Virus record (IMG/VR): IMGVR_UViG_3300045988_109082
Strand: one strand, 5' to 3'
DNA length: 63,750 nt
DNA from: a virus
Shown: piece after piece, positions 1 through 63,750 of the stretch
How the letters are laid out: every line of letters starts with the position of its first letter
How positions within the stretch are numbered: position 1 is the stretch's first letter
Program-made: the position numbers and the translations under genes
Notes under the pieces: model-generated
What the model saw: only the letters and a program-made list of their open reading frames with translations
The model's database searches: none
What the model was told of the DNA's origin: nothing

Positions 1-119
1 ATACGGGAGTGTACGGCGTGGCCGTATGGTCGGGAATATTGGGCGTGCCGGTTTCCGTGATTTCTTCGAGTTGGGTGTCCGGCGTGTTGTCGGTCATGTT
101 TTGCTCCGATCAAAAAAAT
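1..119. repeat. Terminal direct repeat copy 1, identical to 63632..63750 (circular closure / assembly overlap)
   Basis: The first 119 nt (atacgggagtgtacggcg...ccgatcaaaaaaat) recur base-for-base as the last 119 nt. Bases 1..97 duplicate the 5' end of the holin-like gene 63456..63728. Confidence 0.95.
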
Positions 120-163
120 AGTGGTGATGCCGCCATCGGGAGTAATGGCGGCATCGGTTGGTT

Positions 164-1315
164 TTAGCGGCAGGTCACCACGTCACCGGGATAGTAGACG
201 TTGATGTTGCCGGAGGGGACGGTGCAGCGGTTGACGTTGTAGCCGTGGGAGGTGGCGAACTCCCATACCGTGTCACCGTACTGGATGGTCTTGGAGACCC
301 CGTCGGACGGTGCGGGGGCGGAGCCCCCGCCGTAGGTGACGACATCGCCCACGTAGTAGCGGTTGATGTCACCGCTTGGCGTGTGCCATGCGGACAGGGG
401 CCATGCGTTGTAGGCTACGGCGAGTCCCCAGATGGTCTCGCCCCACTGCATGACGTAGCTGATGCCTCCAGTGCTGGGAGTGGGCTGGGGAGTGTTCGGC
501 TGCACGGGCGCGGCCGGTGTGGCCGGTGGTGTGGAGTCGCCGGTCGGGTTGGCGTACAAATCCCACTGCCAGCCTTCGCCACGGAAGATGTTGAGGTCGA
601 TGGGACTCCACGTGTTGACCACGCCGGTGCCACTGTACTGTCGCATGGCCTCGCCGTACGCGCCCAGCATCCACGGGTTGGCCTGGTAGCCGGTCGGGCT
701 CATGTTCGCGTACTGCGCGATCCACAAACCGTAGTTGGCGCGGATGTCGCCGGGGATGGTGCCGGCCACGGGGCCGGTGTAGAGCAGCGGCTTGACGCCG
801 CCCGAGAGCCGTTCGCATTCCGCCATGAAGCGGCGCACCCAGTCCCAGTTGCCCCACGCCGGATTATCGTCCATCTCCCAGTCAAGGGCGACGATGCCGT
901 GACGCCAATAGTTGCTGGTGTTGCGGTAGAAGAATTGGGCTTCGGCTTCCGGGTTGCCTCCCATGGCGTAATGGTACAGGCCGAATTTCTTGCCGGATGC
1001 CTGCGCCTGGTAGATCATGCGGTTGGCGTCCGTGTTCACACCGGAGACCAAACAGTTGTTGTTGACCTGTCCGGTGCCCCATGTGGTGCCGACCACGATG
1101 AAATCGGCCTGCATGTTGTACACGTCCGCGCCGCACTGCCAGTTGCTCATGTCCACGCCCTGCATGTCCGCGTGCGCGGTCGCCGGAAGCAGCATCATAC
1201 AGACGGCGGCGACTAGGGCCGTGATCTTGGCGAGCAGACGCTTCCACCACGGCTTGTCCTTGTTTTTAACCAATTTTTCCCCTTTCTCTGAGGTGAATAT
1301 TGTTTTGTGGCCCAC
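164..1315 (-). CDS. Endolysin: GH25 muramidase with N-terminal signal/anchor and two C-terminal LysM-like repeats
   Basis: 383-aa ORF. N-terminus is KDKPWWKR plus a hydrophobic core ending ATAHA. GVDMSNWQ and GLYHYA motifs are typical of GH25. P/T-rich linker, then two LysM-like repeats (YVMQWGETIWGLAVAYN, IQYGDTVWEFATSHGYN). GTG start at 1315; alternative TTG start at 1273 behind AAAGGGG. Confidence 0.85.
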   Translation of the reverse strand: MGHKTIFTSEKGEKLVKNKDKPWWKRLLAKITALVAAVCMMLLPATAHADMQGVDMSNWQCGADVYNMQADFIVVGTTWGTGQVNNNCLVSGVNTDANRMIYQAQASGKKFGLYHYAMGGNPEAEAQFFYRNTSNYWRHGIVALDWEMDDNPAWGNWDWVRRFMAECERLSGGVKPLLYTGPVAGTIPGDIRANYGLWIAQYANMSPTGYQANPWMLGAYGEAMRQYSGTGVVNTWSPIDLNIFRGEGWQWDLYANPTGDSTPPATPAAPVQPNTPQPTPSTGGISYVMQWGETIWGLAVAYNAWPLSAWHTPSGDINRYYVGDVVTYGGGSAPAPSDGVSKTIQYGDTVWEFATSHGYNVNRCTVPSGNINVYYPGDVVTCR

Positions 1316-1359
1316 GGTCGTGGGTCAGGATTATCGGGGCCCACTCGGGGCCGTCAATG

Positions 1360-1389
1360 GAAAAGCCCCACACGGTATGGTGTGGGGCT
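1360..1389 (-). terminator. Intrinsic terminator hairpin after fibre module B
   Basis: AGCCCCACAC-cauacc-GUGUGGGGCU followed by UUUU on the minus strand. Near-identical copy at 4907..4936. Confidence 0.7.
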
Positions 1390-1393
1390 AGAA

Positions 1394-2308
1394 TCAGTCG
1401 ATTTTGTACAGGCGGGGAGTGAACGTCTTATCGACCTCGCCCGTGGTGTTGACGAAAATGTTGCATTGGAGAGTGCCGTCCTTCAAGGTTTTCGGCCCAT
1501 AGTTACGAGGTCCGAACACATTTGCTCCTTCGCTCCCGTCGTCGTGGGAGATATGGGCTTGTATGCCCATCAGCCATGAATTGTTGCCCAGCGGCCAGTC
1601 CGTGGCGTCCATCGTGTACGTTCCCGCATCCACATGCACCACACTGGTCAAGTTATTCCACGAGTCGGTCTCTGTCGTGGTGGAGCCTTTGAACCGGTAC
1701 GTGCCCGGCGATGGTTCCGTGACCATAACACCCGGGTCGGTGCCTAATGTCTTAGGCAGTCCGGTGACACGCGGATACAGGTTCGCTAGTTCATAGCCCC
1801 CCCCCCTAAGGCTCGTGTTGTCGGGTCGCATCCAATCGTGCGCGGTAGTACCGGATTCCAACTGGATTCGGAGGTCGCCGTCCTTCGCGGTGGGCGTGGC
1901 CTCGGTGGAGATGACGTTGAGGAACAGGCTGACGGTGCCGGCAGGGATTGCCATGACACTGTTACCCAAGTTCATTTGGTCTCCCAGTTGCTGCCCCTTG
2001 GCGTCGAGGCACTTGATGTTGAAGCTCAAACCGGCGATACTAGTGCCGCTGAGTTTCACGGTGCCCTGTACCGGGCATGGGAACGTCCACGACAGGCCAC
2101 GCCATTGACCGGTGGCGGTGCCGGTGACGTGCAATGACCCGTCACTGTTGACGGTGGCGGTCAAACCGTTGCCCTCGGCGGGACCATAGGCGAGCAGGTT
2201 ACGGGATTTCACCGTGACTGGAATCCGCTTGCTGATGTTCGGACTGGTTTTCGAGTTGATGGTGACCGTTGTGTTACCGGGTTTCACGCCGGTTACGGAA
2301 ATACCCAT
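1394..2308 (-). CDS. Tail-fibre distal module B (C-terminal half of a Big_2 domain plus putative receptor-binding region)
   Basis: 304 aa behind AAGGAGG. Starts MGISVTGVKPGNTTVTINSK..IPVTV, which matches only the C-half of a Big_2 Ig-like domain. The next ~60 aa are paralogous to 2358..2879. Contains a G10 tract. Confidence 0.75.
   Translation of the reverse strand: MGISVTGVKPGNTTVTINSKTSPNISKRIPVTVKSRNLLAYGPAEGNGLTATVNSDGSLHVTGTATGQWRGLSWTFPCPVQGTVKLSGTSIAGLSFNIKCLDAKGQQLGDQMNLGNSVMAIPAGTVSLFLNVISTEATPTAKDGDLRIQLESGTTAHDWMRPDNTSLRGGGYELANLYPRVTGLPKTLGTDPGVMVTEPSPGTYRFKGSTTTETDSWNNLTSVVHVDAGTYTMDATDWPLGNNSWLMGIQAHISHDDGSEGANVFGPRNYGPKTLKDGTLQCNIFVNTTGEVDKTFTPRLYKID
1797..1806 (-). repeat. 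Homopolymer G10 (C10 on the plus strand) inside fibre module B
   Basis: Codons AGG GGG GGG GGC (R-G-G-G, aa ~168-171). Motif TTAG(10). Confidence 0.95.
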
Positions 2309-2320
2309 GAGGGGCCTCCT

Positions 2321-2354
2321 TGAAATAATGGAAGCCCCTGTTCATGGGGCTTCC
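2321..2354 (-). terminator. Intrinsic terminator hairpin after fibre module A
   Basis: GGAAGCCCC-augaaca-GGGGCUUCC followed by AUUAUUU on the minus strand. Sits between the stop at 2358 and the RBS of the next gene. Confidence 0.6.
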
Positions 2355-2357
2355 GGT

Positions 2358-2879
2358 TTATGCGTATGGCTTGTACGCGTGTGCTTCGCTGCCGGTTTCC
2401 AGCATTGGATACACCGTCGCGTCAACGGGCCTGCCGTTGTTCACTCCGGCCTTGCACTGATAGGTGCTGTTTTCCGATACCGTGAACGTGACAGCCAAAT
2501 TGTGAACTTGATTGTCCAGCACCTTGTATTCGGTCTTGCCGCCTGTGGTAACGGCTACGAATAGGATGATTCCGTCGGGGAGGTTCGCGGCGGATAACGT
2601 GTATTGTCCCGCTGGCAACGGCGTATTATCCGTACTACCCTGATCGGCACGCCCGATTGACGAGGTGCTGGTGCCTTTCACGTGGATGCCACCGTCGGCG
2701 GCGACCGTAAACGTCACGCCATTCTGCGTACCGTTTGGTATCTTCAGCCACATGTTCTTGATCGGGGGTAACACGCGTACTGGAATGGTTTTCGAGACAG
2801 TGCCGGCTTGGATGGTTAGGCTGGTGTCACCCGGGGTCAGGCCGGATACGGCCACCCCCCCCCTAAAAGATTCGTTCAT
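2358..2879 (-). CDS. Tail-fibre distal module A (C-terminal half of a Big_2 domain plus putative receptor-binding region)
   Basis: 173 aa behind AAGGAG. MNESFRG then GVAVSGLTPGDTSLTIQAGTVSKTIPVRV, a Big_2 C-half. Paralogous to the N-terminal part of 1394..2308. G9 tract at codons 6-9. Confidence 0.75.
   Translation of the reverse strand: MNESFRGGVAVSGLTPGDTSLTIQAGTVSKTIPVRVLPPIKNMWLKIPNGTQNGVTFTVAADGGIHVKGTSTSSIGRADQGSTDNTPLPAGQYTLSAANLPDGIILFVAVTTGGKTEYKVLDNQVHNLAVTFTVSENSTYQCKAGVNNGRPVDATVYPMLETGSEAHAYKPYA
2855..2863 (-). repeat. Homopolymer G9 (C9 on the plus strand) at codons 6-9 of fibre module A
   Basis: ATG AAC GAA TCT TTT AGG GGG GGG GTG. Motif TTAG(9). Confidence 0.95.
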
Positions 2880-2884
2880 GATGG

Positions 2885-3595
2885 TTACTCCTTACTGTTG
2901 ATGGGTGCGATGGTCTTGTCGAGGATGTTCGCGGCGAATTCCTGCGGCGCGTAATCCGGCAGGATGTTGACGTTCAGGCTGGCTGTCTCGCCCACCCTCA
3001 ATGTCAACGATTCCGGGGTGACGGTGATGCCGGTCGGTTTCGCGTCGCCAACCACGGCGATATCCGGGCTGGCGGCGCTGGCCGTGAACTCCTGCGATGC
3101 CGCATCGGGCAGGATCGTCACCTTGAGGTTCTTGCTCTCGCCGACGCGCAGGGTGATGTTGTCGATGGGTTTGCCGGAATCGTCCGTGACCTTGATGGAC
3201 TCGGGCGCGTAGGCCGCGCTGATGGACACGGCGGCGGAAGTGAAACCGTTGACCGTGGCCGTCACCAATATGGTTCCGCCATGCCGCCACGTGAGCGTGT
3301 TGCCCGAAACCGTGGCGGTGGAAGTGTCCCGGCTTGTGAACGTCACGTCCTTGGTGGTCAGCAGATCGCCAACATGACCGTCCGCATACGTGGCCTTCGC
3401 CCCCAGTTTCAAAGTGCCGGACACGGCCAGCGACTTGGGCAGCGGCTTGCCCTTATCATCCGTGATCTCGATGGAGACCACCGTGTCCTTGTCCAGCGGC
3501 CATACGAGTTTGCCGTTGAATAGGGCGTTGTACGTGTGGCCGTTCAATAATGGTTTGCCGACACGTTTGCCGGAGTAAAAGGCTGGCATGATCAA
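2885..3595 (-). CDS. Tail-fibre stem protein: one full Big_2 domain plus two orphan Big_2 N-terminal half-domains
   Basis: 236 aa. Full Ig-like segment LAVSGTLKLGAKATYADG...GGTILVTATVNGFTSAAVSISA. It is followed by ITLRVGESKNLKVTILPDAASQEFTASAASPDIAVVGDAK and LTLRVGETASLNVNILPDYAPQEFAANILDKTIAPINSKE, and then a stop codon. Confidence 0.8.
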   Translation of the reverse strand: MIMPAFYSGKRVGKPLLNGHTYNALFNGKLVWPLDKDTVVSIEITDDKGKPLPKSLAVSGTLKLGAKATYADGHVGDLLTTKDVTFTSRDTSTATVSGNTLTWRHGGTILVTATVNGFTSAAVSISAAYAPESIKVTDDSGKPIDNITLRVGESKNLKVTILPDAASQEFTASAASPDIAVVGDAKPTGITVTPESLTLRVGETASLNVNILPDYAPQEFAANILDKTIAPINSKE

Positions 3596-4458
3596 GCCCC
3601 CTTCACAGTGGCCTTGGCTGCGGGCTCCTCCGACACGGTTCCGGCTGGCGTCTCCCCGGCGGAGTCCTTGCCGGTTCCCCCCGTGGTGCCTTCGGTGGTG
3701 CCGGCGGAAGGCAGTTCGGCGGAAGCGCTCTCGGCCTTGTCCTTGACCGCCCGCACCGTCGAATCGATGGCGGCGATGGCCGTCTCGCCCTTCGCCGCGA
3801 CCATGGAAGCGGTGTCGGCCACGGTCTGCGAATCATTGGCGACGGAAGCCGCCGCCATACTGGCGTTCGACGCGAGGACATCCAGATCGGACTGCACGGC
3901 GGTCGCGGAATCCGCGGAGGACCGGGCGCTCAGCATGGCGCTCTTCGCCAAAGCGGCGTTCGTCTGCGCTTCGGCCGTGATGGACTCCAGCGTGCTCAAG
4001 GCCGCAGCGGCCTTCGCGGTCGTGGCGGTTTCGTCGAAGAACACCAGCTCGTCCGGGTATTGTGCGGAAAGTGTCTCCGCCTCCGACTGGGTGGAAGCGT
4101 GGCGAACCTTCAGCAGTTGGGAGCCTGTCATGTCCTTCGGTACGAACGTGGCGGCGTCAACCTCCACAAGGTCAGCGTACTCGACCCTGGCCTGGGAGTC
4201 CGGCACCTCGACGTAACGCGTGTACGCCTGCGGCGAATCCGCCAGTTCCACAACCTGCCACACAAACGCAGGAGTCGTGGGCAGCAGGTCAACCGTCAGC
4301 TCGCCGCTTTCGGACAGGTCCGCGTCGAACGAGGCCGCGATAATAAGATTCTTCGCCGCGTCGAAATGGCGACGCACCGGGCGGAACCGCATCAGGCCGG
4401 TGACCGGGTCCAAGCCGCCGGTCTTCGGCTTCCTAATGGAAATATGGATTTGGGTCAT
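3592..4458 (-). CDS. Minor tail / fibre protein (Ala/Ser-rich, coiled-coil-like C-terminal half)
   Basis: 288 aa. ATGA overlaps with both neighbours. Position within the tail-tip module. Confidence 0.65.
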   Translation of the reverse strand: MTQIHISIRKPKTGGLDPVTGLMRFRPVRRHFDAAKNLIIAASFDADLSESGELTVDLLPTTPAFVWQVVELADSPQAYTRYVEVPDSQARVEYADLVEVDAATFVPKDMTGSQLLKVRHASTQSEAETLSAQYPDELVFFDETATTAKAAAALSTLESITAEAQTNAALAKSAMLSARSSADSATAVQSDLDVLASNASMAAASVANDSQTVADTASMVAAKGETAIAAIDSTVRAVKDKAESASAELPSAGTTEGTTGGTGKDSAGETPAGTVSEEPAAKATVKGA

Positions 4459-4886
4459 TACTGTTCCTCCTTATTGGATTCGATTGTTTCGGGGGCCACG
4501 TCCGGGCGAAGCTCGTCCGGCAGCGATGGCTTGGGATGACGTTTCAAAAACTCGGGTTCCGTCACTTCGCAGAACGATTGCAGCCAATGGAACAGGCCAC
4601 GCACATAGGCCACGATCTTGAAATACTTGCGTTGCACCTCCTCCAAATGCTGGATTTGGGTCTCCTGAAAAGCGACCTGCTCACGCAACGGGTCGATGAT
4701 GCTTTCCGTGAGAATCTTCACGGCCTTGTCGGCCGCGTCGGCGGTGATGCCGTCGATATCGGCCTCGGTTTTCCTGCTGTTCGACCACGCGCCGACCAGT
4801 CCGCCGATGCCGCCACCGCCGAGGAGCGCGAGAATCAACGCGCTCCAAAACTCGGCGCTTGAAAACAGGTCATGAAAAGGGGACAT
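4458..4886 (-). CDS. Membrane-anchored coiled-coil protein, function unknown
   Basis: 142 aa. N-terminal TM-like segment WSALILALLGGGGIGGLVGAW. First gene after the terminator at 4907..4936. Confidence 0.6.
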   Translation of the reverse strand: MSPFHDLFSSAEFWSALILALLGGGGIGGLVGAWSNSRKTEADIDGITADAADKAVKILTESIIDPLREQVAFQETQIQHLEEVQRKYFKIVAYVRGLFHWLQSFCEVTEPEFLKRHPKPSLPDELRPDVAPETIESNKEEQ

Positions 4887-4906
4887 TCAGTGTCCTTTCG
4901 AATATG

Positions 4907-4936
4907 GGAAAGCCCCACACGATATGGTGTGAGGCT
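4907..4936 (-). terminator. Intrinsic terminator hairpin, paralog of 1360..1389
   Basis: AGCCUCACAC-cauauc-GUGUGGGGCU followed by UUUCCC on the minus strand. Confidence 0.65.
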
Positions 4937-5006
4937 AAGTCAACTGACTATCGTCAGGCGTTACGTATTATGCTTACAACAAACGGCAAGGCGGGACACG
5001 TCCACT

Positions 5007-5702
5007 TCACGCCATACGCAACCGCGCATAACGCGAAACACCTTCAACCCCTAACGATGCGTCACGCCAACGCAGACTATTACCAGACGAATCATTGCCG
5101 ACAATGGAAACCGTGCCCCAATGAAACGTCGTGAGCTTCACCGTGTACGAGCCGTAAGGCAACCGCACAGAACCGGAAGCAACCCACCTCAACGTGCCGC
5201 CGTTCTTCTGCGGCGACGTGGAACACCAATACGCTTTACGCTCACCGTTCGCGTCCAAGAAGTCGAACGCCATACTGTATTCGCCGGTACCGCTGATCGC
5301 GGCCGCAACCTCGCACAGGATAAGCCCCCCGCAAGTAACAGTCGCAGTCTTCTCAAGATAACCACTCTCAGGCTCAGTCCCAGGGGTACCACTCCACGTG
5401 CTCGACCACTCAAACAAGGGGGAGCATCCGCACCCCGGACGCGCAAGGATGCCGGTGACGATGGCGACTTTCGCGTAGGTTTCCACCACGCACCTGTCAC
5501 CGGCTCGGGCTCCCACACAATCCGTGGTCATCTGCAATCCCATGAGCGTGCCGCCGCTCATATCCACGTCAGCGGTCCAATACCCTCCTGTGTCGTACAC
5601 CGTGTTGATGGTGCCGATGCGCGTGATGGTGGCTTCCGCCCCCACTTGGGAGGGCATGATTTCGGCCAGACGATTGCCGGCCCTTATCAGGTTCGACTGC
5701 AT
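5007..5702 (-). CDS. Tail-tip protein, function unknown
   Basis: 231-aa ORF directly abutting the upstream stop, within the tail-tip module. Confidence 0.65.
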   Translation of the reverse strand: MQSNLIRAGNRLAEIMPSQVGAEATITRIGTINTVYDTGGYWTADVDMSGGTLMGLQMTTDCVGARAGDRCVVETYAKVAIVTGILARPGCGCSPLFEWSSTWSGTPGTEPESGYLEKTATVTCGGLILCEVAAAISGTGEYSMAFDFLDANGERKAYWCSTSPQKNGGTLRWVASGSVRLPYGSYTVKLTTFHWGTVSIVGNDSSGNSLRWRDASLGVEGVSRYARLRMA

Positions 5703-6830
5703 TTATGCCTTCACTGTTGTTGGTTCGCTTGGACGCTGGAAGGTACGGGCCTCGCATTCGATGGGAATACCGGCCTCCAAAGTGATATTCTGCGCGCGTA
5801 TCGCAAACCTGCCGGAAACCGAGCCGGTCGGATACTCCAAGTCCACCACGTCGGTCAGATTCAAAGGAGCGTACACGTGCGTGAACGTGACCCTGTGAAT
5901 CACGGATTGTTCGGTGCGTAGCAGTTCCAACGCCTTGTCCGAGGCGAGTTTCCTGCCTTGCTCGTCGGTAGTCACCTCGTCGGGGATGCTGGAATACTCG
6001 TAGGCGTGAGCCACCCTGCGGCCACGGCTGACAGTGCTGAACTCCGAAGCCGGGTCATCGTCAATCGCGGTCGAAACGTATTCCTTGTCCGTGTTGTAGT
6101 AGGTGACCTTCACCACGTTCGCCACCTCACGCAGGTCGCGTTCGTCGGTCATGGTGGTGAGGAACGTGGCGTTCGCACCCTCCTGAAACGTCCATTTCGG
6201 CTGGCGTTTGCCCGGCTCCACATACTTCTCCAATATGACGCGCCCGTACTCGTCGGTTCTCGCACTGGAGTATCCGGCCAAATCCAAGAGATCGTTCACC
6301 GCGTCAAGCTTGGTGCTGCCCTTGTCCTTGTCCTTATCGGACCTCAAACCGAACGTCCAATTATCCTTCAGCGTGTAATTGCCGGGATTGTAGGCCGCGA
6401 CCTGAAGCCCGCATCCCTTGAGGATGTCGGCGGCGGCGGTCACGGCCTTCTTGCCCTTGCCTATCGTTATCGGCGACTCGAACATGTCGTCATCGACTTC
6501 TTGCAGCAGCCCGTACAAATCCAGTTGGCTGGAAGATTCCTTGCCGTTCACGCTGCGCTTGGGGATGTTGGGAAGGAACGTGCCCAACGGCACACTTGCC
6601 GTGGAACCGTCATGCCACGTGCAGTCGGCCCATATCCGTAGCCGGTCGGTGCCCAGGTCGGTCGCCCCCTCCACGGTCAGGGAACCGGATTCGCAGATAT
6701 TGGTGTCCTGGTTGCGTTCGATGCTGCCCCCGGATATCACCCAATCCAACCGTCCGGTCTCCAAACCCGTGTTCCTGTTGACTCGCATCACACGGTAGGC
6801 GACCTTGAAAGGCTTGCTCCAATCACTCAT
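5703..6830 (-). CDS. Tail-associated (Tal/baseplate-like) protein
   Basis: 375 aa counted from the ATG at 6830, which forms an ATGA overlap with the upstream stop. Position follows the Dit-like gene. Confidence 0.65.
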   Translation of the reverse strand: MSDWSKPFKVAYRVMRVNRNTGLETGRLDWVISGGSIERNQDTNICESGSLTVEGATDLGTDRLRIWADCTWHDGSTASVPLGTFLPNIPKRSVNGKESSSQLDLYGLLQEVDDDMFESPITIGKGKKAVTAAADILKGCGLQVAAYNPGNYTLKDNWTFGLRSDKDKDKGSTKLDAVNDLLDLAGYSSARTDEYGRVILEKYVEPGKRQPKWTFQEGANATFLTTMTDERDLREVANVVKVTYYNTDKEYVSTAIDDDPASEFSTVSRGRRVAHAYEYSSIPDEVTTDEQGRKLASDKALELLRTEQSVIHRVTFTHVYAPLNLTDVVDLEYPTGSVSGRFAIRAQNITLEAGIPIECEARTFQRPSEPTTVKA

Positions 6831-9097
6831 AGGACGGGCTCCTCCCATGTCAATTGGGTTAGGTCGGCGGAATAGCTGATGTTCTTCTTGTCCGCGATGT
6901 CAACGCTCACGGACTGTTCCGCCTTCACGTAGACACGCAGGCCGGAAGGCTCCCGATACCATGCGTAAGGGTATCCGTCAGCCAACGAGAGTATCCGCAG
7001 CCACAACGCTTGGTCCCACTCCCATACGCCGGTGACGCTCACCGTGGAATCCAACTGGTCCAATTCGTAGCTGGAAGGCAGAGCATTCGCCCCGTCGCCC
7101 CGCGCGAAATGAAACTCGCTGGTCGAATGGGAACGCTTATGAGACACCGTGTTGTTATAGCCGAGCAATAACGTCTGACCCGCATCCGTGCCGAAGTTCA
7201 ACACTCCGAACCCGGATTCGATGCGCGCGTCCACCATGCGTGCGATGGTCGTGCCCATAGCCGAATACGCGACCACCCTGTAATGGAAGTCGGTGTTCAA
7301 CGGGGGAATGGGGTCCACGGCCAACTGCTGGTCCAACAGGTTCGAGGCGATAAGCACCTCCGAACCGTCAGGCATGACACGGATGACGGATGCGCTGACC
7401 GTCTCCGACTGGCCTTCCTCCGGCACGCCGAACGACACGATGACCAACGCCGCGTAATCATTGTTCGACTCTATCGCGGCCATCGGCTCGGCCGGGTCCG
7501 GCCAGTCCCCGTCCCTCCCGACGCTCGTGCTGGATTCCAAGCCGGAACCGCCGCGCACCACGAGCGTGATGGTCAACGTCGAATTGTTGTTCGGCAGATA
7601 CTGGCTTGCGCCGATGCTCAGGCTTCGCGTGGAACCGTCCATCGTCTTCCGGTATTTCTCCACGCCGTCCGACTGGATGATGAGCGTCTGCGAGCTGACG
7701 CCCGTATCGTCCGCCACGGTCCACGCCACGGTGAACGGTGTCGCCGTAATGGTGCCGGAAGGCTTGTTGATGCTGATGTTCGGATATTTCGCGACCGTGA
7801 AGGTCACGTAGTTCGACCATGCGCCCCAGTCGGCGTGGATACCCTTGGTGCGCACGCGAATCCTATACGAGCCGCAGCTTTTGGGCGTGCGCTGATAACT
7901 GGTGTTCGTGGTCTGCTCTTCGATGACCGTAACGTCCGAGGGGTCGGTGACCTCCACCTGCGCGGCGGATTGGGCGGAACCGTCAGGATGATTCGGTTTC
8001 CAAGCGACCGTCATCGGCTGATTGACAACATACGCGCCGTTCTGCGTCGGGTTCAGAATCGTCGGCGCGGAAGGGGCCACGGCCGTCTGGATAGTGTTGC
8101 TGTACGTCCAGTCGGAGAAGAGCGTGGTCTTGGAGTTGTCATCGCCGTAGACAGGTCTTCCCACTAACGCCGCGTACTGGACTTGGCCCGCAGGAGCTGC
8201 GGTGTCGGTCCACGTGACGTTCTGGATTCCGTTTATGTCGGGAAGCCAGCCTTCGGCCGTCGCACCGGGGGTGCCTCCGGTTATGTCGGCCCATTCGCCG
8301 CCGTTCACCCTGCGCCGCAGTCTGATGCCATACACATACGATTTCGACGCATCCACGGTCACGCGCACGGACTGTTCGGACAGTTTCACCGCGTTCACCG
8401 CCACGGGGGCGGCCGGCGTCGTGTAGATGTAGCCCGAGTACACATGGTCGGACACTCCGCCAGGGTTCTGGGCCGCGACACGGAACTGGTATCGGGCGTT
8501 CGCCTTCAACCCCGTGTACGAATAGTTCAAGGCGTCCCAGTTCAACGCCTTGACCAGACCCCACGCGCCTTGTGTGCCGCCGTTCAAGCCGACGCACTGG
8601 TCTGCGTAGATCTGCTTCCAATATTTTCGCGCCGCATTATCATAGTTCGACTGCCATGCGGCCTTCACGCTTGAATCATTGACCCGCGTCCATGATACGT
8701 TCTTCGGCGGGTTCGGTTTCGCATACGTGATGCCGGGAACCGTGAGGTTCACATGCGCTTCCGACCGTCCCGGCAAACCATATGGGATGTTCAGGAACGC
8801 GCGGCAGGAGAACGTCTGCGCGGACTCCTGCTTCGTGACGGTCACTTGCTGGGTGTGTAAATCCACGTCGCCGTTGAAGGACCGGTAGCCGAAGTTCACC
8901 GTGTTCGTGCTCGTGCTCACGCCATTGACCCAAGCGCCACCGGACACGGCATCGGACGCCACCCAGCGCGACGGGTCGGTGCGACGGTAGATGATGTGCA
9001 CGCCTATGACGGCCTGTGTCGCGTTCTGCGAGACGATATCGGCTTGTACGCAGCAACGCCAGCCGCCGCCGATGATATTGCCGGCACCTTCAACCAT
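6827..9097 (-). CDS. Distal/minor tail protein with FN3-like repeats
   Basis: 756 aa. First gene after the tape measure. Repeated ~90-aa segments with a P..V.W...... pattern (PPKNVSWTRVNDSSVKAAW, APVAVNAVKLSEQSVRVTV). Confidence 0.7.
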   Translation of the reverse strand: MVEGAGNIIGGGWRCCVQADIVSQNATQAVIGVHIIYRRTDPSRWVASDAVSGGAWVNGVSTSTNTVNFGYRSFNGDVDLHTQQVTVTKQESAQTFSCRAFLNIPYGLPGRSEAHVNLTVPGITYAKPNPPKNVSWTRVNDSSVKAAWQSNYDNAARKYWKQIYADQCVGLNGGTQGAWGLVKALNWDALNYSYTGLKANARYQFRVAAQNPGGVSDHVYSGYIYTTPAAPVAVNAVKLSEQSVRVTVDASKSYVYGIRLRRRVNGGEWADITGGTPGATAEGWLPDINGIQNVTWTDTAAPAGQVQYAALVGRPVYGDDNSKTTLFSDWTYSNTIQTAVAPSAPTILNPTQNGAYVVNQPMTVAWKPNHPDGSAQSAAQVEVTDPSDVTVIEEQTTNTSYQRTPKSCGSYRIRVRTKGIHADWGAWSNYVTFTVAKYPNISINKPSGTITATPFTVAWTVADDTGVSSQTLIIQSDGVEKYRKTMDGSTRSLSIGASQYLPNNNSTLTITLVVRGGSGLESSTSVGRDGDWPDPAEPMAAIESNNDYAALVIVSFGVPEEGQSETVSASVIRVMPDGSEVLIASNLLDQQLAVDPIPPLNTDFHYRVVAYSAMGTTIARMVDARIESGFGVLNFGTDAGQTLLLGYNNTVSHKRSHSTSEFHFARGDGANALPSSYELDQLDSTVSVTGVWEWDQALWLRILSLADGYPYAWYREPSGLRVYVKAEQSVSVDIADKKNISYSADLTQLTWEEPVL

Positions 9098-9134
9098 GAC
9101 AAACCTTTCTTGACGATGTTAGGAAACAGGAGGA

Positions 9135-9172
9135 AACCGTTGCAAGCTGAAACAAACTGGCTTGCAACGGTT
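9135..9172 (-). terminator. 13-bp hairpin immediately after the tape-measure stop
   Basis: AACCGUUGCAAGC-12 nt-GCUUGCAACGGUU followed by UCCUCCUGUUUCC on the minus strand. Confidence 0.5.
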
Positions 9173-9181
9173 CTCTGACGG

Positions 9182-12100
9182 TCAGCGCGGACGCATGTTG
9201 CGTTTCCGGGTGGCGGAAGCGACAAGGGTTTCCACCGCGTCGGCTATCCTCCGGTCGGAGGACTCCACGCCGTTGATAGTCACCGTGTTGTTCGTCGTGT
9301 TCCCCGTATTCGCGGGAAGTTCGACCTTTATCACCGGGTTGACTTCGACATTCCACGAGCCGTTCGCCGTGGATACGCGGCCACCGGTCGCATACGCCTG
9401 AGACTTCCTGCGAGCGTTCAACGCGAACGCGGACGGTTGCATGGCTTTCTCCACACTGCCGACCGCGTTCAACGTGTTCAGGAAACTCCTGCCATACAAG
9501 GCGTCAATCTTCTTGACGGCTGCGGCACGAAGCACCATCTCACCATTGGACAGCATCGCCGGAATCGAATCGGAAGTGGAAGTACCGGGACCATAGATAC
9601 GACCACCGGTAGCATGACCGCCACCCCCGGATATCGTGTCGATGAAAGCCGTCCATGTGCGACCAGCGATTGACCGCAGAGTGGATAGCAGGTTCGACGC
9701 GACATCCAAAGCGTTGCCCATCGCATTCAACGTCGTGGAATGATAGGTGGGCACCTTGCCGATCATGCTTCGTGCCGTTCCGGCAAACGATGGCGTATTG
9801 CCGAGACCCGTAAACATGGACAACCACTGCTGAGGAATATTCCGAACCGCATTATTGGCGATGTTGGAAAACAGCGTCGTATTGCCGGAACCAGTCAATA
9901 TAGACTGCCACTGCTGAGGAATGCTCTCAACGGCGTTCTTCGCGATACCGGATGGGCCACTGGTGCCATCAAGTCCGAACAGCCACGACCACCATTCATG
10001 GGGAACACTGAACACGTTCGCCTTAGCGGACTCGGTGCCCTCGCTGGTGTTATCGACGGCGCTGACGAGAATATTATTCTCAGCGAGCTTTTCACCATCG
10101 GACTCCCTATAGGAGGCGAGTTTCACCTGAGCGTCATCATCGTCGGCGTCGATGTTGAAGCTGACGCCCTTGGCGGCGGGAACCTTATTCTTCTCCACGT
10201 CCTTTATCTTGCCGGAAGCGTGGTCGATACAGTCGAGAATCCACTGTATCTGCTCGTCGGTCAGGTTCAGATAGCCGAGCTCGTCCCTGACCTTCTGCAT
10301 GCGCTCCTCAGCGTTGCCCTCACCTGAGAACAGCCACTTGTAGGCTTTCTTGGACATGCCGAGAGCAAGAAGATTCTCCTTGACCTCGCCTGTCTCCCAG
10401 CGAGCATTGCCCTTCGCGTTCAACAGCAATGTGAGGTCCCTCTCGGACAAGTCGCCTTTCATCAGCTGCTCAACAAGACTGAGAACACCGTCCAACGTGG
10501 TGACCACTCCAGCTTCACGTAGCCGGATAACGATCTCTTTCTCACCATCGGTCAGACCGGATATGCCCTGCACGAGCTTATCCACCGCATCTTGGGCGAT
10601 TTCCGAATGAGCGGTGATCGTGGTACCCACATCAGAGGGAATCAGACCAAGCGAATCAGCGTACCTTTCAGCAGCTTCCTCACTCATGCCAGCGGCCTGA
10701 GCCTGCTGCACGATGGCCTCACGCGCCTCATAAATGGAGTTTGCGGCCTTCTGCGTGTACTCCTCCACCTGACCGTTCTTCTCACCATAGGAGAGAAGCT
10801 GATGGGCGGACAGCAACGCGGTAGCGGCCACATCCTTCATCGCCTTGTCGGTGCGCACATAGGCGGCGTTGTTGGCGTCAGCCAGTTCGCCGTTTTCCTT
10901 GAACGCCTGACCGTTCGCCTTGACCGTCGTGGCGAGCGAGCTGAGCTTGTCGGACAGCGCGGAGGAGGAATCGGAGATCTGTTCGAGGGAACGCAGATAT
11001 TTCATCTGCTCCTTGACGGATTTCTCCAAGCCTTCCTTGTGCTGCTTCTTCAACGCCTGCAACAGCGTGTCGGCGGCGATGGCGGCATCGGTCTGCTTCT
11101 CGACCATCATGCCGTACTGGTCGCTGGCCTTGTATGTCTCCTTGCTTTGCGCCTCCAACTGTTTGACGAGCTTCTTGTAGCCGGCCTCGTTGCCGCTGAC
11201 CGCATCGGTCAGCGTACTGGTATTGATGCCCAGACGTTTGGCCGCGTCGGCTGCGGACGTGTAGCCGCCGCTGACCTTGACGAGCCATTCAGTGACCGCG
11301 CCGCCACCGTCCTTTCCGAACAGGAGCGACGGGTCATCCCACTGTTTCGTGGTCTCCGACTTGAAATCGTTGAACGCGTCCGCCGCCTCCTTGGCGTTGG
11401 ACTTGATGCCCTTCATGCCGTCGAGGACCTTGTCCATCGCCTGCTTGGATGCTTCCGCCTTCGTCGTGTAGTCGGATATCGCATTGCCGATGACGGCGAT
11501 GCCCGCGCTGATTCCCAGACCGGCAACCGTCGTCCAGCCGCCGAACGCATCCCACAGGTTCTTCACGCCGGTCTTCAACGAACCGAACCTGCCGGACTGC
11601 TGTTCGGCCTGCTCCCCGGCCGAACGGATGGAGGCGATGGCCTGACCGTTCGCACCGACCAAGCCGCCCATGTCCTTGGAAGTCTCCTTGGCAGCGTTCC
11701 CCGGAAGGAGCAGCTTCTTCGAGTTAGCTTCCGCCGCCATGCCGAGGGAATTGACCTCGCTGATGGCACCGGACAGAATACCCGCATAATTGCCGGAACG
11801 CAACTGGTTCATCGCCTTAATCAGGGTGCCCATTTTCACGGACGCCTGTTCGGCGCTCAAACCCAGTTCGCTGAGCATCTTCTGGTATCGCATCGTGGAC
11901 TGGATGTTCTGCAACATGCCGGTCTTCAACGACTCGAACGCCGTCTTGCCCGCACGACCGAACGTGGCCCACAATGTGATGATGCTTTTCACCGGCCCCG
12001 GCAACGAGTCGAACGCTTGGGCCACGCCGGTGGCACCCTTGGCGATGGTGCTGATAAGCGGGCTCACGGTACGCAAAGCGGACGCGAACGTGCCGCCGAA

Positions 12101-15046
12101 CGTGCGCGACAACTGGCCCACCATGCTCGCCAAATCGGAGAACATGGGGCCCGCGTCACCCACCGCGTCAAACACCTGGCTGAACCCGTCGCGGACACCG
12201 GAACTGAAATCGCGGATTCCACCACCGGACTGCTGCAACACGCGACTCAACCCAGTGATGCCCTCGCCTACGATCTGGCCCGCGTCACCGAACACCGCGC
12301 GAGTGGTGTCCTTCAACGAGTACGCGGCGTCGCCAATATCCTTGAAAGCGTTGCGCATCTTGTCCTGCGCGTCCTGCGCACCAGCGCTCCAAGCCTCCAA
12401 AGTCTCTTGGAACTTGATGGTGTGAACGGCCTTGTTGGCTTTCTCCAAAGCCTCGGAAAAACCTTGGATACCGTTCTCGGTCTTCGCCAGAGTACCCAAC
12501 GTGCCCTCAAACACGCCTATCAGGTCGAACACGGACGATTTCAGATAGCCGCCCTGTTCGATGGCCTTTTCCATCGCCTTAGAGACTTGACCGGTACGTT
12601 CGGCGGTATCCACCCAGTTCGCCCACTTCTCGGCCACGTCGGAAATGTAGGAGGCCATGCGGGGCAGATACTGGCTGGACTGGTCGCCCAAGCCGAGGAA
12701 CGCGCGGGCCAGTGACTGCAAGCCCGGGTTCAGTTCGGACACCGCGAGACGAGTGTTCTCGAAGATACGCGGTAGTTGGTCGGCTTCGTTCGACTGGCGC
12801 ACCACGTCGATAAGCCCGTTGAGCACCTTGCCTTCCTCGACGGCGATACCGTTCAAACCCTTGGACAGTGAGGGGGCCACGTCGTTGGCGAGACGGTACA
12901 GGTTATCCCCGTACTCGTTCCAAGCGTTGTCGCCCAACTCCTTGTTCAGGTTCGCCAGCGAGGTCTTGGTGACATCGAACTTTTCCTTCAAATCACCGAA
13001 CACCCGGTAGCCCACGTAGCCTGCGGACGCCAGACCAGCCAACGCGGCGGGAGCGGCCAACGCGGCCTTGCTCATGGACACGAGGCTGACGCCGACACCG
13101 CCCGCAGTGCGTCCCAGGTTCAGGAGTCCGGCACCCAACGCGGTGACGCCGGCACCGAGAATCGACCACTTGGGAACCACCTTGTCGAGCTTGTCGAACA
13201 GGTTCACAAGACTGTCGAACTGGTTCTGCACGCCCTTCAAACCGGTCGCACCACTGGTCATGCCGGAGAAAATCTTGCCAAGGTCTGTGCCCTTGAAATT
13301 AGCGAAGATGTCGATGGTGCGGGGGCGGGTGAAGTAGGCGAGATGGGCTCGGGCCACCGCGGTCTCCAAGTCCAAATCCATCTTCAGCTCGTCGTTCTTG
13401 TCCTCGAATTTCTTCAGCTTCTCCTCGGCGCGATGCATTTGCAGGTCGAGGTCGGCTTCAAGCTCCCAACGACGTTCGGGATTGGCTTTGATCTTGGCGG
13501 CGGTCTCACGCATCGACGCGATGATTCGTTCCTGATCGACCTGCCAGTCCACGGGAATGTCGAGGCGCGTATGACGCAGCTTCTCCAACCGGGCTTCGAG
13601 CTTGTCGGCGTTGTCCTCCCACACCTTGACGCGGACGTTGACCTCATGCTCCCGGTCGAGTTTGGCGCGCAGCTTCTCCGCGTCATACATCAGTTCCGCG
13701 TATTTTTTGTCCCATTGGGTCTTATCCAATGTGGCTTTGGCGGTGATCGGCTTGCGGGATGCGAAGTCGCGCAGCTTCTTCAGCTGGTCGAAGGTATTGT
13801 TGAGCTCCTTGCCGAGGTTCTTGTCGATGCCCATGGGCTTGAACTTCTGGAACGCGGCGGAAAGCGCGTTGATCTGGGTCTCCTGCTCGTCGAACAGGCT
13901 GGTCAGTTCGCGGGCGGTCTTGCGCTGCTTGTCCATCGTGCGGCGCGAATCGTTCTGTACCGCGTTGAGGCGTTTGACGCTGGTTCCCGTGTCTTCGAAC
14001 ACCTCGGCCAACGCCTTCTGGCCGGCCGTGAGCTTCGACAGCTGCTGGAGCTGCCTGCGGTTCAGCTTCTCGGACTTCTCCTCAAGGTCGAGAATCTTGT
14101 TCAGGCCGGAGAACAGCCGGTCGTTCTCACGGTTGAAGTCTTTGAGCCGCGCCTTGCGCATGAGCTCGGCGTCCGAATACTTGGAGATGGCGTCGGTCGC
14201 CTTCTCCCACTTCTTGGTGTTGGAGTCGATAAGACGCTGCTGTGCCGCTACCTTGTTGTCGAAATCGGCGGAGAAGAGCTTGTTCTGCGCCTTCTTGTTC
14301 TCCGCTATCTCCTTGCCTACCGCCTTCAGGTCGGCTTTCAGGCCCTTGAGCTGTTCGCGCAGCTCGGGGATGCGACTGTTCTTGTACCAGTTCGCGGTGT
14401 CGATGTTCCCGGCCTCGCGCAGCTCCTTCATCTTCTTGATGGACCAGTCAAGGGTCTTACTGACATCGGCTTGGCTGCGGGTCAACTGCTCCTGACGTTT
14501 GCGCCCGTTCTCGATGGCCTCCGCGTACATGTCGTAGGCGGCGTGCTCGTCCTTGATGAGCATGGTCTGCCTGCGGGATGCGGCCGTGGCCTCCTTGTCG
14601 TAGAGGGCGCGTGCCGAACGCATGCGGGAGAGACTGTCCTGAAGACTGTCGGCCACGGATTTCTGCGACTTCTTGACGAACGCCTCCGTCTGGCCGGCGG
14701 TCCGCTTGATCTGGTTGGAAAGCCGGTGAATCTTCTCATTGAACGACGTATCGTCCAAGTCGAACCTGCTTGTGACCGGCTTCTTCTCCCACTGCTTCCG
14801 CTGGGCCTGCATGGCCTTGTCGATGGCACGCAAGCCGGACGGGTCGCCGTCGATCTTCACCACGTTGGTGAGGGTCTTGCCGTCAAGGTCGCGCATCTGC
14901 TCCTTGGCGCGTGCGACGCCCTTCGTGTTCACATCAACGGTGACCTCAGGGTGACGAGAATGCAGTTCCGCATTGAGAATCTTCCAGAAATTATCGGTGT
15001 CCGGGCGAATATCGACGCCGACCGCGCCAGCGGAATACAAGGCCAT
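9182..15046 (-). CDS. Tape measure protein
   Basis: 1954-aa ORF between the chaperone genes and the tail tip. Long coiled-coil N-terminal third, multiple hydrophobic stretches, C-terminal GGRIYGPGTSTSDSIPAMLSNGEMVL motif. Confidence 0.9.
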   Translation of the reverse strand: MALYSAGAVGVDIRPDTDNFWKILNAELHSRHPEVTVDVNTKGVARAKEQMRDLDGKTLTNVVKIDGDPSGLRAIDKAMQAQRKQWEKKPVTSRFDLDDTSFNEKIHRLSNQIKRTAGQTEAFVKKSQKSVADSLQDSLSRMRSARALYDKEATAASRRQTMLIKDEHAAYDMYAEAIENGRKRQEQLTRSQADVSKTLDWSIKKMKELREAGNIDTANWYKNSRIPELREQLKGLKADLKAVGKEIAENKKAQNKLFSADFDNKVAAQQRLIDSNTKKWEKATDAISKYSDAELMRKARLKDFNRENDRLFSGLNKILDLEEKSEKLNRRQLQQLSKLTAGQKALAEVFEDTGTSVKRLNAVQNDSRRTMDKQRKTARELTSLFDEQETQINALSAAFQKFKPMGIDKNLGKELNNTFDQLKKLRDFASRKPITAKATLDKTQWDKKYAELMYDAEKLRAKLDREHEVNVRVKVWEDNADKLEARLEKLRHTRLDIPVDWQVDQERIIASMRETAAKIKANPERRWELEADLDLQMHRAEEKLKKFEDKNDELKMDLDLETAVARAHLAYFTRPRTIDIFANFKGTDLGKIFSGMTSGATGLKGVQNQFDSLVNLFDKLDKVVPKWSILGAGVTALGAGLLNLGRTAGGVGVSLVSMSKAALAAPAALAGLASAGYVGYRVFGDLKEKFDVTKTSLANLNKELGDNAWNEYGDNLYRLANDVAPSLSKGLNGIAVEEGKVLNGLIDVVRQSNEADQLPRIFENTRLAVSELNPGLQSLARAFLGLGDQSSQYLPRMASYISDVAEKWANWVDTAERTGQVSKAMEKAIEQGGYLKSSVFDLIGVFEGTLGTLAKTENGIQGFSEALEKANKAVHTIKFQETLEAWSAGAQDAQDKMRNAFKDIGDAAYSLKDTTRAVFGDAGQIVGEGITGLSRVLQQSGGGIRDFSSGVRDGFSQVFDAVGDAGPMFSDLASMVGQLSRTFGGTFASALRTVSPLISTIAKGATGVAQAFDSLPGPVKSIITLWATFGRAGKTAFESLKTGMLQNIQSTMRYQKMLSELGLSAEQASVKMGTLIKAMNQLRSGNYAGILSGAISEVNSLGMAAEANSKKLLLPGNAAKETSKDMGGLVGANGQAIASIRSAGEQAEQQSGRFGSLKTGVKNLWDAFGGWTTVAGLGISAGIAVIGNAISDYTTKAEASKQAMDKVLDGMKGIKSNAKEAADAFNDFKSETTKQWDDPSLLFGKDGGGAVTEWLVKVSGGYTSAADAAKRLGINTSTLTDAVSGNEAGYKKLVKQLEAQSKETYKASDQYGMMVEKQTDAAIAADTLLQALKKQHKEGLEKSVKEQMKYLRSLEQISDSSSALSDKLSSLATTVKANGQAFKENGELADANNAAYVRTDKAMKDVAATALLSAHQLLSYGEKNGQVEEYTQKAANSIYEAREAIVQQAQAAGMSEEAAERYADSLGLIPSDVGTTITAHSEIAQDAVDKLVQGISGLTDGEKEIVIRLREAGVVTTLDGVLSLVEQLMKGDLSERDLTLLLNAKGNARWETGEVKENLLALGMSKKAYKWLFSGEGNAEERMQKVRDELGYLNLTDEQIQWILDCIDHASGKIKDVEKNKVPAAKGVSFNIDADDDDAQVKLASYRESDGEKLAENNILVSAVDNTSEGTESAKANVFSVPHEWWSWLFGLDGTSGPSGIAKNAVESIPQQWQSILTGSGNTTLFSNIANNAVRNIPQQWLSMFTGLGNTPSFAGTARSMIGKVPTYHSTTLNAMGNALDVASNLLSTLRSIAGRTWTAFIDTISGGGGHATGGRIYGPGTSTSDSIPAMLSNGEMVLRAAAVKKIDALYGRSFLNTLNAVGSVEKAMQPSAFALNARRKSQAYATGGRVSTANGSWNVEVNPVIKVELPANTGNTTNNTVTINGVESSDRRIADAVETLVASATRKRNMRPR

Positions 15047-15103
15047 GAGAAAACCTCCGGGAGGATAAACGAAAACCCCTCGTGGAATGCGAGGGGTTTT
15101 CTG

Positions 15104-15993
15104 CTAGAAACTGTTGCCGCCGAACACGGCACCCAACATGCCCGTGATCTGGGCGAACGACTTGCCCGCCGTGGAGAACGATTTCGGCCCGACCGAATCG
15201 GGCTTGACCACGGTGCCGGGCGGATAGACGGGCTGCGGCTTCGACTTCTTGTCGCCCATCATGCGGGCTATCATCACGCGAATCATCTCAAGCTGGTTCG
15301 TCATGCTGAGCATCAGCATCTGCGACTGCCCGTAGGTGAGGTAGGAAAGACGCGGCATGCTTTTCGCGTCTTCCCGTGGGAGCGGATGGTGTTCGGCCAT
15401 CCACGCGCGGTACAGGCTCCCGTCAACGCCCTCCAAACCGTCCAGCAGGTCGCACAGCCATGACGGCTCCATGCGGCCCATACTGGCGGGGAGGTTGATG
15501 TTGTAGAAGCGTTGGAAGTCGGCCGAGACCGCTACTCTGCATTCTCCAAGCGCGTCTTGGAGGCGCTTGATTTTCCCAGTGCCACCGAATAGAACGTGGT
15601 CAGGGACACCAGCAGCACGTACAGGTTCTCCAAGGTGCGGCCACGGGTGAACTCGTCCCACTGCTTCTCGTCGGCCGCGATTTCGCGGTAGAACATGTCC
15701 GCGTACTGCACGATCTCGGCCATGAGGATGACGGCTTCGGACTCGTCGTACTTCGGCTTCTTCTTCGGCTTGTCGGCCTCATCGTCGCCGAATAAGCCCA
15801 TGTCGCCCAGTTTCCCGTTGCGTTCGGAGATGCGCTGCCATGTCACCGAGAACTCGGCGGACTGGGCCACGTTCAGCTCCTGCGGCTTCGCCATGTCGGG
15901 CAGTCCCGCGAACAGCGGCTGCTCCTTGAGCTCGTCCCATGTCTCCGGCATCTTCGCGTTGTCGGTCGTGTTCTTAGTGTTCTCTGCCATCAT
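15104..15993 (-). CDS. Tail assembly chaperone, G-T type -1 frameshift product
   Basis: The frame of ORF 15104..15661 joins 15532..15993 after a -1 slip at GGGAAAA. Predicted junction ...VALGK|IKRLQDALGE... Confidence 0.75.
15532..15993 (-). CDS. Tail assembly chaperone (G-like, zero-frame product)
   Basis: 153 aa, acidic, between the major tail and tape measure genes. Confidence 0.8.
   Translation of the reverse strand: MMAENTKNTTDNAKMPETWDELKEQPLFAGLPDMAKPQELNVAQSAEFSVTWQRISERNGKLGDMGLFGDDEADKPKKKPKYDESEAVILMAEIVQYADMFYREIAADEKQWDEFTRGRTLENLYVLLVSLTTFYSVALGKSSASKTRLENAE
15571..15577 (-). promoter_or_regulatory. Slippery heptamer G_GGA_AAA for programmed -1 frameshift
   Basis: Zero frame reads CTG GGA AAA TCA; the -1 frame reads GGG AAA ATC AAG and stays open for a further 155 codons. 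Confidence 0.75.
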
Positions 15994-16053
15994 CGGCTCC
16001 TATCCGTGGAAAAGAATGATTCTGAAAAGCCCTATCCGTGGAAAGATGGGGTT

Positions 16054-16084
16054 CCTTGCCGCGCGGATAGGAGACGCGGCAAGG
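16054..16084 (-). terminator. 10-bp GC hairpin after the major tail gene
   Basis: CCUUGCCGCG-11 nt-CGCGGCAAGG on the minus strand. Followed by two copies of UUUCCACGGAUAGG (15999..16012, 16031..16044). Confidence 0.5.
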
Positions 16085-16094
16085 AAGAGACGGG

Positions 16095-16709
16095 TCAGAC
16101 CGTGAAGTCGGACGGCGCGAAGTAGGCGACGGACGTGAACTTGCCGTTCTTGTCATGCGGAAGCACGCTGGATGTCTTGATGTTCGCCTGAGCGGAGAAC
16201 TCCACGAACGAATCCGTGGAAAGAGCAGGCAGACTGGAGAACGCGATGTCCGAGTTCGGCAGCAGCAGGCCGGCACGGCCGGTCGTGTTCGTGTCGGACC
16301 ACAGGATGAACAGGGACTTGTTGATGGGGGTCTTCTCCAAGGAGAAGGCCACGCCGGCGCCGGTCATATCGACCGCGTTGTAGAAGGTCTTGAACGTGCC
16401 CTTGTCGCCCTGCACCGAATTGAACGTCACAGTGCCGGTGGTCTGGGCGTACTGGGTGCGGAACGCCGCCTTGAGCCAAGTGCTCAACGTGGTGGCGTCG
16501 CCGCCGTCCAACGCGAACTCGGGCAGGTTGTCGTTCGACATGTGGCCGAGGTTCGTCCACATGCCGTCGCCCACGCCCACGGTCGCCGCCTCGACGGTGA
16601 ACTGCTTGAGCAGTGCGGAGGTAATGATGGTCTCGGCCTTCGCCATGAAGATCGTTCCTCGGACGGCGGTCAACACGCCGTCGTCGTGGATGCCGATTTC
16701 GTCAGCCAT
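16095..16709 (-). CDS. Major tail protein
   Basis: 204 aa, immediately upstream of the chaperone pair, behind the RBS GAAAGGAAAAC. Confidence 0.75.
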   Translation of the reverse strand: MADEIGIHDDGVLTAVRGTIFMAKAETIITSALLKQFTVEAATVGVGDGMWTNLGHMSNDNLPEFALDGGDATTLSTWLKAAFRTQYAQTTGTVTFNSVQGDKGTFKTFYNAVDMTGAGVAFSLEKTPINKSLFILWSDTNTTGRAGLLLPNSDIAFSSLPALSTDSFVEFSAQANIKTSSVLPHDKNGKFTSVAYFAPSDFTV

Positions 16710-16794
16710 ATCGTTTTCCTTTCAAATATGGAAAACCCCGCAGCCGTGTAGGCGTGCGGGGTCTGATTGTGTGATTGATGGTTTTCAGATAAGG

Positions 16795-17265
16795 TCAGCC
16801 GCGTGGGGACGCGGCCTGTATGCGTTTCGTGGAAGTCCACGCGATGATGCTTTTGGAACTGGTCATGTCGCCGGAAGACCGGGACTCGAAACCGGGATTG
16901 TCCACTATCCGCCCGATCTTCCCATAGTCGGTGCCGGGCCGGTAGGGCCATGCGGATATGCAACGGTGCAGCCATCCGCAGATGCGGGCCACCCGTTCCG
17001 GGTCACGGCCCAGCACCGTCAAAGACAGCGTGTACTGCCATATCCAAGCCTTCAGATTCCAGTCGGGCTGCTCAGGAGCACCGCAATGGTAGAGAATCAC
17101 GTCATGGGACAACAGGAGCGAATCCGTGGCGGGCGTGACCTCCGGTTGGATGACCGGCCTGAAATCACGGTTCTTCCATTCGACGGCGTCCAGGTAGGCG
17201 CGTGTCATGGCGACCGCATCCAACTGTTCCCTTACGGAAAGGTCGAATATCGTGGGGTCAGACAT
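16795..17265 (-). CDS. Tail terminator / head-tail joining protein
   Basis: 156 aa from MSDPTIFDL. ATGTCTGA overlap with the upstream stop. Assigned by synteny. Confidence 0.6.
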   Translation of the reverse strand: MSDPTIFDLSVREQLDAVAMTRAYLDAVEWKNRDFRPVIQPEVTPATDSLLLSHDVILYHCGAPEQPDWNLKAWIWQYTLSLTVLGRDPERVARICGWLHRCISAWPYRPGTDYGKIGRIVDNPGFESRSSGDMTSSKSIIAWTSTKRIQAASPRG

Positions 17266-17608
17266 ATTTCGCTTTCGACATGATGAACAATCCCGGCATC
17301 CAAGCACTCGGGCTTTTGATGCCGTACTTGTGTTCCAGCCACCGGTTGAAGTAGCCGAACTCCAAGTGGGAGGCGATCTCGGAACCGTCACGGCCCTTGA
17401 CGCTCATGATCACGGCGGTATGCGTGCCATGCGCGTGAGTGCTGATGTCGATGCGGTCGGCGACGGACGAATGCTTCGCCTTCACGTCGGCCAGTCCCTT
17501 CGCCTTCGCCTCGACCTTCTCCGCCACGGGACGGGTCGCTTCGGCTCCGAACAGTATCGCCATGTCACGGTTCAACACCCTCGCGGGCTTCAGCTTCACG
17601 TACCCCAT
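17258..17608 (-). CDS. Head-tail connector (HK97 gp10-like position)
   Basis: 116 aa from MGYVKLKPARV. Overlaps the upstream stop. Assigned by synteny. Confidence 0.6.
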   Translation of the reverse strand: MGYVKLKPARVLNRDMAILFGAEATRPVAEKVEAKAKGLADVKAKHSSVADRIDISTHAHGTHTAVIMSVKGRDGSEIASHLEFGYFNRWLEHKYGIKSPSAWMPGLFIMSKAKYV

Positions 17609-18099
17609 GTGCGGCTCCCCTCGGGAGGGACAGGCGGTTTCAACCCGTTGTCCTCGGTCGCATGGCCGATGCATCTCGCGGTGATGTTCCAATGGTGGGC
17701 GGCATCCGAGGCGTGACGCATCTCCATAGGCGGGCCGTCAACCTCGTAACAGGCGTTATCGAACCAGAACTGCGTGTTGATGTCCCCATGCCATTCCGGC
17801 GCGAGAACGATTGCCAGAGCATCCTCACGCAGGCCACCTGTCGATTGCGGCGTGGTATCCTGCGCCCAGTTCTTCGAAAACGTGCTGTTCTTATTGATTC
17901 GAGGCTCGAACGAGCAGTAACAGTAGGAGGCGTCCCCATCCGGCACCGTGCCGGCACCGTAGGGTGTCTCATACGGTTTCATCGGCTGCACCACGATCAT
18001 GTCGCGGTGCAGAAGATCATCCGTGATGCGGGGTTCTGTCTCCACGTCATCGAACAGGTGGGTCTCCTCGGGCTGCTCCCCGTCATACAGGTGGCTCAT
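17596..18099 (-). CDS. Head closure / head-tail adaptor protein
   Basis: 167 aa. Assigned by synteny between the capsid and tail genes. Confidence 0.6.
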   Translation of the reverse strand: MSHLYDGEQPEETHLFDDVETEPRITDDLLHRDMIVVQPMKPYETPYGAGTVPDGDASYCYCSFEPRINKNSTFSKNWAQDTTPQSTGGLREDALAIVLAPEWHGDINTQFWFDNACYEVDGPPMEMRHASDAAHHWNITARCIGHATEDNGLKPPVPPEGSRTWGT

Positions 18100-18101
18100 G
18101 G

Positions 18102-18542
18102 TCAGCCCCCGAAGCCGGGGTCGAAGCCGAGGCTGATGTGCCCGCCGCCCTGCGAACTGGTGTAGCCGGTGAGTATGGCCTTTTCGTCCTTTGCGACGAA
18201 CAATCGGGGACTGGGATTGTAGCCCGGAGTCACCGGCTGGTCATCGCGCCGCGTGTACGAGTAGTTGCCGTTCGATTCGGCATTGTACTTGTATTGGCGG
18301 GCGAGACGGAGAACCATATCGCATACCACGCCGGCGAAGTCCGATTCGCTCAGACGCCGCCTGCGCAGCCGCGCGTACACGTTCGGGCATTCGGCCATGC
18401 ACAGCAATGCGGCCTTACGGCACTGCTGCTTCACCCACGAATCGGGGAAACCGGTGTCCTTGTCGAACAGTTCCGGCTCCCCGGTCGCGTTGAGCCGCAT
18501 GTACTTCAACCAGTCGATGTTGTCGATAAGCGTCGTGGACAT
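18102..18542 (-). CDS. Head-tail connector protein
   Basis: 146 aa. First gene after the major capsid gene. Confidence 0.6.
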   Translation of the reverse strand: MSTTLIDNIDWLKYMRLNATGEPELFDKDTGFPDSWVKQQCRKAALLCMAECPNVYARLRRRRLSESDFAGVVCDMVLRLARQYKYNAESNGNYSYTRRDDQPVTPGYNPSPRLFVAKDEKAILTGYTSSQGGGHISLGFDPGFGG

Positions 18543-18557
18543 GCTGGCTCCTTAAGC

Positions 18558-19646
18558 TCAGCCGTTGAGGACGGTAGCCTTGAACGTGCTGTTGGACTGG
18601 ACGAGAACCGGCAGCATCGTGCCGTTCACGTAAGCCTCGTAGCCCGGCGTGGCGGACGGGATGTCGAGAATGGCTCCAATCGGGCCGGCGTCGTACTGGC
18701 GGCTGATGCCGTACACGGTGGACTGCTTGGCTTCGGCGGTCGGGCCGAGAGCCGTGTAGCCGAGGCCGGTGTCGTTCAGACCGGGCAGCAGCAGAACGGT
18801 GTTCTCCGGGAAGAAGGAGGCCACGCCGCCCGGCAGAATGATCTTCTGCTGGCGGGCGAACTCCTCATACGTCTCATCAACGAGCAGAACGTCGCTGATA
18901 TTCGCATAGGAGGAAAGAACGCCACGCACCTGGGCTTCGCCGATGAAGGCGGGCAGCATGTCCGACTGGGCCTGACCCGCGTAGAAGTACTTCATCACGG
19001 CGGCGTTCTCCATGAGCGTGTTCATGACCTTGCGGGTCGTGACCATGACGCGCGGGCGGGTGCCCTCGGCCTTGTACACGAGGTCGCTCCATTTGCGCAG
19101 GTCCTTGATCGGGTCGCTTGCAGCGTTGGACCACAGGTTGTTGGCCTTGAGTTCGACGGCGAGCGAGGCGTCTCGCGCGTAATCCCAGTTGGCGGTCAGG
19201 TTCGACTCGCCGATGCCGAGCTTGGCGTCCACGGCGACGGCGACGTTGGCCTTCTCCGTACGGTAGGCCATTTCGGTGCCGAGGCGGGCAAGTGCCTCAC
19301 GCAGCTCGTCGGAAGCCTCGGTGGCGGTGGCGGCGACACGTCCGGCTGCGATGTCGTGCTCGCTGATGCGGTGGCGCTTGCGCAGCGGCAGCATCTCCGT
19401 ATAGGATTTCTTGCCGCCACCGGTGGTCTTGTCATACGGGGCTTCGCTATCCCATGTCGAATACTTCATTTCCTCGACCTCGAAGCGCGGCTGGTTCGGA
19501 ACCCAGCTCACGTTCAGACCGGTCGGGTTCATCACATCCGGCAGAATCTTGCCGAACGGCAGAATCTCGCGCGTGGACTGATATGCGCCGAGCACGATGG
19601 CCGACGCCTCGGCGGGCGTGATGATGTCCTTGTTGATAAGGGCCAT
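18558..19646 (-). CDS. Major capsid protein (capsid protein E-like)
   Basis: 362 aa from MALINKDIITPAEA behind AAAGGAAC. Length, position after the scaffold, and overall pattern resemble the phage capsid-E family. Confidence 0.8.
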   Translation of the reverse strand: MALINKDIITPAEASAIVLGAYQSTREILPFGKILPDVMNPTGLNVSWVPNQPRFEVEEMKYSTWDSEAPYDKTTGGGKKSYTEMLPLRKRHRISEHDIAAGRVAATATEASDELREALARLGTEMAYRTEKANVAVAVDAKLGIGESNLTANWDYARDASLAVELKANNLWSNAASDPIKDLRKWSDLVYKAEGTRPRVMVTTRKVMNTLMENAAVMKYFYAGQAQSDMLPAFIGEAQVRGVLSSYANISDVLLVDETYEEFARQQKIILPGGVASFFPENTVLLLPGLNDTGLGYTALGPTAEAKQSTVYGISRQYDAGPIGAILDIPSATPGYEAYVNGTMLPVLVQSNSTFKATVLNG

Positions 19647-19666
19647 GATGTTCCTTTCGGGTATAA

Positions 19667-19690
19667 AAACCCGCCACATGGGGCGGGTTT
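19667..19690 (-). terminator. Strong hairpin plus U-run 20 nt upstream of the capsid start codon
   Basis: AAACCCGCC-ccaugu-GGCGGGUUUUUAU on the minus strand. Confidence 0.6.
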
Positions 19691-19709
19691 CAGAAACGAA
19701 TGATTAAGG

Positions 19710-20375
19710 TCACTTAGCGGCCATGACGCCGGCAGTGCGCAGATTGGCGAACAGGGTGTTGACCGCAGTGACGATGGCGGCGGCGTCGGCACTGGTTGCG
19801 AGGTTGGCGACGTTCGCGGCCTGCTTGACGCCACCCAGTGCGCTTGCAGTGGCGTTGGTCAGTTTGTAGGCCGGAGCGGTGCCGGCAGCGGACGGGGACA
19901 GCACCGTCACATCGCCGCCAGCGTCCTTGTCGTAGTCGAGAATAAGGCCCTCGAAAACGGTGCTTTCCGCCAGTGTGACCGGCAGGTTGTTGCGGTCGAT
20001 GACGGCCATGTAGCGCACGCCAGCGGTCGGATACTGGTCCTCGAAGCCGGAGCGCGTGAACACCACGTGCAGCTGGCTTTCAAGGAAACCGGCGACCTTG
20101 AGCTGGCGGCCATCGGTGGCGGTCGGGTCATACGGGCCGAACAGGCCGGTGCTGGTGACCTTGGCGACCGGAATGCCGGACTTCAGCCAGGCGTTGAAAT
20201 CATCCGGGTCGATGGAGGCGAAGTACTTCTGTTCCTTCTCCTTGTCGCCGGTGAACAGGCTCAGGTCAAGCTGCGCCTCACGAATGCCATCGGTGATGCG
20301 GTTGATAAGCCAGGACTGGTCGTCCTGCGGCACCGTATAGCCGGTGGTGTGAACCATTTCCACGGGTTTAGCCAT
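19710..20375 (-). CDS. Capsid-associated protein (decoration/accessory)
   Basis: 221 aa from MAKPVEMVHTTG behind AAGGAG. Lies between the scaffold and major capsid genes. Ala-rich C-terminus. Confidence 0.6.
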   Translation of the reverse strand: MAKPVEMVHTTGYTVPQDDQSWLINRITDGIREAQLDLSLFTGDKEKEQKYFASIDPDDFNAWLKSGIPVAKVTSTGLFGPYDPTATDGRQLKVAGFLESQLHVVFTRSGFEDQYPTAGVRYMAVIDRNNLPVTLAESTVFEGLILDYDKDAGGDVTVLSPSAAGTAPAYKLTNATASALGGVKQAANVANLATSADAAAIVTAVNTLFANLRTAGVMAAK

Positions 20376-20386
20376 TGGGGTTCTCC

Positions 20387-20944
20387 TTACTTTTTGTCGT
20401 TGTTGATGGACGCGAACTTGCGCCCGTAATCGTATGCGGCAGTCAATCCGCCACTGGCCGTCGAACCTTGAGGATGAGGCGCCGTATGGCTGTATCCCTC
20501 CAATACGGAGGCGGGCAGGGGCTGCTGCTGTTCTTCTTTCTTCCCCTCGTCGGCAACCGTTTCGGTCTGCGCGGGAAGAATGAACTGGGATGCGTTCTTC
20601 GCCCACTCCTCGATGGCCTCGGCGTCCGCGTCCTTGGGTGCAAGGGCGGCGAACACCTCATCGGTGAGCTGCGGGTATGCGGCCTGCGCCTTGAGCTTGG
20701 CGATCTGGGTCTGAGCCTGCGCGTACTGGTACTCCACGTCGGCCAGCTTGCTTTCCGCATCGGTGGCGCGCTTCAGGTTCGCGTGGCTCTTCTTCTCGTT
20801 CTCGCGGCTCATGGCCTGCCACATGGACACCTTGTCGGCAAGGTCGTTGCTGTCGGCCTTAGGCGTGGTGTCGTTCTGTTCGCCCGTTCCGGGCTCACCG
20901 TCCACGGTCGTTTCGACGATGGGGGTGTTTTCGTTGTCAGCCAT
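20387..20944 (-). CDS. Scaffolding protein
   Basis: 185 aa, acidic, coiled-coil core (KLADVEYQYAQAQTQIAKLKAQ). Assigned by synteny. Confidence 0.7.
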   Translation of the reverse strand: MADNENTPIVETTVDGEPGTGEQNDTTPKADSNDLADKVSMWQAMSRENEKKSHANLKRATDAESKLADVEYQYAQAQTQIAKLKAQAAYPQLTDEVFAALAPKDADAEAIEEWAKNASQFILPAQTETVADEGKKEEQQQPLPASVLEGYSHTAPHPQGSTASGGLTAAYDYGRKFASINNDKK

Positions 20945-20974
20945 CAGGGATGGTTCCTTTCAACTTGGTTGCTG

Positions 20975-22045
20975 TTACGCGGCAAGGCGAAGCCTCGCCC
21001 TGAGTTGTTGCGCGAACGCAAGGTTTGACGCCAGCGCCTGTTTCAGGTGCGGCGAAGGTTCGAAATGGTAGGTGTGCTCCTCGTAGCGGAAGTGTTCGGC
21101 CTCTCCGGTCGATTCGACCTTCCGGTAGTATGCGGTGAACACGTTGGCTCTCTCCAACATTCGTTGAATCTGCTCCCGTGTCATATCCGCGTCGGGCTGA
21201 TGCCAGTCCACGTCCTTGCGGGGCTTGACATCCTTGGCGCTCAATACGGGGCCTATCTCGCTGTTGGTGAGGGTAAGCACGCGGGTCTGCCGGAGTTTCG
21301 CGGATGCGGTGCCGCCCGCCTCCTTGTAGATGCGTTTCAGGTCATCGTCGTTGAGTCTCAGACCGGGGTCGTTGTCTCCGACGATGGGGAGCACGGTGCA
21401 ATGGCAGTTGCCGTGCAAAGGCATGAGCGCGGCTATCGAATACACCCTGTCGGCTGCGACCACGCACAAGCCGCACGTGCCCGTCTTGGACAGTTCCGGG
21501 TGGATGATGCGCCGGTATCTCGTGACGCCGGACTTACGGTATCGTTCCAACGTGGCATGGGTTCCGGCGATCATGGAATCAGTGTCGATGATGTCGATAA
21601 GACGCTCGTTCGCCTCTTTCAGCCACCTGTCAACGGAACGCTGCGCGTCGGCCTCAAGGTTCTCCCACGCGGACGGGCGCAAGTGAGGCTCCTTACTGGA
21701 AGCGTCCCTGTAGGATTCCACGGGGCGGAGCATCATCTTCCACGGGTCCGTGTTGTCCCTGACCACCTCGAACTCCGGGAGCTGACCCTGCGCGGTGGCG
21801 CCGACAAGTCCGAGCGTGATGTCGGCATAGGCTATGCCAAGTCGGCGCATACGCTCCACGAACGCCATATACCGTGAGGTCAGGTTAGCCGACGCGCCCT
21901 GCGTGATGGCATCGTTCCACCAGTCGGCGGGGGACAGGCTCTGCCACATCTTCCATGCGGCGGTCACGTATTCCTCGACCAGTCGGGCGCGTTCGCGCTC
22001 GTACCGGCTCATGCGCTGGTTGAGAATCTGGGTGATGCCGGCCAT
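20975..22045 (-). CDS. Head morphogenesis protein (MuF / SPP1 gp7-like)
   Basis: 356 aa directly after the portal (ATGA overlap). Motif GTCGLC...LHGNCHCTVLP resembles the MuF family H.NCRC signature. Confidence 0.7.
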   Translation of the reverse strand: MAGITQILNQRMSRYERERARLVEEYVTAAWKMWQSLSPADWWNDAITQGASANLTSRYMAFVERMRRLGIAYADITLGLVGATAQGQLPEFEVVRDNTDPWKMMLRPVESYRDASSKEPHLRPSAWENLEADAQRSVDRWLKEANERLIDIIDTDSMIAGTHATLERYRKSGVTRYRRIIHPELSKTGTCGLCVVAADRVYSIAALMPLHGNCHCTVLPIVGDNDPGLRLNDDDLKRIYKEAGGTASAKLRQTRVLTLTNSEIGPVLSAKDVKPRKDVDWHQPDADMTREQIQRMLERANVFTAYYRKVESTGEAEHFRYEEHTYHFEPSPHLKQALASNLAFAQQLRARLRLAA

Positions 22046-23670
22046 CAGAACGTCTCCACGCCGTCGAGACTGGTGACGCTATCGGAAACGCCGTCGCCGT
22101 TCTCGTCGCCGTTCAAACCGTTAACGGCGGACTGGGTGGTTTCATCCCATCCGGTCGCCGGCTGCACGGCGCCCTGCAGTACGGGCTGACCGGCCGATTG
22201 GTCGGAGAATGTCAACTGGTCGGACATGCGATTCATGTCATCCTCGGCTATATCCTGAGCTGTGAAACCGAAGTCATGGGTGAGAACCGTGCGGCGGGCC
22301 ATCAGACCGGACTGGTATTTCAGCTGGCCGGATTGGGCGAGTTCCAGACTGCTCGTGGACACCATGGGCTTCCACATCAGCTCGAAATCGTCCTCGGCGG
22401 CGCTGCCCTCGCCGTTCAACGTCAACGCCATGCGAATCATGCGTCCGATGGCCTCGGACGCGAGGGCGTTCAGGTTCTCGACCTTGAACCGCAGCGTCTC
22501 GCGCTTCAACTCGGCACCGTTGGCGGAACCCTGCACGTCAGGGCTGAGAATATCCAACGGGATGCCGGCAGTGGCCGCAAGATGCTTGATGTCGGCGTTG
22601 ATGACGTTCTGCAAGCCATTCAGATCGGTGGTCTGAGACTCCCATATATCCACGCCGTCCGGCAGGTTCCATAGTGCTGCGGGACCCATGGCGAACCTTT
22701 CAGAAAGGTCGATTGGGTCACCCTCATCCTTCAAGCCCTGAATGACCTCGATATCCTCAGGGCCGTATTCAAGGTTGATGTCGCCTTTGATGGCGCGTTG
22801 GCGGAACGCCTGCATCATGGTTATGCACAGGCGGTCGAAAATCTGACGGTCGATACGGCGCAGAGTATCAAGAAAAGGCTCGAACATGCCCATGCCGTCC
22901 GGCGTTGGCAGTTTGACCACCGGAAGGCTTTCGCAGGCTAGAGCGTAATCGTAGGTCTCATCGCCCTGTGCCCACTCCCAAGTGTTGCCCGGCTCCCATG
23001 CCTTGCCTTCTATGGCGAGCTGTGCCACGGCCTCGTCATCGTCGGGGTCAGTCACCGTGCGTTCGCTCTCGCGCGTGGCGAGCTTGGAATACACACGTTT
23101 GATATTGCCGGCTTCGTCGCGTTCCATGCTGAACAAGCGAATGTTCTCGACCCCATCACGGGCGTCATAGCTGTAATGGATGGCCGAATCTTCATCATCC
23201 GACATGTAGCAGCACCAAGGGCTCCACGCCTGCACCAGCTTCTTCCCGCGCCCCTTGTTCACAAAGCCGTAGGAGGCGCCGTAATCCGCAGTGTCGGGGA
23301 ACAGGTGGCAGCGCAGCAGCGTGTCCATCATGCAATCCCTGTACATGGCGTCGGCGGCGGTGTCCTTCACCTTATCGTCGGATATCTTGCGGAAACCGTT
23401 CGGACGCTGACGGTCGGTCACGCTTTCGCTGATACGGCGAGCCAGATTCAACGTGCCTATCTCGCGCATGGTGCGGTACACGGGAGCCGCGTTCGGGCTT
23501 GTGCTGCCGGGCACGCTCGTGGAGTCCACAAGCTCCTTGCCGTCCTTGTACTGTTTCAGAACGGCGAGCATGGGAAGCCTGCGCCCCCAAGCCGTAGCAA
23601 GCTGGGTGAGGTTCCAGGCATCCGTATCCTCGACGGTCGCGTTCCTGATGGCAAGCTGCACGTCGGGCAT
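22045..23670 (-). CDS. Portal protein
   Basis: 541 aa between TerL and the MuF-like gene. Confidence 0.85.
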   Translation of the reverse strand: MPDVQLAIRNATVEDTDAWNLTQLATAWGRRLPMLAVLKQYKDGKELVDSTSVPGSTSPNAAPVYRTMREIGTLNLARRISESVTDRQRPNGFRKISDDKVKDTAADAMYRDCMMDTLLRCHLFPDTADYGASYGFVNKGRGKKLVQAWSPWCCYMSDDEDSAIHYSYDARDGVENIRLFSMERDEAGNIKRVYSKLATRESERTVTDPDDDEAVAQLAIEGKAWEPGNTWEWAQGDETYDYALACESLPVVKLPTPDGMGMFEPFLDTLRRIDRQIFDRLCITMMQAFRQRAIKGDINLEYGPEDIEVIQGLKDEGDPIDLSERFAMGPAALWNLPDGVDIWESQTTDLNGLQNVINADIKHLAATAGIPLDILSPDVQGSANGAELKRETLRFKVENLNALASEAIGRMIRMALTLNGEGSAAEDDFELMWKPMVSTSSLELAQSGQLKYQSGLMARRTVLTHDFGFTAQDIAEDDMNRMSDQLTFSDQSAGQPVLQGAVQPATGWDETTQSAVNGLNGDENGDGVSDSVTSLDGVETF

Positions 23671-23681
23671 GGGCTAACCTC

Positions 23682-25562
23682 CTAATAGATGCGAATGGGC
23701 GCGCGACGCCTCTTCTCCTCGGCTATCTCCAGATAGCGGGCGCGTGCGCGGTATGCGAGAATGCCCGCGACGCAGGCATCGATCTTGTTCGGGCTGGCCG
23801 GTGATTCCTTGAGAATCTTGTAGCCATACGATTTGTCCGCCCGGCGCGGATGCCGGAAATGGTTGACGAGCCTCGGGTCGGCAAGCAACGCGATGCTGTT
23901 CAACGCTGGCTTTCTGCCTTCCGGCTCCTCATACGGGTAGCGGAAACCTGTGGCCGCGTTCTCCGTGGCCTGATACATCTCGTTCTTCCAGTTGTTCGTA
24001 TAGAACTTGACGAGATCGCCGTTCTTGCGGGGGCCGACCTTCAGTTTCTTCCCGTAGTCCTTCTCCCAAGCGCCTATCATCGACTCGAAGAAGGCCGCGT
24101 CGGCAAAGAAGCCGACCACGTTGTACTTGTCGAGCATGTCTCTGGCGGCTTGGTCGAAAGCGTCACGGTCAACCCTCCACGTGGCCTTCTCCGGCCCGTC
24201 CGGGCATTGCTCCAGCTTGATAAGGAACAGCATGCCATCGGACACCCTGCAACCAACGAGGGCTGTGGAGTCCTTCGACACGGAACCGTCGAAGCCGAGC
24301 GTTATCGGCTCCTTCTTGGTGACGAATTTCTGCCAAGCGGTTTCGAGCTTGCGGGAACCCAGATAACCGGCCATCTCGTCCTTGTACAGGACATGGGATT
24401 GAATGTCGGACTCCCTGAGCCAAGCGTTCTGCACGCTGGAAAGATTGTTCAGGAAGTAGCGAATCGAATCTGCGGGATCGGTGTCCGGCTGATAGATCTG
24501 GTCAAGCTGACCATCCAACGTCAACCACCCGTCCTTGGACGGGCCAAGCTCGCCATCGGTCAGCGAATAACGGCCATCGGCGCTCAGACCGGTCTTGTTC
24601 TCAATCGGCACGTCGGTACCGTCCTTGAGAATGATATGGTCCTTCCCATCAGGGCTTTTCAAGGATTGACCGTAGGCAATCTCAAGAGCCTTGGTCATCT
24701 TCTTCTCGTCCGAGAAGTCCTCCACGTCCAACGTCGCGTACACATGGTCGAAGTAGATGCCGGCACGATGCTTGATTCGTCCTGCGGCCACATCCCACGC
24801 ATACTTGTACGACGCTTCAGCGATACTGCCCTCACCGGGACGGTACATCGTGGAGGTCTCCATCATGAACGTGCCAGCGGTACCGGCACGCTTGCCGAGG
24901 TTACGGGCCACGGTCTTGTACACGTTCCACAGCTTCGGCTGCACCATAAGATGCGTCTCGTCGGCAAGACCACAGGTGGTCAGCTTTCCATCCTGACTGG
25001 AAGCGCCAGAAGTGATGGGCATGATGATTCCGCCCTCGGGAAGCATGATACGGGTCGTGCCCACATCCATGCCCATGCCCTTCCAATCGGACAAGGGGCC
25101 GGAATCGCAGTTGTAGTAGATGGACTCGAACACGTTGCCGGCCTGCTGTTCGGAATTGGCCAAGCACACGACCTCGGGTTGGGTGACAGGCTTGCCCACA
25201 GGCTCACCCTCGCGATACTCGTATGTCTCACCCATGAACGTGTAGGTCTCGCCCTCACGCGCCCAATGGTCGAAACGACAAGGACCGAAACCCTCGAACA
25301 TGCCAACACCAGCGGCCTTGCCCGACTTGTCGCGACCCTTGGCTCGGGAAAGGAACAGACGATTGAACTTGCGTTTGCCATTCCTCTTCAACGCATAGGC
25401 GCCGACCATGAACTGGTACTCGTCCAAATCGAAATGCATAGGCAATCCGATGCCGTCGCCACGACCGATAAGCGTGAACGTCTCAATCCACCACACCGCC
25501 AGATGACCGAGGGAATGATCGTACTCCCACTGCGTCAGCTGGGGAATAATGTCATGCGCCAC
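23682..25562 (-). CDS. terL: Terminase large subunit
   Basis: 626 aa. FLSRAKGRDKSGKAAGVGM resembles a Walker A region. Assigned by synteny with TerS and the portal. Confidence 0.85.
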   Translation of the reverse strand: MAHDIIPQLTQWEYDHSLGHLAVWWIETFTLIGRGDGIGLPMHFDLDEYQFMVGAYALKRNGKRKFNRLFLSRAKGRDKSGKAAGVGMFEGFGPCRFDHWAREGETYTFMGETYEYREGEPVGKPVTQPEVVCLANSEQQAGNVFESIYYNCDSGPLSDWKGMGMDVGTTRIMLPEGGIIMPITSGASSQDGKLTTCGLADETHLMVQPKLWNVYKTVARNLGKRAGTAGTFMMETSTMYRPGEGSIAEASYKYAWDVAAGRIKHRAGIYFDHVYATLDVEDFSDEKKMTKALEIAYGQSLKSPDGKDHIILKDGTDVPIENKTGLSADGRYSLTDGELGPSKDGWLTLDGQLDQIYQPDTDPADSIRYFLNNLSSVQNAWLRESDIQSHVLYKDEMAGYLGSRKLETAWQKFVTKKEPITLGFDGSVSKDSTALVGCRVSDGMLFLIKLEQCPDGPEKATWRVDRDAFDQAARDMLDKYNVVGFFADAAFFESMIGAWEKDYGKKLKVGPRKNGDLVKFYTNNWKNEMYQATENAATGFRYPYEEPEGRKPALNSIALLADPRLVNHFRHPRRADKSYGYKILKESPASPNKIDACVAGILAYRARARYLEIAEEKRRRAPIRIY

Positions 25563-26007
25563 CGTTCACCACCCTCAACTGACGGCGGCGACGGTCAACA
25601 TCCTCCTTCACCGCCTCGCCACGGGTTTCCGGGCGACCGGTTCCGGTACTCATATCATCAGCCTCAATGGCCTCGATCTTCGCCTTGATGCGGGCGGCGG
25701 GCGTGATAAGAAACGAGTCCTCACGCTGACGAATCTCAGCGGCCATCACCGCAGAAGGCTTCGACATACGCCAGTAATCATCCTTCAGCTTCGCCAAATC
25801 CATCAGCGAAAACCAGTCGGCCTCCATGCCCATGCGCGGAGCCATAGGCCCCGTCTGCATCGACTTGTACCAGCGTTTCGTCAAGTCAAGCCACTCACGC
25901 CCATCAGGACGAGTCGCGGGCAAGTCCAGACCCATCACGGTATCAGGACTCTTCAAAACCATATTCCTACCGGCCTTGCTACGACCGGAATGACCATTGC
26001 CAGCCAT
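25552..26007 (-). CDS. terS: Terminase small subunit (P27-like)
   Basis: 151 aa. N-terminal MAGNGHSGRSKAG... and FLITPAARIKAKIE are typical of P27-family small terminases. Confidence 0.7.
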   Translation of the reverse strand: MAGNGHSGRSKAGRNMVLKSPDTVMGLDLPATRPDGREWLDLTKRWYKSMQTGPMAPRMGMEADWFSLMDLAKLKDDYWRMSKPSAVMAAEIRQREDSFLITPAARIKAKIEAIEADDMSTGTGRPETRGEAVKEDVDRRRRQLRVVNGGA

Positions 26008-26059
26008 GCTTCAACCCCATTCCGCCCGTTCCGGGCACGCCGAAGCCAAGGCATTCCGC

Positions 26060-26572
26060 CTACAGGCAACGGTTATGGACTAGAAGTCGGTTCGCCAAAG
26101 TCGCCTGACGCGACTTCTCCAAAGGAACCTTCCACTTAAACGCCGGACCATCAGGCCCGAAAGAATCAACATCGACCCTCTTGCCGCACACAGCGCACAC
26201 GCCATCGCATTCCGCGATGACATCCGCGTCGGTGAACGACTCCACCCGAATATCCGGCTCGATATCCTCGGCCTCGACCTGCTTGACGAACAAGGGGGTT
26301 TCCGGATTGGGGGGATACTTCACAGGGTCTTTATCCGACAGCCGCTTGTACTTGCTGCGATGCCTGCCGGAACAGAAAATCTGGTCAACACGAGACGGTT
26401 GAAAATAATGGCCTATAGGACACAAACGGGTACGAAACGGGATAATCGGACTCCCCGCATACCGGTCACGGTCATAATGATGACGGCACAAGCCGCGCGC
26501 ATACACCGTATTCCCGCAGCCGGCCACCATGCATACATAGCCGCTCACTGAAACGCCGGATGCGAATACCAT
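26060..26572 (-). CDS. Zn-binding HNH-like endonuclease
   Basis: 170 aa. GCGNTVYARGLCRHHYDR motif, plus C-terminal CAVCGK...HNRC. Start uncertain (26572 or the ATG at 26530). Confidence 0.6.
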   Translation of the reverse strand: MVFASGVSVSGYVCMVAGCGNTVYARGLCRHHYDRDRYAGSPIIPFRTRLCPIGHYFQPSRVDQIFCSGRHRSKYKRLSDKDPVKYPPNPETPLFVKQVEAEDIEPDIRVESFTDADVIAECDGVCAVCGKRVDVDSFGPDGPAFKWKVPLEKSRQATLANRLLVHNRCL

Positions 26573-26880
26573 TGCTCTTCCTTCCGGCGTTCACGATTCA
26601 TGCGCCGCTGCTCAGCGGACTCCTGCGCGGTTTTCTGCGAATGATGGTACGGGCACAAGGCCCACAGATTCGACGGGGAATCATCATCGGGCTCACCGTT
26701 CTTCGCGCGAACCTTATGATCGACCTCATTGGCCGAATAGCCGCAAATATGCTTTGCCCCCGTATGCCAATCAGTCACAATCCACTGGCATCGATAGCGG
26801 TCCCGCTCCAATATCTGCTTGCGGGTCCGCTCCCATCCGGGGTTGAACCGTGCATTACGGTTGGAAGATGACCAAGCCAC
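26545..26880 (-). CDS. HNH endonuclease (terminase-associated)
   Basis: 111 aa behind TAAGGAG. Motifs DRYRCQW...EVDHKV...NLWALCPYHH. Confidence 0.85.
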   Translation of the reverse strand: MAWSSSNRNARFNPGWERTRKQILERDRYRCQWIVTDWHTGAKHICGYSANEVDHKVRAKNGEPDDDSPSNLWALCPYHHSQKTAQESAEQRRMNRERRKEEQWYSHPAFQ

Positions 26881-26991
26881 GATGACTCCTTACACGTAGG
26901 GGGCGGAGCCGGTGGGAGCGTGGCGAGCGAGCATTCCAACGGGGTTAATCCAAATACAGGGGATGTTGGTCCACGAGCCACCGGCTCCTAG

Positions 26992-27062
26992 AGGCAATCC
27001 CGAGAATCGAACTCGAACCTGCGCTTTACGAGAGCGCCGCTCTTCCAATGAGCTAGAATGCC
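26992..27062 (-). tRNA. tRNA-Thr (anticodon CGT)
   Basis: Hand-folded 71-nt cloverleaf. Acceptor GGCATTC/GATTGCC with one U-U mismatch. Anticodon arm GCGCT-CTCGTAA-AGCGC. T-arm TCGAG-TTCGATT-CTCGG. No encoded CCA. Confidence 0.8.
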
Positions 27063-27188
27063 ATGCCTCCCACTAGGGGAGCGCTGTTCAGTTATCGCCG
27101 CACGGCATGGCATGAAGCCGCCGCCGACATCCGGCGATGACCCAAGAAGCCGTCACCGCCTGTAATCGCCTCTTCTTGAAGGCGTTGT

Positions 27189-27260
27189 GGTACCGGAGTG
27201 GACTCGAACCACCGACCCTATGACCGTAGCCATACGCTCTAGCCGCTGAGCTACCGGCAT
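27189..27260 (-). tRNA. tRNA-like gene with a one-nt-short anticodon loop (reads best as Arg-ACG)
   Basis: 72 nt. Good D-arm (GCTC-AGCGGCTA-GAGC) and T-arm (GGTGG-TTCGAGT-CCACT). Acceptor has an A1-C72 mismatch. The anticodon stem TATGG/TCATA encloses only 6 nt (CTACGG). Confidence 0.55.
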
Positions 27261-27262
27261 CG

Positions 27263-27333
27263 CATACCCGGTGAGAATCGAACTCACGTCACCGGTTTTG
27301 GAGACCGGTACTCTACCATTGAGCTACGGGCAT
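27263..27333 (-). tRNA. tRNA-Trp (anticodon CCA)
   Basis: 71-nt cloverleaf. Acceptor ATGCCCG/CGGGTAT. Anticodon arm CCGGT-CTCCAAA-ACCGG. T-arm GTGAG-TTCGATT-CTCAC. Confidence 0.85.
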
Positions 27334-27600
27334 ATAGGGATAGTCGAACCCCCACGACAGTCAGGGCCTTGACCAGCCTCACCGACCATCTCGCGGATGA
27401 TGCAAGATTTGCACTTGCGAACCTTTTACGGTTTACGGCCTAGCAAGCCGCCGCATTCGTCTACTCTGCCAATCATCCACGGCCACGCCCCCGGTCCAAG
27501 AAAACAACACCAATACAAAACGGAATCCCAGAGAACTCGACCTTACAAATCCTCGTAAAACTGTTTTGACGGTTCGGTTTTCAAAAAAGGCGTGGCCTAG

Positions 27601-27674
27601 TCGTGAGAGAGGGAATCGAACCCACAACACACCGGGTTTGAGCCGGCGTCCTCTACCAATTGGGATATCTCACG
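27601..27674 (-). tRNA. tRNA with anticodon CAA on a class-I (short variable loop) body
   Basis: 74 nt. Acceptor CGTGAGA/TCTCACG, A73. Anticodon arm GCCGG-CTCAAAC-CCGGT. 5-nt variable region. T-arm GTGGG-TTCGATT-CCCTC with one mismatch. Confidence 0.6.
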
Positions 27675-27899
27675 CAAATATGAGAAAACCCCGCGGCTGC
27701 GGGGCCTCGTCTTGTCAGGAACCTGAGCTTCGCTCCATTCCCCAACAATCCGTCTACACGACATTTTACTCACAACAAGCGTTGCGGCAAGCGTTGCAGT
27801 GAAGAAAATGTGAAAGAACAGCACTCACCACAGAAGCGAACGGTTTTTCCATAATAGCCCCAGATCGCATCCAGCGTCAGAGCTAGAGTCGCAGCGGCC

Positions 27900-28240
27900 C
27901 CGCGTCTTGCCCGTGGGTACCCTTCCCTTGGGGGTGGGGTGTATGTGTCGGCGTGTCGTAGTGTGGCGCGTGGTATGCGCGCGGTCGTATGCGGTTGTGA
28001 GTATGGCCGTGTCTGTGACGCGGCTATCCGCGTTGTCTGGGTGTGAGTGTGGCGTGGTCGTGGCCGTCTGTGCCGTTGCCTGTCTATCCGTCCGTGTGAG
28101 TCCGTCACGTGGTGGTTTGCCTCTATGTCATGCTTGTGTGTGGGCGGAGAATGACAGTCGTGCGGTGTGGTTTGTCAAACTTGGTGTGTCGTGACTCATG
28201 CTTGCGTTGTTGAGTGTGGTTGGCTCAGGTTTTGTTTTTG
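27900..28240. other. Non-coding GT-rich, A-poor tract (C/A-rich on the late-transcribed strand); candidate cos / late-leader region
   Basis: By my count about 15 A in the 240 nt from 27901 to 28140. Recurrent GTGTGAGT and CTATCCG motifs. No credible ORF. Confidence 0.5.
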
Positions 28241-28385
28241 ATATTTCTTATTGAGAATATTCTCGTTAAGCCTTTATTTGGTATATAAGGTATATACCCG
28301 CGATTTTACGTCGTGAATCGTAAGTTTCGACACGCCGAGGGATGCTAGTGTTTCCAATGGTTTTAAACTTTCCGGATTATCCGGC

Positions 28386-28415
28386 TTGACATTCCCAATT
28401 GGGAATACCTATGAT
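28386..28415 (+). promoter_or_regulatory. Sigma70-like promoter with an embedded palindromic operator
   Basis: TTGACA (28386-91), 18-nt spacer, TATGAT (28410-15). The spacer contains the perfect palindrome TTCCCAATTGGGAA (28392-28405). Confidence 0.65.
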
Positions 28416-28462
28416 GGAGCCAACAAAACAAACGAACACTAAACAGAAACGAGGTAAACGAG

Positions 28463-28702
28463 ATGAAGAAGCTAATCACGGTAGGCAAATGGACACTAAG
28501 CCAGACAGAAGATGGTCGCAAGGTGATTACGCACCAAGGCGTCTCGGCGGCCTTTATGGTCAGGCTCAACGGGACTGATTTAACAATCATCCCCCGAAAC
28601 GTCAAGGCCATTGCCGGTGAATGCATAAGCGAATATCTCAGTGAGACTCAGGAAGTTGCGAACTTTGCACACGCGGTACGCGGATACTTCGCGGCTAGCT
28701 GA
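28463..28702 (+). CDS. Hypothetical protein, first gene of the accessory island
   Basis: 79 aa behind ACGAGG. No recognisable motif. Confidence 0.65.
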   Translation: MKKLITVGKWTLSQTEDGRKVITHQGVSAAFMVRLNGTDLTIIPRNVKAIAGECISEYLSETQEVANFAHAVRGYFAAS

Positions 28703-28709
28703 GAACACA

Positions 28710-28754
28710 GCGCGGCCATAGTGGCTGAGCTGGGGTGCAAGTCCCCAGTCGCGC
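28710..28754 (+). other. Compact three-way-junction fold directly after the stop codon
   Basis: GCGCG [GCCA-tag-TGGC] tgag [CTGGGG-tgcaagt-CCCCAG] t CGCGC. Confidence 0.35.
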
Positions 28755-28909
28755 ACTTAGTTCCCACTGCCTAAACCTCATTGTGAGCAGAGGGTAATCA
28801 GGCGAACGTGATGATTGATAATTGAATAGTGTTGCCGAATGCCGGTTGCAGTCTGCATAGTGAGAGTGTGTCAAACAAGACTGCGTAAATGGGTTGCGCC
28901 TACCGACGT

Positions 28910-28925
28910 TTAGCCATGTGGCTAA
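28910..28925. promoter_or_regulatory. Perfect inverted repeat TTAGCCA-tg-TGGCTAA (operator-like)
   Basis: Read directly. Lies ~135 nt upstream of the XRE gene at 29062. A related GCCA-tag-TGGC occurs at 28715-28725. Confidence 0.45.
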
Positions 28926-29061
28926 TGAGGATAAGAGAAGCAAGGTGAAGGCCTTGCGAGTAGTGCGCGGACCCCTGAAAGAATGGGGAGCGATGGCATC
29001 AGAAACCGCGTCTGCGATAGGTATAATTGGGCCCACTGGACTAGAGATAGCGAGGTGGGCA

Positions 29062-29301
29062 ATGGTTGACAATTGTATTAGGGAGTACCGAGTCAAGCGT
29101 GGCTGGACTCAGCAACAGTTAGCCGACAAAGTAGACGGAGTTAATCAACCGCGTATTGCCGCGTGGGAAACAGGTATTAGAGATTTTGGTGATACCTCTC
29201 TCAACGTCGCAATCAAGGTGGCTAACGCGCTCCGCCTATCTAACCCACGTCGCTTACTGGAGGCTCCAAGCGAGTCGAAAGAAAACACTAGCGAAAGCTA
29301 G
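29062..29301 (+). CDS. XRE-family helix-turn-helix regulator
   Basis: 79 aa behind GAGGTGGG. RGWTQQQLADKVDGVNQPRIAAWETG is a typical HTH_XRE core. Longer starts upstream (28993, 28894) are possible. Confidence 0.75.
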   Translation: MVDNCIREYRVKRGWTQQQLADKVDGVNQPRIAAWETGIRDFGDTSLNVAIKVANALRLSNPRRLLEAPSESKENTSES

Positions 29302-29451
29302 GTGTGTGCCCTAATCAATTCTTCGCCTGACTGTGGGCCTTGTACACAGTCGGCCTAGCTCACTGGGTTTATCCCATAGTCTAGGCACTCATAGCGTGTC
29401 CCAAGGTGGACGGGATACGCTGGAACCTGTTATACCGAAAGGTGGTGAGCC

Positions 29452-29718
29452 GTGCCGGTTGGCGATATCGTCGTTGACCCGCGTATCCAGACTCGACATC
29501 CCGACGTGTCCGCTGATTCGGTGCGCGTGGCATGGTCGAACGTCGTGCGGTTTATGGCGCGTGAGGATACCGACCCGTTGCGTTATGTGGCGGTTGGATA
29601 CGACGAGTACGGGCGTTTGCTGGAAATGGTGGCGGTACTAGATGAGTCGGATCGTTGGCATGTGTTCCATGCCATGCGTGCGACGCCGAAGGTGCTGCGG
29701 GAACTGAAACTTTTGTAA
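29452..29718 (+). CDS. Small toxin-like protein (BrnT-like pattern, weak)
   Basis: 88 aa, GTG start. GYDEYGRLLEMVAVLDESDRWHVFHAMRATPKVLREL resembles the C-terminal pattern of BrnT/DUF497-type toxins. Followed by an RHH gene. Confidence 0.4.
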   Translation: MPVGDIVVDPRIQTRHPDVSADSVRVAWSNVVRFMAREDTDPLRYVAVGYDEYGRLLEMVAVLDESDRWHVFHAMRATPKVLRELKLL

Positions 29719-29731
29719 AGGAGGAAGTGTC

Positions 29732-30001
29732 ATGTCTTTTGTTGCGAAGGGTGGCCGTGTGGTCACTGATGACATGTTGGACAAGTGGGCCGACGATGCG
29801 GATAACGGCGAGTTCGGCGGAAGGCCGGGTGCGGTGTATTCCGGGCCTGTCGTTCCTGTCGCTCAGGCGGATGCTGTCAGTCGGACGTTTTCGTTAAGCG
29901 CTGACATGTCGGCCATGTTGGATGCCGTCGCTAAACGTCGTGGCGTGTCCGCTGATGACATCATGCGGCACGCGCTGGTGCGTGAGTTCGCGTCAGTGTG
30001 A
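29732..30001 (+). CDS. Ribbon-helix-helix (CopG-like) antitoxin-like protein
   Basis: 89 aa. C-terminal RTFSLSADMSAMLDAVAKRRGVSADDIMRHALVREF fits an RHH fold. Confidence 0.55.
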   Translation: MSFVAKGGRVVTDDMLDKWADDADNGEFGGRPGAVYSGPVVPVAQADAVSRTFSLSADMSAMLDAVAKRRGVSADDIMRHALVREFASV

Positions 30002-30007
30002 GCTGTT

Positions 30008-30040
30008 CGGCGTGCTGGTTTTCCGACACGCCGATTTGTT
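30008..30040 (+). terminator. Intrinsic terminator
   Basis: CGGCGTG-12 nt-CACGCCG followed by ATTTGTTT. Confidence 0.55.
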
Positions 30041-30047
30041 TAAACCA

Positions 30048-30068
30048 AAATGATACGTTATGCTATCA
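30048..30068. promoter_or_regulatory. Operator-like 21-mer, copy 1 (AAATGATACGTTATGCTATCA)
   Basis: Contains TGATA-N8-TATCA inverted arms. 18 of 21 positions match copy 2. Confidence 0.5.
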
Positions 30069-30133
30069 ATTATCAAGCCCAATCGGGCAAGACAAAAGCA
30101 AGTTTGAGAACTTAACAGTGTTTCCCTACATGC

Positions 30134-30154
30134 AAATGATACATTTTGCTGTCA
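30134..30154. promoter_or_regulatory. Operator-like 21-mer, copy 2 (AAATGATACATTTTGCTGTCA)
   Basis: Direct repeat of 30048..30068, 40 nt upstream of the XRE gene at 30194. Confidence 0.5.
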
Positions 30155-30193
30155 TAATTGGTTTACCTACTACTAGAGAAAGCGGGTAAGCCT

Positions 30194-30382
30194 ATGGGAC
30201 TTAAGGAACTGCGCAAACAAGCCGACTTAACACAAGTTGAGCTAGCCAAGCGCACTGGAATAGCGCGAACAATCATCAGCAGTTATGAGACCGGGCGGCG
30301 AGACGTTCGGAACATGACTCTTGAAAACGCTTTGAAGATATCCAGTGCACTCAACTGCCAACCGAGCGACCTGATGCGTTAA
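30194..30382 (+). CDS. XRE-family helix-turn-helix regulator
   Basis: 62 aa. LTQVELAKRTGIARTIISSYETGRR is an HTH_XRE core. Confidence 0.75.
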   Translation: MGLKELRKQADLTQVELAKRTGIARTIISSYETGRRDVRNMTLENALKISSALNCQPSDLMR

Positions 30383-30502
30383 AAGAATGCGGCTAAGTAG
30401 CGCCAACTACCTAGCCGCGTGCCTTAAGTTGAAAGTTCTCTAACCAATCAATCAAATCGAGGCTGTGCTATCTTAGCACGCCTCACATGGAAGTGAGGAA
30501 CC

Positions 30503-30715
30503 ATGCGTAAAATTCTGGCGGCTTCAGCCGCGTTAATCACACTTTTCACCCTGTCCGCTTGCGGTAGTGATACCGCGAACATCCCGCAATGTGAGAACGA
30601 AGACGGCTCGGGTCAAGCTGGACTCTGCTACTGGGATAGTGCTCGAATGGGCAACGGACGCGGTACCGGACTGTACATCTACCAAGACGGCATTCTAATC
30701 GACGAACGCTACTAA
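30503..30715 (+). CDS. Lipoprotein
   Basis: 70 aa. Signal peptide ending in the lipobox LSAC. Confidence 0.75.
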   Translation: MRKILAASAALITLFTLSACGSDTANIPQCENEDGSGQAGLCYWDSARMGNGRGTGLYIYQDGILIDERY

Positions 30716-30783
30716 GTCTTTCAATCAGATTCATTCAGTCGCGCGGCTGTCTCCGCGCTTCATCAATTCAAGGGAGATTCACA

Positions 30784-31215
30784 ATGTGTGTGGAACTTGT
30801 TTTTAGGATTAACGTTGACTGGCATAGGTCACGCATGTGGGGGAGTAACCCGCGTGCCGAAGTCTGGGCCAACCTCGCCGGCATTCGTGGCGACTACACT
30901 AACGGTACCGTGTCAGGCTGTGGATACGACAAGGAGAGTGCGGCAGTTGATTTAGCGTTGAAAGATAACCCGCTTATGCAGACACTCATGATGTGGCCGA
31001 AACTGAACGTGAACACCGGTTATAGTGGTCAGGTCACGCGCGTGGTCAACAAACTTGATTACGGGTATGAGCTGTGCTTTGGCGGCATGGGCATGAGTGA
31101 GTTCCTGGACTTCATGCGCGGCAATGGGTTCGCCGTTGAGGAGATGCACGGCGATATGTTCGACGGGTACACGTTCCGGCGTGACATGCCCGAATCTTTC
31201 GTTAAGACAGTTTGA
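30784..31215 (+). CDS. Hypothetical protein
   Basis: 143 aa behind AAGGGAGA. No motif recognised. Confidence 0.65.
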   Translation: MCVELVFRINVDWHRSRMWGSNPRAEVWANLAGIRGDYTNGTVSGCGYDKESAAVDLALKDNPLMQTLMMWPKLNVNTGYSGQVTRVVNKLDYGYELCFGGMGMSEFLDFMRGNGFAVEEMHGDMFDGYTFRRDMPESFVKTV

Positions 31216-31314
31216 CTGCGATAGCGCGGCGCATTAATCCGCGCTTCCCGCCCATTCGGGCAATTTCAATCAATCAAACCTATAGATCCTATATCACACT
31301 AATGGAGGTGTGCC

Positions 31315-31608
31315 ATGCCTGAAGAAATACTGAATCCAAGCGACTTCCACGTTGGCTGGTCGGCCCAATCGTTGGCCGGCGACATCTACGTTATCGTCAA
31401 AGCCACTGACAAGACGGTGACGTTCGATAAATACGATACCGTCTGGCTTACCGTTCGGCGTGTCCGGCGTAAGCGTTTCGAGTGGATTGAAGGAGGCTAC
31501 TTCAAGGACGGTGCATTCACGTTCTGGCCGAGTAATTTTTTCCCGCCTGAGAACGTCTGCAGCCGCAACGATTTCATCCAATCGCATGAGTTTAAGGCGG
31601 TGGCATGA
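31315..31608 (+). CDS. Hypothetical protein
   Basis: 97 aa behind GGAGGTG. Confidence 0.65.
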   Translation: MPEEILNPSDFHVGWSAQSLAGDIYVIVKATDKTVTFDKYDTVWLTVRRVRRKRFEWIEGGYFKDGAFTFWPSNFFPPENVCSRNDFIQSHEFKAVA

Positions 31609-31949
31609 TGGCACGCTACTTCTACGCTTTCCGCTGGACTTACGGTGTCGGCACGACATGGGATGACGGGTCATGGCCTGGGAATCTCAGGGTGTTTGAT
31701 TCGAGGGCTGAGCGTGACGCTTGGGTTGCCGACGACGTTTTTGATGGCAACTGGCATCGTGAGGCCATTACGGCAAAGGAGGCGCGTCATATCATGGCGG
31801 ACACGGTTATCGGTTTCGACAATGAGATGATCGCACGGTTCGACGGTAGCCGGTCGGCTGTCGAACGGTACGCGCCTACCGCCGAATTGGTCAGGGCATG
31901 GCGGCGTATCGACATGCAACTTAACCCAGTTGCGTATATGGGTGAGTGA
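31605..31949 (+). CDS. Hypothetical protein
   Basis: 114 aa. ATGA overlap with the upstream stop. Confidence 0.65.
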   Translation: MMARYFYAFRWTYGVGTTWDDGSWPGNLRVFDSRAERDAWVADDVFDGNWHREAITAKEARHIMADTVIGFDNEMIARFDGSRSAVERYAPTAELVRAWRRIDMQLNPVAYMGE

Positions 31950-31955
31950 TCGACC

Positions 31956-32084
31956 ATGATTGACCATTACCGTTGCAAGTCGTTTCCCGTGGCTGTTGCC
32001 ACTCAATCGCATTATGAGGCCAAAGGTTATCCCGTGGAGCTAGTCCCGTGGGGTAGGGGCTACATGGTGCGAGTCCATCGTTAA
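31956..32084 (+). CDS. Hypothetical micro-protein (42 aa)
   Basis: Hand-translated MIDHYRCKSFPVAVATQSHYEAKGYPVELVPWGRGYMVRVHR. Below the ORF-track cutoff. Followed by a terminator. Confidence 0.35.
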   Translation: MIDHYRCKSFPVAVATQSHYEAKGYPVELVPWGRGYMVRVHR

Positions 32085-32095
32085 TAAATCGTTGT

Positions 32096-32129
32096 GGGGC
32101 ATGGCGTTGTGGCCGTGCCCCTCTTGTTT
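32096..32129 (+). terminator. Intrinsic terminator inside the island
   Basis: GGGGCATGGC-6 nt-GCCGTGCCCC followed by TCTTGTTT. Confidence 0.6.
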
Positions 32130-32143
32130 AAGGGAGATTCAAA

Positions 32144-32491
32144 ATGTCCATTACCGTTAAAGATGTTGCCGACATGGTGGAACGTGTTGACGAAAAACTA
32201 TCGCCATTGACGCGCTATGACGGTTTCCAACCCTATGAGGGCATCTATCGCCTTGGCGACTGGGGATATGTGACGGAAACCGAATATAACAAGGCTTTCG
32301 AGCATGAAGATGGTTGGGCGCAAGACGCTTACATTTTGGACGGTAACGGTGTGAGCCATACCCGCATTAGTCAGCTAATTAACGAAGACGATACCGGTAA
32401 GGCAATTTCCGATTACATCAATGAGCGTTTCAACAATGACCAAATGGACGACGTTTTCTACACCGAAGCCACCGAAGAGGGTGAATGCTGA
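32144..32491 (+). CDS. Highly acidic protein (DNA-mimic / anti-restriction candidate)
   Basis: 115 aa behind AAGGGAGA. By my count 27 D/E against 9 K/R. Confidence 0.65.
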   Translation: MSITVKDVADMVERVDEKLSPLTRYDGFQPYEGIYRLGDWGYVTETEYNKAFEHEDGWAQDAYILDGNGVSHTRISQLINEDDTGKAISDYINERFNNDQMDDVFYTEATEEGEC

Positions 32492-32562
32492 GAGTCTTCT
32501 AGCCGCCTACTCATTCCAGAAAATCAATCAAAATCGAATCTTTACAAGTGAGGTAAACCAAA

Positions 32563-33309
32563 ATGAAGAAGCTGACCAATGACCCGTCGCGTAACGTGAA
32601 TGCCGTGAGCGGCATGTGGGTGCGGTTGCGCAAGGATGGCTCGAAATATGATGTTCGGTATGTGAACGCTCGGGTTAGACGAGTCTGGTCACTTTCCCAG
32701 ACTTCGCAGGGCACGGCGTGGAATGTTCAGGCCAAGGGAGTCCAGTATGAGGACTTTTTGAATGGCATGAGGTCAAGCTCCGTTGACCTTGAGCATGGTT
32801 GGATGCTCATACCCGATTCCGAGCGTATGAAGACAGTGCCGGTGCCGGTACCTACCGGAATGGACGCTAAAACGGTTGGCGGCATTGTCGCGCACCCATC
32901 GATCGATGCAAACTGGAAGTGTGAGGAGGAACGCTTCACGAGCAATGTTCAGTGGCCGGTGCCTATGCCCGAGGACGCGATATTGGAAGACGAGTTCATG
33001 GATGATGAACCCGCGCCGGATACACAGGAGATTCCCGAAGTGCCACCGAAGGTGAACAGTTTCGCCGTCTCCTATTGTACGATGCCTGACCTGATGATGG
33101 CTAAGGAATGCCCCGAATTGCAAGGTTTGGGCCCTATCCGTCACTTCCGTACCAGCAAGGGCCGCAAGGTGGCCTACGTTGCTTCGGCCAATGGCAGGTG
33201 CGTTGTCGCCTACCGTGCCCGTTATGAGCGTGGCAGTGACAGGCAGTTGGAAAAGGCGGTGGCCGATTACGTGGCTACCGTCCGCGACAAGTGGGTTAAG
33301 GCGGCGTGA
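32563..33309 (+). CDS. Hypothetical protein
   Basis: 248 aa behind GAGGTAAA. Confidence 0.65.
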   Translation: MKKLTNDPSRNVNAVSGMWVRLRKDGSKYDVRYVNARVRRVWSLSQTSQGTAWNVQAKGVQYEDFLNGMRSSSVDLEHGWMLIPDSERMKTVPVPVPTGMDAKTVGGIVAHPSIDANWKCEEERFTSNVQWPVPMPEDAILEDEFMDDEPAPDTQEIPEVPPKVNSFAVSYCTMPDLMMAKECPELQGLGPIRHFRTSKGRKVAYVASANGRCVVAYRARYERGSDRQLEKAVADYVATVRDKWVKAA

Positions 33310-33310
33310 C

Positions 33311-33640
33311 ATGAGCGAGATTCGGGAGAAAGCCGTACGCCTGTTGTTGCAGGCGGCTTACGAGATGGCCGCCGATAACGCGGATAGCGTGGCGGATATC
33401 TTCGACTGCCAGCATGGTTTTATCGATGATTTACGCCGTCGTGCCATGCTGAAGCTGGACAAGCCATACACCGCGCCGGACTTCGATACTGCGGAACAGC
33501 AGATAGCCGAAACCGGTTTGTCGTTGGACATGCTCGACAAGAGGGCGCGTGAGGCGTTCTCACAGAAGTATTCCACCACGTATGACCGGTATGAGTGCGC
33601 TATCGGCTGGTGCATCGACGACATGCTGGGGTGGGAATGA
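33311..33640 (+). CDS. Hypothetical protein
   Basis: 109 aa from MSEIREK, starting 2 nt after the upstream stop. Confidence 0.6.
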   Translation: MSEIREKAVRLLLQAAYEMAADNADSVADIFDCQHGFIDDLRRRAMLKLDKPYTAPDFDTAEQQIAETGLSLDMLDKRAREAFSQKYSTTYDRYECAIGWCIDDMLGWE

Positions 33641-33822
33641 TGGAAGTCAAGATACCCACTAGCAAGATTCGTGAGGTTCTGGAGTCCTCTGGCTATGCGT
33701 ATACGCCGGATAATATCGCGGCGGTACGCGCAAACATTCCACTCCACACGTCTGACCTGATTTTGGCGGCGTTGAACGCCACCGATTTACCCGACAAGCG
33801 GTTTGCTTTGCCGCTGTTCTAA
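33637..33822 (+). CDS. Hypothetical protein
   Basis: 61 aa. ATGA overlap. Confidence 0.55.
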   Translation: MMEVKIPTSKIREVLESSGYAYTPDNIAAVRANIPLHTSDLILAALNATDLPDKRFALPLF

Positions 33823-33889
33823 GTTCTTGCCGCCTGGCGTTTTCCTCACTTCCGCTGGACGGCAACCCATTTTTTCAAGGAGACCAAAC

Positions 33890-34192
33890 ATGTTGAAAAA
33901 ACTTGAACTCGCCCAACTACTGCAACAGCGTATCGCACCTGACGATGATATCTCGTACATGACGAATAATCTCGGCATGGCCGTTGATGTAGCCCATCGC
34001 GGCGGGACTTTGCTGGACATGGATACGATGGTGGAATTGGCGCGTGTTCTACGATTCCAGGTCAGTTATGAACTGTACTCGTATCTAAATGGCCGTTACG
34101 AGTCGGATCTGATGGGGCTGTGCGAGGACTATAAGGAGGCTCGCAAAATATTAGGCCCTATGATAATGGACTATTTGAACGGCGTGAAATAG
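33890..34192 (+). CDS. Hypothetical protein
   Basis: 100 aa behind AAGGAG. Confidence 0.65.
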   Translation: MLKKLELAQLLQQRIAPDDDISYMTNNLGMAVDVAHRGGTLLDMDTMVELARVLRFQVSYELYSYLNGRYESDLMGLCEDYKEARKILGPMIMDYLNGVK

Positions 34193-34221
34193 TTCGCTTA
34201 ACCATAGTTTCTATCATTTAG

Positions 34222-34254
34222 AACCGCACTATGGGCTTTCTATGGTGCGGTTTT
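34222..34254 (+). terminator. Intrinsic terminator inside the island
   Basis: AACCGCAC-15 nt-GTGCGGTT followed by TTC. Confidence 0.5.
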
Positions 34255-34341
34255 CACATAAATCATCATTTAGGCGGGGCTTTAGAGCGTTCTATTGTTC
34301 CGTCAATCGTTTTACCGAACAATACAAAGGAAGGTTTTGTC

Positions 34342-34887
34342 ATGGAAGACAAGTTGGAGAATTTGCAGGCGTTGATTGAGGGCTCGGGGCTAGGGGATGT
34401 ACGCCAAAAGGTGCGGGGCATGTCCGAGGCGCGGGTCCTGTGGGTATTGGATGGATATAAGATTGATGGGTTGCCGTCCGGCCGTGAGTTTTTCATCGAA
34501 TGGGATTCGCTGGAGCACGTACAAAACCAGTTGAGGGAGCTTGCGGACGGCGGCTATGACGCCGACGATGACGTGGCCCAGATGATGAATGACCTTGTGC
34601 CTGTCGATACGGCGTACAGTCGTATGCGCAAGGTCCGCGCCAGCTTGAAGTTTTTCGCCGCGATGGCGGAAGGCGACGGTATGGAGACCTACCGTATCTC
34701 CCAGCATGTCACGACAATCGAATACCGGCAGGTCAAGGCTCCCAAGGGATTGACCTTCGCTGAACTGTGCGATTGGGTGGAGGAGAACGGTGACGGCGAT
34801 CTATACGACGTTGACGATATCGGCAGTGACGTGTTCGCCGCCAGTCGCCAGGATGGTACGGAACTTAGTTCCAAGGAGTCGAAATGA
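34342..34887 (+). CDS. Hypothetical acidic protein
   Basis: 181 aa behind AAAGGAAGG. Confidence 0.65.
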   Translation: MEDKLENLQALIEGSGLGDVRQKVRGMSEARVLWVLDGYKIDGLPSGREFFIEWDSLEHVQNQLRELADGGYDADDDVAQMMNDLVPVDTAYSRMRKVRASLKFFAAMAEGDGMETYRISQHVTTIEYRQVKAPKGLTFAELCDWVEENGDGDLYDVDDIGSDVFAASRQDGTELSSKESK

Positions 34888-35111
34888 TTACCGCGATCTA
34901 CCGTTTCGAGCGTTTCGACCCCGCCACCAACACCGAGTTGTGGCGGCGTATACCACGCTGGAAGCTGCGTCTCATGTGGCTTCAAGCGTGGCTTAAACGC
35001 GATAAGGCGGCTCGAATCGGCTACCGGGCGTGGTTGTACGCGCGTGTTTCAGGTGGCGGCGAATGGCTGACCGGCGACATGCTGGACTGGAATCAGGAGG
35101 TGTCCAAGTGA
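34884..35111 (+). CDS. Hypothetical protein
   Basis: 75 aa. ATGA overlap. Confidence 0.6.
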   Translation: MITAIYRFERFDPATNTELWRRIPRWKLRLMWLQAWLKRDKAARIGYRAWLYARVSGGGEWLTGDMLDWNQEVSK

Positions 35112-35254
35112 ACGTCGAACGTATGGAGAAAGCCTTGCACGAGGTGTGGAAATACTATGACGAAGCAGGGGAGACTGGGCAAAACTATGTGCTTGACCCG
35201 GATAATCTCACCAAGTTCGCCGCCGATCTGTGCAAGGAATACGAGAAATCTTGA
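35108..35254 (+). CDS. Hypothetical protein
   Basis: 48 aa from a GTG start (GTGA overlap). An ATG at 35123 is an alternative. Confidence 0.45.
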   Translation: MNVERMEKALHEVWKYYDEAGETGQNYVLDPDNLTKFAADLCKEYEKS

Positions 35255-35362
35255 TACACTGAAGGCCACGGGACTATCTTGTGGCCTTCTGGGAATTAGC
35301 GAACCAAGTACAAGAGGCATGATGTTTCGTCATGCCCGAATATTCTTTCAGGAGGAACTATC

Positions 35363-35611
35363 ATGTCCATCAAAACCACCATCGTCCACATGCCCAGCGG
35401 AAAATGGCGTTTGGAAACCCGTCAAGGCGCATGGCCGATAAACCGCAATTGGAATGGGTTCAACACGTGGCCGGAATACGATCACAAGCCTACGAAAGAG
35501 GAAGTGGATGTGTTCGCACGTGAACTGTTCAAGGCCATGTTCGGTGTGGAGCCGATATTCATTGGTATGGAAGATGACGAATACGAATACGATTCACGTG
35601 CCGGTCTTTGA
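35363..35611 (+). CDS. Hypothetical protein
   Basis: 82 aa behind AGGAGGAA. Confidence 0.65.
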   Translation: MSIKTTIVHMPSGKWRLETRQGAWPINRNWNGFNTWPEYDHKPTKEEVDVFARELFKAMFGVEPIFIGMEDDEYEYDSRAGL

Positions 35612-35664
35612 CGGATAAGTGGAAAACGTGGGCCCGATTATACGAAAACATGCTTTTCATTCAC

Positions 35665-35709
35665 TGAAACCCGTGAAGATCAATAAAAAATAGATTTTCA
35701 CGGGTTTCA
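35665..35709. terminator. Bidirectional terminator between the convergent island and early operon
   Basis: TGAAACCCGTGAA-19 nt A-rich loop-TTCACGGGTTTCA. Confidence 0.7.
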
Positions 35710-35786
35710 AGCTATGATAGGCGTGTTATAAGACGCCGCTGCCTCTCGTGGAAGCACACTAGGGCGGCATTCTCATGCTTGACCGA

Positions 35787-36182
35787 CTACTTCAACGGAA
35801 AGTCGAATACCAGCTTATATCCGCTTGTAACCGGGCCTTCCACAGGTGTGAATGTGAGACTACCGTTGTCGTTTTCCGCGATCAGGTAATGATTCGTGCA
35901 TTCCTCGTTCCATTGGACTTCCCATACCGCGTCGGTCGGAACCTTTTGGAGAAAATCATGCAGCTCGTCAATGGAGATTCTAACCGGCATGATTCTGGCG
36001 AGCGTGGTCTTATCCACCTTGACTGTGGCGATGGACTCCACGCTGTCATACGTTTTGATAGGCGTATCCTCTCTGGGGGTATCCGGTTCATCAATGATCG
36101 TTCCCACTGGTATGAAGTCGGGTGGAACGTCGGATAGGACACCCGTGAAAATATTGCGTGCCAAGTCCATGTAACGCTTCAC
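35787..36182 (-). CDS. Hypothetical protein, last gene of the early operon
   Basis: 131 aa. GTGA overlap with the upstream stop. Confidence 0.65.
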   Translation of the reverse strand: MKRYMDLARNIFTGVLSDVPPDFIPVGTIIDEPDTPREDTPIKTYDSVESIATVKVDKTTLARIMPVRISIDELHDFLQKVPTDAVWEVQWNEECTNHYLIAENDNGSLTFTPVEGPVTSGYKLVFDFPLK

Positions 36183-36721
36183 AGTTCCCCCTTGGCTTTT
36201 CTCGTGTAGTATTCCTCAGCAGACAACAGTTCCAGAATCGGAGTCTGCTTATTGACCTCCAACAATTCCTCCCATGTCATCCACGGATGAAGACCCGCCA
36301 GGGTCCCGCACCAAGATGTTTGATACGGTGCCTTGTCATCGTGTCCGAACAGCCAATTATCACTGCGGGGAGCATACCGTTTGATGATCCGTCCCCAACC
36401 GGTTTGTGACCCAAAGCGGATGCGCGCCCAGTATTCGCCCGGCAGTATCGGTTCCACGATACTCGGACGCGGCTTCTTCTTAGGTGCGGGACGGGTGGCG
36501 TAGGCGAAATCCTCCTCATAGACAACGAGAAACATGGAAGCCGGTTCCTTTTCGACTCCCAGCTTCCATGTGGCTGAGACACCAACTCCGTCTCCCTCGA
36601 CCTTAATCATGGAATGCCAATCAGTGCGGGACTTGAACCTGTATGTGTTCGTGCTGCCTTTGACGTGAATCAAATCGCCGGGCTTCAGGTCATCCCAGCC
36701 GACGCGAATCTTCTTGCTCAC
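36179..36721 (-). CDS. Hypothetical protein
   Basis: 180 aa. GTGA overlap with the radical-SAM stop. Confidence 0.65.
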   Translation of the reverse strand: MSKKIRVGWDDLKPGDLIHVKGSTNTYRFKSRTDWHSMIKVEGDGVGVSATWKLGVEKEPASMFLVVYEEDFAYATRPAPKKKPRPSIVEPILPGEYWARIRFGSQTGWGRIIKRYAPRSDNWLFGHDDKAPYQTSWCGTLAGLHPWMTWEELLEVNKQTPILELLSAEEYYTRKAKGEL

Positions 36722-37416
36722 CTGTGGTCCTCCTTGCCGATATCGCTGAATCGTGTGTAAAGCCGGTCGTTCACGACATACGTGTTGTAATCATCCTGTT
36801 GGATGTACCACCAGCGGTTTTGATGGCCAGCCTTCAGATACTTCTCGCACGTGTGGTCGATGGTGTTGTCAGGGTTGACCTTCTGCCTGAACGACAGTTC
36901 ATCAACCACGTTGTTGCCGGCCACGAGATCGGCTATCCGGTCGATACGCTCCGGCGTGAAATCGGGGGTGACCACGTACACGACACGCACCTTCTGACCG
37001 TCGAACCATTTGCGGGGCAATGCCAACGCCACGTCATCGGACAAGCTCGTGGGCCGCATGTGATACACCACGCGGCTGAACCTGACCTGCTGCATGACTT
37101 GAGCCACGTTGCGTCCGCATTGGAAGTAGCTGGTGTGCATCTCGGTTTCCGTAAGACAGTCTCCGGCCCTGCGTATCGCCTCCCGGTAGAAGGCGACACG
37201 TTTCGACGCTTCCGGCTCGCGCATGGGGAACAGGGGGTCTCCGCCGCCGCTGAAGCTCAGGAACCTCATGGGGTGGTGTTCGCTTTCACGGCTGATGGTC
37301 CGCAGCGTGGCCTGCATGTCCGTCACCGGCACGTTCAATCCGGTTTTCCTTACGATGCAGTAGGGGCATGTCCAATGACAGCCGAAATTCGTGATAACCG
37401 AATAATGTCCGTTCAT
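36718..37416 (-). CDS. Radical SAM enzyme, substrate unknown
   Basis: 232 aa from MNGHYSV (ATGA overlap). CX3CX2C cluster motif GCHWTCPYC and an FSGGGDPLF SAM-binding-like motif. Confidence 0.75.
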   Translation of the reverse strand: MNGHYSVITNFGCHWTCPYCIVRKTGLNVPVTDMQATLRTISRESEHHPMRFLSFSGGGDPLFPMREPEASKRVAFYREAIRRAGDCLTETEMHTSYFQCGRNVAQVMQQVRFSRVVYHMRPTSLSDDVALALPRKWFDGQKVRVVYVVTPDFTPERIDRIADLVAGNNVVDELSFRQKVNPDNTIDHTCEKYLKAGHQNRWWYIQQDDYNTYVVNDRLYTRFSDIGKEDHR

Positions 37417-37925
37417 TGTGTTTCTCCGATAAGCTGTTCCATGTCTTTCACGTTGTCCTGCTTGCGTTTCAACGCATTGCAGCGACGTATCCACTCGCGT
37501 TTGCGCTTATAGACGTTTGTTATCTCCACATTGCTCAACAGTTCGTTGCATGAGCAGACAAGCTGGGGGATGTCCGACTCCGAGTCCGTTTGCACGACGG
37601 GTTTCTCCCCGCAGGCGGGGCATTCGGGAACCGGCTCGTCAACCACTGCCTTCAACCGTCTGCAACCGGTATTCCACTTCTGAGCACTCTTGTCTTCAAA
37701 AACCGAGGAGAACGAAAGGATGCTTTCGACGTGATCGCACCATTCCAAGAGCTGCCACGAGTCTTTTTCCAGACAGTAGTAGCGGTAGTTGCGGGTGACG
37801 CACACATGCTTCAGTTTGGGTACGAGTCCGCAGATGGGGCATGGTTCCACTACCGGTGGCTTAGGTTCCGGTTTTTCGACCGGTTCCGGCTCCTCCAAGT
37901 GCAGCAGTCGTTTCAGCCAGTTCAT
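37413..37925 (-). CDS. Tandem Lar-like zinc-ribbon protein
   Basis: 170 aa. Two repeats: CPICG...AQKWN and CPACG...REWIRRCN. Confidence 0.55.
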   Translation of the reverse strand: MNWLKRLLHLEEPEPVEKPEPKPPVVEPCPICGLVPKLKHVCVTRNYRYYCLEKDSWQLLEWCDHVESILSFSSVFEDKSAQKWNTGCRRLKAVVDEPVPECPACGEKPVVQTDSESDIPQLVCSCNELLSNVEITNVYKRKREWIRRCNALKRKQDNVKDMEQLIGETQ

Positions 37926-38179
37926 ACGTTCCTCGATTCCATCGACTCGTTGAACGCCTTCTGGAACGCATAAACCCCGGCTTTAACGGCCTTTTCGACG
38001 GAACCGTCGGGCGGCAGCGTCACTGTCACGTGCGCGCGTGGCTGCATGTCGTCGCCTATGCACACGCTGTCCGGTTCCAGTTCGCACACCACCGGGACTT
38101 CCACGGTGAACGTGGCTAGTTGAAGCGCCTTGGAGTACAAGCTCAATTCCACTTCCGTGGTACCAAGATTGATGCTCAT
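37922..38179 (-). CDS. Hypothetical protein
   Basis: 85 aa from MSINLGT. ATGA overlap. Confidence 0.6.
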   Translation of the reverse strand: MSINLGTTEVELSLYSKALQLATFTVEVPVVCELEPDSVCIGDDMQPRAHVTVTLPPDGSVEKAVKAGVYAFQKAFNESMESRNV

Positions 38180-38955
38180 TGAGTAATCTCCCTGTGTCCG
38201 AGGAACTTGTTGACGAAGAACGTCTGACCTTTGCCCGTGACTTTCGGCGTCTTGTTGATGGTCGTGTGACCGTCCGAGTGAACCACGGTGGTTTCCTTGA
38301 TCTCGAACAATCCCAATTCCATAGATTTCTGCGTGGGCATGTTGCGAGAGCTGCCGGTTTTCATCAGCCATCCGTTGTCCCTCAGCCACGCGAACAAGCG
38401 CGTGCCGCCAATATCCACGCCATTGCCTTTCAGGACTTTCGCCAAGTCGCCCACAAGGATGCTGGTCTTCGAGGTTTCCACAGCGTCAGCGAACAATGCC
38501 TTGGGACGCATCCGTTCGACCTGTGCTTGGGCCTTCTCCTTTTCCGCCCGCTCCTGTTTGATTTGTGTGGCAAGTCGGATAAGGAAGTCGGGTTCGGTGA
38601 CTGCCTTTTCCAAAGTCGATTCGGTCATGTACGCGCCATGTTTGCGAATCGATGGCAGCACCTCATGCGTCACCCAGCGTTTGAACTCGCGAGCCTCGGG
38701 CTTGCGGCTGCGTAACACGAGGGAGTACAAGCCGGACTCGGACACGAAAACGGGTGCCTTGCCGCCGTTCTGAGCAATATCCGTACTACGGATATTGGTG
38801 ATTTCATCGGCATCGAGGTATTCCCGAATATGGTTGGTGGCCGTACCGAGAATGGCGCATACGTCCGCTCCAAGGAACCACGGGTTGCCGTGTTCATCGG
38901 TTAGGACACGCACCTGAATGCCGTTGAAGTCGAATGGTTGAATCTGGTTGCTCAC
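38176..38955 (-). CDS. Antirepressor (Bro-N plus KilAC/ANT-like C-terminal domain)
   Basis: 259 aa from GTG (GTGA overlap). FDFNGIQVRVLTDEHGNPWFLGADVCAILG...EFKRWVTHEVLPSIRKHGAY is Bro-N. C-terminal LFAWLRDNGWL resembles the KilAC pattern. Confidence 0.75.
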   Translation of the reverse strand: MSNQIQPFDFNGIQVRVLTDEHGNPWFLGADVCAILGTATNHIREYLDADEITNIRSTDIAQNGGKAPVFVSESGLYSLVLRSRKPEAREFKRWVTHEVLPSIRKHGAYMTESTLEKAVTEPDFLIRLATQIKQERAEKEKAQAQVERMRPKALFADAVETSKTSILVGDLAKVLKGNGVDIGGTRLFAWLRDNGWLMKTGSSRNMPTQKSMELGLFEIKETTVVHSDGHTTINKTPKVTGKGQTFFVNKFLGHREITQ

Positions 38956-39863
38956 TTGGTGTCTCCTTCCTTGGACTGGTTTTGCGAAACCTGCATGATC
39001 TCCCACACGTCCGCATCCTCCGACAAGCCGGACGCGAGACGGTAGAAGTCACTGAACCTGTAAAGCGGATTGCTGTACGCATCCTCGCCCTGCTGAGGCA
39101 ACTGGCCTCGATGTATCCAACTGCGCAAAGTGCTGCGGTTCACGCGCATCCCGCACGCCTTGATGATGTCCAACAGTTCGCCACGGGTTCTCACCGCCTC
39201 CGATTGGAGGAGACGTTTCACCCGTTCCGCCCTGATAAGGGCTACCGGCATACTGAAACCGCATTTCGGGCATTTCGCCGTCTCCGCGTCCGCATAGCAG
39301 GAAAGCTGACCCAAGCACTTGTCGGCCGGGCATGGCCCGTACAATACGGTTTCCCCGTCATCGTCCGTGAGGAAACGACGCAGCTTGCGTGTCAGACTGT
39401 GAACCAGTTCCGCATACACGGGCGTGCTGGAATGCTCCACGAGTTTCGGATGATCGGCGATACGGTAAACCATGTCCGACAGTGGCGTGGACTCGGGCAG
39501 ATTGATTTTCAGACTGCGCACCCACTCGTACAACGTGCCCTGCAAACCCGGATAACCGTGGTCATCGTCCGCGTACAGCAGATCATGCAGGGCCTCGCGT
39601 AACGGTGCGGGAGCGGTGCCGGATTGACCGCCGCCACCGTTCTTGTGCCCGTAGGCGCGGTTGATGCGATACTCGCACAGGTCAGGCAGACTGCGTTCCA
39701 ACCATCGCAGGTCGCCGGTCAACTGGCTGGCGTGCTTGTCGCACAGGAGATTCAGATTCGGTTCGACGCCATGTCCGATAAGCGGCGACGGCGCGTCGGT
39801 GACGATATCCCGCCAGCAACCGTGGTAGCGGCAGAGCCTCGTAGTTTCAGTGGAAAAAGACAA
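38952..39863 (-). CDS. Putative DNA-binding protein (Zn ribbon plus C-terminal HTH-like region)
   Basis: 303 aa. Motif CPADKC...CPKCG, then ELLDIIKACGMRVNRSTLRSWIHRGQL. Confidence 0.55.
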   Translation of the reverse strand: MSFSTETTRLCRYHGCWRDIVTDAPSPLIGHGVEPNLNLLCDKHASQLTGDLRWLERSLPDLCEYRINRAYGHKNGGGGQSGTAPAPLREALHDLLYADDDHGYPGLQGTLYEWVRSLKINLPESTPLSDMVYRIADHPKLVEHSSTPVYAELVHSLTRKLRRFLTDDDGETVLYGPCPADKCLGQLSCYADAETAKCPKCGFSMPVALIRAERVKRLLQSEAVRTRGELLDIIKACGMRVNRSTLRSWIHRGQLPQQGEDAYSNPLYRFSDFYRLASGLSEDADVWEIMQVSQNQSKEGDTK

Positions 39864-39936
39864 TAGTGACCTTGACCTTCGGTTTTTTTGAAGGTCTCGG
39901 ACGTGTCAGCAACTCCCAATTATGCCATCAAACCGG

Positions 39937-40422
39937 TCATGATTCAGCCGGACGGCGTGTCGCCAGAACCTCGTCCAACGCCACGCCCAAACCCGGATTG
40001 AAACCACCACCCTCACGCCGGCGCTTGGGTTTCGCGGGCGGCAAGCGCAGCGGGTCACGCGCGGCCAACGCCACCTGTCGAGACTCGTCCGGGGAACGGC
40101 CCATCATGCGCTGCCGGCGATACAACCACGCCTGATCTTCCACTAGTCCCAGACGTTCGCACTCCAGGCCTATCTGCGCTTCGGACGGTTTCGCACCGTT
40201 GCGCAGCTTGCGGACGATGCCGTTGATGTCGCCGGAACCACACCAGCGACCCGTGCTGTTGTCCGCGTAGAAGCGTCGAACGGCCTCACGCGCCTCTACC
40301 GCCGTGATATCCGAACGCAGTTCCGAATAAAAAGCGTCAAGCTGAACATCATCCCACTGCGCGTTGCCGTGATGCGCGTTAATCAGCGACAACAACGCCG
40401 CCGCCTCACCCTTGCTGAGCAT
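39937..40422 (-). CDS. Hypothetical replication-module protein
   Basis: 161 aa from MLSKGEAAALL. Follows the replisome organiser. Confidence 0.55.
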   Translation of the reverse strand: MLSKGEAAALLSLINAHHGNAQWDDVQLDAFYSELRSDITAVEAREAVRRFYADNSTGRWCGSGDINGIVRKLRNGAKPSEAQIGLECERLGLVEDQAWLYRRQRMMGRSPDESRQVALAARDPLRLPPAKPKRRREGGGFNPGLGVALDEVLATRRPAES

Positions 40423-41290
40423 TGAGACCTCCCTGCGAGTATCGGGCACGCTCCTCCTCGGTCATGTACTGCCAAGTTTTCGCCATGTTCGCTTCGAGAT
40501 TCTGCTGGCTGCGTGACTTGACCGGCTGTTGCCGTGGACTCGGTGTCTCCGGTTTGGGTTTCTCCCAGTTGCGTGCGTACAGTTCCCCGCCGATGAACCG
40601 GCTGAACGTCTTCACGAACCGTTCCTCGGTGGCCCCGACATACGCTCGGGTTTTGGCTTCAAGAAACTCACGCGGGTCAGCCTCGCCAGCGGCTTTCACG
40701 ATCTTGGGCCATTCGATTTCCAACTGCATTCGAGCCTGAGATGTCTTCCCGTCGAACCTGTTCGTCGGGTAAAGACGCTCAAGACTGTCGAGCAGTCCAG
40801 CGAAGTCAGGCTTTGAGGGGGTAGGGGGAGTTGAATTATCTTTAGATAATTCATTCTGGTGTTCTGGTGTTCTGGTGTTCTGGTGTTTGTCCCGATTCAG
40901 ACGTGATTCAGCCGTCTGAAAGTCATCTGAATCGGAGGTTTTTACCTCGTTTTTATTTTTACGGTAATTTTCAGCATTGCTTTCACGCTTCTTTTGTACC
41001 TGTTCGCGACTGCGATTGTGTATAAGATAATCGTGAATATAGTACCCGTTGTTCCCGTCCGGTTCGATCATGCCGACATTGCACAGTGCCTCAAGTTCTG
41101 AATCGGTGATATCCAGCACGTAAAGCGCATCATCTTCACTGATATGACCGTCTGAAAGATTATCTCCGCAGAAGGTAAGCATCATCGTGAACGCACCTAT
41201 CGCGCTCGGGCATGTGTGCCTGAGTTTTCGCACCTTGCGATTCATGTAGAAGCCGTTGACCAACTGCACGTAGCCTCGTCTGGCCATCAC
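40406..41290 (-). CDS. Replisome organiser / replication initiator-like protein
   Basis: 294 aa. N-terminal winged-helix-like region (GYVQLVNGFYMNRKVRKL...). A low-complexity centre encoded by iteron DNA. Confidence 0.55.
   Translation of the reverse strand: MMARRGYVQLVNGFYMNRKVRKLRHTCPSAIGAFTMMLTFCGDNLSDGHISEDDALYVLDITDSELEALCNVGMIEPDGNNGYYIHDYLIHNRSREQVQKKRESNAENYRKNKNEVKTSDSDDFQTAESRLNRDKHQNTRTPEHQNELSKDNSTPPTPSKPDFAGLLDSLERLYPTNRFDGKTSQARMQLEIEWPKIVKAAGEADPREFLEAKTRAYVGATEERFVKTFSRFIGGELYARNWEKPKPETPSPRQQPVKSRSQQNLEANMAKTWQYMTEEERARYSQGGLNAQQG
40854..40885. repeat. 4 x 8-bp tandem iteron TTCTGGTG (candidate origin core)
   Basis: Read directly. Flanked by GATTCAG x2 and inverted CTGAATC (40894-40932), and an AT-rich stretch at 40937-40975. 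Confidence 0.6.
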
Positions 41291-41457
41291 ATGCTCCCGA
41301 ATCGCTTGTAGAATTCGTCATCGGTCATGCCATACAGCGGGTCCATGCCAGTTGTCGGCTTGCGCGCGGCCAGCTTGTACCAGCAGTACGGGCATGTGAC
41401 GTAGTAGGTTCCGACGGTCTCGCCGCAGTGGGCGCATTCGACGTATCCGATGCTCAT
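41287..41457 (-). CDS. Small Zn-ribbon protein
   Basis: 56 aa. CAHCG...CPYC. ATGA overlaps on both sides. Confidence 0.55.
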   Translation of the reverse strand: MSIGYVECAHCGETVGTYYVTCPYCWYKLAARKPTTGMDPLYGMTDDEFYKRFGSM

Positions 41458-41663
41458 GATTTCTCCTTGACCGGTTTGCAGTTGTGTGGCGCTTGTGAGA
41501 TTCTGCTGGTCTGGCATGCGTATGATCGGCTGCCGTCGCGGAGGATGATGGTGTCCGCCGTTGCTTCAGCCCAGCCGAGACAGGCGACGAGGGCGAAGAA
41601 CAGTACGGAGAACAGTACGGCGGCGGCGATGGCGAGTGTTTCGGCCTTGCCATTGCGACTCAT
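41454..41663 (-). CDS. Small membrane protein
   Basis: 69 aa. One TM segment (LAIAAAVLFSVLFFALVACLGW). Confidence 0.55.
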   Translation of the reverse strand: MSRNGKAETLAIAAAVLFSVLFFALVACLGWAEATADTIILRDGSRSYACQTSRISQAPHNCKPVKEKS

Positions 41664-41989
41664 TCGTTTACCGCCTTCCGTGCGATTTCGAGCATTTCCT
41701 TGGCCTGTCTGATATATCCCTCATGGAAGCCGGGAATCTCACCGGCATAATTCCATGCGTCTTCCTCGTCTTTCGCCGCGTGGCTATCGACGCCATCCCA
41801 TTTGCAGCTGTCCCAGCAGAGCCGTCTCGCCACGGCCTCAATCTCGGCGTCAGCCGGTGGCTCATTGCGGCCGCGCAGGTACGCTTCCTGTAGATCGTCC
41901 GTGTCGCAGTAAAACTGTTCTTTGACATGCGTTCCATTCCAGTAGCGGGTCGGATACGCCTTCTCGGCTTCATCATCAGCGATGCTCAT
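41660..41989 (-). CDS. Hypothetical protein
   Basis: 109 aa from MSIADDEAEK. ATGA overlap. Confidence 0.6.
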   Translation of the reverse strand: MSIADDEAEKAYPTRYWNGTHVKEQFYCDTDDLQEAYLRGRNEPPADAEIEAVARRLCWDSCKWDGVDSHAAKDEEDAWNYAGEIPGFHEGYIRQAKEMLEIARKAVNE

Positions 41990-42231
41990 TCCCACATCTC
42001 CTTTTCGTTGTTCCTGTAGTTCTTGCTTCTGCTTCTGTTTATCCCGCCCCATATGCCTTGCAGCGGGTAGCCGTTTATCAGGGCATGTTCCGCCGCGTAC
42101 CGTGCGCATTCGCATATCGCCGGGCATGTGGAGCAGGCTTTGAGCGCCAATCGTTCCTCCTTCCGCGTGGCGGGGAAGAACAAGTCAGGGTCCATGTCCC
42201 GGCAAGCGGCCTTGTCACGCCAGTTGCCCAT
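41986..42231 (-). CDS. whiB: WhiB-family transcription factor (copy 1)
   Basis: 81 aa from MGNWRDKAACRDMDPDLFFP. Four Cys (C..C..C..C) and a GIWGG turn. Confidence 0.85.
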   Translation of the reverse strand: MGNWRDKAACRDMDPDLFFPATRKEERLALKACSTCPAICECARYAAEHALINGYPLQGIWGGINRSRSKNYRNNEKEMWE

Positions 42232-42275
42232 CTCCCTTTGCCCTTCGCATACAGTGCTTGCGGATACGTTCCACA

Positions 42276-42731
42276 TCAGGACTCATAGCCCGCCTCCCTC
42301 ACATCGGGGCTTATCGCGTCGTCCCTGTATGGGGTAGCCACGCCCGCGCAGCCGGGACAATAGCGGAAATCCGGTTTGATTCGGTTGCCCTCGATGGTGA
42401 ACCAGTCACGGCTCATGGACTGGCCGCATCGGGAACAGTCGAAGCTGCTGTCCGGGTCGATGAGGCTCGGCCCGTTCACGTCATCCGGGTTCTCGTTGGT
42501 CATGTCCGGGCGGAAGACGACTCGCTGATGAATCACAAGCGTGGACATGTCGGTCAACGGCGCGGTCTGCTCATGGTTCTTGAGTTTCGTCCGGTACTCG
42601 TAGACCTGTTGGCGTGACACTCCGGCGCGCTCCGCGATCTGCTTCGGCGTCAACTCATCCTCAGAGATAAGCCTCAGCAGCGTGCCCAACGTCTCGGCGG
42701 AGAGCTTACGATATCGGCGGGTCCCGCTCAT
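42276..42731 (-). CDS. HTH DNA-binding protein with C-terminal Zn ribbon
   Basis: 151 aa. LTPKQIAERAGVSRQQVYEY is HTH-like. CSRCG...CPGC. Confidence 0.6.
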   Translation of the reverse strand: MSGTRRYRKLSAETLGTLLRLISEDELTPKQIAERAGVSRQQVYEYRTKLKNHEQTAPLTDMSTLVIHQRVVFRPDMTNENPDDVNGPSLIDPDSSFDCSRCGQSMSRDWFTIEGNRIKPDFRYCPGCAGVATPYRDDAISPDVREAGYES

Positions 42732-42783
42732 CGTCTACCTCTCTCCACCAGTTGTGACAGCATGGCGGTGGTATCAGTCCTGC

Positions 42784-42981
42784 TCATTTCGTGTCCTTCC
42801 AATGTTTTTCACGCCAGTCGGCTACAGCCTTGCGGTCTTCGTCTGTTAATCCCTCATGGCACTTGAACATGACAAGGCTGAGCGCGAACTCGTAGCCTTC
42901 GCTCCACTTGTCAGGCACGCCATGCACATGGTTCTCGTCGAAGAGGTAACGGCAGTAATCATGCAGTTCGTCAATCGTCAT
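42784..42981 (-). CDS. Hypothetical protein
   Basis: 65-aa operon-frame ORF. Confidence 0.55.
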   Translation of the reverse strand: MTIDELHDYCRYLFDENHVHGVPDKWSEGYEFALSLVMFKCHEGLTDEDRKAVADWREKHWKDTK

Positions 42982-43211
42982 TTCGCGTCCTCGCTTTGCT
43001 TGGTGGTTTCGGTTTCATGTTCATCGAATGGGACTGCCAGGCGGGCCCATGTCACGTCGCCGGTCCTGACCGTCTCCGTGCCGTAATCATGATGCGTGCC
43101 CGCATACCAGTACGAATAGATGCTGAATCCCGCCAGAAAGAGCGTTGCAACGACTGATACCACCAGTGCGACAATCAAACTTTTCTCGACCTTATCCAAT
43201 CCGCCCATCAC
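42978..43211 (-). CDS. Small membrane protein
   Basis: 77 aa. One TM segment (LIVALVVSVVATLFLAGFSIYSYW). Confidence 0.55.
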   Translation of the reverse strand: MMGGLDKVEKSLIVALVVSVVATLFLAGFSIYSYWYAGTHHDYGTETVRTGDVTWARLAVPFDEHETETTKQSEDAK

Positions 43212-43567
43212 TCACCGTCCTTTCCGATTTTGTTGGTCTCCTTGTATGGGTTTCCGCTTGTATATGGCGGGAAGTCGCATTCATGGTCTTTCCAACCGGC
43301 GGCATAGCCTTCTCGCCATGCTTTGCGGCGTTCGTGGTCCAACTGTTCTGAGCTGTGTATGGTTTCTGGTTCGTCGTCGCTTTTCTCAAGAATGTACATG
43401 AGTGTGGTGTCGCTGGTGCCAGACTTGGTATCGGTTGGGAGGCAGTCCACGCGCGTAACCCGCCAGCCCTCGTCCAGCCGCCTTCTGAGCGTCTCCAGAT
43501 TGGCCAAGTAACGCCTTTGGGGGCGACCATCCCAAAATATCGGGCAAGCCTTGTATCGTCTGCTCAT
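43208..43567 (-). CDS. Hypothetical protein
   Basis: 119 aa from MSRRYKACPIF (ATGA overlap). The longer ORF-track version runs into the tandem repeat. Confidence 0.55.
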   Translation of the reverse strand: MSRRYKACPIFWDGRPQRRYLANLETLRRRLDEGWRVTRVDCLPTDTKSGTSDTTLMYILEKSDDEPETIHSSEQLDHERRKAWREGYAAGWKDHECDFPPYTSGNPYKETNKIGKDGE

Positions 43568-43977
43568 TTCGTGTCCTCGCTTGTGAGAATCGCTAGTATG
43601 GTGTCCTCGCTTGTGAGAATCGCTAGTATGGTGTCCTCGCATTCCAGTTTTGGCAGTGGTTGCGGTGTGCTCATATCCTCGTAGTACTTGTTTAGAGCGT
43701 GCAAGCTTGTTTGCGTGTCTGGGTTGTCGGAATCGTAAAATACGGTCAGCCAGTCATACTGTGAGTTTTGCACGTATCGCAAGTGCAGTGGACAGAAGAA
43801 TCGCGGCTCATTATCATTTGTGAACAGGCACAACCAGTCTTCGTCGTCGGTAATGTCCATGATTGCGTTTTCCTCGCTCGTTGCCCAGAAGTCGTACTGC
43901 ATGCAACAGCCCGGGTAGTCACATTTTGCCAAGTAGGTTGTTCTCACTCTCATGCTCATTTCCTGTCCCTTTCCCAA
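43564..43977 (-). CDS. Hypothetical protein with a C-terminal 10-aa tandem repeat
   Basis: 137 aa. Ends ...EDTILAILTSEDTILAILTSEDTK. Confidence 0.6.
   Translation of the reverse strand: MGKGQEMSMRVRTTYLAKCDYPGCCMQYDFWATSEENAIMDITDDEDWLCLFTNDNEPRFFCPLHLRYVQNSQYDWLTVFYDSDNPDTQTSLHALNKYYEDMSTPQPLPKLECEDTILAILTSEDTILAILTSEDTK
43571..43641. repeat. Perfect 30-bp tandem repeat, 2.4 copies
   Basis: gtgtcctcgcttgtgagaatcgctagtatg at 43571-43600 and 43601-43630, plus an 11-nt partial copy. Confidence 0.95.
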
Positions 43978-44147
43978 ATATTCTCAACCATCCCGCACCA
44001 CTTATCCCATGCTTCCTCTCTCGTATCGGCATAAGGGGCTTCCAAGTGGGTGCAGAAAAACATGTAGCGGCCTCTCCATTCGAATATGAGCGGGACACAT
44101 CCGTAGAGGGGGCAGCAGTGCCGAATCTTCGATGCTAGATTGAACAT
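43956..44147 (-). CDS. Degenerate Lar-like small protein
   Basis: 63 aa. CCPLYG...EEAWDKW pattern. Confidence 0.4.
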   Translation of the reverse strand: MFNLASKIRHCCPLYGCVPLIFEWRGRYMFFCTHLEAPYADTREEAWDKWCGMVENIWERDRK

Positions 44148-44332
44148 GTTCGTCTCCTTAAATCTCGTATGAAGTTGTGGCGGCTTCGCCAGTCCGAGGG
44201 CGTGCCGCTCGTCGCCGTGAGCAGCACGCCGTCATCGAATATCTTCCAGTGGCCGCTGCCGGCGCGTACCACCGTGTAGCCGTGCGAGGCTATCCAATGC
44301 ATGAGTTTGCGGTCATCTCCACGCGCGGTCAT
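44135..44332 (-). CDS. HicA-like small protein (weak)
   Basis: 65 aa. LMHWIASHGYTVVRAGSGHWKI resembles the HicA/YcfA core. No obvious HicB partner. Confidence 0.4.
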   Translation of the reverse strand: MTARGDDRKLMHWIASHGYTVVRAGSGHWKIFDDGVLLTATSGTPSDWRSRHNFIRDLRRRTCSI

Positions 44333-44607
44333 GCTTTGAGCCTCATCTTCAACGCGAGACCGTTTTCATGCACGCTGCCCTTATCGAAGCCCATGAAACC
44401 GTTGAATAGTTCGTATTCGAGCAATACGGTGTCCACGCGGAACTCGTCGTACTGATGGTTTTTGATGCGTTCCATGACAAGCCTCATCGATGCGGCCGTA
44501 TCCCTGCGGTCGGCCTGTATCGGAATGAGATACGGCCAAAGATTCCATTCGCCCGGATGATCGTTCAGCCAATGGGCGAAATCAACGAGTTTCCTATCTT
44601 CCATCAT
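44329..44607 (-). CDS. Hypothetical protein
   Basis: 92 aa. ATGA overlap. Confidence 0.6.
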   Translation of the reverse strand: MMEDRKLVDFAHWLNDHPGEWNLWPYLIPIQADRRDTAASMRLVMERIKNHQYDEFRVDTVLLEYELFNGFMGFDKGSVHENGLALKMRLKA

Positions 44608-44735
44608 GTTCGCCTTGCCTTTTCGATGAATTCGCGCAGATACGGGTCATCGATGTCGATGGGGTGGCCGGCGAAAACCATGCCGCCCTCTTGGATGGGC
44701 AATGGGGGAGTGCGTTTGGTTTTATGCTCCCTTGC

Positions 44736-44891
44736 CTATTTCGCGCTTCCGGCTCTATGCTTCGCCAACCGTATGGGGTCGGCCTTGATATGGCAGTTGC
44801 GGCAACGGGGCCCGCTGCACATCTGGTTACGTGGCCGGATACGCCCGCAGTCGATGCATTCGGTGGATGTCGTGTTGTGACTGTTTTCCAT
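44736..44891 (-). CDS. Small Zn-ribbon protein
   Basis: 51 aa from MENSHNTT. CIDCG...CRNC. TGATG junction with the upstream gene. Confidence 0.5.
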   Translation of the reverse strand: MENSHNTTSTECIDCGRIRPRNQMCSGPRCRNCHIKADPIRLAKHRAGSAK

Positions 44892-45265
44892 CAGGAGCGT
44901 TCCCTGACCACGTAATCCGGGTGTTCCCGGCAATAGTCTTGGACACGTTCCAACCATTTGATTGCGCCGTCCACACTGCCCCAATCAACCAACTCGCCGT
45001 TCTCGTCGCGCGGATTGTATTCGGAACGCAGCTCATGCAACGGCTGAAGGTAGATGCGCATGAGGGCGTGCCCTATGATTTCGGCGCATTCCCTACCGGT
45101 CTTGCCGTCCAAGTCGGTTGACGGGCGAACATGATAGGCGGCGAAGAACGGGCCGAGATTGTACGTGTAGTTGAAGTAGCAGCCATAGTCATAGTCAGGG
45201 TCGTACCCGTAATCCCAGAAGTTCTCGGGAATATCCCGGCGTACCACATACAGGTCGTAGCTCAT
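44891..45265 (-). CDS. Hypothetical protein
   Basis: 124-aa operon-frame ORF. Confidence 0.6.
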   Translation of the reverse strand: MSYDLYVVRRDIPENFWDYGYDPDYDYGCYFNYTYNLGPFFAAYHVRPSTDLDGKTGRECAEIIGHALMRIYLQPLHELRSEYNPRDENGELVDWGSVDGAIKWLERVQDYCREHPDYVVRERS

Positions 45266-45654
45266 TCTTCGTCTCCTTCGATGATTCCATGTCCTGCTAT
45301 CAATGCGAGGGTCTTTAAGTCGGTGAGCACGGGCTGGTTGTCCATGCTTGACAACGTGTTCAAGCCGAGACCCTTCTGTTTGAACACGACGAACCAGTAA
45401 GGTGCGTCAGCGTTACCCGCCTCGGTACGGCCCTCCTGCATCCACTCCTTGAGTCTCCCCGTATAGGTGCTGTAGTTTTTACACTCCAATACGACCGGCT
45501 GGCCGTGGATACGCAGACCGGTGATATCGCCCTGGTCTTTCGTCCCATGCAACACTTCACGGTGTATCGTCTGCTCGCTGTCACCCAACCGGGCGCGCAA
45601 ATAGTTGACCACCTTGGATTCAAGCAGTGTGCCTTTGGCTTTCTGTCGGCTCAT
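45262..45654 (-). CDS. PD-(D/E)XK nuclease, putative Holliday-junction resolvase
   Basis: 130 aa from MSRQKAKG. Motif DQGDITGL...VVLECK, an Hjc/RecU-like D...ExK. Confidence 0.6.
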   Translation of the reverse strand: MSRQKAKGTLLESKVVNYLRARLGDSEQTIHREVLHGTKDQGDITGLRIHGQPVVLECKNYSTYTGRLKEWMQEGRTEAGNADAPYWFVVFKQKGLGLNTLSSMDNQPVLTDLKTLALIAGHGIIEGDEE

Positions 45655-45779
45655 TCGTCCATCCACCATTCAGTCGGGTCATCGTGAAACTGGCAGTCCA
45701 CGCAGTCCCCGAATACGTTCAAGATTCCTCCGCAGTACGGGCAATGCTCATACTGGACGGGCAGATAACTCGGTCTCAT
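45651..45779 (-). CDS. Zn-ribbon micro-protein (42 aa)
   Basis: Hand-translated MRPSYLPVQYEHCPYCGGILNVFGDCVDCQFHDDPTEWWMDE. ATGA overlap downstream. Confidence 0.4.
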   Translation of the reverse strand: MRPSYLPVQYEHCPYCGGILNVFGDCVDCQFHDDPTEWWMDE

Positions 45780-45781
45780 AA

Positions 45782-45940
45782 TCAGAACTCCGGGTTGTCT
45801 CGTAATCGTTTTTGCACGTCCCCGCGCATCTGCTCGATCACACCAACCCGAAGTCCGGTAGCCAAGCGAATCTCCTCTGCCGGACGGTTCGAGTCTTCAA
45901 TGAGCAGTTGCCATGCTTTACTTTTCGCTTTGCTCAACAT
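45782..45940 (-). CDS. Small HTH-like protein (52 aa)
   Basis: Hand-translated MLSKAKSKAWQLLIEDSNRPAEEIRLATGLRVGVIEQMRGDVQKRLRDNPEF behind GGAGAAGGGGG. Confidence 0.45.
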   Translation of the reverse strand: MLSKAKSKAWQLLIEDSNRPAEEIRLATGLRVGVIEQMRGDVQKRLRDNPEF

Positions 45941-46208
45941 GAGCCCCCTTCTCCAAATTAGAGCTGATACGCACCCGATAGTCGGTGATGCTCCAAGTCA
46001 GATGGTTCAACTGCCAGACGGTGAGTCCAAGAAAAACCAGCAGACAAAACGCTTGAACAATGGCCATCATCGTATTCTTTGACGTGATGCCCACCGCGAG
46101 GGAGAACGAGAAAAACACGTCCCACCCCAAATACCAGTACACGGACCATAATCCGGGTTTGCTGCCGTCACGTCGTTCGTAAACCGTGACCATATCCTTG
46201 TCACTCAT
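45918..46208 (-). CDS. Membrane protein
   Basis: 96 aa. Two to three hydrophobic segments. Confidence 0.6.
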   Translation of the reverse strand: MSDKDMVTVYERRDGSKPGLWSVYWYLGWDVFFSFSLAVGITSKNTMMAIVQAFCLLVFLGLTVWQLNHLTWSITDYRVRISSNLEKGAHVEQSEK

Positions 46209-46425
46209 TTCGATTCCTTCTTCTGCTCCTGTTCACGCCACCCCATACGCCTTGCAATGGGTAGCCGCTGATTCTGTCGTGTTGCGCCGCGTACCGTGCG
46301 CATTCGCATATCGCCGGACATTGGGCGCAGGCCTTGAGCGCCAATCGTTCCTCGCTGGACGTGGTTGGGAAGAACAGGTCAGGGTCCATGTCACGGCACG
46401 CGGCCTTGTCACGCCAGCCGCTCAA
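46201..46425 (-). CDS. whiB: WhiB-family transcription factor (copy 2)
   Basis: 74 aa. MSGWRDKAACRDMDPDLFFP...CAQCPAICEC...GVWGG. Confidence 0.85.
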   Translation of the reverse strand: MSGWRDKAACRDMDPDLFFPTTSSEERLALKACAQCPAICECARYAAQHDRISGYPLQGVWGGVNRSRRRNRNE

Positions 46426-46461
46426 TTCAATTCCTTCTTCGCGTTTTGAGACTGCTTACGC

Positions 46462-46674
46462 TCATGATTCCTCCTTGAGCGTGGCGACATATGCGATGGC
46501 CTTGCGTTCACGCTTCGCGTACCTCTCGCATTTGCGTTTGAGACGTTTGAGGCTCATGGCGTACAGGAAGTCTCTGAAGTTGCCGTCTTCGTAGATTTTG
46601 GCTTGATAACGGCCGCAGGTGCCTTCCGCGCTGATATGCGCGACCAAATGGTCTGTAAGCTGAATCTCGTTCAT
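46462..46674 (-). CDS. Hypothetical protein
   Basis: 70 aa from MNEIQLTD. ATGA overlap. Confidence 0.55.
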   Translation of the reverse strand: MNEIQLTDHLVAHISAEGTCGRYQAKIYEDGNFRDFLYAMSLKRLKRKCERYAKRERKAIAYVATLKEES

Positions 46675-46949
46675 GCGTTTTCCTTTCGATATGGGTTTGG
46701 CGTGTATTCGGGCGGTTCCTCGCCGGGCATGGGGTTCATGTTCTTGAGGGCTTGGATATATCCGTTCTCCCATGCCTGTTCGGCTATCTGCCGGTCGTGT
46801 TCGTCTATGGCGGGTTTGAAAGCCGCCAGCAACAGGTCTTCGCTGTACAACTCGCCTTGTTCCCAGACGGAATCGCAAGCCATGCGCAGCAGTTCCCTGA
46901 AATCCTCGGGAATATAGTCTGGATGAATTGTTTCGTCGTGTCCGCTCAT
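46671..46949 (-). CDS. Hypothetical protein
   Basis: 92 aa from MSGHDETIHP. ATGA overlap. Confidence 0.55.
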   Translation of the reverse strand: MSGHDETIHPDYIPEDFRELLRMACDSVWEQGELYSEDLLLAAFKPAIDEHDRQIAEQAWENGYIQALKNMNPMPGEEPPEYTPNPYRKENA

Positions 46950-47227
46950 TGTCCGCCTCCCATTTCCTTCTCTCGCGCCATGATCTCCACGTCGTCGGCG
47001 AGCATCCTCAGCACGACGGCGAGCGTGCCATACGATTCGGCGGTCGGATACACCGTCTTGCTGACATACACGTCCCACCTGTCGGAACCTTGATGATTGT
47101 CGGCCTTGAGGATAATGAGCGGGTCGGCGTCGATGAAACGACCGTCCTTCATGCCCCGCACTTTGAGCATCAGACGTATCGAATCCGCCTGCTCGCTCGT
47201 GTTACCCAAAATATCCAGAGTGCTCAT
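46946..47227 (-). CDS. Hypothetical protein
   Basis: 93 aa. ATGA overlap. Confidence 0.55.
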   Translation of the reverse strand: MSTLDILGNTSEQADSIRLMLKVRGMKDGRFIDADPLIILKADNHQGSDRWDVYVSKTVYPTAESYGTLAVVLRMLADDVEIMAREKEMGGGQ

Positions 47228-47466
47228 CGTCCACCTCGCAGTTCCTTCTCCTCGTTCGCGATTGATTGGAGGATGTCCTCCAGGTCGCCGAGCTCGTTCC
47301 GGCTCAACCGGATGCGGCGGATGCTGTCGCCATCATGAGTGGCCAGCACCCATGAGCGGGTGCCGTTTCGGCCGTCTCCGGGAATCCAGCTCAGGGTCAC
47401 ATGCCCGCAGGAGGCACCTGTGACCATGCCGCACCGTCGTTCGATCTCCACGTCCGTCGCCTTCAT
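47224..47466 (-). CDS. Hypothetical protein
   Basis: 80-aa operon-frame ORF. Confidence 0.55.
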   Translation of the reverse strand: MKATDVEIERRCGMVTGASCGHVTLSWIPGDGRNGTRSWVLATHDGDSIRRIRLSRNELGDLEDILQSIANEEKELRGGR

Positions 47467-47502
47467 CGTCTGCCTCCCAGACTCTCGCGAATCCGCTCCA
47501 CA

Positions 47503-47694
47503 TCAGCATTCATCGTCTGCCTCCGTGACTTCCTCGCCGACTGGTAGGGTGCGATAGATTTTTGTGATTCGCCACGTGCCCGGCGTCTCGTGGATATGCT
47601 TCACAGCGGCCTCATAGGAATTGAAAGTGACGGTCGGATACAGCATCTCGATAGCCGAATCGACCAGATATTCTTCCTTGGTCTCCAACTTCAT
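47503..47694 (-). CDS. Hypothetical protein
   Basis: 63 aa from MKLETKEEY. ATGA overlap. Confidence 0.5.
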   Translation of the reverse strand: MKLETKEEYLVDSAIEMLYPTVTFNSYEAAVKHIHETPGTWRITKIYRTLPVGEEVTEADDEC

Positions 47695-47975
47695 CGTCCG
47701 TCTTCCTGACTCATGTAGGTCAACGTGAAGCATTTATCACCGTTGCATATGCGGTTCCAAGCGGCGATATTGTATTGCAACTGATACGGGGCGGGCTTCC
47801 GTGAACAACCTCCCTCGAAGCCGAGCCCGCAGACAGTGCAGCGGAACATCACGATAAAGAACGTGTATTCAGGCAACCACTGCACGCCGTCCCGCTCCCA
47901 TTTCGCCTTGACCTTGCCCCCACAACGAGGACACGGGCTAATCCTGTGAAACCTCACCAGACTCACCTCCCTCAA
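47691..47975 (-). CDS. Lar-like zinc-ribbon protein
   Basis: 94 aa. CPRCGG...CTVCG...NIAAWNRI. Confidence 0.55.
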   Translation of the reverse strand: MREVSLVRFHRISPCPRCGGKVKAKWERDGVQWLPEYTFFIVMFRCTVCGLGFEGGCSRKPAPYQLQYNIAAWNRICNGDKCFTLTYMSQEDGR

Positions 47976-48195
47976 GAGGCGCGTTCAAATCCACCTGTTC
48001 GATACGCGCACGCTCCTGTAAGATGTTCGCGTATGTCCCCATCGCGTACAATTGGCTTTCAAGGAGCTGGAAGGAGCACGCGGGCGTGAAGTCCAACGTG
48101 CCCTCCGCGTAGCCCTCAAGCATGTGCGCCAGCTTGCTGATACGCTCCTGCAATTCTCGATGTTCGCGGATCATCCGCTGCTTGTAATCACTCAT
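47938..48195 (-). CDS. Hypothetical helical protein
   Basis: 85-aa operon-frame ORF. Confidence 0.55.
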   Translation of the reverse strand: MSDYKQRMIREHRELQERISKLAHMLEGYAEGTLDFTPACSFQLLESQLYAMGTYANILQERARIEQVDLNAPLEGGESGEVSQD

Positions 48196-48244
48196 TGGTT
48201 GTCTCCTTCGGTTTGGTTTTGTAGTCTCGGACGATGCACACGCA

Positions 48245-48490
48245 TCAGTCCATCCTTTCGTCCAACCATTCGATGTCCTCCCAGATCGAGAGCATGACCT
48301 GATCGAGAGCGCCCCTACTGCTCAATGCCCATACAGCGCCGTAGTTGGTGCGCTCCCGCACCGCCGTGACATAACCTTTGTCCGGGTAGACGTGGGATTC
48401 CGCAATCCAGTGGAACGGGAGCATCCCCTTGCGCAAAATCAAAGTAAAACGACTGTGCTCAACCTTGATGAAGCTCCTCATGTCGCTCAT
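48245..48490 (-). CDS. Hypothetical protein
   Basis: 81 aa. Confidence 0.55.
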   Translation of the reverse strand: MSDMRSFIKVEHSRFTLILRKGMLPFHWIAESHVYPDKGYVTAVRERTNYGAVWALSSRGALDQVMLSIWEDIEWLDERMD

Positions 48491-48849
48491 TCCTCCGTTG
48501 CCTCCATCGGGTAATTGATGTCCACAAGCAACCGTGTGGAATAGCTGAGCATCTTCACGAGTTTGAACGGCTTCTGCGTCTCCGTGACTCTGAACGGTGG
48601 CTCATATTCCCACCATTCGCTGCCGTCGTATTCTTCGCGGCGCAGAAAACCGCCATCCGTGAACACCACGACCAGATCGACGGCTATCTCCTGACCGCCG
48701 TATCCGTCGTCGTAATCGATGTCAAGCACCGGTTCGGCCTGACTCCACGGAATTCCCAGCTCCCCGTCGCGGGAGCCGACGAATCGAACGTCATCGGTCG
48801 AATGCTCGCTTCGTGATATCGCACTCTTGGTTTCACCTAAAAGATTCAT
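48487..48849 (-). CDS. Hypothetical protein
   Basis: 120 aa. ATGA overlap. Confidence 0.6.
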   Translation of the reverse strand: MNLLGETKSAISRSEHSTDDVRFVGSRDGELGIPWSQAEPVLDIDYDDGYGGQEIAVDLVVVFTDGGFLRREEYDGSEWWEYEPPFRVTETQKPFKLVKMLSYSTRLLVDINYPMEATEE

Positions 48850-49139
48850 TCTTCCGCTGCCTTTCCTTGCATTGCCTTGACTGCGAGTCGCATGGCGTCG
48901 TAGTATTCGGCCCTCAACGCGCAGTCAGAATCCCATTGAGGGTAAGAGTCGGGCTTCAACGCCTCGTAGAACGCTTTCGCTCCGGCTACGATTTCCTCGT
49001 TCGTGGGCCGGCGCGTGGCTCCGGCGATAAAACCGGCCTCGTATTCCTTGCCCTTGGTCGTGCCACGTATTTCCTCGGGGGATAGACGGACAACTCGTTG
49101 GAGGACAGCCCACTTCGCCTCACTGCTGATGATGCTCAC
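48846..49139 (-). CDS. Hypothetical protein
   Basis: 97 aa from GTG (GTGA overlap with the MazG-like stop). Confidence 0.5.
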   Translation of the reverse strand: MSIISSEAKWAVLQRVVRLSPEEIRGTTKGKEYEAGFIAGATRRPTNEEIVAGAKAFYEALKPDSYPQWDSDCALRAEYYDAMRLAVKAMQGKAAEE

Positions 49140-49558
49140 AGTCGACCTCGTTCCTGATTGCGAACAAGGCAATCATCCATAGACTGAGCAAGTTCCTCGT
49201 CGGTGATGTCGAACGCGGTGATCAGGTTGCCGACCGTCTGCAACACGTCGGCGAGCTCGCCGAGCATGGCTTGGCGGCGCTGGTCGTGCACGTAACCTAT
49301 CCATCCGGCTTTCGCCTTGTCCCGGTCATCGCCGAGCTCGCCGTCCACGTTCACCCCGAAGCAGGCGAGGCAGTTCGCATGGTCATCGAACTCCAGGCCA
49401 ATGCCGCTCGGGTCTGTCGGGTCGTTGGCTTTCAGGTATTGTTTCCCGGCCTCCACCATCTCCGCCGCCTCCTCAAGCGTCTTCAACAACAGCCACTTGT
49501 CGGGCGTGAGACGGCCGAATGATTCGACCGAGGGCAATTTCACGATACGGTTGCTCAT
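49136..49558 (-). CDS. MazG-like nucleotide pyrophosphohydrolase
   Basis: 140 aa from MSNRIVKL (ATGA overlap). LEEAAEMVEA...LGELADVLQTVGNL is an all-alpha NTP-PPase pattern. Confidence 0.6.
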   Translation of the reverse strand: MSNRIVKLPSVESFGRLTPDKWLLLKTLEEAAEMVEAGKQYLKANDPTDPSGIGLEFDDHANCLACFGVNVDGELGDDRDKAKAGWIGYVHDQRRQAMLGELADVLQTVGNLITAFDITDEELAQSMDDCLVRNQERGRL

Positions 49559-50184
49559 GCTTCCACCACCTTGGCCGGACGGAACGGAGCTTGAGTGGTC
49601 ACTTGCTTGCTGTTGAGGCCCGACCACACAGAACCGGTGACGGGGGATTCCGGGTCACCGATAAGCAAAGCGACCAACTTCGAATTGTCCAGGCCGGAGA
49701 TGGCGACGCTCCACAAGGCATTGTCCTTATCCCACCACAACCCGTCATGGTCGGGCAGCTTCGGCTTCCGACGCAAAGCGTAGGCGAAATCATCGGAGTC
49801 GATGCAGTACTCACCGTCTATCTCGCTGATGCGGATACGCAGGAGCATGTCGCCTAGAGGGTCAGGCTTGAGATCGATGACGCGGAAATGGTTTCCCTCC
49901 GTCGTGCAGGCAATATCGCCCACCTGCACGTTTTCGATGTTGTCGATGCGCTCATACTCGGGGTCATCCAACAGTTCGATGGATTGGATATTGTCTATTG
50001 GCTCAAAATCACAGGAAGAGTCATAGCTACGTGACGTGTACAAAGAACGGTTATCGCCTAAATCAATATCTCCTGTGTCATCTAACACTCCAGTAACAAT
50101 GGTGCCGTTCTTCCATGTGGCCTTGACGTGCAGTCCGGCCATCTCCTCGCAGGTCTTGCCTTCCCAGAAGGGTTTCTCGCTCAT
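49555..50184 (-). CDS. Hypothetical protein, paralog of the C-terminal two-thirds of 51598..52521
   Basis: 209 aa from MSEKPFWEGKTCEEMAGLHVKATWKNG behind AGGAGGAG. Compare KPFWKGKTCGELEGLRVKITWNNG in the paralog. Confidence 0.65.
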   Translation of the reverse strand: MSEKPFWEGKTCEEMAGLHVKATWKNGTIVTGVLDDTGDIDLGDNRSLYTSRSYDSSCDFEPIDNIQSIELLDDPEYERIDNIENVQVGDIACTTEGNHFRVIDLKPDPLGDMLLRIRISEIDGEYCIDSDDFAYALRRKPKLPDHDGLWWDKDNALWSVAISGLDNSKLVALLIGDPESPVTGSVWSGLNSKQVTTQAPFRPAKVVEA

Positions 50185-50386
50185 TGTCATTCTCCTCCTT
50201 TTCGTTGTTTTCGATTGCGTCCTGCAGATCGCGTTCGGCGAGCATGAGATGCGCCTGGGCGCGGGTCATTGATTTCAATGTCTGCGGGCCGTTGGCGGCC
50301 ATCCAGCCGAGAGCATCCACTTTCTTCTCGAGCAGATGGGTCTGCGTCGCGAGTTCGCGCAATCGTCCAACAAGCAGTGCGGTCAT
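50078..50386 (-). CDS. Hypothetical coiled-coil protein
   Basis: 102 aa behind GGAAAGGAGAG. Its 3' 107 nt overlap the next gene, so the C-terminus is uncertain. Confidence 0.5.
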   Translation of the reverse strand: MTALLVGRLRELATQTHLLEKKVDALGWMAANGPQTLKSMTRAQAHLMLAERDLQDAIENNEKEENDNERETLLGRQDLRGDGRTARQGHMEERHHCYWSVR

Positions 50387-50569
50387 CGGCTCTCCTTTCC
50401 CTATGCCGGCGAGCGCCGGCGTTGTTTCTTTTTTGGTTGTTGGTGTTTTATTGGTTTTCGTTGTGTGTGGGGCAGTAGAGGTGGCTTCGTTGGATGCCTT
50501 TGTTGCCTTCTTGCCAGCCGTGTTGGAGTGCGGTTTGGATGGCGGTGTTGGTGTCGATGAACAACAGGC

Positions 50570-50932
50570 TTACTGCTTCGGCGGTTCGCATCGCGTCCAA
50601 CCTCCCTTATCGTCCAGAAGCACCCAACCATGTTGGGCGGTGAGAATCGGCACCAGTTCGGGGTGATCGTTGAAACCGCTCACGATGTACCCCAAGCTCA
50701 TGGCCTCACGCGGATGGGCGTGAATCCACCCATGACATCCCGTATCGCCACTCCCACACGCCAAGATGAGGTTCGACGCCTCATGCAGTCCCGGCCACTT
50801 GTGTGACCGGAGTCTGCGATGATGCCGGCTGAAACCGCTCCAATGGAATGGTTTGCCGCAGCGGACGCACCGGTATTGGTCGCGTGCGTCCACCAAATCC
50901 TTGACGTGTTGGGACGGGTTAGATCTGCCCAT
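50570..50932 (-). CDS. HNH endonuclease
   Basis: 120 aa. YRCVRCGK...SRHHRR...NLILAC...GCHGWIH. Confidence 0.75.
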   Translation of the reverse strand: MGRSNPSQHVKDLVDARDQYRCVRCGKPFHWSGFSRHHRRLRSHKWPGLHEASNLILACGSGDTGCHGWIHAHPREAMSLGYIVSGFNDHPELVPILTAQHGWVLLDDKGGWTRCEPPKQ

Positions 50933-51413
50933 TTCCGTATTCGTCCTGGGGTTGGCTCCACGGGTCCGTAGGCTGCTGATACTGCTGTTGCGGTTGCTGG
51001 AATCCCTGTTGCGGCTGCTGGAATCCTTGCTGATACTGCTGCTGCGACTGTTGGAAACCAGACTGCTGGGCCTTGGGTTTCGCGCTCAACACCGCAATGG
51101 TGCGGGCCGCGACATCCCAATTCTCATACCGTTTCCCATCCTTTTCCGACACTCTTTTGGACAAGCTGCCGTTCACAAGAACCTTCACGCTCATGTTCGG
51201 CTGGGACTTCAACTGGCGAACCTGATTCAAAGCATCCTTCGCCTGATTCGACAAGGGACGCACACCATAGAACTGAGGCTCCTTGTCAACCCACTGGTTC
51301 GTGTTCTTATCCGTGTAACCCGGATGGACGCTGACGTTGAGAATACTGGAATCCTGAAAATCCTTGATCTCTCCCGCATATCCGGTAAACTCGATGCTTG
51401 GTTCTCCGGCCAT
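50919..51413 (-). CDS. ssb: Single-stranded DNA-binding protein-like
   Basis: 164 aa from MAGEPSIEFTGYAG. OB-like N-terminal domain, Q/G-rich linker, acidic tip DEYGNGQI. Adjacent to ERF. Confidence 0.55.
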   Translation of the reverse strand: MAGEPSIEFTGYAGEIKDFQDSSILNVSVHPGYTDKNTNQWVDKEPQFYGVRPLSNQAKDALNQVRQLKSQPNMSVKVLVNGSLSKRVSEKDGKRYENWDVAARTIAVLSAKPKAQQSGFQQSQQQYQQGFQQPQQGFQQPQQQYQQPTDPWSQPQDEYGNGQI

Positions 51414-51601
51414 TACGCATTCCTCCTGTGATTGTTCGTCTTGTGTTTCTCCATGGCCCGCCTGTTGCAGACCAGCATGTGTGATTGGGCTCCGGCGCAA
51501 TCAACGGCACCGCATGTGGGGCATTGGGGGAGCGTGATCTTGTCCCCGTGAGCCCACAGGCATCTGGCGCACTTGCAGCCCGGCCTCGGGGTGAAAGTCA
51601 C
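51413..51601 (-). CDS. Small Cys-rich Zn-binding protein
   Basis: 62 aa. CKCARC...CPTCG. Confidence 0.5.
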   Translation of the reverse strand: MTFTPRPGCKCARCLWAHGDKITLPQCPTCGAVDCAGAQSHMLVCNRRAMEKHKTNNHRRNA

Positions 51602-52521
51602 TCGAAGCTCGCCTCCACCTTCGTGAACGGGAAACGATCATCCCGGACACTGGTCTTGAAGAACTGGCTGCGGGATTGGGACTGGCATGGGAAGGCGGGG
51701 GCGATGGTGCCATCATGGGAGAGCACCGGCATCCAACGTTTGCCGTCATGCTTCCACACCGATTCGGTGCGAGCCTTGTAGAAGCCCGGCTCCTTCGGAA
51801 GGTCATCCATCGTGTACGGTCCGCGGTACGCATATTGGAAAAAGAAGTCATCCACCCACCACCCGTCCGGAAAGCCGAGCTCCCCGATACTCAGGCACAG
51901 GGTCTGTCCGCCTATACGGTCAGAATCCGTCTTCTTCACCGTGTACTCGTTGCCGTTCTTCACCACCACTTTGTCGCCGGGGCGAACCTTCGTGATATCG
52001 GTGATACGCTCACGGAAAGCATCATCCACCAGTTCGATGGACTTGATACCGGAGTAAGGGACGAAAGTCGAGGATGAACGAATGGCGGGAGAAAGAGAGA
52101 CGCAATGAGCAACGTTTCCCACCATGTCGAGCGTACTGGTCATCGTGTCGCCGTTATTCCACGTTATCTTGACACGCAGCCCTTCCAGCTCCCCGCAGGT
52201 CTTGCCTTTCCAGAACGGTTTCTTGTCATCATCTTCAGCCTGCTTGACGGATTCCGTCTCGGGCTTCGACTCGTACACATGCACGTTCCGAGCGGAACCG
52301 GTACTGTACCCATCGCCAAAATCCAAGAAAACCACGAGATTGCCTTCATCCTCGGTCTCGATGTACAGTGGCGGCTTATGGCCCATACTCATGATGAGAA
52401 CGTCCACCATGCTTTCCGGGTTCTTCATCTCATGCAGTTCGCCCGCATAATGCCCGTCCGCATCATCAAACTCAACCCACATGCCCGGTTTCACGTCGTT
52501 CAAACCAATCTCACTGCTCAC
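51598..52521 (-). CDS. Hypothetical protein, paralog of 49555..50184
   Basis: 307 aa. Shares the KPFW.GKTC and I.SIEL.DD blocks. Confidence 0.65.
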   Translation of the reverse strand: MSSEIGLNDVKPGMWVEFDDADGHYAGELHEMKNPESMVDVLIMSMGHKPPLYIETEDEGNLVVFLDFGDGYSTGSARNVHVYESKPETESVKQAEDDDKKPFWKGKTCGELEGLRVKITWNNGDTMTSTLDMVGNVAHCVSLSPAIRSSSTFVPYSGIKSIELVDDAFRERITDITKVRPGDKVVVKNGNEYTVKKTDSDRIGGQTLCLSIGELGFPDGWWVDDFFFQYAYRGPYTMDDLPKEPGFYKARTESVWKHDGKRWMPVLSHDGTIAPAFPCQSQSRSQFFKTSVRDDRFPFTKVEASFE

Positions 52522-53062
52522 TAGGAGCCTCCTTAACCTTGTCGTTGTGCTGTCGGTAAGCGTCGATGAACCGTTGCGCCTGATATTCGGTCAACGTGCC
52601 ATAAGCGACCCGCGTTTGCAGGACGTTGCCGATGAAACCGTTCTCCTGACCCACCGGAATCTTGCAGTCTTCAAGAATCCGGTCGATCTGTGTTTTCTGC
52701 TCGTCGGTCATACCCTTGACAGAACGCTTTTTGTAGCCGCTCGTCTCACCGTCATCATCCGTGGTCGCCAGTCCGAACGCGCCGCAAGTGCTGTAGCGTC
52801 GCGCATACGTCAATGCGGAACCGAGGGCCTGCATGACGCTCATGCCACGCGAATCACCCACCTCGACCGGGATAAGACAATTACTGGCAATCCACTTGTC
52901 CGTGCCCTTCTTCCTGACGGCCGTATCCACATACAGGCGTCCGTCAACCAACTGGGTCGGCCATTGCAGGTCGAACCCCTGCTCGTCCACATAGTTCACG
53001 ACCTGAGCCAGGGTCGCATACGTGCCACGACCGCCCCGAGCGTCCTTCTTAATTACCGCCAT
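52511..53062 (-). CDS. ERF-family single-strand annealing protein
   Basis: 183 aa. MQALGSALTYARRYS is the ERF hallmark. Confidence 0.8.
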   Translation of the reverse strand: MAVIKKDARGGRGTYATLAQVVNYVDEQGFDLQWPTQLVDGRLYVDTAVRKKGTDKWIASNCLIPVEVGDSRGMSVMQALGSALTYARRYSTCGAFGLATTDDDGETSGYKKRSVKGMTDEQKTQIDRILEDCKIPVGQENGFIGNVLQTRVAYGTLTEYQAQRFIDAYRQHNDKVKEAPSEQ

Positions 53063-53904
53063 GATTCAATCTCCTCCTCTTCCTCCAACAGCTTCCAGTC
53101 GGGGAACACGACATCCTTCGGGTATTTAGGCAACCCGTAGGCCCTCATGGCCTCCAACGGGTCCTCCGTGTTGTCACGGAACCATCTGATGCCCTGCAAG
53201 GCGTGGTTTATCTTCGGTTCCGCCAGTTCGGTGATGATGGGCGAATCCTCCTGAATCTCGTAGCGCATCCAGTCGAACGGCGGGTTCTTCTCCTGCACGA
53301 CGAACTCGAAACCCAACGGCCCCTTATATTCGGGCATCGTCAACCGGTAGAGACGCATGTAGAACGCGGCCTGAATGTGATACCCGTACTGCCAGCAGGA
53401 ACGCTCGAACTCGTCCGGCGACTTCACCGTGGTCTTGTAATCACGGATACGCAGCACACCATCCGGGTCGGGAGTGGACGGCAACCAGTCCGCCTTGCCC
53501 TTAATCAACAATCCGGTATCAGGGTCGGCGGCGATCATCGCCACCTCCGGCTGACCATCCAGCTTCGTGAAGAAATCTCCAACCATGTCCCGCATGGCCT
53601 CGACCTTCTCCACATCATCGGGGGAAAGCCATACGATATCCTCGCCCTCATGCAGTTTCAATGTCTCCGCATACCTAGCTTTGCCTTCCTTGGTGCGTAG
53701 GTTCGGTTTCACCAGCACCTCGGGGCCACTGCCCAATATGAGACTGTGAGCCGCCTTCCCGAACTCGAACTGGGGGGAGGACGAATGCTCGCCGGTCAGA
53801 TACTGCGAATACGCCAACGGGCTGACCAGATACTTCTTCAACGCGGTCTGGTCCACCGCGTCAAACGCGAAGTAATCGTCATCGGCCATCTGCTCGACGG
53901 TCAT
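53053..53904 (-). CDS. PD-(D/E)XK exonuclease (RecE/Cas4-like)
   Basis: 283 aa from the ATG at 53904 behind AAGGAG. GKADWL...LRIRDYKTT...YGYHIQAAFY matches the D..D/ExK..Q...Y pattern. Confidence 0.75.
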   Translation of the reverse strand: MTVEQMADDDYFAFDAVDQTALKKYLVSPLAYSQYLTGEHSSSPQFEFGKAAHSLILGSGPEVLVKPNLRTKEGKARYAETLKLHEGEDIVWLSPDDVEKVEAMRDMVGDFFTKLDGQPEVAMIAADPDTGLLIKGKADWLPSTPDPDGVLRIRDYKTTVKSPDEFERSCWQYGYHIQAAFYMRLYRLTMPEYKGPLGFEFVVQEKNPPFDWMRYEIQEDSPIITELAEPKINHALQGIRWFRDNTEDPLEAMRAYGLPKYPKDVVFPDWKLLEEEEEIESWR

Positions 53905-54068
53905 TGCCACTCCTTTCTTGCTTTGAGTACTTCCTTGCCTAAAACCTTGATGGTGTCGGCCACCGAGTCGAGAAAATCGTCAACGTCCTCCGCGTCGTAG
54001 ACCTCTCCGTAAAGCAGGGAACGATACGTGCGGAACTTTCTATGCCGGACATCATTCGGGGTCAACAT
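53901..54068 (-). CDS. DivIVA-domain micro-protein (55 aa)
   Basis: Hand-translated MLTPNDVRHRKFRTYRSLLYGEVYDAEDVDDFLDSVADTIKVLGKEVLKARKEWQ, which matches the DivIVA N-terminal pattern. ATGA overlap downstream. Confidence 0.55.
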   Translation of the reverse strand: MLTPNDVRHRKFRTYRSLLYGEVYDAEDVDDFLDSVADTIKVLGKEVLKARKEWQ

Positions 54069-54330
54069 GAGAACCCCTCGACTGCATGGACAATTGTTCC
54101 TCGCGTTCCATCAGGTGACTGTGACGCCAAGTACGCGACTTACCCTGCTTGTGAGAGGCCTCCGCATAATCGGCCACATGGTCACGGCCAACGTCTCCCA
54201 CGACCTTCGAGGCCTCGTTCCAATCCGAGTACACGCGATCGTTCACGGCCACATACTTGTCCGCGAGATAACGGACGCAATCACCGAGATAACGGATGGC
54301 TTTGGCGATGGAGTTGAAATCAGATGCCAT
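54052..54330 (-). CDS. Hypothetical protein
   Basis: 92 aa from MASDFNSIAK behind ACGGAGGAC. The longer ORF-track version would run through the tRNA-like RNA. Confidence 0.55.
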   Translation of the reverse strand: MASDFNSIAKAIRYLGDCVRYLADKYVAVNDRVYSDWNEASKVVGDVGRDHVADYAEASHKQGKSRTWRHSHLMEREEQLSMQSRGSHVDPE

Positions 54331-54504
54331 CAGTCGGCGTCCTCCGTGTTGAGTAGTCTCATACGGTCGAATGGGGTGAGTTCCATGATTGTTTCCCTTC
54401 ACTGGGCTTGATTGTTTGGTTGTCCTTCTGCGCCGGTGCTGACACGTCCGAAAACCCTTGTATTGGTTTTCCGACGCAGGACGCGAAGGGGTTAAATTTT
54501 CTGA

Positions 54505-54592
54505 GCGCCAAGCCGGGAGTCGAACCCGGTGCACCTTGGAGAAGTCCATGACCATTGGAAGGCTTCGTAGGTGCGGCACCATGCGCTTGGCT
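54505..54592 (-). ncRNA. tRNA-like element TL1 (acceptor plus T-arm, non-cloverleaf core)
   Basis: 88 nt. Acceptor AGCCAAG/CTTGGCG (6 of 7 pairs). Perfect T-arm CCGGG-TTCGACT-CCCGG. Core is a GCA-tgg-TGC mini-hairpin plus a long interrupted arm capped by ATGGTCA. Confidence 0.5.
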
Positions 54593-54639
54593 GCCACCGG
54601 ACGAGGAAGTAAAAGAATAAAGAACCCCGCCCGGAAGAA

Positions 54640-55539
54640 TCATCTGGGTTGGATGAGGGTGTTGGAGCCCTCGGGTGTGACAATCAGCTGGTCGGCGTTC
54701 TTCAAAGCGTCGATGTAATGCTGCCGGAGCACGTTGTCGGTCAGGGAATCGTTCAGCACCTTGTTCGCGTCGGCCTCGCCCTGCGCCTTGATGCGCTTCG
54801 TCTCGGCCTCGACCTTCGCGGTCTCCTGCTCGTTCTTCGCCTTCTGCTTGGCGACCTCGGCGGCTTGGGCCTGCGCGTAGCTGTCGGTGATGGACTTCGG
54901 GTAGCGGATGTCTTGCACGGACACCTGTTCGACGGTCAGGCCGATGCTCTTCCATTTCGAGGTGAGCGCGTCCTGCACGGCCTTCGTGTACTTGCCACGG
55001 TCGGTGAGCATCGTGATCGTGTCGAACTTGCCGGAGGTTTCACGGGCCACGCTGCGCAGGTCGTTGCCGATGTAGTTCTGCGTGAACGTGGTCTGCTTGC
55101 CGTATTCCGAGTAGAGCATTTCGGCGGCGGACGGTTCGAGCGAATAGTTGACCTGAATGTCGATGTTCGCGCTGGCACCGCTACGGTCGTTGACCGTGAT
55201 CTCCTTGCCTTCCGCGCTGCCGCCGTCGTACTTGTAGTCGGTGTCCTTGAAGAAGTTGATGAGGTTGTTGCGCGTATCGTATTTGATGACCGACTGCCAC
55301 GGCGCCTTCGCATGGAAGCCCGCGTTCTCCGCATGACCGGCGACGGAGCCGCCCATGTTGCGGATGACGGCCACCTCGCCTACGTCCAGCGAGTATAGGC
55401 ATGCCGGAATCATCAACAGTGCGGCGACGATGATGGGAATGAAGCCGAAACCGGCTCCGTCGCCACCGTTGGCGAGTGCGACGGCTATCATGCCGACTCC
55501 GATGAGCAGGAGTATTACGGCGAGTATGAACCAGATCAT
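54640..55539 (-). CDS. SPFH / band-7 (prohibitin-homology) membrane protein
   Basis: 299 aa from MIWFILAVILLLIG behind GAAAGGAAC. Two N-terminal TM segments, then VGEVAVIRNMGG...FHAKAPWQSV...DIRYP and a coiled-coil AQAQAAEVAKQKAKNEQE. Confidence 0.8.
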   Translation of the reverse strand: MIWFILAVILLLIGVGMIAVALANGGDGAGFGFIPIIVAALLMIPACLYSLDVGEVAVIRNMGGSVAGHAENAGFHAKAPWQSVIKYDTRNNLINFFKDTDYKYDGGSAEGKEITVNDRSGASANIDIQVNYSLEPSAAEMLYSEYGKQTTFTQNYIGNDLRSVARETSGKFDTITMLTDRGKYTKAVQDALTSKWKSIGLTVEQVSVQDIRYPKSITDSYAQAQAAEVAKQKAKNEQETAKVEAETKRIKAQGEADANKVLNDSLTDNVLRQHYIDALKNADQLIVTPEGSNTLIQPR

Positions 55540-55766
55540 TTTTGTGTTCCTTTCGACAATGCGAACGAGAGCATGACGGGCGAACAGCACATGAAGCCTG
55601 CGAGAATGCTCCACGGGCCCGCATAGGGTTGCAGTGAGAGAATCAGGAACCCGGTCGCCGCCAACGTCAGACAAGTGATTGTCTTCGTGTTCTCATGCCG
55701 GTGCCGGCGTTCATCAGGTGAATGCTGCCAGCCGGAGCAGTGAGCCCCATACGTTTTCCTGTTCAT
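55536..55766 (-). CDS. Small two-TM membrane protein, translationally coupled to the SPFH gene
   Basis: 76 aa from MNRKTYG behind GGAAAGGA. ATGA overlap with the SPFH start. Confidence 0.55.
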   Translation of the reverse strand: MNRKTYGAHCSGWQHSPDERRHRHENTKTITCLTLAATGFLILSLQPYAGPWSILAGFMCCSPVMLSFALSKGTQK

Positions 55767-55783
55767 GACATGTCCTTTCCGCG

Positions 55784-55912
55784 TGGCCGGACTCGGATTC
55801 GAACCGAGAACGTCCTTGCCGCCACCGTGTTTCTGGTTTCTGAGAGATGGATGACGAGTCCTATGGTGTGGCGGCGATGGTGCGTGTCCAGACACCCCGA
55901 AGGGTTCCGGCC
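55784..55912 (-). ncRNA. tRNA-like element TL2 (perfect acceptor plus T-arm with ~95-nt expanded core)
   Basis: 129 nt. Acceptor GGCCGGA/TCCGGCC (7 of 7 pairs), A73. T-arm CTCGG-TTCGAAT-CCGAG. ACCC-UUCG-GGGU hairpin. 8-bp stem GCCGCCAC/GUGGCGGC with a ~42-nt loop. Confidence 0.5.
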
Positions 55913-55999
55913 GATGGTTGCCGCAGCAGATCGCAGTATGGTATTTATTTGCCTGTAGTCGATAGGTGGATAAAAAACGACCCACTGCGGCAAGACTTG

Positions 56000-56500
56000 T
56001 TAATTTCTTGACAGCACATCCGTGCAGGAGCGAAGCCTTCTCAGGTAGTCCGCTCTGCGGGCGGCTTCTCTCAGCCAGTCTTTCTTGACTTCTATCGGGT
56101 TGAGGGAGGGGCTTGAAATACTCACGTAATCGCATCCGCAGTCGTAGACCATTCCTTTGCCGACGATCTCTACAAGCGTCGGACGCTTATTGCAGATGGG
56201 GCATTCGGGAAGAGGTGCGTCCAGTGTTTTCTTAGACCGGTCCGCCAACTCATTCCAATGGTCGGCAACGTCGGCCTTATTACAGTAATTGACGCTCAAT
56301 CCGGAAGGACGCTTGGGATAATCGCAGTCGATGCACCGGCAATTCCAGAACCTGGTGCTGGCACCGCTTCCGAGCATTGAGCATCCGGCGCAGTAGACCG
56401 ATGGGGTCTTGCCGCAGATGGGGCATGGCTTGATCTCCGGTACGGGTGGCTCTTCATACAGGTTTTCCGGCTCTTCGGAACGTTTGTTGAAACCAAACAT
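56000..56500 (-). CDS. Tandem Lar-like zinc-ribbon protein
   Basis: 166 aa. CPICGK...ADHWNE and CPICNK...KKDWLREA repeats. Confidence 0.55.
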   Translation of the reverse strand: MFGFNKRSEEPENLYEEPPVPEIKPCPICGKTPSVYCAGCSMLGSGASTRFWNCRCIDCDYPKRPSGLSVNYCNKADVADHWNELADRSKKTLDAPLPECPICNKRPTLVEIVGKGMVYDCGCDYVSISSPSLNPIEVKKDWLREAARRADYLRRLRSCTDVLSRN

Positions 56501-56578
56501 GGGTTACTCGGTTTCCGTGATGGTCAGACTACGATTCGAAGTGTTCATAATGTCTCGATTCATTGAGAGGAGGTGAAT

Positions 56579-56776
56579 ATGGCTTTCGTCAAGTTCAATA
56601 AGGACTTCGATGACCGGTTGAAACAGATGGCCGTTCGTGCTGTGAAGGAGCAGAACGGCAATCGCTGCTATTACTGTGGTGCCGAAGTCGAGGACATGTC
56701 CGGTGTAGGCGAATCACAGTTGCCGGTCTGCCTGGATTGCGTGGCCAAGGGACTACCTGTTTCCTCCGGCCAGTAA
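56579..56776 (+). CDS. Small Zn-ribbon protein, antisense to the early operon
   Basis: 65 aa from MAFVKFNK behind GAGAGGAGGTGA. CYYCG...CLDC. Confidence 0.55.
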   Translation: MAFVKFNKDFDDRLKQMAVRAVKEQNGNRCYYCGAEVEDMSGVGESQLPVCLDCVAKGLPVSSGQ

Positions 56777-56895
56777 CTGTCCACGAGGGCGATGAAGTCC
56801 TTGGCGAAGCTCCTGAGCTTGCGCATATCCGGTACGATCTCCACTCCTACCTTTCCGCTGTAAATCTCAGGGGCTTCCATGTTTTCTGTACTCAT
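56671..56895 (-). CDS. Hypothetical protein, second gene of the early operon
   Basis: 74 aa. ATGA overlap with the Cro-like stop. Its 3' 106 nt overlap the convergent gene 56579..56776. Confidence 0.5.
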   Translation of the reverse strand: MSTENMEAPEIYSGKVGVEIVPDMRKLRSFAKDFIALVDSYWPEETGSPLATQSRQTGNCDSPTPDMSSTSAPQ

Positions 56896-57161
56896 GCTGT
56901 TACCTCCAAGTCAGGCGTCCCAGTGCCGAAGAACTTCTCATGCATGTCCACTGGAATGGTGAGCAGTTCCTCGAAACTGACTCCGAGCGCTTCGCAGATC
57001 ATGTCCAGTTCATCGACTTTGAAGGCCGGTTGGCCGGCGAGTCGGCGGGAGAGTTTGCTTACATCCCATCCGAGATTCGCCGCAAGCCATCGAAGGCTTT
57101 TCTGTGCGATGAAGAGACGGTATCGAATACCGGCTGCTGTTAGTTTCTGTGTGCTGCTCAT
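56892..57161 (-). CDS. Cro-like HTH regulator, first gene of the early operon
   Basis: 89 aa from MSSTQKLT. KSLRWLAANLGWDVSKLSRRLAG is HTH-like. Divergent from the CI-like gene. Confidence 0.7.
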   Translation of the reverse strand: MSSTQKLTAAGIRYRLFIAQKSLRWLAANLGWDVSKLSRRLAGQPAFKVDELDMICEALGVSFEELLTIPVDMHEKFFGTGTPDLEVTA

Positions 57162-57170
57162 GTCTATTAA

Positions 57171-57226
57171 CTTAGCATATGCCAAGTTTCTGTCAAGACT
57201 AGACACGCCGTATCGCATATGCTAAG
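57171..57226. promoter_or_regulatory. Genetic-switch operators: inverted 12-mers CTTAGCATATGC and GCATATGCTAAG
   Basis: Copies at 57171-57182 and 57215-57226 within the 73-bp divergent intergenic region. Each contains the palindrome GCATATGC. Confidence 0.65.
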
Positions 57227-57234
57227 ATTTAAGT

Positions 57235-57633
57235 ATGGCTAATCCAAATGATTTCCGCGAAATGTCTGCGTTCGCCTTGGCATTTGCGACGGAGTATAAA
57301 AAGTACATGAAGGCGCACAAGGTAAGGCAGCGTCAGATTGCTGAATACCTCGGTTTCACCGAAGCGTATGTCAGCGAAAGGGTCAATGGCAAAAGGGCCA
57401 TCGACACCAACGACGTAGATGCTCTTGCCACATTGTCGGGCACCACTGGCCGTTCGCTGATGATCGAACTGGCTCGCCTCACCAAGGAAACCTTGCGCCA
57501 GCCGGTATCCGAGACAGCCTCGGTGGCGTCCCAGCTTGAAAAGGTCATGGGCAAGAAAATCGAGATCGAGAGAGCGGCCTATAAGGATAAGAACAAGCAA
57601 GCGGAGTCTGGTCGCGGTGAAGACTTGGACTGA
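57235..57633 (+). CDS. CI-like repressor (XRE HTH)
   Basis: 132 aa. RQRQIAEYLGFTEAYVSERVNGKR is HTH-like. Followed by an ImmA-like peptidase gene. Confidence 0.75.
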   Translation: MANPNDFREMSAFALAFATEYKKYMKAHKVRQRQIAEYLGFTEAYVSERVNGKRAIDTNDVDALATLSGTTGRSLMIELARLTKETLRQPVSETASVASQLEKVMGKKIEIERAAYKDKNKQAESGRGEDLD

Positions 57634-58021
57634 CCTCACCCTTGAGGCACGTCACGTGGGAGTCCTCATAGAGGATAAGACATTCGATGGTTCGCAGTGC
57701 GGGGAATACGACCCAGTATCGCGTACCGCGTTCATAGACCCCACCATGAGCATGGAGCAGCTGGTATGCACGTTGCAGCATGAGCTTATCCATGCCAAGC
57801 ACTTCGATGACGGACTCAGACTATTGAGCCGCGAGAAGGAAGAGCGCCTGACGCGCAAGGAAACCGCATTGGCGTTGATAAACCCCGTGGACTACATGCA
57901 CGCCGAAGACCTGTACGGGGGAGAACCCTACGCGATGGCACAGGAACTCGGCATCACCGTCAGCGTCCTGCAGGATTACCGGCATTGGTTGCATGACAAT
58001 TTATCCACCAGAGCCGCCTGA
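57617..58021 (+). CDS. ImmA/IrrE-family metallopeptidase (anti-repressor protease)
   Basis: 134 aa from GTG. HEXXH motif present (LQHELIHAKH). Start uncertain. Confidence 0.7.
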   Translation: MKTWTDLTLEARHVGVLIEDKTFDGSQCGEYDPVSRTAFIDPTMSMEQLVCTLQHELIHAKHFDDGLRLLSREKEERLTRKETALALINPVDYMHAEDLYGGEPYAMAQELGITVSVLQDYRHWLHDNLSTRAA

Positions 58022-58071
58022 AGGGGGATACAATTAGGGCACATCCGCAATAAGGAGAATGGAGAGGAAAG

Positions 58072-58431
58072 ATGAAAAAGCTGTCCGCTGTAGGAGCCGT
58101 GCTAATATCCTTGGCCTTATTGACTGCTTGTGGCCAAACCTCGGAAGTCGAGAAAAAAGAGGACGTTCCGTCGTTGGCCACCATCGCCCGTGAATGCGAC
58201 GTGCATTTCTTCTACAAGCAGGACGATAGCGAAAAATGGTCACTTAACGCAGTCACGCAGGACGAATTCGATTGTGTGGTGGAAAAAGGAACCCCGACGA
58301 ATATTGCCGACGAAATCACCAAAGCTCAGAGTAGCGGAGAGAAGAAAAGCGGGAAAATCGAGGAGAACGGGTATTCCTACCAATGGTCGCTAAGTGGAGT
58401 CACGCCCCACATGACAATCAACGAACTTTGA
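58072..58431 (+). CDS. Lipoprotein (prophage moron)
   Basis: 119 aa. Lipobox LLTAC. Confidence 0.75.
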   Translation: MKKLSAVGAVLISLALLTACGQTSEVEKKEDVPSLATIARECDVHFFYKQDDSEKWSLNAVTQDEFDCVVEKGTPTNIADEITKAQSSGEKKSGKIEENGYSYQWSLSGVTPHMTINEL

Positions 58432-58462
58432 CACCAAGTTAGTCCGAGAGAAGTGAGCAGTA

Positions 58463-58834
58463 ATGAGCGACAACAATCCGCAGAAGCCGATTCCAGGCAG
58501 TCAACCGGCGACGGTCAAACCGGCGCAGCCGCAACAACAGGTTTCCGACGTGGACAAAACCACCGAACAACTGCAACGTGAGGTACTGCTGTTGCAGAAG
58601 AAGCAGTTGGAGAAGGAGGCGCAGGCCAAACCGGTCACGTTCGGCACCATCGTCGGCGCAACGCTGGTCGCATGGGTTATCATCGGAGTCGTCGGAGGTA
58701 TCGTCGCCGCGATAGGCTTCGGCTTCATGATGCATAATATTCAGGAGCAGCGGGATCAGGAGCAGCTAGAGCAATCCCTGTACTCATATTACGATTCAAA
58801 ATACAGTGACGATTCCGGTTCCTACGATTACTGA
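58463..58834 (+). CDS. Membrane protein (prophage moron)
   Basis: 123 aa. Central TM region FGTIVGATLVAWVIIGVVGGIVAAIGFGFMM. Confidence 0.7.
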   Translation: MSDNNPQKPIPGSQPATVKPAQPQQQVSDVDKTTEQLQREVLLLQKKQLEKEAQAKPVTFGTIVGATLVAWVIIGVVGGIVAAIGFGFMMHNIQEQRDQEQLEQSLYSYYDSKYSDDSGSYDY

Positions 58835-58851
58835 CGTATCGGAATGAAGAT

Positions 58852-58889
58852 TGGTCTCGTTCTCCTGTATTGGAGGACGAGACCATTTT
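58852..58889 (+). terminator. Intrinsic terminator
   Basis: TGGTCTCGTTCTCC-6 nt-GGAGGACGAGACCA followed by TTTT. Confidence 0.75.
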
Positions 58890-58911
58890 GTATACCACTA
58901 CAATATGATGG

Positions 58912-59415
58912 TCAGGTGTGTTTCCTAGTGGAGGGCCATACCTCATGGTTCGGGTCCCACCAGAGAATGTGAAACTCATTGCCTACAAGGAAACCGTACA
59001 GGCGTTCGGTTCCGCCCAAGCGGAACCGGGCCAACGCATCGCCTTCGCGTTCATAGTATTTCGCCAGCCGGTCCTGTGGCGTCTGGTTGGGGCATTGGGT
59101 GAAATCAGGGTAGCAGGTGAACGCCTGATATGAGGGGCTAATGATCTCGCCCACCGTCGCCTTTTCGAAGTCACGCATCTTCAACAGCAGCAGTCGATGC
59201 TCCTCGTCGCTCATGTGCGCGAGCGACCATGGACAGTCGGCCTCAAGGTCAACGCAGTCGAAACGGAATACGATGCGACGGTTCACGGAATCCTTGGGAA
59301 TCTCCGTGGCGGATTCGGGGACATGATAGCTTTTCGCCACGTGATGCGCGGGCACACGTTTTGAAGAGCTCGGGGCTTTGGCCTTGATGCTCTTGGTTTT
59401 GCTGCGGTGGCCCAC
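58912..59415 (-). CDS. Unknown protein coupled to the Panacea antitoxin (candidate toxin)
   Basis: 167 aa, GTG start sharing one nt with the upstream TAG. Basic N-terminus. No motif recognised. Confidence 0.6.
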   Translation of the reverse strand: MGHRSKTKSIKAKAPSSSKRVPAHHVAKSYHVPESATEIPKDSVNRRIVFRFDCVDLEADCPWSLAHMSDEEHRLLLLKMRDFEKATVGEIISPSYQAFTCYPDFTQCPNQTPQDRLAKYYEREGDALARFRLGGTERLYGFLVGNEFHILWWDPNHEVWPSTRKHT

Positions 59416-59852
59416 TAGTCGGTAAGGCTCCCATAGTATTCGGCCATGGCCGCTTCAGTTATCTCGGTGTTGCAGATGGCTCCCTGCGGGAGATCGCCTC
59501 GCGCATCCCTCCACGGGCGTTCGCTGTGGGTAAGCTCGCTGAGCTGGTAGGCTCCCATTTTCCCGTAGGCATTCAACACCGCGTCTATGGTGCTGGTGCC
59601 GTCTTCGTCTATGTTCGACGGGTCGCCGTGAATATCGCCGCGCGTGATCTTGAACATGCCCTTGTGCGCATGGTATAGGTCGGGGCACACCGGGCCGTTG
59701 GCCCATGCCTCGAATCGCTCGGGGAACAGACGCCGTTCATCCCATACGAGGGACCATGCCTGTGAATAGTAGCAGAGCTTTTCCAGCTTCATGGTGGTCA
59801 TGACGCCGAGCTTGTCCAGCACGTAAGCGGCCACGTCGAATATGCTTGTCAT
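59415..59852 (-). CDS. Panacea-domain (DUF4065, SocA/GepA-like) antitoxin
   Basis: 145 aa. TTMKLEKLCYYSQAWSLVWDERRLFPERFEAWANGPVCPDLY matches the DUF4065 core pattern. Confidence 0.75.
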   Translation of the reverse strand: MTSIFDVAAYVLDKLGVMTTMKLEKLCYYSQAWSLVWDERRLFPERFEAWANGPVCPDLYHAHKGMFKITRGDIHGDPSNIDEDGTSTIDAVLNAYGKMGAYQLSELTHSERPWRDARGDLPQGAICNTEITEAAMAEYYGSLTD

Positions 59853-59942
59853 GGTGCGCCTCCGTAACGTTCCTTCCGCTGGACATTCAAGGTGATTAAC
59901 TTACTCTTCCATTGTATGGCCGGCAAGTTTCGGCGCGCCAGT

Positions 59943-61334
59943 TCACGCCTTCCATTCGATCTGCTTCAGGCCAAGCCCGTCGCTTATCGTCTCCATGCCT
60001 CGCATCAAATCCTCCACCGGCACAGTGCGGTAATGCTCGCTCATGGCTATGCTCGAATGGCCGACGATGCGTTGGATGATGCCGGGATCAACCTTCATGT
60101 GGAACAGGAGCGATACGACGGAATTGCGGCATTCATGCCCGTACCGGTTCTCGTAGTCGGGTATGCCCGCCCTGCGCATGAGGTCGCGGAAACCGGCCCT
60201 GTCATCCAACGCGGCCAACGGCATACCCTCGCGCGTCCTGAATATCAGGTTATACGGGTTCGGGATGATATTCTCCGTGGCCTCCAGATACCGGTGCACG
60301 ACGGTGCCCAACTGGGGGATTATCGGCACAACCTTGCCTCTCGCGGACTTCGGCGGCGTCAAAGCGTACCCCTTGCACAGGTGTATCATGTCGTATCCGT
60401 CCGGCACCCTCCACCGGTATCGGGGACAGCTCGAAGGCCGTTTGAAGCCGCACGGGTATCTTCCGTCCCTGCCGGGCTCCCCACACCCATGCTCCTTGTC
60501 GAGGCTTTCCAGTTTCCAGTTCACCGTGTAGGTGCCTATCCATATCTCGCCGCTGTCCGGGGTTTCCAACGTCTTGTCCCGCCACAGGTCGAGATCGTCC
60601 AACGTGGCTCCCAGTATCTCCCCCTGCCTCATGCCGGTGAGCAGACGCCACCATTGGCGTGCCCCCAGAAACAGGTCGTCGGAGGACGCTTCGAGCATGT
60701 CCTGCATCTGCTCCACGGTGAACGCCTTGCGGTCCTGCGTGCCGCTGCGCCTGTCCGCCGACACGGCCACGGGCCCGTTGATGGTGCGCCGGTCCCCGGC
60801 CAATCCCATGTCCCTGCGTTTCGGCCTTGCCGCGCTGGTGACCGGACTGGTGGGTATCAGCCGGTCGGCCACCGCCGCCTTGAATATCTGGTTAAGGATG
60901 TTGTAGAAGCCAAGCTGCCGGTTGTACGAGCATGGGGTGCCGTCGAGGTTGCGCATGTTGGCTATCATGCGCTGCACCGCCGAGGCGGTCACTTCGCCCA
61001 GCTTCTCGTTCGCGTACTTGCACAGGTGCACGCTTATGAGGCTCGCGTAGTTGTTGATGGACTTGGGTTTCAGGTCGCGTCGTTTCAGCTCGAACCAGCG
61101 TTCCGCGTACTCGCCGAGCCGGGTGGCGCGGTCTACGCCCATGCCCCATTCGGTTTTCTCCTTGAGGGCTTCGGCTATTTTCCTGTCGCATTCCTTGTAG
61201 GTCTTGGCGGACACCCATCGGCCGTCCACCTTGGCCTGCCAGTTCACGTATGTCTTTACCGTGCCGTCCTTGAGTGTTTTCCGCTGCTCGTGGCGGATGG
61301 GGTAGACCGCTCCGGTTTTCCTTATCCTAGGCAT
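59943..61334 (-). CDS. int: Tyrosine integrase
   Basis: 463 aa. LTGMRQGEILG, HECRNS, IVGHSSIAMSEHY give the R...HxxR...H...Y pattern. Confidence 0.9.
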   Translation of the reverse strand: MPRIRKTGAVYPIRHEQRKTLKDGTVKTYVNWQAKVDGRWVSAKTYKECDRKIAEALKEKTEWGMGVDRATRLGEYAERWFELKRRDLKPKSINNYASLISVHLCKYANEKLGEVTASAVQRMIANMRNLDGTPCSYNRQLGFYNILNQIFKAAVADRLIPTSPVTSAARPKRRDMGLAGDRRTINGPVAVSADRRSGTQDRKAFTVEQMQDMLEASSDDLFLGARQWWRLLTGMRQGEILGATLDDLDLWRDKTLETPDSGEIWIGTYTVNWKLESLDKEHGCGEPGRDGRYPCGFKRPSSCPRYRWRVPDGYDMIHLCKGYALTPPKSARGKVVPIIPQLGTVVHRYLEATENIIPNPYNLIFRTREGMPLAALDDRAGFRDLMRRAGIPDYENRYGHECRNSVVSLLFHMKVDPGIIQRIVGHSSIAMSEHYRTVPVEDLMRGMETISDGLGLKQIEWKA

Positions 61335-61344
61335 TCAGCATCCT

Positions 61345-61369
61345 TCATTCTCCAACATTCTCCAACAAA
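61345..61369. repeat. 25-bp direct repeat copy 1 (TCATTCTCCAACATTCTCCAACAAA), itself a tandem CATTCTCCAA x2
   Basis: Identical to 61589..61613. Lies 11 nt upstream of the int start codon. Confidence 0.9.
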
Positions 61370-61588
61370 CAATCCGTGGCGAATGGTATTCCAATGGTAT
61401 ACCAATCGTATCAAATCGTTGGAATTCCGCCGTTCTTTCCGTGGGAGCCGTTGATTTCATTATACGTTACTGGATGTGGAAGGTGTGCTGAAACGCCCGC
61501 TGATTAGACATTGAGACCCCTTGCGAACGCCAATGTTTGCAAGGGGTCTCGTCGTATCTCGGGGTAAGATTTCCGGCGTCTAGGAATG

Positions 61589-61613
61589 TCATTCTCCAAC
61601 ATTCTCCAACAAA
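61589..61613. repeat. 25-bp direct repeat copy 2
   Basis: Identical to 61345..61369. Confidence 0.9.
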
Positions 61614-61924
61614 TCTTCGGATTGAGTTGCGGAACGGTTTCGGCGTGGCGAAAATCGACGGTGATTGCCGATGGGAAAAAATCCGCGAAGCGCTCTAGTT
61701 ATATATCTCTATCAATAACTTGTTTATTACCTATATAAGGTTAGTGCTGCTGAAATACCATCAGATAGGCTGTAGCAATAATGCAAAGTATTGCTGCTGA
61801 GATATTGTGTGCTATGGTAGTAGACATAAAAGAAAACGCCTCCCGGTGCTGGAACACCGAGAGGCACAAAGGAAAACGATGCAACATTTTCCGCGTCCAG
61901 ATTACCGCTAGGCGTGGAGGAAAG

Positions 61925-62410
61925 ATGGAGACCTTGGGATACCGTAACGCACAAAAAGTCATGCGCCTATCAGCCGAAGGAAAATTCCTCACCATGTTTC
62001 GAGGTAACCCCACGCCCAACATGACGGCATACGCCATGATGCTCACTATGGCCGAGATCACCTATGATTGGCCGCCCACCGAGGAAAACCAACGCAAAGG
62101 TCTGCCGAGCCGTGTCTACGAACGCGGGTGGGGGCATCTTGCAGAACAGTTCAGCATGGGAATCCTCAGCCATGAGGCCCTACAGCGCGAAGATAACGGA
62201 CGACTGATTGTCTCAAGGCGACAGTCGGCGATACAGCGTATAAGCCAGACTGGCATGTTCTTACAGTCACAAGGGCTTATCAAAAAAATACGCAAGGAGG
62301 ACGTGCGTAGGGAGATTCCCGCAGCATGGCTGCTGCTTATCGGTGACGATGAAGAGAACCGTGAGGTTGAAGCCTATGCGAGGGAATGCCTGGGCCTGAG
62401 CTCCTGTTAA
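61925..62410 (+). CDS. Hypothetical winged-helix-like protein
   Basis: 161 aa from METLGYRN behind GGAGGAAAG. Confidence 0.6.
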   Translation: METLGYRNAQKVMRLSAEGKFLTMFRGNPTPNMTAYAMMLTMAEITYDWPPTEENQRKGLPSRVYERGWGHLAEQFSMGILSHEALQREDNGRLIVSRRQSAIQRISQTGMFLQSQGLIKKIRKEDVRREIPAAWLLLIGDDEENREVEAYARECLGLSSC

Positions 62411-62455
62411 CGTTGAACATATAGGATATCAGGTCAATACCGGGAAGGAGAAGTC

Positions 62456-62950
62456 ATGACCCTACTGTGGCAGGATGCGCGCCGCAAAGCGCAAGAAACC
62501 CTTGACAATTACTGGGACCACTCCTATCCGGTCAAGATCGTGAGCATATGCAAGGCCATGGGTGTCACGCCCTACACCGGTGAGCTTCCCGAAGGTGTCA
62601 GCGGCATGATAGTCAAGGAACACAGCAGCGAGCCCCGAGCCTACACGGAACGCACCGAACCACAGACAAGACGCAGGTTCACGCTCGCACACGAACTGGG
62701 GCATTTCGTGGAACGAGTCACCATAGCGCAGGACAACGATTTCGCTTTCATGGACAAACGTTCCGACGATTACGACATCCACGAATTCTACGCGGACGAG
62801 TTCGCCGGTGCGCTGCTCATGCCCGAACACGATTTCATCCAGAAAGTCAAGAACGATGGGATGATCGCGGCCGCAGCATATTTCGGCGTCTCGCTGGCCG
62901 CGGTTCGAAAACGCATGGAACGGTTGCGCAAGCACGGGGCCGACATCTGA
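62456..62950 (+). CDS. ImmA/IrrE-family metallopeptidase (second copy)
   Basis: 164 aa. Motifs FTLAHELGHFV and EFYADEFAGALLMP. Confidence 0.75.
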   Translation: MTLLWQDARRKAQETLDNYWDHSYPVKIVSICKAMGVTPYTGELPEGVSGMIVKEHSSEPRAYTERTEPQTRRRFTLAHELGHFVERVTIAQDNDFAFMDKRSDDYDIHEFYADEFAGALLMPEHDFIQKVKNDGMIAAAAYFGVSLAAVRKRMERLRKHGADI

Positions 62951-62951
62951 C

Positions 62952-63377
62952 ATGGCGGATTATGACGACACCGGTTTCGACGCTGTGGAATCGCCGGACG
63001 CGGACCTAGACGCGGTATCCGGCATATCCTCCACGGATGCGAGCAAGACCGTGGCTGCGGCGAAAGTGGTTGAGGAAAACGATCCGTTGGATTCGCCTCA
63101 AGCCAAGCAATCGAATGATGTCGCTGATGCGGACCAGTTCGTGCGTATGGCGCGATGGCGTCCGTTCATGCACCTGTTCCACGACTGTGCGACCTCGACG
63201 CATCTGGATAAGAATAGGGGTGAAAGAATGCGGGTGTTCGCGCGGGAGCATCCATTGTTCCTTAGAGCATGTCTGCTAGGAGACTACGTTTTCGTCGCGG
63301 TCTGCGCTCTGATAGTCGCGCTTGCATTGGCGTATGCCTTGGCCCGTGTGGTCGGTGTTCCTTTGCCATGGGCTTGA
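62952..63377 (+). CDS. Acidic protein with a C-terminal TM anchor
   Basis: 141 aa. C-terminal YVFVAVCALIVALALAYALARVV. Confidence 0.65.
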   Translation: MADYDDTGFDAVESPDADLDAVSGISSTDASKTVAAAKVVEENDPLDSPQAKQSNDVADADQFVRMARWRPFMHLFHDCATSTHLDKNRGERMRVFAREHPLFLRACLLGDYVFVAVCALIVALALAYALARVVGVPLPWA

Positions 63378-63396
63378 ACTTGGTTTTGAATACGCG

Positions 63397-63447
63397 AAAA
63401 CCGCCCCTCCGTCCAGCGTTATGCCGGATGGAGGGGCGGTGTTTATT
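63397..63447. terminator. Bidirectional terminator between the lysogeny and lysis modules
   Basis: AAAA-CCGCCCCTCCGTCC-11 nt-GGATGGAGGGGCGG-TGTTTATT. Confidence 0.75.
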
Positions 63448-63455
63448 CGCTGCGG

Positions 63456-63728
63456 CTACTTGCCGGCCATGCGTACGGGGTTGTATGCGACTCCGAATCC
63501 TGCGGCGATGATGCCTGCGGCGGTACTGATGAAACCGCCGATTTCGGGGGAGCCGAAGCTCATGAACCCGAGTCCGATGACCGAGGCGACGAGCGTGACC
63601 ACGTAGATGACGGTGCGCACCGTGTCATTGAATACGGGAGTGTACGGCGTGGCCGTATGGTCGGGAATATTGGGCGTGCCGGTTTCCGTGATTTCTTCGA
63701 GTTGGGTGTCCGGCGTGTTGTCGGTCAT
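63456..63728 (-). CDS. Holin-like protein (two TM segments)
   Basis: 90 aa. TM1 VIYVVTLVASVIGLGFMSF, TM2 IGGFISTAAGIIAAGFGVAY. Immediately downstream of the endolysin on the circular map. Confidence 0.65.
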   Translation of the reverse strand: MTDNTPDTQLEEITETGTPNIPDHTATPYTPVFNDTVRTVIYVVTLVASVIGLGFMSFGSPEIGGFISTAAGIIAAGFGVAYNPVRMAGK

Positions 63729-63750
63729 GTTTTGCTCCGATCAAAAAAAT
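63632..63750. repeat. Terminal direct repeat copy 2, identical to 1..119
   Basis: See 1..119. Confidence 0.95.

Follow-up and report, generated by a model that had tools for sequence, protein, structure and literature searches.

A G10 tract in a small tail protein gene of Bifidobacterium phages is a candidate contingency locus for the distal protein domain

Introduction

Hypermutable polyG tracts have reportedly been described in genes of Campylobacter phages of the Fletchervirus group (Sorensen et al., 2021, Cell Rep 35:109214, as cited in PMC12823448 and PMC10877375). In Bifidobacterium breve, G10-G12 tracts in sortase-dependent pilus genes act as ON/OFF switches by replication slippage (Penno et al., 2022, PMC9187656). 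The heterogeneity of these tracts was verified by Maximum Depth Sequencing, and database annotations of the genes are often split (PMC9187656). Short homopolymers are also found in T2, T4 and other coliphages, where reversible frameshifts provide bet-hedging (Gomez, Barrick and Waters, 2025, preprint, PMC12633550); these contingency runs are at least 6 nt long and occur in genes such as agt and rIIA, and SSRs are under-represented in tail-fibre genes (PMC12633550). A different means of variation has been reported for bifidoprophages that are integrated at dnaJ2, in which the Rin shufflon diversifies the receptor-binding parts of the tail (Mavrich et al., 2018, PMC6109161). No permissive plaque hosts had been identified for the inducible members of this group (PMC6109161). 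Tracts, frameshifts and slippage are not mentioned by Mavrich et al. (2018), whose text also lacks the word poly, nor are they in the other bifidophage literature that we searched.

Here we describe a G10 tract in a viral sequence of 63.75 kb (IMG/VR record IMGVR_UViG_3300045988_109082), the whole of which is referred to below as the window. We consider it likely that this tract is a contingency locus that works by slipped-strand mispairing and switches the distal domain of a small tail protein in a Bifidobacterium siphophage or prophage. Such polyG switches are known from Campylobacter phages and apparently have not yet been described for the Bifidobacterium phage group.

Results

Layout of the module B gene and its product

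The gene that contains the tract, module B, is situated between the tape-measure and tail genes and the lysin gene (Table 1). It has 1902 homologues, and the names given by the sources of these sequences are those of Bifidobacterium. The Shine-Dalgarno-like sequence ahead of its ATG shows that module B is translated on its own. Similarly, the hairpin that follows the gene and the promoter-like site that precedes the lysin gene indicate that truncation of module B would affect no downstream gene of its unit.

Table 1. Positions in the window of module B, its tract and the neighboring features.
Feature	Position	Strand	Remarks
Promoter-like site	1357-1330	-	Precedes the lysin gene
Terminator-like hairpin	1364..1389	-	10-bp stem, then TTTT; directly after the module B stop
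Module B gene, 304 aa	1394..2308	-	Half Big_2 Ig-like domain, D1, G-tract linker, D2
Domain D2, residues 176-304	1397..1783	-	Predicted all-beta; starts NLYPR; lost in out-of-frame states
Inter-domain linker, residues 153-179	1772..1852	-	Holds the tract; pLDDT below 50
Off-frame TAG	1786..1788	-	Reached after loss of 1 nt (or gain of 2) in the tract
Off-frame TGA	1791..1793	-	Reached after gain of 1 nt (or loss of 2) in the tract
G10 homopolymer	1797..1806	-	Candidate contingency tract; codons R166-G169; in frame (ON) in the window
Domain D1, residues ~45-151	1856..2176	-	Predicted all-beta; AF2 strands E48-151, block pLDDT 59-84
Second half of Big_2, residues 1-33	2210..2308	-	First half ends the upstream protein
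Shine-Dalgarno-like AAGGAGG	2315..2321	-	Lies 6 nt before the start codon of module B (ATG, 2306-2308)
Module A, paralogue, 173 aa	2358..2879	-	Same half-Big_2 start as module B
G9 tract, codons 6-9 of module A	2855..2863	-	Lengths vary in relatives
Upstream Big_2 protein, 236 aa	2885..3595	-	Its C-terminus is the first half of a Big_2 domain

The full-length AF2 model of the module B protein is mediocre (pLDDT 65) and contains two beta domains, D1, which is kept in the truncated product, and D2. Strands 2-18 have pLDDT values below 50 when module B is modelled alone, and in the PDB the full model best matches two CBM22 domains in tandem, at E 7e-5 but with a low TM. There is no Pfam family for module A, module B or D2, and a sequence search of the PDB gave nothing beyond a marginal S-layer Ig match. 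Two PHROG families match module B, phrog_35081 over residues 2-181 and phrog_35108 over residues 186-304, and the separation of the N-terminal and C-terminal parts into different families fits reference genomes that were annotated in the split state. In an earlier interpretation of this DNA made from its letters alone (the sequence-only reading), the N-terminal ~166 residues were considered to be of a shared type and the C-terminal ~133 residues to be unique. We found the former to be correct only in part, as clear similarity to module A is confined to about residues 2-66 (43% identity), and the latter to be mistaken, as the C-terminal part belongs to phrog_35108, like the body of module A, and is widespread in related phages.

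The same reading had suggested predicting the structure of the C-terminal region to see if it is an independent domain, and the AF2 model of D2 alone is indeed an independent all-beta fold (pLDDT 86.9, pTM 0.79). The matches of this model in BFVD are predicted phage "tail fiber" or "receptor binding" proteins (E 1e-4 to 8e-4, TMq 0.46-0.56). A Foldseek search of the PDB yielded nothing significant (best E 0.05), with CBMs making up most of the matches, and the likeness of the modelled D2 to lectins or CBMs appears to be a loose fold resemblance only. A role in receptor-binding specificity is suggested by the position of the gene and by this weak-to-moderate structural similarity. D2 is also found joined to other N-termini (P0146, P0152, and P0215) at the NLYPR boundary; in P0215, from another phage, it is the N-terminal part of the upstream Big_2 protein that is covalently joined to D2. 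The D2 family is narrow (57 representative clusters at E<=1e-3) and highly conserved, with many invariant residues, and its distant HMM matches in large proteins contain no informative Pfam domains.

The N-terminal end of module B carries the other half of a domain that starts in the gene upstream of module A. The C-terminus of the upstream protein alone covers positions 3-49 of the 79 in the Big_2 profile (PF02368), and when it was artificially concatenated with the N-terminus of module B the match extended over positions 3-72 of 79. The Big_2 domain (~79 residues) is therefore split between two genes rather than complete in one polypeptide. We considered and rejected fusion of the upstream protein to the modules by frameshift or readthrough, as there is a stop followed by a separate RBS and start, both here and in relatives; the spacing between the upstream gene and the module gene, again here and in relatives, is 5-170 nt. 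Presumably, the upstream protein serves modules A and B as a stem or docking partner.

The tract and its reading frames

The tract is a C10 run on the plus strand (1797-1806) and thus a G10 run in the minus-strand module B gene. The coding strand reads AGC CTT AGG GGG GGG GGC TAT GAA CTA, which encodes S-L-R-G-G-G-Y-E-L (residues 164-172). With G9 the frame continues GCT ATG AAC TAG and with G11 it continues CTA TGA, so that direct reading confirmed the tract sequence as first described, with stops within two to three codons in both off-frames. A contingency locus of this kind is a mutable homopolymer of about 8 nt or more within a coding region, and the G10 run is located inside the module B ORF. 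The linker in which it lies is the most conserved nucleotide stretch of the gene, with column identities of 0.90-0.92 vs. 0.63-0.90 elsewhere.

The G10 tract and the G9 tract of module A are the sole homopolymers of at least 8 nt in the 63.75 kb, and in each case the run is of G on the coding strand, in one of two paralogous genes that lie side by side. From base composition, about 0.17 C-runs and 0.16 G-runs of at least 10 nt are expected per window, and 100 dinucleotide shuffles gave a mean of 0.65 matches to G9, with the observed number of three reached in 6 of the 100. Based on these counts, the window by itself is just marginally beyond chance. Across 541 kb of related loci, G on the coding strand accounts for 106 of 111 homopolymers of at least 8 nt, and almost all are found at three sites, the module B tract and two sites of the module A type.

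Variation of tract length among relatives

To count reading frames without bias we located the tract through DNA anchors that flank it on both sides, using IMG/VR and contigs from human-gut metagenomes. The tract was in frame in 33 and out of frame in 45 of the IMG/VR relatives, and in frame in 46 and out of frame in 73 of the gut contigs. In the union of 173 distinct sequences, 66 were in frame and 107 (62%) were out of frame. The tract is at the same codon position in all 173, with a longest G run that is mostly 7-10 nt and an anchor-to-anchor gap of 13-21 nt. Length polymorphism in relatives, on the existence of which the sequence-only reading had made its proposal depend, is therefore present.

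Sequences with identical flanks (628-828 nt) differ in tract length alone, and in eight pairs with identical 628-nt flanks the tract is the sole difference. The tract also differs in 12 of 16 pairs that have one to six flank mismatches, and 18 of 153 flank haplotypes have more than one tract variant. Tract length thus changes between near-identical genomes faster than point substitutions accumulate, in a comparison that is entirely between assembled consensus sequences, many of them of low coverage. The module A-type and module B tracts were found in all four ON/OFF combinations in relatives, in agreement with the earlier suggestion of two independent tracts and four fibre states. A scan of GTDB species representatives gave pattern matches, none of which was confirmed by tblastn, and DNA and protein searches of 50,697 deposited phage genomes with module B (blastn, tblastn) gave no match.

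Conservation of the off-frame stops

Both off-frame stops are retained in relatives. Among the 68 relatives found by protein similarity, the TGA is kept in 65, and T is the last letter of the codon at this site in 65 of 67, whether or not the amino acid is the same (TAT, GGT, TGT, and AGT). A stop is present at the TAG site in 66 of the 68, and the Leu codon at this site is CTA or TTA in every case (66/66), two codons that together account for 3.8% of Leu codons in structural genes of the phage. Judged by these frequencies, rare-codon choice maintains the off-frame TGA and TAG, which bears out the initial impression that the stops look designed. The change in the product is thereby defined, since a stop follows 2-4 codons past the tract in 44 of 45 out-of-frame IMG/VR loci. 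We rejected the idea that separate translation of D2 from out-of-frame copies is a conserved feature; the first in-frame start, M195, is not conserved.

Discussion

Proposed switch and alternative explanations

We propose that slipped-strand mispairing in DNA replication would add or remove G's in the tract, either via the host replisome in the prophage state or during phage replication. Frame-keeping lengths (G10 or G7 after CTTA, G9 after CTTAA) would yield the 304-aa protein. Every other length would lead to an off-frame stop 2-4 codons on and to a protein of ~170 residues that lacks D2. If D2 is an exchangeable domain resembling a tail-fibre tip, a lineage would keep producing progeny of two tail-tip forms, and together with the independent tract of module A there would be four. 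That the tract switches between a full-length and a D2-less protein had been claimed from the window, and is supported by the length polymorphism, which extends to near-identical backgrounds, the intact frame of D2, the conserved stops, the independent fold of D2 and the four ON/OFF combinations. We infer that replication slippage is the cause of the length variation and that a lineage may revert. The frame of D2 has remained open in most out-of-frame copies (counts below), which is what a reversible switch would predict. The short form may be stable and incorporated in the virion, and the state of the tract may affect adsorption or host range.

One alternative, which we think unlikely, is that the tract is a tolerated hotspot without switching: a Gly linker next to a dispensable D2, in which frameshifts are near-neutral, especially in the unselected tail genes of prophages. 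Prophage decay is common, and the in-frame fraction is no different from a random 1/3 (p=0.20). In addition, some copies are locked out of frame; a few out-of-frame relatives have short, interrupted tracts, e.g., CTTAGGGGTGCTAT, and look locked rather than switchable. The in-frame fraction of 38% is compatible with a switch on which selection fluctuates or, in prophages, is relaxed, and also with a tolerated hotspot. However, D2 is strongly conserved and its frame is as intact in out-of-frame as in in-frame copies, with an open stretch of 131 codons or more in 94 of 102 (92%) and 59 of 66 (89%), respectively. Further evidence against near-neutral frameshifts is that the pure run of GGG, a rare codon (just 9.7% of Gly codons), persists in homologues down to ~55% protein identity unbroken by synonymous changes, that the off-frame stops are held by rare codons, and that a like design is found at two further sites in paralogous genes.

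Programmed recoding, in which slippage of RNA polymerase on the G-run or a ribosomal frameshift at CUU AGG G would yield the long and the short protein from every genotype and the DNA length would just tune the ratio, seems to us improbable, and it could coexist with DNA slippage but not replace it. Constant partial expression of D2 would readily account for its conservation despite random frame states. The tract is opened by the rare codon AGG after CUU, and this resembles the +1 frameshift site of Ty1, CUU-AGG-C. Long homopolymers can cause transcriptional slippage (Atkins et al., 2016; Penno et al., 2015; both cited in PMC9187656). A slippery motif would be expected to be fixed and conserved, but both the tract length and the 5' codon vary among relatives, in about half of which AGG is replaced by AAG, AGT, ATG, or GAG; a Ty1-like +1 frameshift was therefore rejected as a conserved feature. 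In addition, the off-frames end after 2-4 codons without the extended alternative ORF of classical recoding, and length variation is directly observed at the level of DNA.

We regard as very improbable a sequencing or assembly artefact, in which each phage would have a single real tract length and the apparent variation would stem from homopolymer errors of short-read assembly, because even though many contigs have 1-5x coverage, the length distribution leans to contractions, and Illumina trouble and mis-annotated lengths are reported for Bifidobacterium G-tracts (Penno et al., PMC9187656), 62% of 173 sequences out of frame is far above any consensus error rate, 5 of 11 contigs with at least 8x coverage are out of frame (including those at 21x, 29x, and 34x), the flanks of near-identical pairs are without any indel, selection on the off-frame stops implies that the off-frames are translated in nature, and split ORFs are also present in NCBI genome assemblies and in the PHROG family definitions.

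A possible combinatorial tail tip and wider implications

A broader interpretation of the locus, which we offer tentatively and consider rather doubtful, is that the tail tip is combinatorial. The incomplete Big_2 domain of the stem would be completed in trans, through beta-strand complementation, by any small distal module present, be it A, an A-like one or either form of B, and the independent G-tracts of the individual modules would determine stochastically which of them a given virion contains. If true, this would combine split-domain docking with contingency switching at multiple loci, a previously undescribed arrangement that in some relatives would be added to the Rin shufflon. The difficulty of finding permissive hosts for bifidophages might then be explained in part.

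The single switch, which we consider likely, would have consequences of its own. The human gut, above all that of infants, is rich in Bifidobacterium prophages. If the tail tip is switched as proposed, any lysate would be a mix of adsorption types, and it would be arbitrary whether a reference genome shows one ORF or two for such a gene, as is already seen in PHROGs and in many database entries. The conserved off-frame stops would represent a clean signature of selection on both states and could be used to find such switches elsewhere.

Comparison with known systems

The Rin shufflon is found in related phages with a like genomic neighborhood and has the same purpose as is proposed here, the diversification of receptor-binding parts of the tail; a B. 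breve prophage that has a homologue of module B (P0063) adjoins dnaJ, and its tail region encodes a tyrosine recombinase of 289 aa. The mechanisms are different, as the shufflon operates by DNA inversion, mediated by a tyrosine recombinase at short repeats, vs. homopolymer slippage here. Inversion was considered for the window and rejected, since all genes are on one strand and the sole notable inverted repeat is a terminator-like palindromic hairpin, present twice; no match to a recombinase family was found among the ORFs from 164 to 15046, and no inverted cassettes in 1-9200. In comparison with the contingency loci of coliphages, the long runs of the present phage are confined to tail-tip genes.

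The polyG tracts of the Campylobacter Fletchervirus phages are like the present one in being encoded by a phage, with several per genome; they reportedly lie in tail or receptor-binding genes, a role that is putative for module B, and give phenotypically mixed progeny, as the present tract would. There is no sequence relationship between them (tblastn and blastn, 50,697 phage records), and the likeness is one of mechanism only. Unlike the Campylobacter phages, which are lytic myoviruses, the relatives of the present phage are integrated prophages of a high-GC Gram-positive actinobacterial host. The present tract also differs in its site at a domain boundary, in removing the distal domain only, and in its conserved off-frame stops.

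The pilus tracts of B. breve share with module B the genus Bifidobacterium, a run of G on the coding strand within a gene, and a length that decides downstream translation. They are located near the 5' end of chromosomal pilin genes and turn the whole protein and operon ON or OFF, whereas the present tract is in the middle of a phage tail gene and would produce a defined truncated isoform. If the switch is real, phage polyG contingency loci extend from the myoviruses of Campylobacter to temperate phages of a Gram-positive commensal, and the Bifidobacterium host uses the same trick for its own pili.

Genome setting of module B

The two ends of the window (1–119 and 63632–63750) overlap exactly over 119 nt, giving a circular contig of 63,631 bp, and the overlap length suggests an assembly at k=119. 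Module B lies among tail and lysis genes on the minus strand (see table). Among its 1902 homologs, the named sources are Bifidobacterium catenulatum or B. breve. In B. breve CP118083.1 (locus L270, 2436–3305) the homolog is situated inside a prophage adjoining dnaJ/hrcA, the same setting as that of the dnaJ2-integrated bifidoprophages described by Mavrich et al. (2018; PMC6109161). Terminator-like hairpins lie 3' of modules A and B, and the lysin gene has a promoter-like site 5' of it; consequently, truncation of module B is expected to affect no downstream gene in its transcription unit.

A 34-nt palindromic terminator-like hairpin is present twice (copies 91% identical), bracketing the block from a 142-aa gene to module B, and two relatives (L065 and L069, ~3950–3975) have similar AGCCCCAC...GTGGGGCT hairpins between fiber genes. 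These hairpins may be recombination module boundaries, or simply related terminators.

Features of the window in the region of module B, in gene order, with hairpins last
Feature	Coordinates	Strand	Remarks
Tape-measure protein		minus	1954 aa; first in gene order
Tail proteins		minus	between tape-measure gene and 288-aa protein gene
288-aa protein		minus	weak minor-tail match
Big_2 protein	2885..3595	minus	236 aa; before module A
Module A	2358..2879	minus	between Big_2 protein and module B
Module A G9 tract	2855-2863	minus	codons 6-9; in frame here
Module B	1394..2308	minus	304 aa; ATG start; AAGGAGG 6 nt upstream
Module B G10 tract	1797-1806	minus	C10 on the plus strand
GH25/LysM lysin	164..1315	minus	after module B
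34-nt hairpin	1357-1390
34-nt hairpin	4904-4937

The tract and its variation among relatives

We consider that the G10 tract of module B is best explained as a slipped-strand contingency locus switching the distal domain (D2) on and off, and that this is probably its role. In the module B frame the tract reads AGC CTT AGG GGG GGG GGC TAT GAA CTA (S-L-R-G-G-G-Y-E-L), loss of one G produces GCT ATG AAC TAG and gain of one produces CTA TGA, all exactly as described in the sequence-only reading. Taken by itself, the window makes the tract no more than suggestive: from its base composition, about 0.33 runs of at least 10 G or C would be expected per window and, for G9, the observed count was reached in 6 of 100 dinucleotide shuffles. 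It and the module A tract are the only homopolymers of at least 8 nt in the window, both being G on the coding strand in adjacent paralogous genes.

Protein-guided retrieval of 80 IMG/VR loci revealed a tract at the same place with differing lengths. A census free of frame bias, in which DNA anchors flanked the tract and the gap between them could vary, identified 78 distinct IMG/VR sequences (33 in frame, 45 out of frame) and 119 from human-gut metagenome contigs (46 and 73, respectively), with a union of 173 (66 in frame, 38%; 107 out of frame, 62%). The longest G run was mostly 7–10 in these 173 assembled sequences, and the expectation that lengths would vary among relatives was thus borne out. 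In eight pairs with identical 628-nt flanks the tract is the sole difference, it also differs in 12 of 16 pairs with 1–6 flank mismatches, and 18 of 153 flank haplotypes have several tract variants. From these comparisons, the tract appears to change far faster than the surrounding sequence.

Evidence for selection on both reading states

The pure G run is retained in lineages with protein identity as low as about 55%, and GGG represents only 9.7% of Gly codons in the window phage. For the off-frame TAG, the Leu codon responsible is CTA or TTA at 66 of 66 loci (together these are 3.8% of Leu codons among the phage's structural genes), while the codon that gives the off-frame TGA has a final T in 65 of 67 loci, its residue varying between Tyr, Gly, Cys, and Ser. 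Because of these codon choices, 44 of 45 out-of-frame copies stop 2–4 codons after the tract. The 60 nt around the tract also have the highest nucleotide conservation in the module B gene. Together, the rare GGG run, the conserved stops and the conservation of this region argue that selection sees both reading states, and that the short product may be designed to terminate neatly at the boundary between the domains.

A tolerated hotspot in a gene whose D2 is dispensable is an unlikely explanation. The in-frame share of the union is not different from a random 1/3 (p=0.20). Out-of-frame copies show no decay: 94 of 102 retain an uninterrupted D2 frame of at least 131 codons, versus 59 of 66 in-frame copies. 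This pairing of random frame states with a conserved D2 is compatible with a prophage, whose tail genes would be free of selection during lysogeny and sorted only at infection.

Architecture of the module B protein

The AF2 model of whole module B is mediocre (pLDDT 65) and has two all-beta domains, at about residues 45–151 and 185–299. Between them, residues 153–179 have a pLDDT below 50 and include the tract (residues 166–169). The C-terminal 133 residues modeled alone (pLDDT 86.9, pTM 0.79) are predicted to be an independent fold, as the proposal of a distal switch had supposed. D2 has only weak similarity to PDB structures, mostly CBMs (best E 0.05); its best matches among predicted viral structures are annotated "Tail fiber protein" or "Receptor binding protein" in uncultured phages (E 1e-4 to 8e-4, TMq 0.46–0.56).

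D2 is mobile. With NLYPR, which immediately follows the tract, as its exact starting point, it also occurs on a different 50-residue N-terminus (P0146, P0152), in a type of gene that is likewise found directly before a lysin gene; P0152 (L272, 6001–6543) is a 180-aa protein after collagen-like fiber genes in another prophage type. P0215 carries D2 joined straight onto the N-terminal portion of the Big_2 protein encoded upstream. The conserved NLYPR junction, which adjoins the tract, looks like a recombination point for domain swapping. The C-terminal part is not unique to module B, as had been thought: PHROGs stores the family as phrog_35081 (N part) and phrog_35108 (C part), and the module A body also belongs to the latter. 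Hundreds of database "proteins" of 110–146 aa (e.g., in P0121–P0240) are C-terminal fragments annotated in copies whose tract is out of frame. These fragments and the split PHROG families are an annotation artifact caused by the tract.

A Big_2 Ig-like domain is divided between genes: the C-terminus of the upstream Big_2 protein matches Big_2 profile positions 3–49 of 79, and the N-termini of modules A and B each supply the remaining part; artificial concatenation extends the match to 3–75 and 3–72 of 79, respectively. Relatives keep the split: their genes are invariably distinct, have an RBS each and lie 5–170 nt from one another. The split suggests that different distal modules may dock on the upstream protein non-covalently, by strand complementation, and it may itself prove more important than the tract.

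Tracts in neighboring paralogs

Related loci totaling 541 kb contain 111 homopolymers of at least 8 nt, of which 106 are coding-strand G runs, and almost all lie at three sites: the linker of module B, module A codons 6–9 and the equivalent position of a divergent module-A-like paralog. The TTTA + G9-11 design is also seen in this ~40%-identity paralog of relatives (L051, about 2845–2860), with lengths of 8–12. All four ON/OFF combinations with the module B tract occur, for both the A type (6, 5, 3, and 6) and the A-like type (19, 10, 7, and 9), and the states are independent (Fisher tests not significant). The "four fiber states" postulated earlier exist in nature, at least as judged from assembled consensus sequences.

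Mechanism

Slipped-strand mispairing would change tract length and thereby leave D2 present or absent. In the host genus, the G10–G12 tracts of B. breve pilus genes are verified replication-slippage switches, and their lengths in databases are often wrong or split (Penno et al., 2022; PMC9187656). Homopolymer indels are presumably poorly corrected in the Bifidobacterium host. RNA-level or ribosomal recoding, which could coexist with DNA slippage, is quite improbable, having neither a conserved motif nor an extended alternative ORF. The least probable source of the length variation is assembly artifact: out-of-frame states are present here in contigs of 21–34x coverage and in NCBI assemblies.

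A shufflon at the tract locus is excluded for the window by its one-strand genes, by the lack of a recombinase match among ORFs from 164 to 15046 and by the lack of inverted cassettes in 1–9200. L270 encodes, among small ORFs of its tail region and on the opposite strand, a tyrosine recombinase of 289 aa, probably belonging to the Rin shufflon that Mavrich et al. described; none like it was found in 1–9200 of the window. G-tract switching and inversion may coexist in some phages.

Comparison with known systems

DNA and protein searches found no homology of module B to deposited phage genomes, and the bifidophage literature searched describes a recombinase shufflon, with no mention found of tracts or slippage. 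Sorensen et al. are said to have described, in 2021, hypermutable polyG tracts in Campylobacter Fletchervirus phages, which mechanistically are the same kind of device as the module B tract. So too are the contingency loci that Gomez et al. (2025; PMC12633550) described in phages; their coliphage study reported that SSRs are under-represented in tail-fiber genes. The type of device is already known; notable in this case are its placement in a linker, so that the distal domain alone would be toggled, the off-frame stops conserved by rare codons, and the several independent tracts in neighboring paralogs.

Follow-up and report, generated by a model that had tools for sequence, protein, structure and literature searches.

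A run of nine guanines near the start of a phage tail gene appears to be a contingency locus, in which replication slippage would change the length of the run and thereby gate the translation of a tail module, called module A here, from its ATG start codon. We put the probability of this reading at about two in three. It agrees with the original prediction for this DNA, a slipped-strand ON/OFF switch, and we will show that it is supported by a hypervariable tract length, by the effects of that length on the reading frame, by a homopolymer that is kept in divergent relatives, and by the presence of both states in isolates.

The window, by which we mean the whole stretch of 63,750 nucleotides that was analysed (IMG/VR record IMGVR_UViG_3300045988_109082), has identical first and last 119 nt and is thus a circular assembly, with a unit of ca 63.6 kb and a GC content of 57%. 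Its source is a temperate Bifidobacterium siphophage of the human gut. All the late genes near the G9 run (tract A) lie on the minus strand, in the order tape measure, tail proteins, a 288-aa minor-tail-like protein, gene U, gene A, gene B and GH25 endolysin. The U/A/B genes are accordingly part of the block for tail morphogenesis, where they lie distal to the tape-measure gene and beside the lysis genes, which is the gene order of a distal tail module, and because the endolysin gene follows immediately downstream they form the distal end of the tail gene block. The features discussed below are collected in Table 1. Searching the GenBank phage collection with the A region, at the nucleotide as well as the protein level, gave no matches, and sequence searches of the PDB returned spurious short-motif matches alone, for example to SpyCatcher.

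Table 1. Features of the U/A/B region and its surroundings, in window coordinates.
Feature	Position	Strand	Basis or remark
Tape-measure gene	9182-15046	-	in tail gene block
Minor-tail-like protein, 288 aa	3592-4458	-	
Gene U, Ig-like (Big_2) tail-associated protein, 236 aa	2885..3595	-	Pfam Big_2 match
Shine-Dalgarno AAGGAG for the ATG of A, 8 nt upstream of it, within the last codons of U	2888..2893	-	sequence
Stop codon TAA of U, 5 nt before the ATG of A	2885-2887	-	sequence
Gene A, 173 aa, ATG start	2358..2879	-	ORF; matches phrog_35108 and phrog_35081
Poly-G tract A (G9), codons 6-9 of gene A	2855..2863	-	sequence; C9 on plus strand
In-frame GTG, codon 9, its first G being the last G of the tract; candidate alternative start	2853..2855	-	sequence
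Terminator-like hairpin between A and B	2330..2354	-	consensus scan alone
Gene B, 304 aa	1394..2308	-	Ig strands, B1 (phrog_35081), G10 linker, B2 (phrog_35108)
Poly-G tract B (G10), codon ~168 of gene B, B1-B2 linker	1797..1806	-	sequence
GH25 endolysin, directly downstream of U/A/B	164..1315	-	Pfam Glyco_hydro_25 match

On the minus strand, gene A starts ATG AAC GAA TCT TTT AGG GGG GGG GTG, just as the original prediction had read it, and the plus strand around the tract reads ggccaCCCCCCCCCtaaaagattcgttcat, with the tract appearing as C9. It had also been proposed that the gain or loss of a single G would truncate the protein, and resizing the tract in silico confirms this. With G8, translation gives a peptide of 13 aa (MNESFRGGWPYPA, then a stop), and with G10 one of 17 aa (MNESFRGGGGRIRPDPG, then a stop). 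The lengths G6, G9 and G12 all give full-length A. The tract lies in the coding region, and lengths that are not multiples of three end translation from the ATG after 13-17 codons.

Runs of this length are exceptional for this genome. The spectrum of G/C runs comprises 54 of length 5, four of length 6, none of length 7 or 8, one of length 9 and one of length 10, and its log-linear extrapolation gives 0.034 expected runs of at least 9. The earlier statement that the window has only two long G/C runs holds down to runs of at least 7, the two being tract A and tract B (C9 and C10 on the plus strand). It should be pointed out that G9 is not rare by base composition alone, as dinucleotide shuffles gave a mean of 0.65 G9 matches and 6 of 100 shuffles reached at least three, which is not significant; the tracts are outliers relative to the genome's own run-length spectrum.

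Tracts A and B are both G runs on the minus strand, both follow TTA, and they are situated 1.06 kb apart in adjacent genes that have ca 42% identity over their first ~66 residues. The suggestion that the two runs occupy paralogous modules in a common TTAG(n) context is thus correct as regards the context and the related N-termini. Tract B, however, is not at the start of its gene but at codon ~168.

The ATG of gene A is preceded by a Shine-Dalgarno sequence, AAGGAG, that is kept in 24 of the 25 contigs covering this stretch (the remaining one has AAGAAG), and also in two more divergent relatives, L027 and L028. As the stop codon of U is only 5 nt away from the ATG, U and A are probably translationally coupled. 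The predicted duplex of AAGGAG with the anti-Shine-Dalgarno sequence has an energy of -8.4 kcal/mol, and that of the G run one of -10 to -14 kcal/mol. When the ATG is out of frame, gene callers place the start of a 165-aa product at the GTG that overlaps the end of the tract (P0002, P0004). Because this GTG is in frame and adjoins the tract, and because the G run pairs with the anti-Shine-Dalgarno sequence, the OFF state may be leaky.

These same elements admit a different interpretation, namely that the GTG after the tract is the real start codon and that the G run is leader or ribosome-binding sequence. The ATG would then open a short uORF, and the tract length would tune initiation through the strength of the Shine-Dalgarno pairing, its spacing and the overlap of the uORF. 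Such a scheme fits the pairing of the G run, which is at least as strong as that of AAGGAG and becomes stronger with length, the choice of the GTG by gene callers in about half of the database entries, a body ORF that is intact whatever the tract state, and tract lengths that show no bias towards the frame of the ATG (11 of 27 contigs, see below). The GTG is, however, not conserved. It is replaced by GTC in a B. reuteri prophage (L027) and by GCT in L032 and L033, and all three of these keep the ATG, the Shine-Dalgarno sequence and G9. At 0-4 nt, the distance from the G run to the GTG is furthermore short for translation initiation, and ribosomes coming from the strong upstream Shine-Dalgarno sequence and ATG would read over the GTG. 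Finally, the homologous tract of L032 lies midway through an ORF of 348 aa and can serve there only as a frame gate. We consider this scheme distinctly unlikely, and in the following the ATG is taken as the start that the tract gates.

A gapped pattern scan for the flanks of the tract retrieved 10 viral and 16 metagenome contigs, which together with the window gives a set of 27. The comparison of tract lengths among relatives, which the original prediction had put forward as a check, reveals a spread from G7 to G11. G9 occurs in ten contigs, G10 in seven, G8 in four, and G7 and G11 in two each, and the variants A+G8 and A+G9 occur in one contig each. An alignment of the A gene over 687 columns shows no frameshifting indel apart from the tract, and one contig has a 3-nt insertion elsewhere. 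In the same loci, the G/C runs of 5-6 are invariant among the contigs, and an intergenic A7 varies between 6 and 7. Among pairs with zero substitutions over 620 flanking nt, 15 of 25 (60%) differ in the length of tract A, compared with 71-79% of the more divergent pairs. Since pairs with identical flanks differ nearly as often as divergent ones, the length is uncoupled from descent, and among close relatives it changes at a much higher rate than the sequence around it.

In each of the 27 contigs, whatever the tract state, the 165 codons after the tract form an open frame, which fits reversible switching. Of the 27, 11 have an in-frame ATG, a proportion that does not represent an enrichment over one third (P=0.27), and there is thus no sign of selection for the ON state in the sampled genomes, which are probably mostly prophages. 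Both states are also met in isolates. B. breve CP118083.1 combines G9 in A with an in-frame B, and in B. longum GCA_019128495.1, a draft in which four contigs agree, A has G10 and B is split. Two kinds of product make up the four main clusters at 90% identity in the protein database (~1,100 sequences), namely 173-aa ones starting at the ATG and 165-aa ones called from the GTG, each accounting for about half. From these differences between assemblies, it would appear that tract lengths are mixed within populations.

One has to consider that the length differences might mostly be sequencing or assembly errors, in which case the tract would be ordinary, stable coding for Arg-Gly-Gly. Illumina artefacts at G tracts have been reported, along with disagreement between annotated and measured lengths (PMC9187656). 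Several of the contigs have low coverage (2-7 according to their names), and odd local variants are present near the tract in the database proteins P0018, P0037 and P0044. On the other hand, the differences reach +/-2 with both directions common, and G10 is carried by a contig with 58x coverage (L025) as well as by the concordant contigs of the B. longum draft. Errors of this kind would also not leave the same assemblies free of other frameshifting indels and their shorter G/C runs unchanged. Moreover, the genome avoids G/C runs longer than 6 and yet keeps the tract across lineages with less than 50% protein identity, which argues for a retained mutable tract over neutral coding, and real slippage has been shown in the host species (PMC9187656). 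We give the error explanation very little credence, although part of the variation may be technical in origin.

Another option is that recoding at the level of the RNA or the ribosome, by transcriptional slippage or ribosomal frameshifting, lets every DNA length give rise to the in-frame product, which would make the tract a programmed recoding site and its length in the DNA of little consequence. The lack of in-frame enrichment would fit such a scenario, and long homopolymers are able to cause slippage of RNA polymerase. However, the known cases of productive transcriptional slippage are mostly at A/T runs, and the tract comes without a stimulatory structure or a slippery heptamer. The pilus switch of B. 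breve, furthermore, has been ascribed to replication slippage, and locked in-frame strains were needed there for pili (PMC9187656). We find recoding hardly credible, and slippage of the DNA remains the preferred origin of the ON and OFF states.

The original prediction had it that the switch would have to be given up if the homopolymer were present in no relative. The G9 run is in fact kept in relatives that are considerably more distant than the contigs above. In the prophage of B. reuteri DSM 23975 (L027), with 82% protein identity, the gene begins MPTTTEAF-RGG-VSV. In L028 it begins MPTTTAF-RGG, in L032 MIQTF-RGG-ASV, and in L033, where a different cargo domain follows, MPTTTAF-RGG-ASV. The module genes of L032 and L033 fall below the 50% identity clustering threshold and have different leader peptides, and they still have G9. 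Taken together, G9 follows leaders as varied as MNESF, MSETF, MPTTTAF, MPTTTEAF and MIQTF. In the homologue of L034 (MAGTFTGG), the position is encoded without a G run.

The product of gene A begins with a leader of eight residues, MNESFRGG, continues with the C-terminal strands of a Big_2 domain (residues ~9-38) and ends with a beta-sandwich domain of tail-fibre type (residues ~39-173). The latter was modelled from an alignment of 35 distant homologous domains, with a pLDDT of 95.8; a first model, built from 8 close homologues, was discarded (pLDDT 46.9). In a viral structure library, the matches of the domain have TM values of 0.7-0.83, the best having E=4e-9 and a TM of 0.83, and their predicted names include tail fiber, putative tail fiber, receptor binding and distal tail. 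The fold matches in the PDB are weak and are to carbohydrate-binding modules (CBM6, CBM16 and CBM86; E ~1e-3, TM 0.4-0.55). The domain family has 870 representatives and forms 2-6 tandem copies in proteins of 400-2700 aa, some of which have tail-fibre PHROG or Pfam matches.

Module A thus shares its fold with distal domains annotated as belonging to tail fibres and receptor-binding proteins, the names of which are themselves predictions. The earlier designation of A as a fibre module is supported by these matches, with TM up to 0.83, but it does not extend to a primary receptor-binding role. U/A/B look like accessory tail modules of carbohydrate-binding type, and not demonstrably like the primary receptor-binding protein. 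Judging from fold and gene position, module A may be present in the virion with a putative binding role, and the state of tract A may influence adsorption and host range. The substitutions in A amount to a minimum of 46 nonsynonymous and 7 synonymous events, with a pairwise dN/dS of ~1.7. This nonsynonymous excess fits diversifying selection on a host-contact surface, but also relaxed constraint, and in one isolate a genuine frameshift is present close to the 3' end. Purifying selection on A as a proof of function was dropped as an argument, omega being at least 1.

The position of the tract relative to the Ig-like domain is informative as to what is gated. The last ~49 residues of U (2888-3034) match just the N-terminal ~60% of Big_2, and the first ~35 residues of B, like residues 9-38 of A, correspond to the C-terminal strands. 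Against the Big_2 profile of 79 positions, the tail of U alone aligns over 3-49 with 21.7 bits. Joined in silico to the head of B, it aligns over 3-72 with 41.9 bits, and joined to the head of A over 3-75 with 25.2 bits. At this junction, no single polypeptide of the window spans the whole Big_2 profile (PF02368); A and B supply the part missing from the tail of U only when concatenated in this way.

In L032, these parts are found in one protein. P0351, of 348 aa, runs from U through G9 into the C-terminal Ig strands and the cargo domain (...AIATIQAL-GGG-RCSLTALAAGTTTITIK...), and Pfam identifies one continuous Big_2 spanning the GGG. From the shared ATCGCAACCATC to the G run, the distance is 9 nt in L032 and 36 nt in the window, where the stop, the Shine-Dalgarno sequence, the ATG and five codons are located. 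Because the tract of L032 lies inside an unbroken Big_2, gene A is a split version of the junction between U and its module, with the tract at the homologous loop. L032 has in all three tracts, each of them at a module junction before a cargo unit. A pattern scan of the viral contigs for fused junctions of the L032 type found none, and the P0351-type fused protein is a singleton in the protein database. Longer homologues of U (390-474 aa) were considered as natural fusions and rejected, as they are frameshift read-through fusions. In the window, fusion of U to A by slippage, readthrough or frameshift is excluded, because stops are present immediately upstream of the tract in both other frames, namely TAA and TGA in the frame of U and TAG (from TTTTAGG) in the third.

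Gene B, which has 1902 database homologues, contains the second tract in the linker between its domains B1 and B2, with B1 belonging to phrog_35081 and B2 to phrog_35108, the domain family of A. In silico, G7, G10 and G13 give products of 303-305 aa, and G8, G9, G11 and G12 give products of 171-174 aa. Of 25 typed relatives, 13 have B1 and B2 in one frame and 12 have them in different frames. When the states of A and B are combined for these 25, all four combinations occur: ON/long in 7, ON/short in 4, OFF/long in 6 and OFF/short in 8. In one contig (L005), tract B is interrupted (GGGTGGGGGGTGG) and locked in frame. B1 and B2 are also mosaic, with alleles that assort independently among the contigs.

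This mosaicism raises the question of whether the tract-bearing linker is mainly a recombination joint for the swapping of modules, its mutability being a tolerated side effect. The independently varying identities of B1 and B2 would be expected of a joint, and so would the different B2 and A-type cargo domains that are found after the same segment of leader, tract and Ig strands, as well as the fusion and deletion products at short homologies (P0009-P0012). But homologous recombination needs conserved flanks and no G run, and the constant coding of Arg-Gly-Gly by uninterrupted G's is left unexplained. A joint is, in addition, compatible with a switch and not exclusive of it. That recombination is the main role of the linker seems to us very unlikely. 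A DNA-inversion shufflon was rejected, since the modules are all in direct orientation on one strand with no invertase. In the window, the interval from the tape-measure gene to U has no recombinase ORF, and no inversion at the locus was seen among the 27 contigs.

The switch that we propose would then operate as follows. Slipped-strand mispairing at DNA replication would add or remove G's, both in the lysogen, via the host replisome, and during lytic replication. At lengths divisible by three, such as the G9 of the window, the ATG led by the strong Shine-Dalgarno sequence is in frame with the 165-codon body, that is, with the last Big_2 strands and the beta-sandwich domain typical of distal tail fibres. 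At other lengths, translation from the ATG stops after the 13-17 codons given above, and virions from OFF genomes would be made without module A, or with little of it if the adjacent GTG is used. Tract B would set whether module B has one or two distal domains, and the two tracts together could generate four tail configurations from one genome. The poly-G run would in this way constitute a gate ahead of the cargo domain, at the split junction between U and the module.

We have also considered a more general version, in which poly-G runs are standard joints before each cargo domain (of carbohydrate-binding type) of the tail appendages in bifidobacterial phages, and the Ig domain of U is completed in trans, which would amount to frameshift-gated non-covalent docking. 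The G run would lie in the Ig loop in L032, after a leader of 5-8 codons in the window and in B. reuteri, and in the distal linker in the case of B. One genome would give rise to 2^n virion types, and strand complementation would take place between U and A or B whenever the module is made. We regard this generalization as rather unlikely. Docking by complementation is speculative and is a misfit with simple stoichiometry. One-to-one complementation between half-Ig units of U and modules was rejected on the counts, as B. reuteri has 3 half units versus 2 modules, and L032 has 2 free modules but not one half unit to spare.

Among the key gut commensals are B. longum, B. breve and B. catenulatum, the prophages of which have so far lacked a plaque-forming host (PMC6109161). 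Should tail modules switch stochastically in a prophage family that is very common, a single lysate would be a mixture of adsorption types and a single reference sequence may describe an OFF phage. This could help explain failed host-range tests, and locking the tracts in frame would provide a handle for making bifidophages tractable. The slippage-prone replication of the host would diversify the prophage between infections, and temperate phages of Actinobacteria would join virulent Campylobacter phages and T-even phages as carriers of contingency loci. As to annotation, the 165-aa, 131-aa and split B1/B2 calls in the databases are tract states of one gene and not separate genes. The phage family is widespread and its host genus important in the gut; the case is well supported but conceptually unsurprising.

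The class of mechanism is already known, and bifidobacterial phages appear to be a new setting for a poly-G tail switch; the parts that could set the present case apart are the junction-gate architecture and the split Ig. Our full-text literature searches turned up no account of poly-G runs in the tail genes of bifidophages. The diversification systems described for bifidobacterial prophages are DNA inversions, namely the Rin shufflon and one further inversion (Mavrich et al. 2018, PMC6109161), and the words 'homopolymer', 'frameshift' and 'poly-G' have 0 occurrences in the text of that paper. Rin depends on a dedicated recombinase that carries out site-specific inversion at rix sites of 11 bp (PMC6109161). 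Like the present system, it varies the C-terminal host-recognition part of a tail protein, and the phage group is probably the same. Two of the relatives found here (L029 and L030) are prophages that lie next to dnaJ in B. longum and B. breve, and they encode a tyrosine recombinase close to their tail genes. In contrast to Rin, the variation in the window is by frameshift, without inversion and without a recombinase between the tape measure and U.

In Campylobacter Fletchervirus, hypermutable polyG tracts are reportedly present in host-recognition genes, with phenotypic effects that were shown experimentally. The likeness to the present case lies in phage poly-G tracts in host-recognition genes, the length of which shifts the frame and leads to mixed phage populations, an effect that is predicted here. 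The polyG tracts in receptor-binding genes of Campylobacter phages were reportedly described by Sorensen et al. 2021 (Cell Rep 35:109214; cited in PMC10877375 and PMC12823448). Fletchervirus are, however, virulent myophages of a Gram-negative host, whereas the phage studied here is a temperate siphophage of Actinobacteria, residing as a prophage in a slippage-prone host. Its tracts are placed at module junctions (the Ig loop or gene start, and the linker of the distal domains), where they would gate cargo domains, and its phenotypic effects are predicted, in contrast to the experimental ones of Fletchervirus.

Contingency loci have also been described in T2/T4 and other phages (Gomez, Barrick and Waters 2025 preprint, PMC12633550). 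Simple-sequence repeats, reversible frameshifts and the concept of bet-hedging are common to these loci and ours. The T2/T4 loci consist for the most part of short repeats of A/T type, spread over many functional classes in virulent coliphages and studied in a context of defence evasion, whereas the present ones are two exceptional G runs, both in tail modules, in a run-poor genome of 57% GC.

Within the host genus itself, G10-G12 tracts act as ON/OFF switches in sortase-dependent pilus genes of B. breve and are heterogeneous within single-colony cultures (Penno et al. 2022, PMC9187656), with G11 at 37% and G12 at 60% in one culture (PMC9187656). There, as here, a G tract located early in a gene for a surface structure decides by its length whether translation reads on into the functional part. 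The pilus switch belongs to a chromosomal host gene, in which it joins a signal-peptide ORF to the pilin body. Its counterpart in the present phage is found in a tail gene, where the tract would join a 5-codon leader, or U itself in the case of L032, to a module made up of Ig strands and a tail-fibre-type, weakly CBM-like domain.

In the distant relatives we found up to three G9/G10 tracts each, every one at a junction ahead of a cargo domain (in A, a β-sandwich of tail-fibre type). One of these tracts is contained in P0351, a database singleton of 348 aa in which the Ig-like gene U and a module form an unbroken fusion. The coordinates are collected in the table.

The two terminal units of U, of about 47 aa each, match Big_2 over no more than its N-terminal ~60%, and the missing C-terminal strands of this domain open both A and B. 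In B. reuteri, U has three half units while there are only two module genes, so a one-to-one strand complementation between half units and modules has no obvious fit. Four database proteins (P0009, P0010, P0011 and P0012) are deletion or fusion products, in which very short homologies (AAN(I/L)(L/P)D, VTFT and SK(T/R)IP) mark the junction between U and the interior of A, or between the head of A and B. The rarer of them may be chimeras. The cluster of P0012 has 136 members, a number that is not a count of A-head/B fusions, since ordinary B-type proteins are among the members listed. In two related contigs, both starting 61 nt 5′ of the ATG of A, the end of U is replaced by unrelated sequence with a hairpin, with CATGAAC as the exact breakpoint. 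Either a rearrangement or an artefact of the contig end could account for this.

Gene A also changes outside its tract. In the B. breve genome CP118083.1, an A3 to A4 insertion (GGAAACCGG to GGAAAACCGG) shifts the frame of the last 12 codons and gives a product of 180 aa, which is an inactivating change of A in a lysogen, located off the tract. Among 26 relatives, the minimum number of events in A is 46 nonsynonymous vs 7 synonymous, with substitutions clustering at residues 48-54, 75-80, 97-111 and 144-156, a pattern that suggests diversifying selection or relaxed constraint. The sole other variable homopolymer seen is an intergenic A7 downstream of the lysin gene (A6 in two and A7 in three related contigs), and its length polymorphism is minor. 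Terminator-like hairpins were noted 3′ of both A and B, as was a promoter-like site ahead of the lysin gene. Speculatively, the ca 480 nt of A mRNA left untranslated in OFF states, where the ATG of A is out of frame, might exert polarity on B. The two ends of the window carry an exact terminal repeat of 119 nt, and the window is a circularly assembled genome of ~63,631 bp.

Coordinates of the features discussed (window unless a related contig or genome is named)
Feature	Location	Remark
Half units of U	2888-3180	C-terminus
Head of A	2766-2855
Head of B	2200-2308
Gene A, substitutions	2358-2852
A3 to A4 insertion	L030, near 3505	window ~2395-2400
Replaced end of U	L008 1-61; L022 1-61
A7	112-118
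Terminator-like hairpins and promoter-like site	1330-1357; 2330-2354; 1364-1389
Terminal repeat	1-119; 63632-63750
G9/G10 tracts	L032 1550-1558; 2597-2606; 3017-3025
G9	L034 593-601	near 3′ end of unrelated-looking 168-aa gene
dnaJ/recombinase sites	L029 14-883; L030 8-877; L030 6336-6543

The A- and B-carrying prophages of B. longum (L029) and B. breve (L030) adjoin dnaJ and encode a tyrosine recombinase of 289 aa about 2 kb upstream of U; in the window phage, the corresponding gene block encodes no recombinase. The 289-aa protein is probably the invertase of Rin, the inversion shufflon of bifidobacterial prophages, from the dnaJ2-integrated group (PMC6109161). If so, these two phages pair an inversion shufflon with poly-G gates.

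Follow-up and report, generated by a model that had tools for sequence, protein, structure and literature searches.

The 63,750-nt viral record IMGVR_UViG_3300045988_109082 (hereafter the window, meaning the whole stretch of DNA that was analysed) raises the question of what an intergenic segment behind its SPFH gene is, and what it does. An initial annotation had described this segment as a tRNA-like RNA that might delimit a processed transcript unit or a mobile cassette. Our results indicate that this element, TL1, is a genuine structured tRNA-like RNA, as its structure and its conservation demonstrate, and that it is probably the site at which tRNA-processing enzymes of the host cleave the early transcript of the phage. 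Its parts are the following:

54505 to 54592, minus strand: TL1, tRNA-like element of 88 nt, read directly and folded
54592, minus strand: A, position -1 of TL1
54591-54586, minus strand: acceptor 5' strand, GCCAAG
54584-54576, minus strand: mini D-hairpin, GCATGGTGC
54574-54531, minus strand: long arm, with the apical loop ATGGTCA at 54555-54549
54529-54513, minus strand: T arm, CCGGG-TTCGACT-CCCGG
54512-54507, minus strand: acceptor 3' strand, CTTGGC
54506 and 54505, minus strand: 3' tail, G73 and C74

Read along the minus strand from 54592 to 54505, the letters are AGCCAAGCGCATGGTGCCGCACCTACGAAGCCTTCCAATGGTCATGGACTTCTCCAAGGTGCACCGGGTTCGACTCCCGGCTTGGCGC. Direct reading and the MFE fold both recover what had been annotated, an 88-nt minus-strand element with an acceptor-like stem, a T arm, a mini-hairpin and an interrupted arm: the acceptor GCCAAG/CTTGGC has 6 bp, with A x G at 1x72; the T arm is perfectly paired; the mini hairpin is GCA-TGG-TGC; and the long arm consists of GCACCT/AGGTGC, GAAG/CTTC and TCCA/TGGA, closed by its apical loop. 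The element starts 47 nt beyond the SPFH stop codon (54640-54642). The pairing could also be read with the T stem shortened to 4 bp and the acceptor lengthened to 7 bp (GCCAAGC/GCTTGGC); this register corresponds to the MFE fold and was rejected because the seventh pair is CxC in the C/D variants and the 5-bp T stem covaries. The acceptor and T helices stack to 11 bp (6+5), 12 being reached only with the purine-purine mismatch at 1x72 included; such a stack is non-canonical for substrate measuring and a point against RNase P processing. The evidence from the single sequence is weak, because its fold energy stands out only mildly (z = -1.85) and a loose T-arm and acceptor pattern also arises by chance within the coding regions of the window. 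TL1 is more than chance because of the comparative data, namely its invariance in close relatives and the compensatory changes in diverged homologues.

The TL1 family has several tRNA-type features (an acceptor helix, G53-C61 in the T stem, and a T loop of the UUCRANY type), and its sub-threshold scores place TL1 outside the ordinary Rfam families, assignment to which would have spoken against the initial annotation. At gathering thresholds Rfam does not assign TL1, the family is absent from Rfam 15, and the sub-threshold matches rest on the T arm. ARAGORN does not call the element, either as tRNA or as tmRNA. An ordinary tRNA was rejected given this missing call, the lack of any match to RF00005 (tRNA; threshold 29 bits) in a 121-nt slice even at E<=10, the missing anticodon arm and the varying apical loop. 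The best Rfam match is tRNA-Sec/allo-tRNA (RF01852; threshold 47 bits), with which the element shares a short D stem and a 3-4-nt loop with GG; TL1 scores 18.4 bits and an E-type member 12.5 bits, and the anticodon and variable arm pair, the UCA anticodon and the 8/5 or 9/4 geometry of tRNA-Sec are missing, so this family was rejected as well. A tmRNA was rejected since the ARAGORN tmRNA search and the Rfam tmRNA models find nothing; no mRNA-like domain, resume codon/tag reading frame or pseudoknots were found in the 85-92-nt element. The mascRNA family (RF01684; threshold 42.5 bits) was discarded at 15.1 bits, obtained with the T arm and acceptor only, as were Y RNAs, where a Deinococcus Y RNA matches through the T arm at 13.8 bits against a threshold of 80. 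No Ro/Rsr gene was seen among the neighbouring genes examined, which encode the SPFH protein, a small membrane protein, a zinc-finger protein, a PD-(D/E)XK nuclease and ERF. Bacterial Y RNAs (YrlA), which reportedly occur in phages too (Chen et al. 2014), resemble TL1 in being non-decoding and in mimicking the T arm, D arm and acceptor. However, YrlA ends in a Ro-binding stem and its acceptor mimic is loop-closed, whereas the ends of TL1 themselves form the acceptor.

A covariance model, R1, was built from 10 TL1 variants. On the window, TL1 is its sole strong match (96.7 bits), with the true tRNAs, of which ARAGORN finds five, and a second tRNA-like element, TL2, at no more than 17 bits; TL2 is matched via its T arm only, at 17 bits. 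The model then picked up members outside its training set, at the same place in the genome, in about 100 further loci, with 29-45 bits and E-values of about 1e-4 to 2e-7, all on the gene strand. In total, the family comprises at least 231 copies among the loci examined, at one conserved genomic position. The carriers are temperate phages and prophages of Bifidobacterium-type hosts, and the family is found in hundreds of their contigs at least, collection-wide scans having been run with subtype patterns only. Examination of homologous cassettes, the comparison suggested in the initial annotation, showed that the elements are present and structured there. We found no description of the TL1 element in the literature, although the 8,495 unnamed candidate RNAs from IMG/VR (PMC10690425) may overlap with the family.

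Among 29 distinct close relatives, none of the 88 columns of TL1 is variable, while the variable columns of the same relatives amount to 4.3% in the 3' end of the SPFH coding region, 25.7% in the 70 nt after TL1 and 55% beyond. This pattern suggests that TL1 is under purifying selection. Across 36 variants of the family, 86.8% of cells are paired versus 62.7% in shuffles, with none of 500 shuffles reaching the observed value, although TL1-family sequences are kin and these statistics therefore overstate independence, the real events being about five acceptor types and about nine T-stem types. Sliding the partners lowers pairing to 30-48%. The 6-bp acceptor helix is 100% paired and five of its six pairs changed on both sides, as did four of the five T-stem pairs and five of the six pairs at the base of the long arm. 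Alignments fitted with a covariance model lean towards the structure that built the model. A structure-uninformed MAFFT alignment gives the same covariation pattern, and RNAalifold independently recovers the family helices, with 16 of 19 pairs compensated.

The consensus of the family is that of an RNA keeping the top half of a tRNA, and the family is uncatalogued. Both G+1-C72 and G53-C61 are invariant (35 of 35 distinct sequences each), and the mini D-hairpin GC..GG(U)..GC, the canonical T loop UUCGAYU, purine 73 and C74 are invariant or nearly so. Members are 85-92 nt long, the only insert being a closed helix, and combine a 5-bp T stem with a 2-3-bp D-arm mimic displaying GG. There is no anticodon arm, so TL1 cannot decode; one long irregular helix leaves beside the T arm. 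The apical loop of this helix varies from 4 to 10 nt (ATGGTCA, ATTGC, TTCA, GGTCATGA, CAGGTGG and others). The Thr-type anticodon triplets pointed out in the loops of TL1 and TL2, which the initial annotation itself had considered a possible coincidence, are therefore a coincidence, as the loop differs between variants and is not conserved in the family; the loop letters CUCGU are all that the real tRNA-Thr(CGU) of the phage has in common with TL2, and the stem is not shared.

The features surrounding TL1 are:

54445 to 54476, minus strand: hairpin H2, CGTCGGAAAACC...GGTTTTCGGACG, 28 nt downstream of TL1, from direct reading and folding
54597 to 54634, minus strand: hairpin H0, CCGGGCGGGG / CCTCGTCCGG, from folding, with an 18-nt pyrimidine-rich loop
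54640 to 55539, minus strand: SPFH/Band-7 gene, 299 aa (Pfam Band_7, 7e-29)
55536 to 55766, minus strand: small membrane-protein gene, 76 aa, MNRKTYGAHCSG..., an ORF
55783 to 55912, minus strand: TL2, a second, different tRNA-like element, ending 16 nt before the start codon of the small membrane-protein gene

TL1-type elements lie on the coding strand in intergenic positions of the early operon, just downstream of a cI/cro-like switch and after the small membrane-protein gene, with or without SPFH. As annotated, TL1 and TL2 bracket the cassette, and they share no repeat. TL2 has a 7-bp acceptor GGCCGGA/TCCGGCC, A73-C74, a T arm CTCGG-TTCGAAT-CCGAG and a large variable insert, and its acceptor, D-arm and T-arm variants are fully compensated in L250 and L251. 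The proposed link to SPFH was not sustained: cassettes devoid of SPFH (L099 and L250-L267) keep TL1, and elsewhere the element is found about 480 nt past SPFH, after more small membrane-protein genes, this distance being seen in all loci with 75%-identity SPFH in the R1 search. Placed between TL1 and the small membrane-protein gene, the SPFH gene is optional cargo, as the L250-L267 cassettes show by lacking it. In L250-L273, TL1-type elements come directly after homologues of the 76-aa membrane-protein gene. In 64 of 78 non-redundant contexts, 47-285 nt separate the end of a hydrophobic small ORF from the element downstream of it, and such an ORF or SPFH is located just upstream in 75 of the 78. 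The constant partner of the family is a small membrane-protein gene and not SPFH. This small protein has no match in Pfam, PHROG or PADLOC, and searches with megablast, blastn and tblastn retrieved no close relatives among annotated phages and plasmids, the best SPFH match having only 40% identity. In another locus (L241), a phage SPFH gene is adjacent to a tRNA array.

In each of the 16 representative variants a strong hairpin stops 0-5 nt short of G+1, and the stem sequences are unrelated between variants. In the window this is H0, which starts just past the SPFH stop codon, leaves 5 nt to the G+1 of TL1 and is the candidate protective 3' end of the upstream mRNA. The downstream hairpin of the initial annotation is present, although not as the clean 9-bp CGGAAAACC/GGUUUUCCG helix described: H2 is CGTC-G-GAAAACC / GGTTTTC-G-GACG, with 7 contiguous bp, a GxG mismatch and 4 bp. 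It varies with compensating changes in relatives (GGAAAACC/GGTTTTCC, GGAAACC/GGTTTCC, GAAACC/GGTTTC), and a hairpin follows the element in most, but not all, of the 16 variants. Intrinsic terminators were rejected for both hairpins, as neither H0 nor H2 is followed by a U-tract and a scan of 54300-56200 gave 0 terminator-like sites. A sigma-70 promoter scan of the cassette found nothing.

Altogether, a processed transcript unit, one of the two readings first suggested, fits this anatomy, in which the element is intergenic, on the same strand as the genes and preceded by a hairpin at its 5' end in 16/16 variants, and we infer the processing from it. Our preferred reading, in which we place about half of our confidence, is that TL1 is a module for tRNA-like punctuation and 3'-end processing, from which a small RNA similar to the tRNA-like domain (TLD) of tmRNA is released as well. 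The early transcript would read through TL1, and host RNase P would cleave 5' of its G+1, leaving the upstream membrane-protein/SPFH mRNA to end in H0, where it would be shielded from 3' exonucleases. Trimming of the 3' side and CCA completion would free a stable RNA of about 86 nt, and the downstream early genes would thereby be separated from the cassette mRNA. In A-D type cassettes TL2 may act alike at the 5' side, and the cassette mRNA would therefore be excised as a unit. RNase P cleavage is an assumption, and we likewise infer CCA processing, a stabilising effect on the mRNA and whatever the freed RNA may do. A minihelix of acceptor and T arm suffices for an RNase P site, and the conserved long arm and, in the largest subfamily, the internal loop GAGAU/GCAAA and G3·U70 (see below) suggest that the RNA does more than mark a cut. 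A hairpin adjoining the 5' side could hinder RNase P; however, the phage's own tRNAs adjoin each other with 0 spacing, and they too have no encoded CCA.

Similar arrangements exist in other systems. In MALAT1/MEN-beta, a tRNA-like structure (mascRNA) lies immediately 3' of a stable 3'-end structure, and the RNase P cut makes the 3' end of the upstream RNA and frees a small CCA-tailed tRNA-like RNA. The anatomy of TL1, with a hairpin 0-5 nt before G+1, is analogous, and the processing in our case is putative; in contrast, mascRNA is eukaryotic and nuclear, has a triple-helix protector upstream and keeps a small anticodon-like arm. In tRNA punctuation (mitochondria, and bacterial co-transcripts such as tufB and secG-leuU), same-strand tRNA-shaped elements also lie between coding regions, from where RNase P together with 3' processing could remove them and so separate the mRNAs, but those tRNAs decode and TL1 does not. 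The stable RNAs of T4 (species 1 and 2, bands C/D) are small phage RNAs of unknown function with acceptor-like ends that are processed with tRNAs. They are, however, encoded within the tRNA cluster, whereas TL1 is 27 kb from the cluster of its phage and tied to membrane-protein genes.

A structural parallel exists with tmRNA, whose TLD plan is reportedly seen in crystal structures of SmpB-TLD complexes (Gutmann 2003; Bessho 2007), and tmRNAs encoded by phages are known. Both have an acceptor helix, a canonical T arm and a D arm cut to a short GG-bearing element, and both have no anticodon arm and a long helix exiting the core beside the T arm. In the largest (E-type) subfamily the likeness includes the alanine identity set, G3·U70 with A73: numbered from the invariant G, 148 of 231 copies (at least 231 in all) have G1-C72, G2-C71, G3·U70 and A73-C74, where G·U occupies 3·70 only if G+1 is the mature 5' end, as predicted. 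The acceptors of this subfamily are GGGCGG/CCGTCC and GGGCCG/CGGTCC; it keeps the G·U while pair 5-68 flips from G-C to C-G and the T stem changes nearly everywhere, and it conserves the internal loop GAGAU/GCAAA in the long arm. The TL1 family nevertheless differs from tmRNA in its loop-closed long helix, in an acceptor helix of 6 bp instead of 7 and in lacking an mRNA-like domain, tag frame and pseudoknots. The window's TL1 has C3-G70 and G73, and its A-D relatives C3-G70 with G73 or A73, so neither has the alanine set.

These features lead to a reading that differs from our preferred one only in the purpose of the element and is itself compatible with RNase P processing: the released RNA would be the purpose, as an anticodon-less tRNA mimic acting in trans. 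It might be aminoacylated (with alanine for the largest subfamily) and, in the manner of a message-less tmRNA TLD, interact with EF-Tu, SmpB and stalled ribosomes; alternatively, it might titrate or bind AlaRS, or supply those cell-envelope enzymes that depend on aminoacyl-tRNA. The shared plan of acceptor, reduced D arm, T arm and long helix beside it argues for this, as do the alanine set in 148/231 copies, with its G·U kept despite acceptor and T-stem changes, and the conservation of the whole fold, including the long arm and internal loop, beyond what a minihelix needs. However, the window's TL1 and its A-D relatives are without the set, the 3·70 position hinges on the predicted 5' end, the copies with G·U form one clade with a nearly invariant acceptor, in which retention may reflect shared ancestry, and the Rfam and ARAGORN tmRNA searches are negative. 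We consider this reading possible but unlikely. Its most specific form, a minimal message-less TLD mimic, is quite unlikely in our view. Here the RNA of about 86 nt would be freed, CCA-completed and aminoacylated and would engage SmpB/EF-Tu or AlaRS, allowing the phage to tune or block ribosome rescue or to divert charged alanine in early infection or lysogeny; the window's variant would be derived, binding the partner while uncharged with alanine.

The remaining explanations are less likely. A cis-regulatory RNA, acting as terminator/antiterminator with H0 and H2 or as 5'-UTR element of the next early gene, would suit the flanking hairpins, the early-operon site just downstream of the cI/cro-like switch and variants such as L282, where the ribosome-binding site of the next gene is within about 30 nt. 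Yet no U-tract terminators were detected, the downstream hairpin is not universal, the downstream genes are heterogeneous among variants (HTH_17/AlpA-like in some, unknown proteins, tiny ORFs), and the T loop, G53-C61 and R73-C74 are hard to explain for an RNA that binds RNA polymerase or ribosomes; we consider this role very unlikely. Even less probable would be an RNA partner of the small membrane protein, e.g., an antitoxin-like RNA of a type I/III toxin-antitoxin system: the linkage to small hydrophobic ORFs (52-189 aa) is strict and the prophage site beside the immunity region is typical of exclusion/abortive-infection genes, but the element is downstream on the same strand and not antisense, has no obvious complementarity to the start region of the gene (by eye only) and no ToxI-like repeat structure, and its tRNA-type invariants would be unexpected in an antitoxin RNA. 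A DNA-level site (attP or recombination site, integrase cassette boundary, or conserved linker for modular exchange), which relates to the mobile cassette boundary first proposed, we judge highly improbable. The element is always at the 3' edge of the cassette and mosaic breakpoints occur nearby (L099 with a diverged cassette and a near-identical TL1 block, and the recombinant L039); nevertheless, the helix-preserving compensatory changes speak for selection at the RNA level rather than on a DNA site, TL1 and TL2 are not mutual repeats, the tyrosine integrase (59943-61334) is 5.4 kb from TL1, and the mosaic breakpoints do not match the ends of the element. In addition, 185,579 representative genomes contain no match to the 21-mer GGGTTCGACTCCCGGCTTGGC from the 3' half of TL1 (T arm and 3' acceptor), which is therefore not copied from the 3' end of a host tRNA, so that an attP copied from a host tRNA/tmRNA 3' end was rejected together with the boundary. 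Finally, a functionless, decaying tRNA pseudogene from a phage tRNA array, or a chance resemblance, is barely credible. It could draw on the modest z-score, the loose patterns arising by chance in the window and the tRNA arrays that phage SPFH genes can adjoin (L241). Against it are the 0/88 variable columns in close relatives, more than 230 copies at one conserved position and the compensatory change that keeps all helices, including the non-tRNA long arm, across diverged lineages; this reading is effectively refuted by the covariation.

tRNA mimicry is a recurring viral route into the host RNA-processing and translation machinery, and to our knowledge few bacterial or phage tRNA mimics exist beyond true tRNAs, tmRNA and Y RNAs. 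TL1 represents an abundant family of gut Bifidobacterium-type phages, with strong covariation and a fixed position, and yet it is missed by tRNA finders. If processing is its role, the element would be the phage equivalent of MALAT1/mascRNA and mitochondrial punctuation, and would explain how an early-operon cassette obtains its own mRNA ends in a host group with scarce canonical terminators. Were the released RNA to be charged or to bind SmpB, phages would be interfering with translation quality control in a new way. The covariance model is ready for annotating the family.

TL1, an 88-nt tRNA-like element, forms an RNA structure that is conserved, carries tRNA-type invariants and occupies a fixed genomic position. 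The cassette that it bounds together with TL2, a second tRNA-like element, and the gene preceding this cassette are laid out as follows.

54592 to 54505, minus strand: TL1, read directly as AGCCAAGCGCATGGTGCCGCACCTACGAAGCCTTCCAATGGTCATGGACTTCTCCAAGGTGCACCGGGTTCGACTCCCGGCTTGGCGC
54640-55539, minus strand: SPFH/Band-7 gene (Pfam 7e-29)
55536-55766, minus strand: small membrane-protein gene, 76 aa, with an ATGA overlap with the SPFH gene
55783-55912, minus strand: TL2, upstream of the membrane-protein gene
56892-57218: cro-like gene, preceding the cassette in the early operon

Every TL1 helix described in the initial annotation is found in the window sequence: the acceptor GCCAAG/CTTGGC with an A×G mismatch above it, the mini hairpin GCA-TGG-TGC, an interrupted long arm capped by ATGGTCA, and the perfect T arm CCGGG-TTCGACT-CCCGG. 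They reappear in the MFE fold (-34.2 kcal/mol), whose single-sequence z-score is a modest -1.85. ARAGORN reports five tRNAs in the window (26991-27674), TL1 not among them, and Rfam at gathering thresholds calls only four of these five, leaving TL1 uncalled. Because a crude scan of the window for a T arm combined with an acceptor picks up a few coding regions as well, the TL1 sequence by itself is suggestive and not compelling.

Searches with the SPFH protein retrieved 189 viral contigs, and none of the annotated phages and plasmids searched was related to the window phage. The best genomic SPFH homologues come from prophage regions of Bifidobacterium (87 and 74% identity) and from Collinsella, and the host is therefore likely to be of Bifidobacterium type. 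Among 58 loci with at least 98% SPFH identity (29 distinct sequences), variable columns amount to 4.3% in the 3′ end of the SPFH coding sequence, 6.2% in the 48-nt spacer, 0/88 in TL1, 25.7% in the next 70 nt and 55% beyond. The downstream hairpin is present at 54445-54476 and shows compensated changes among close relatives, although the nine clean pairs first attributed to it are interrupted by an internal G×G mismatch.

At locus L099, a near-identical TL1 stands behind a diverged small membrane-protein gene without any SPFH gene; a link of the element to SPFH is not supported. Searching with the L099 membrane protein revealed further cassettes, with diverged TL1 variants directly 3′ of the membrane-protein gene. 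The initial annotation had proposed comparing homologous cassettes, and in these the variants are present and their helices are kept through compensatory changes. The acceptor passes from GCCAAG/CTTGGC to GCCGGT/ACCGGC and GGGCGG/CCGTCC, the T stem from CCGGG/CCCGG to GCGAG/CTCGC, GCGGG/CCCGC and CCCGG/CCGGG, and the base of the long arm from GCACCT/AGGTGC to GCAGCC/GACTGC and CCCGGCC/GGCCGGG. When 10 variants are aligned by plain MAFFT, all acceptor positions pair (100%), both sides having changed in 5/6 pairs, and the T stem is 96% paired, with both sides changed in 3/5. R1, a covariance model built from 10 variants, scores TL1 at 96.7 bits and everything else in the window at about 17 bits or less (17.2 bits for the TL2 T arm, about 13 for true tRNAs). 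It detects members outside its training set at 29-45 bits, in every "75%" SPFH locus and in B. olomucense and related loci; in these, the element lies about 480 nt downstream of SPFH, past one or two more small membrane-protein genes. A subtype pattern scan matched at least 120 additional viral contigs. Across 36 variants, 86.8% of cells are paired versus 62.7% in shuffles (0/500 reaching the observed value) and 30-48% in slid-partner controls, the acceptor is 100% paired and 21 of the 27 pairs show both-sided changes, in sequences that are related to one another and, in alignments A3 and A4, fitted to the model; about five acceptor and nine T-stem types underlie this covariation. The uninformed alignment agrees with the model-fitted ones on covariation, and RNAalifold independently recovers the acceptor, long-arm base, apical stem and T stem, with 16/19 pairs compensated.

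The first paired position is a G opposite C in 35/35 distinct sequences, and the acceptor 3′ strand is followed by a purine and then C. Since the nucleotide preceding the invariant G never pairs with this purine (A×G, A×A, G×A, C×A), the simplest numbering takes the G as +1, the purine as 73 and the C as 74, with a 6-bp acceptor. The real tRNA genes of the window phage likewise lack an encoded CCA. The 7/4 register of the MFE fold was rejected, as it is not conserved (C×C in C/D variants). The (near-)invariant mini hairpin, GC-N(3-6)-GC with GG or GT always in its loop, fits a mimic of the D-loop G18-G19. One linker nucleotide leads to an irregular helix of about 14-17 bp, followed after 1-2 nucleotides by a 5-bp T stem with closing G53-C61 (35/35) and a (near-)invariant UUCGAYU loop. 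There is no anticodon arm, one long helix leaving the core beside the T arm. Its apical loops vary (ATGGTCA, ATTGC, TTCA, GGTCATGA, GTGTCATGTA, CAGGTGG and others), and the Thr-type anticodon noted in TL1 is therefore a coincidence.

Many otherwise different apical loops share the pentamer UCAUG (AAUGGUCAUGG, UUCAUGG, GGGUCAUGA, GUGUCAUGUA; window 54549-54559, L268, L282, L262), and some variants would allow it to be taken as a Met-type anticodon loop, U33-CAU-R37. E-type long arms (for example L268 2962-3049 and L045 3780-3867) carry a conserved symmetric internal loop, GAGAU/GCAAA, between two covarying stems; it may be a protein-binding motif and is absent from the window TL1.

TL1 starts 47 nt past the SPFH stop codon, and family elements lie on the gene strand in every case. 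Of 78 non-redundant contexts, 64 have a hydrophobic ORF, of median length 80 aa, with its end 47-285 nt upstream of the element; in 11, SPFH lies directly upstream with the membrane-protein gene before it, and three are ambiguous. Therefore, the partner of the family is the small membrane-protein gene, SPFH being optional cargo, inserted between that gene and TL1 (window) or upstream of that gene. In 16/16 representative variants, a strong GC-rich hairpin without U-tract, its stems unrelated in sequence, ends 0-5 nt before G+1; a second hairpin follows the element in most, not all, of them. Downstream genes are heterogeneous (HTH_17/AlpA-like, unknown proteins, tiny ORFs). The window cassette sits in a leftward early operon, after cro-like and zinc-finger genes and before a PD-(D/E)XK nuclease and ERF; neither a sigma-70-type promoter nor a canonical terminator was detected within it.

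TL2 is a distinct tRNA-like family, confined to A-D type cassettes, with a 7-bp acceptor, A73-C74 and a 70-85-nt variable insert. Between the window, L250 and L251 (copies upstream of position 2501 in the latter two), every change in its acceptor, D stem and T stem is compensated. Some variants have a real D-arm (CCCT-TGGCGATT-AGGG; CCCCAC-GCCGACTA-GTGGGG), and some copies a non-canonical T loop, UCCGAAU.

We infer that tRNA-processing enzymes recognise TL1, and our favoured reading, to which we give an even chance, is a punctuation and 3′-end module. RNase P would cut just before G+1, the cassette mRNA would then end in the hairpin H0 (54597-54634, minus strand), downstream early genes would become separated from it, and TL2 would set the 5′ side in the window phage. 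Of the processed transcript unit suggested initially, the position, invariants and hairpin are observed and the processing is presumptive. Because conservation of the long arm and D mimic goes further than a cut site would require, the RNA that is set free may act in its own right. The most interesting version, a tmRNA-TLD-like or alanine-accepting mimic, is unlikely as the primary function. The tRNA-like domain of tmRNA is laid out in the same way, with one long helix branching from the core beside the T arm. G1-C72, G2-C71, G3·U70 and A73-C74, the alanine identity set, occur in the two most numerous acceptor types (GGGCGG/CCGTCC and GGGCCG/CGGTCC; 148/231 copies), and the G·U is retained while pair 5-68 flips and the T stem varies throughout; unlike this subfamily, the window TL1 has C3-G70 and G73. 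We consider a cis-regulatory element, an antitoxin-like RNA or a DNA site less likely than processing at TL1, and likewise a pseudogene or chance resemblance, set beside the compensated helices.

No Rfam 15 family reaches threshold for TL1, which is accordingly no member of an ordinary Rfam family; tRNA-Sec (18.4 bits, threshold 47), mascRNA (15.1, threshold 42.5) and Deinococcus Y RNA (13.8, threshold 80) all score on the T arm. We classify it with tRNA-like structures. No paper on this element was found; overlap is possible with a 2023 survey (PMC10690425) that reports thousands of unnamed IMG/VR candidate RNAs, some of them "tRNA-like".

Recombination is visible in L039, where SPFH is a hybrid of 100% and 75% types with TL1 present and TL2 absent, and in L099/L250, a diverged TL2 and membrane-protein gene being joined in L099 to a near-identical TL1 block. 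The small membrane proteins (window; L250-L273) share an N-terminal M(M)N-x-K/R-x-YG-x-H-x-SG motif, many also having W..H-x-x-C-x-H/Y-P-x-G-N-G; they have no match in Pfam, PHROG or PADLOC. The tyrosine integrase lies 5.4 kb from TL1 and adjoins a SocA/Panacea antitoxin-domain protein (59415-59852, minus strand); an IrrE/M78 peptidase-domain protein (62456-62950, plus strand) lies near the window's right end. In the phage tRNA cluster, an odd tRNA that ARAGORN labels "tRNA-???" (27187-27261, minus strand; 2-nt anticodon, Rfam tRNA 42 bits) adjoins tRNA-Trp with zero spacing. An unrelated class-II-like phage tRNA with a UGA anticodon and a D arm of the Sec/allo-tRNA kind (GAGCA-UGG-UGCUC) is common among other viral contigs, as in L084, L091, L096 and some 40 further viral loci. 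In L241, binned as Roseburia, about 600 nt separate a 7-tRNA array (1833-2398) from the 59%-identical SPFH gene downstream of it.
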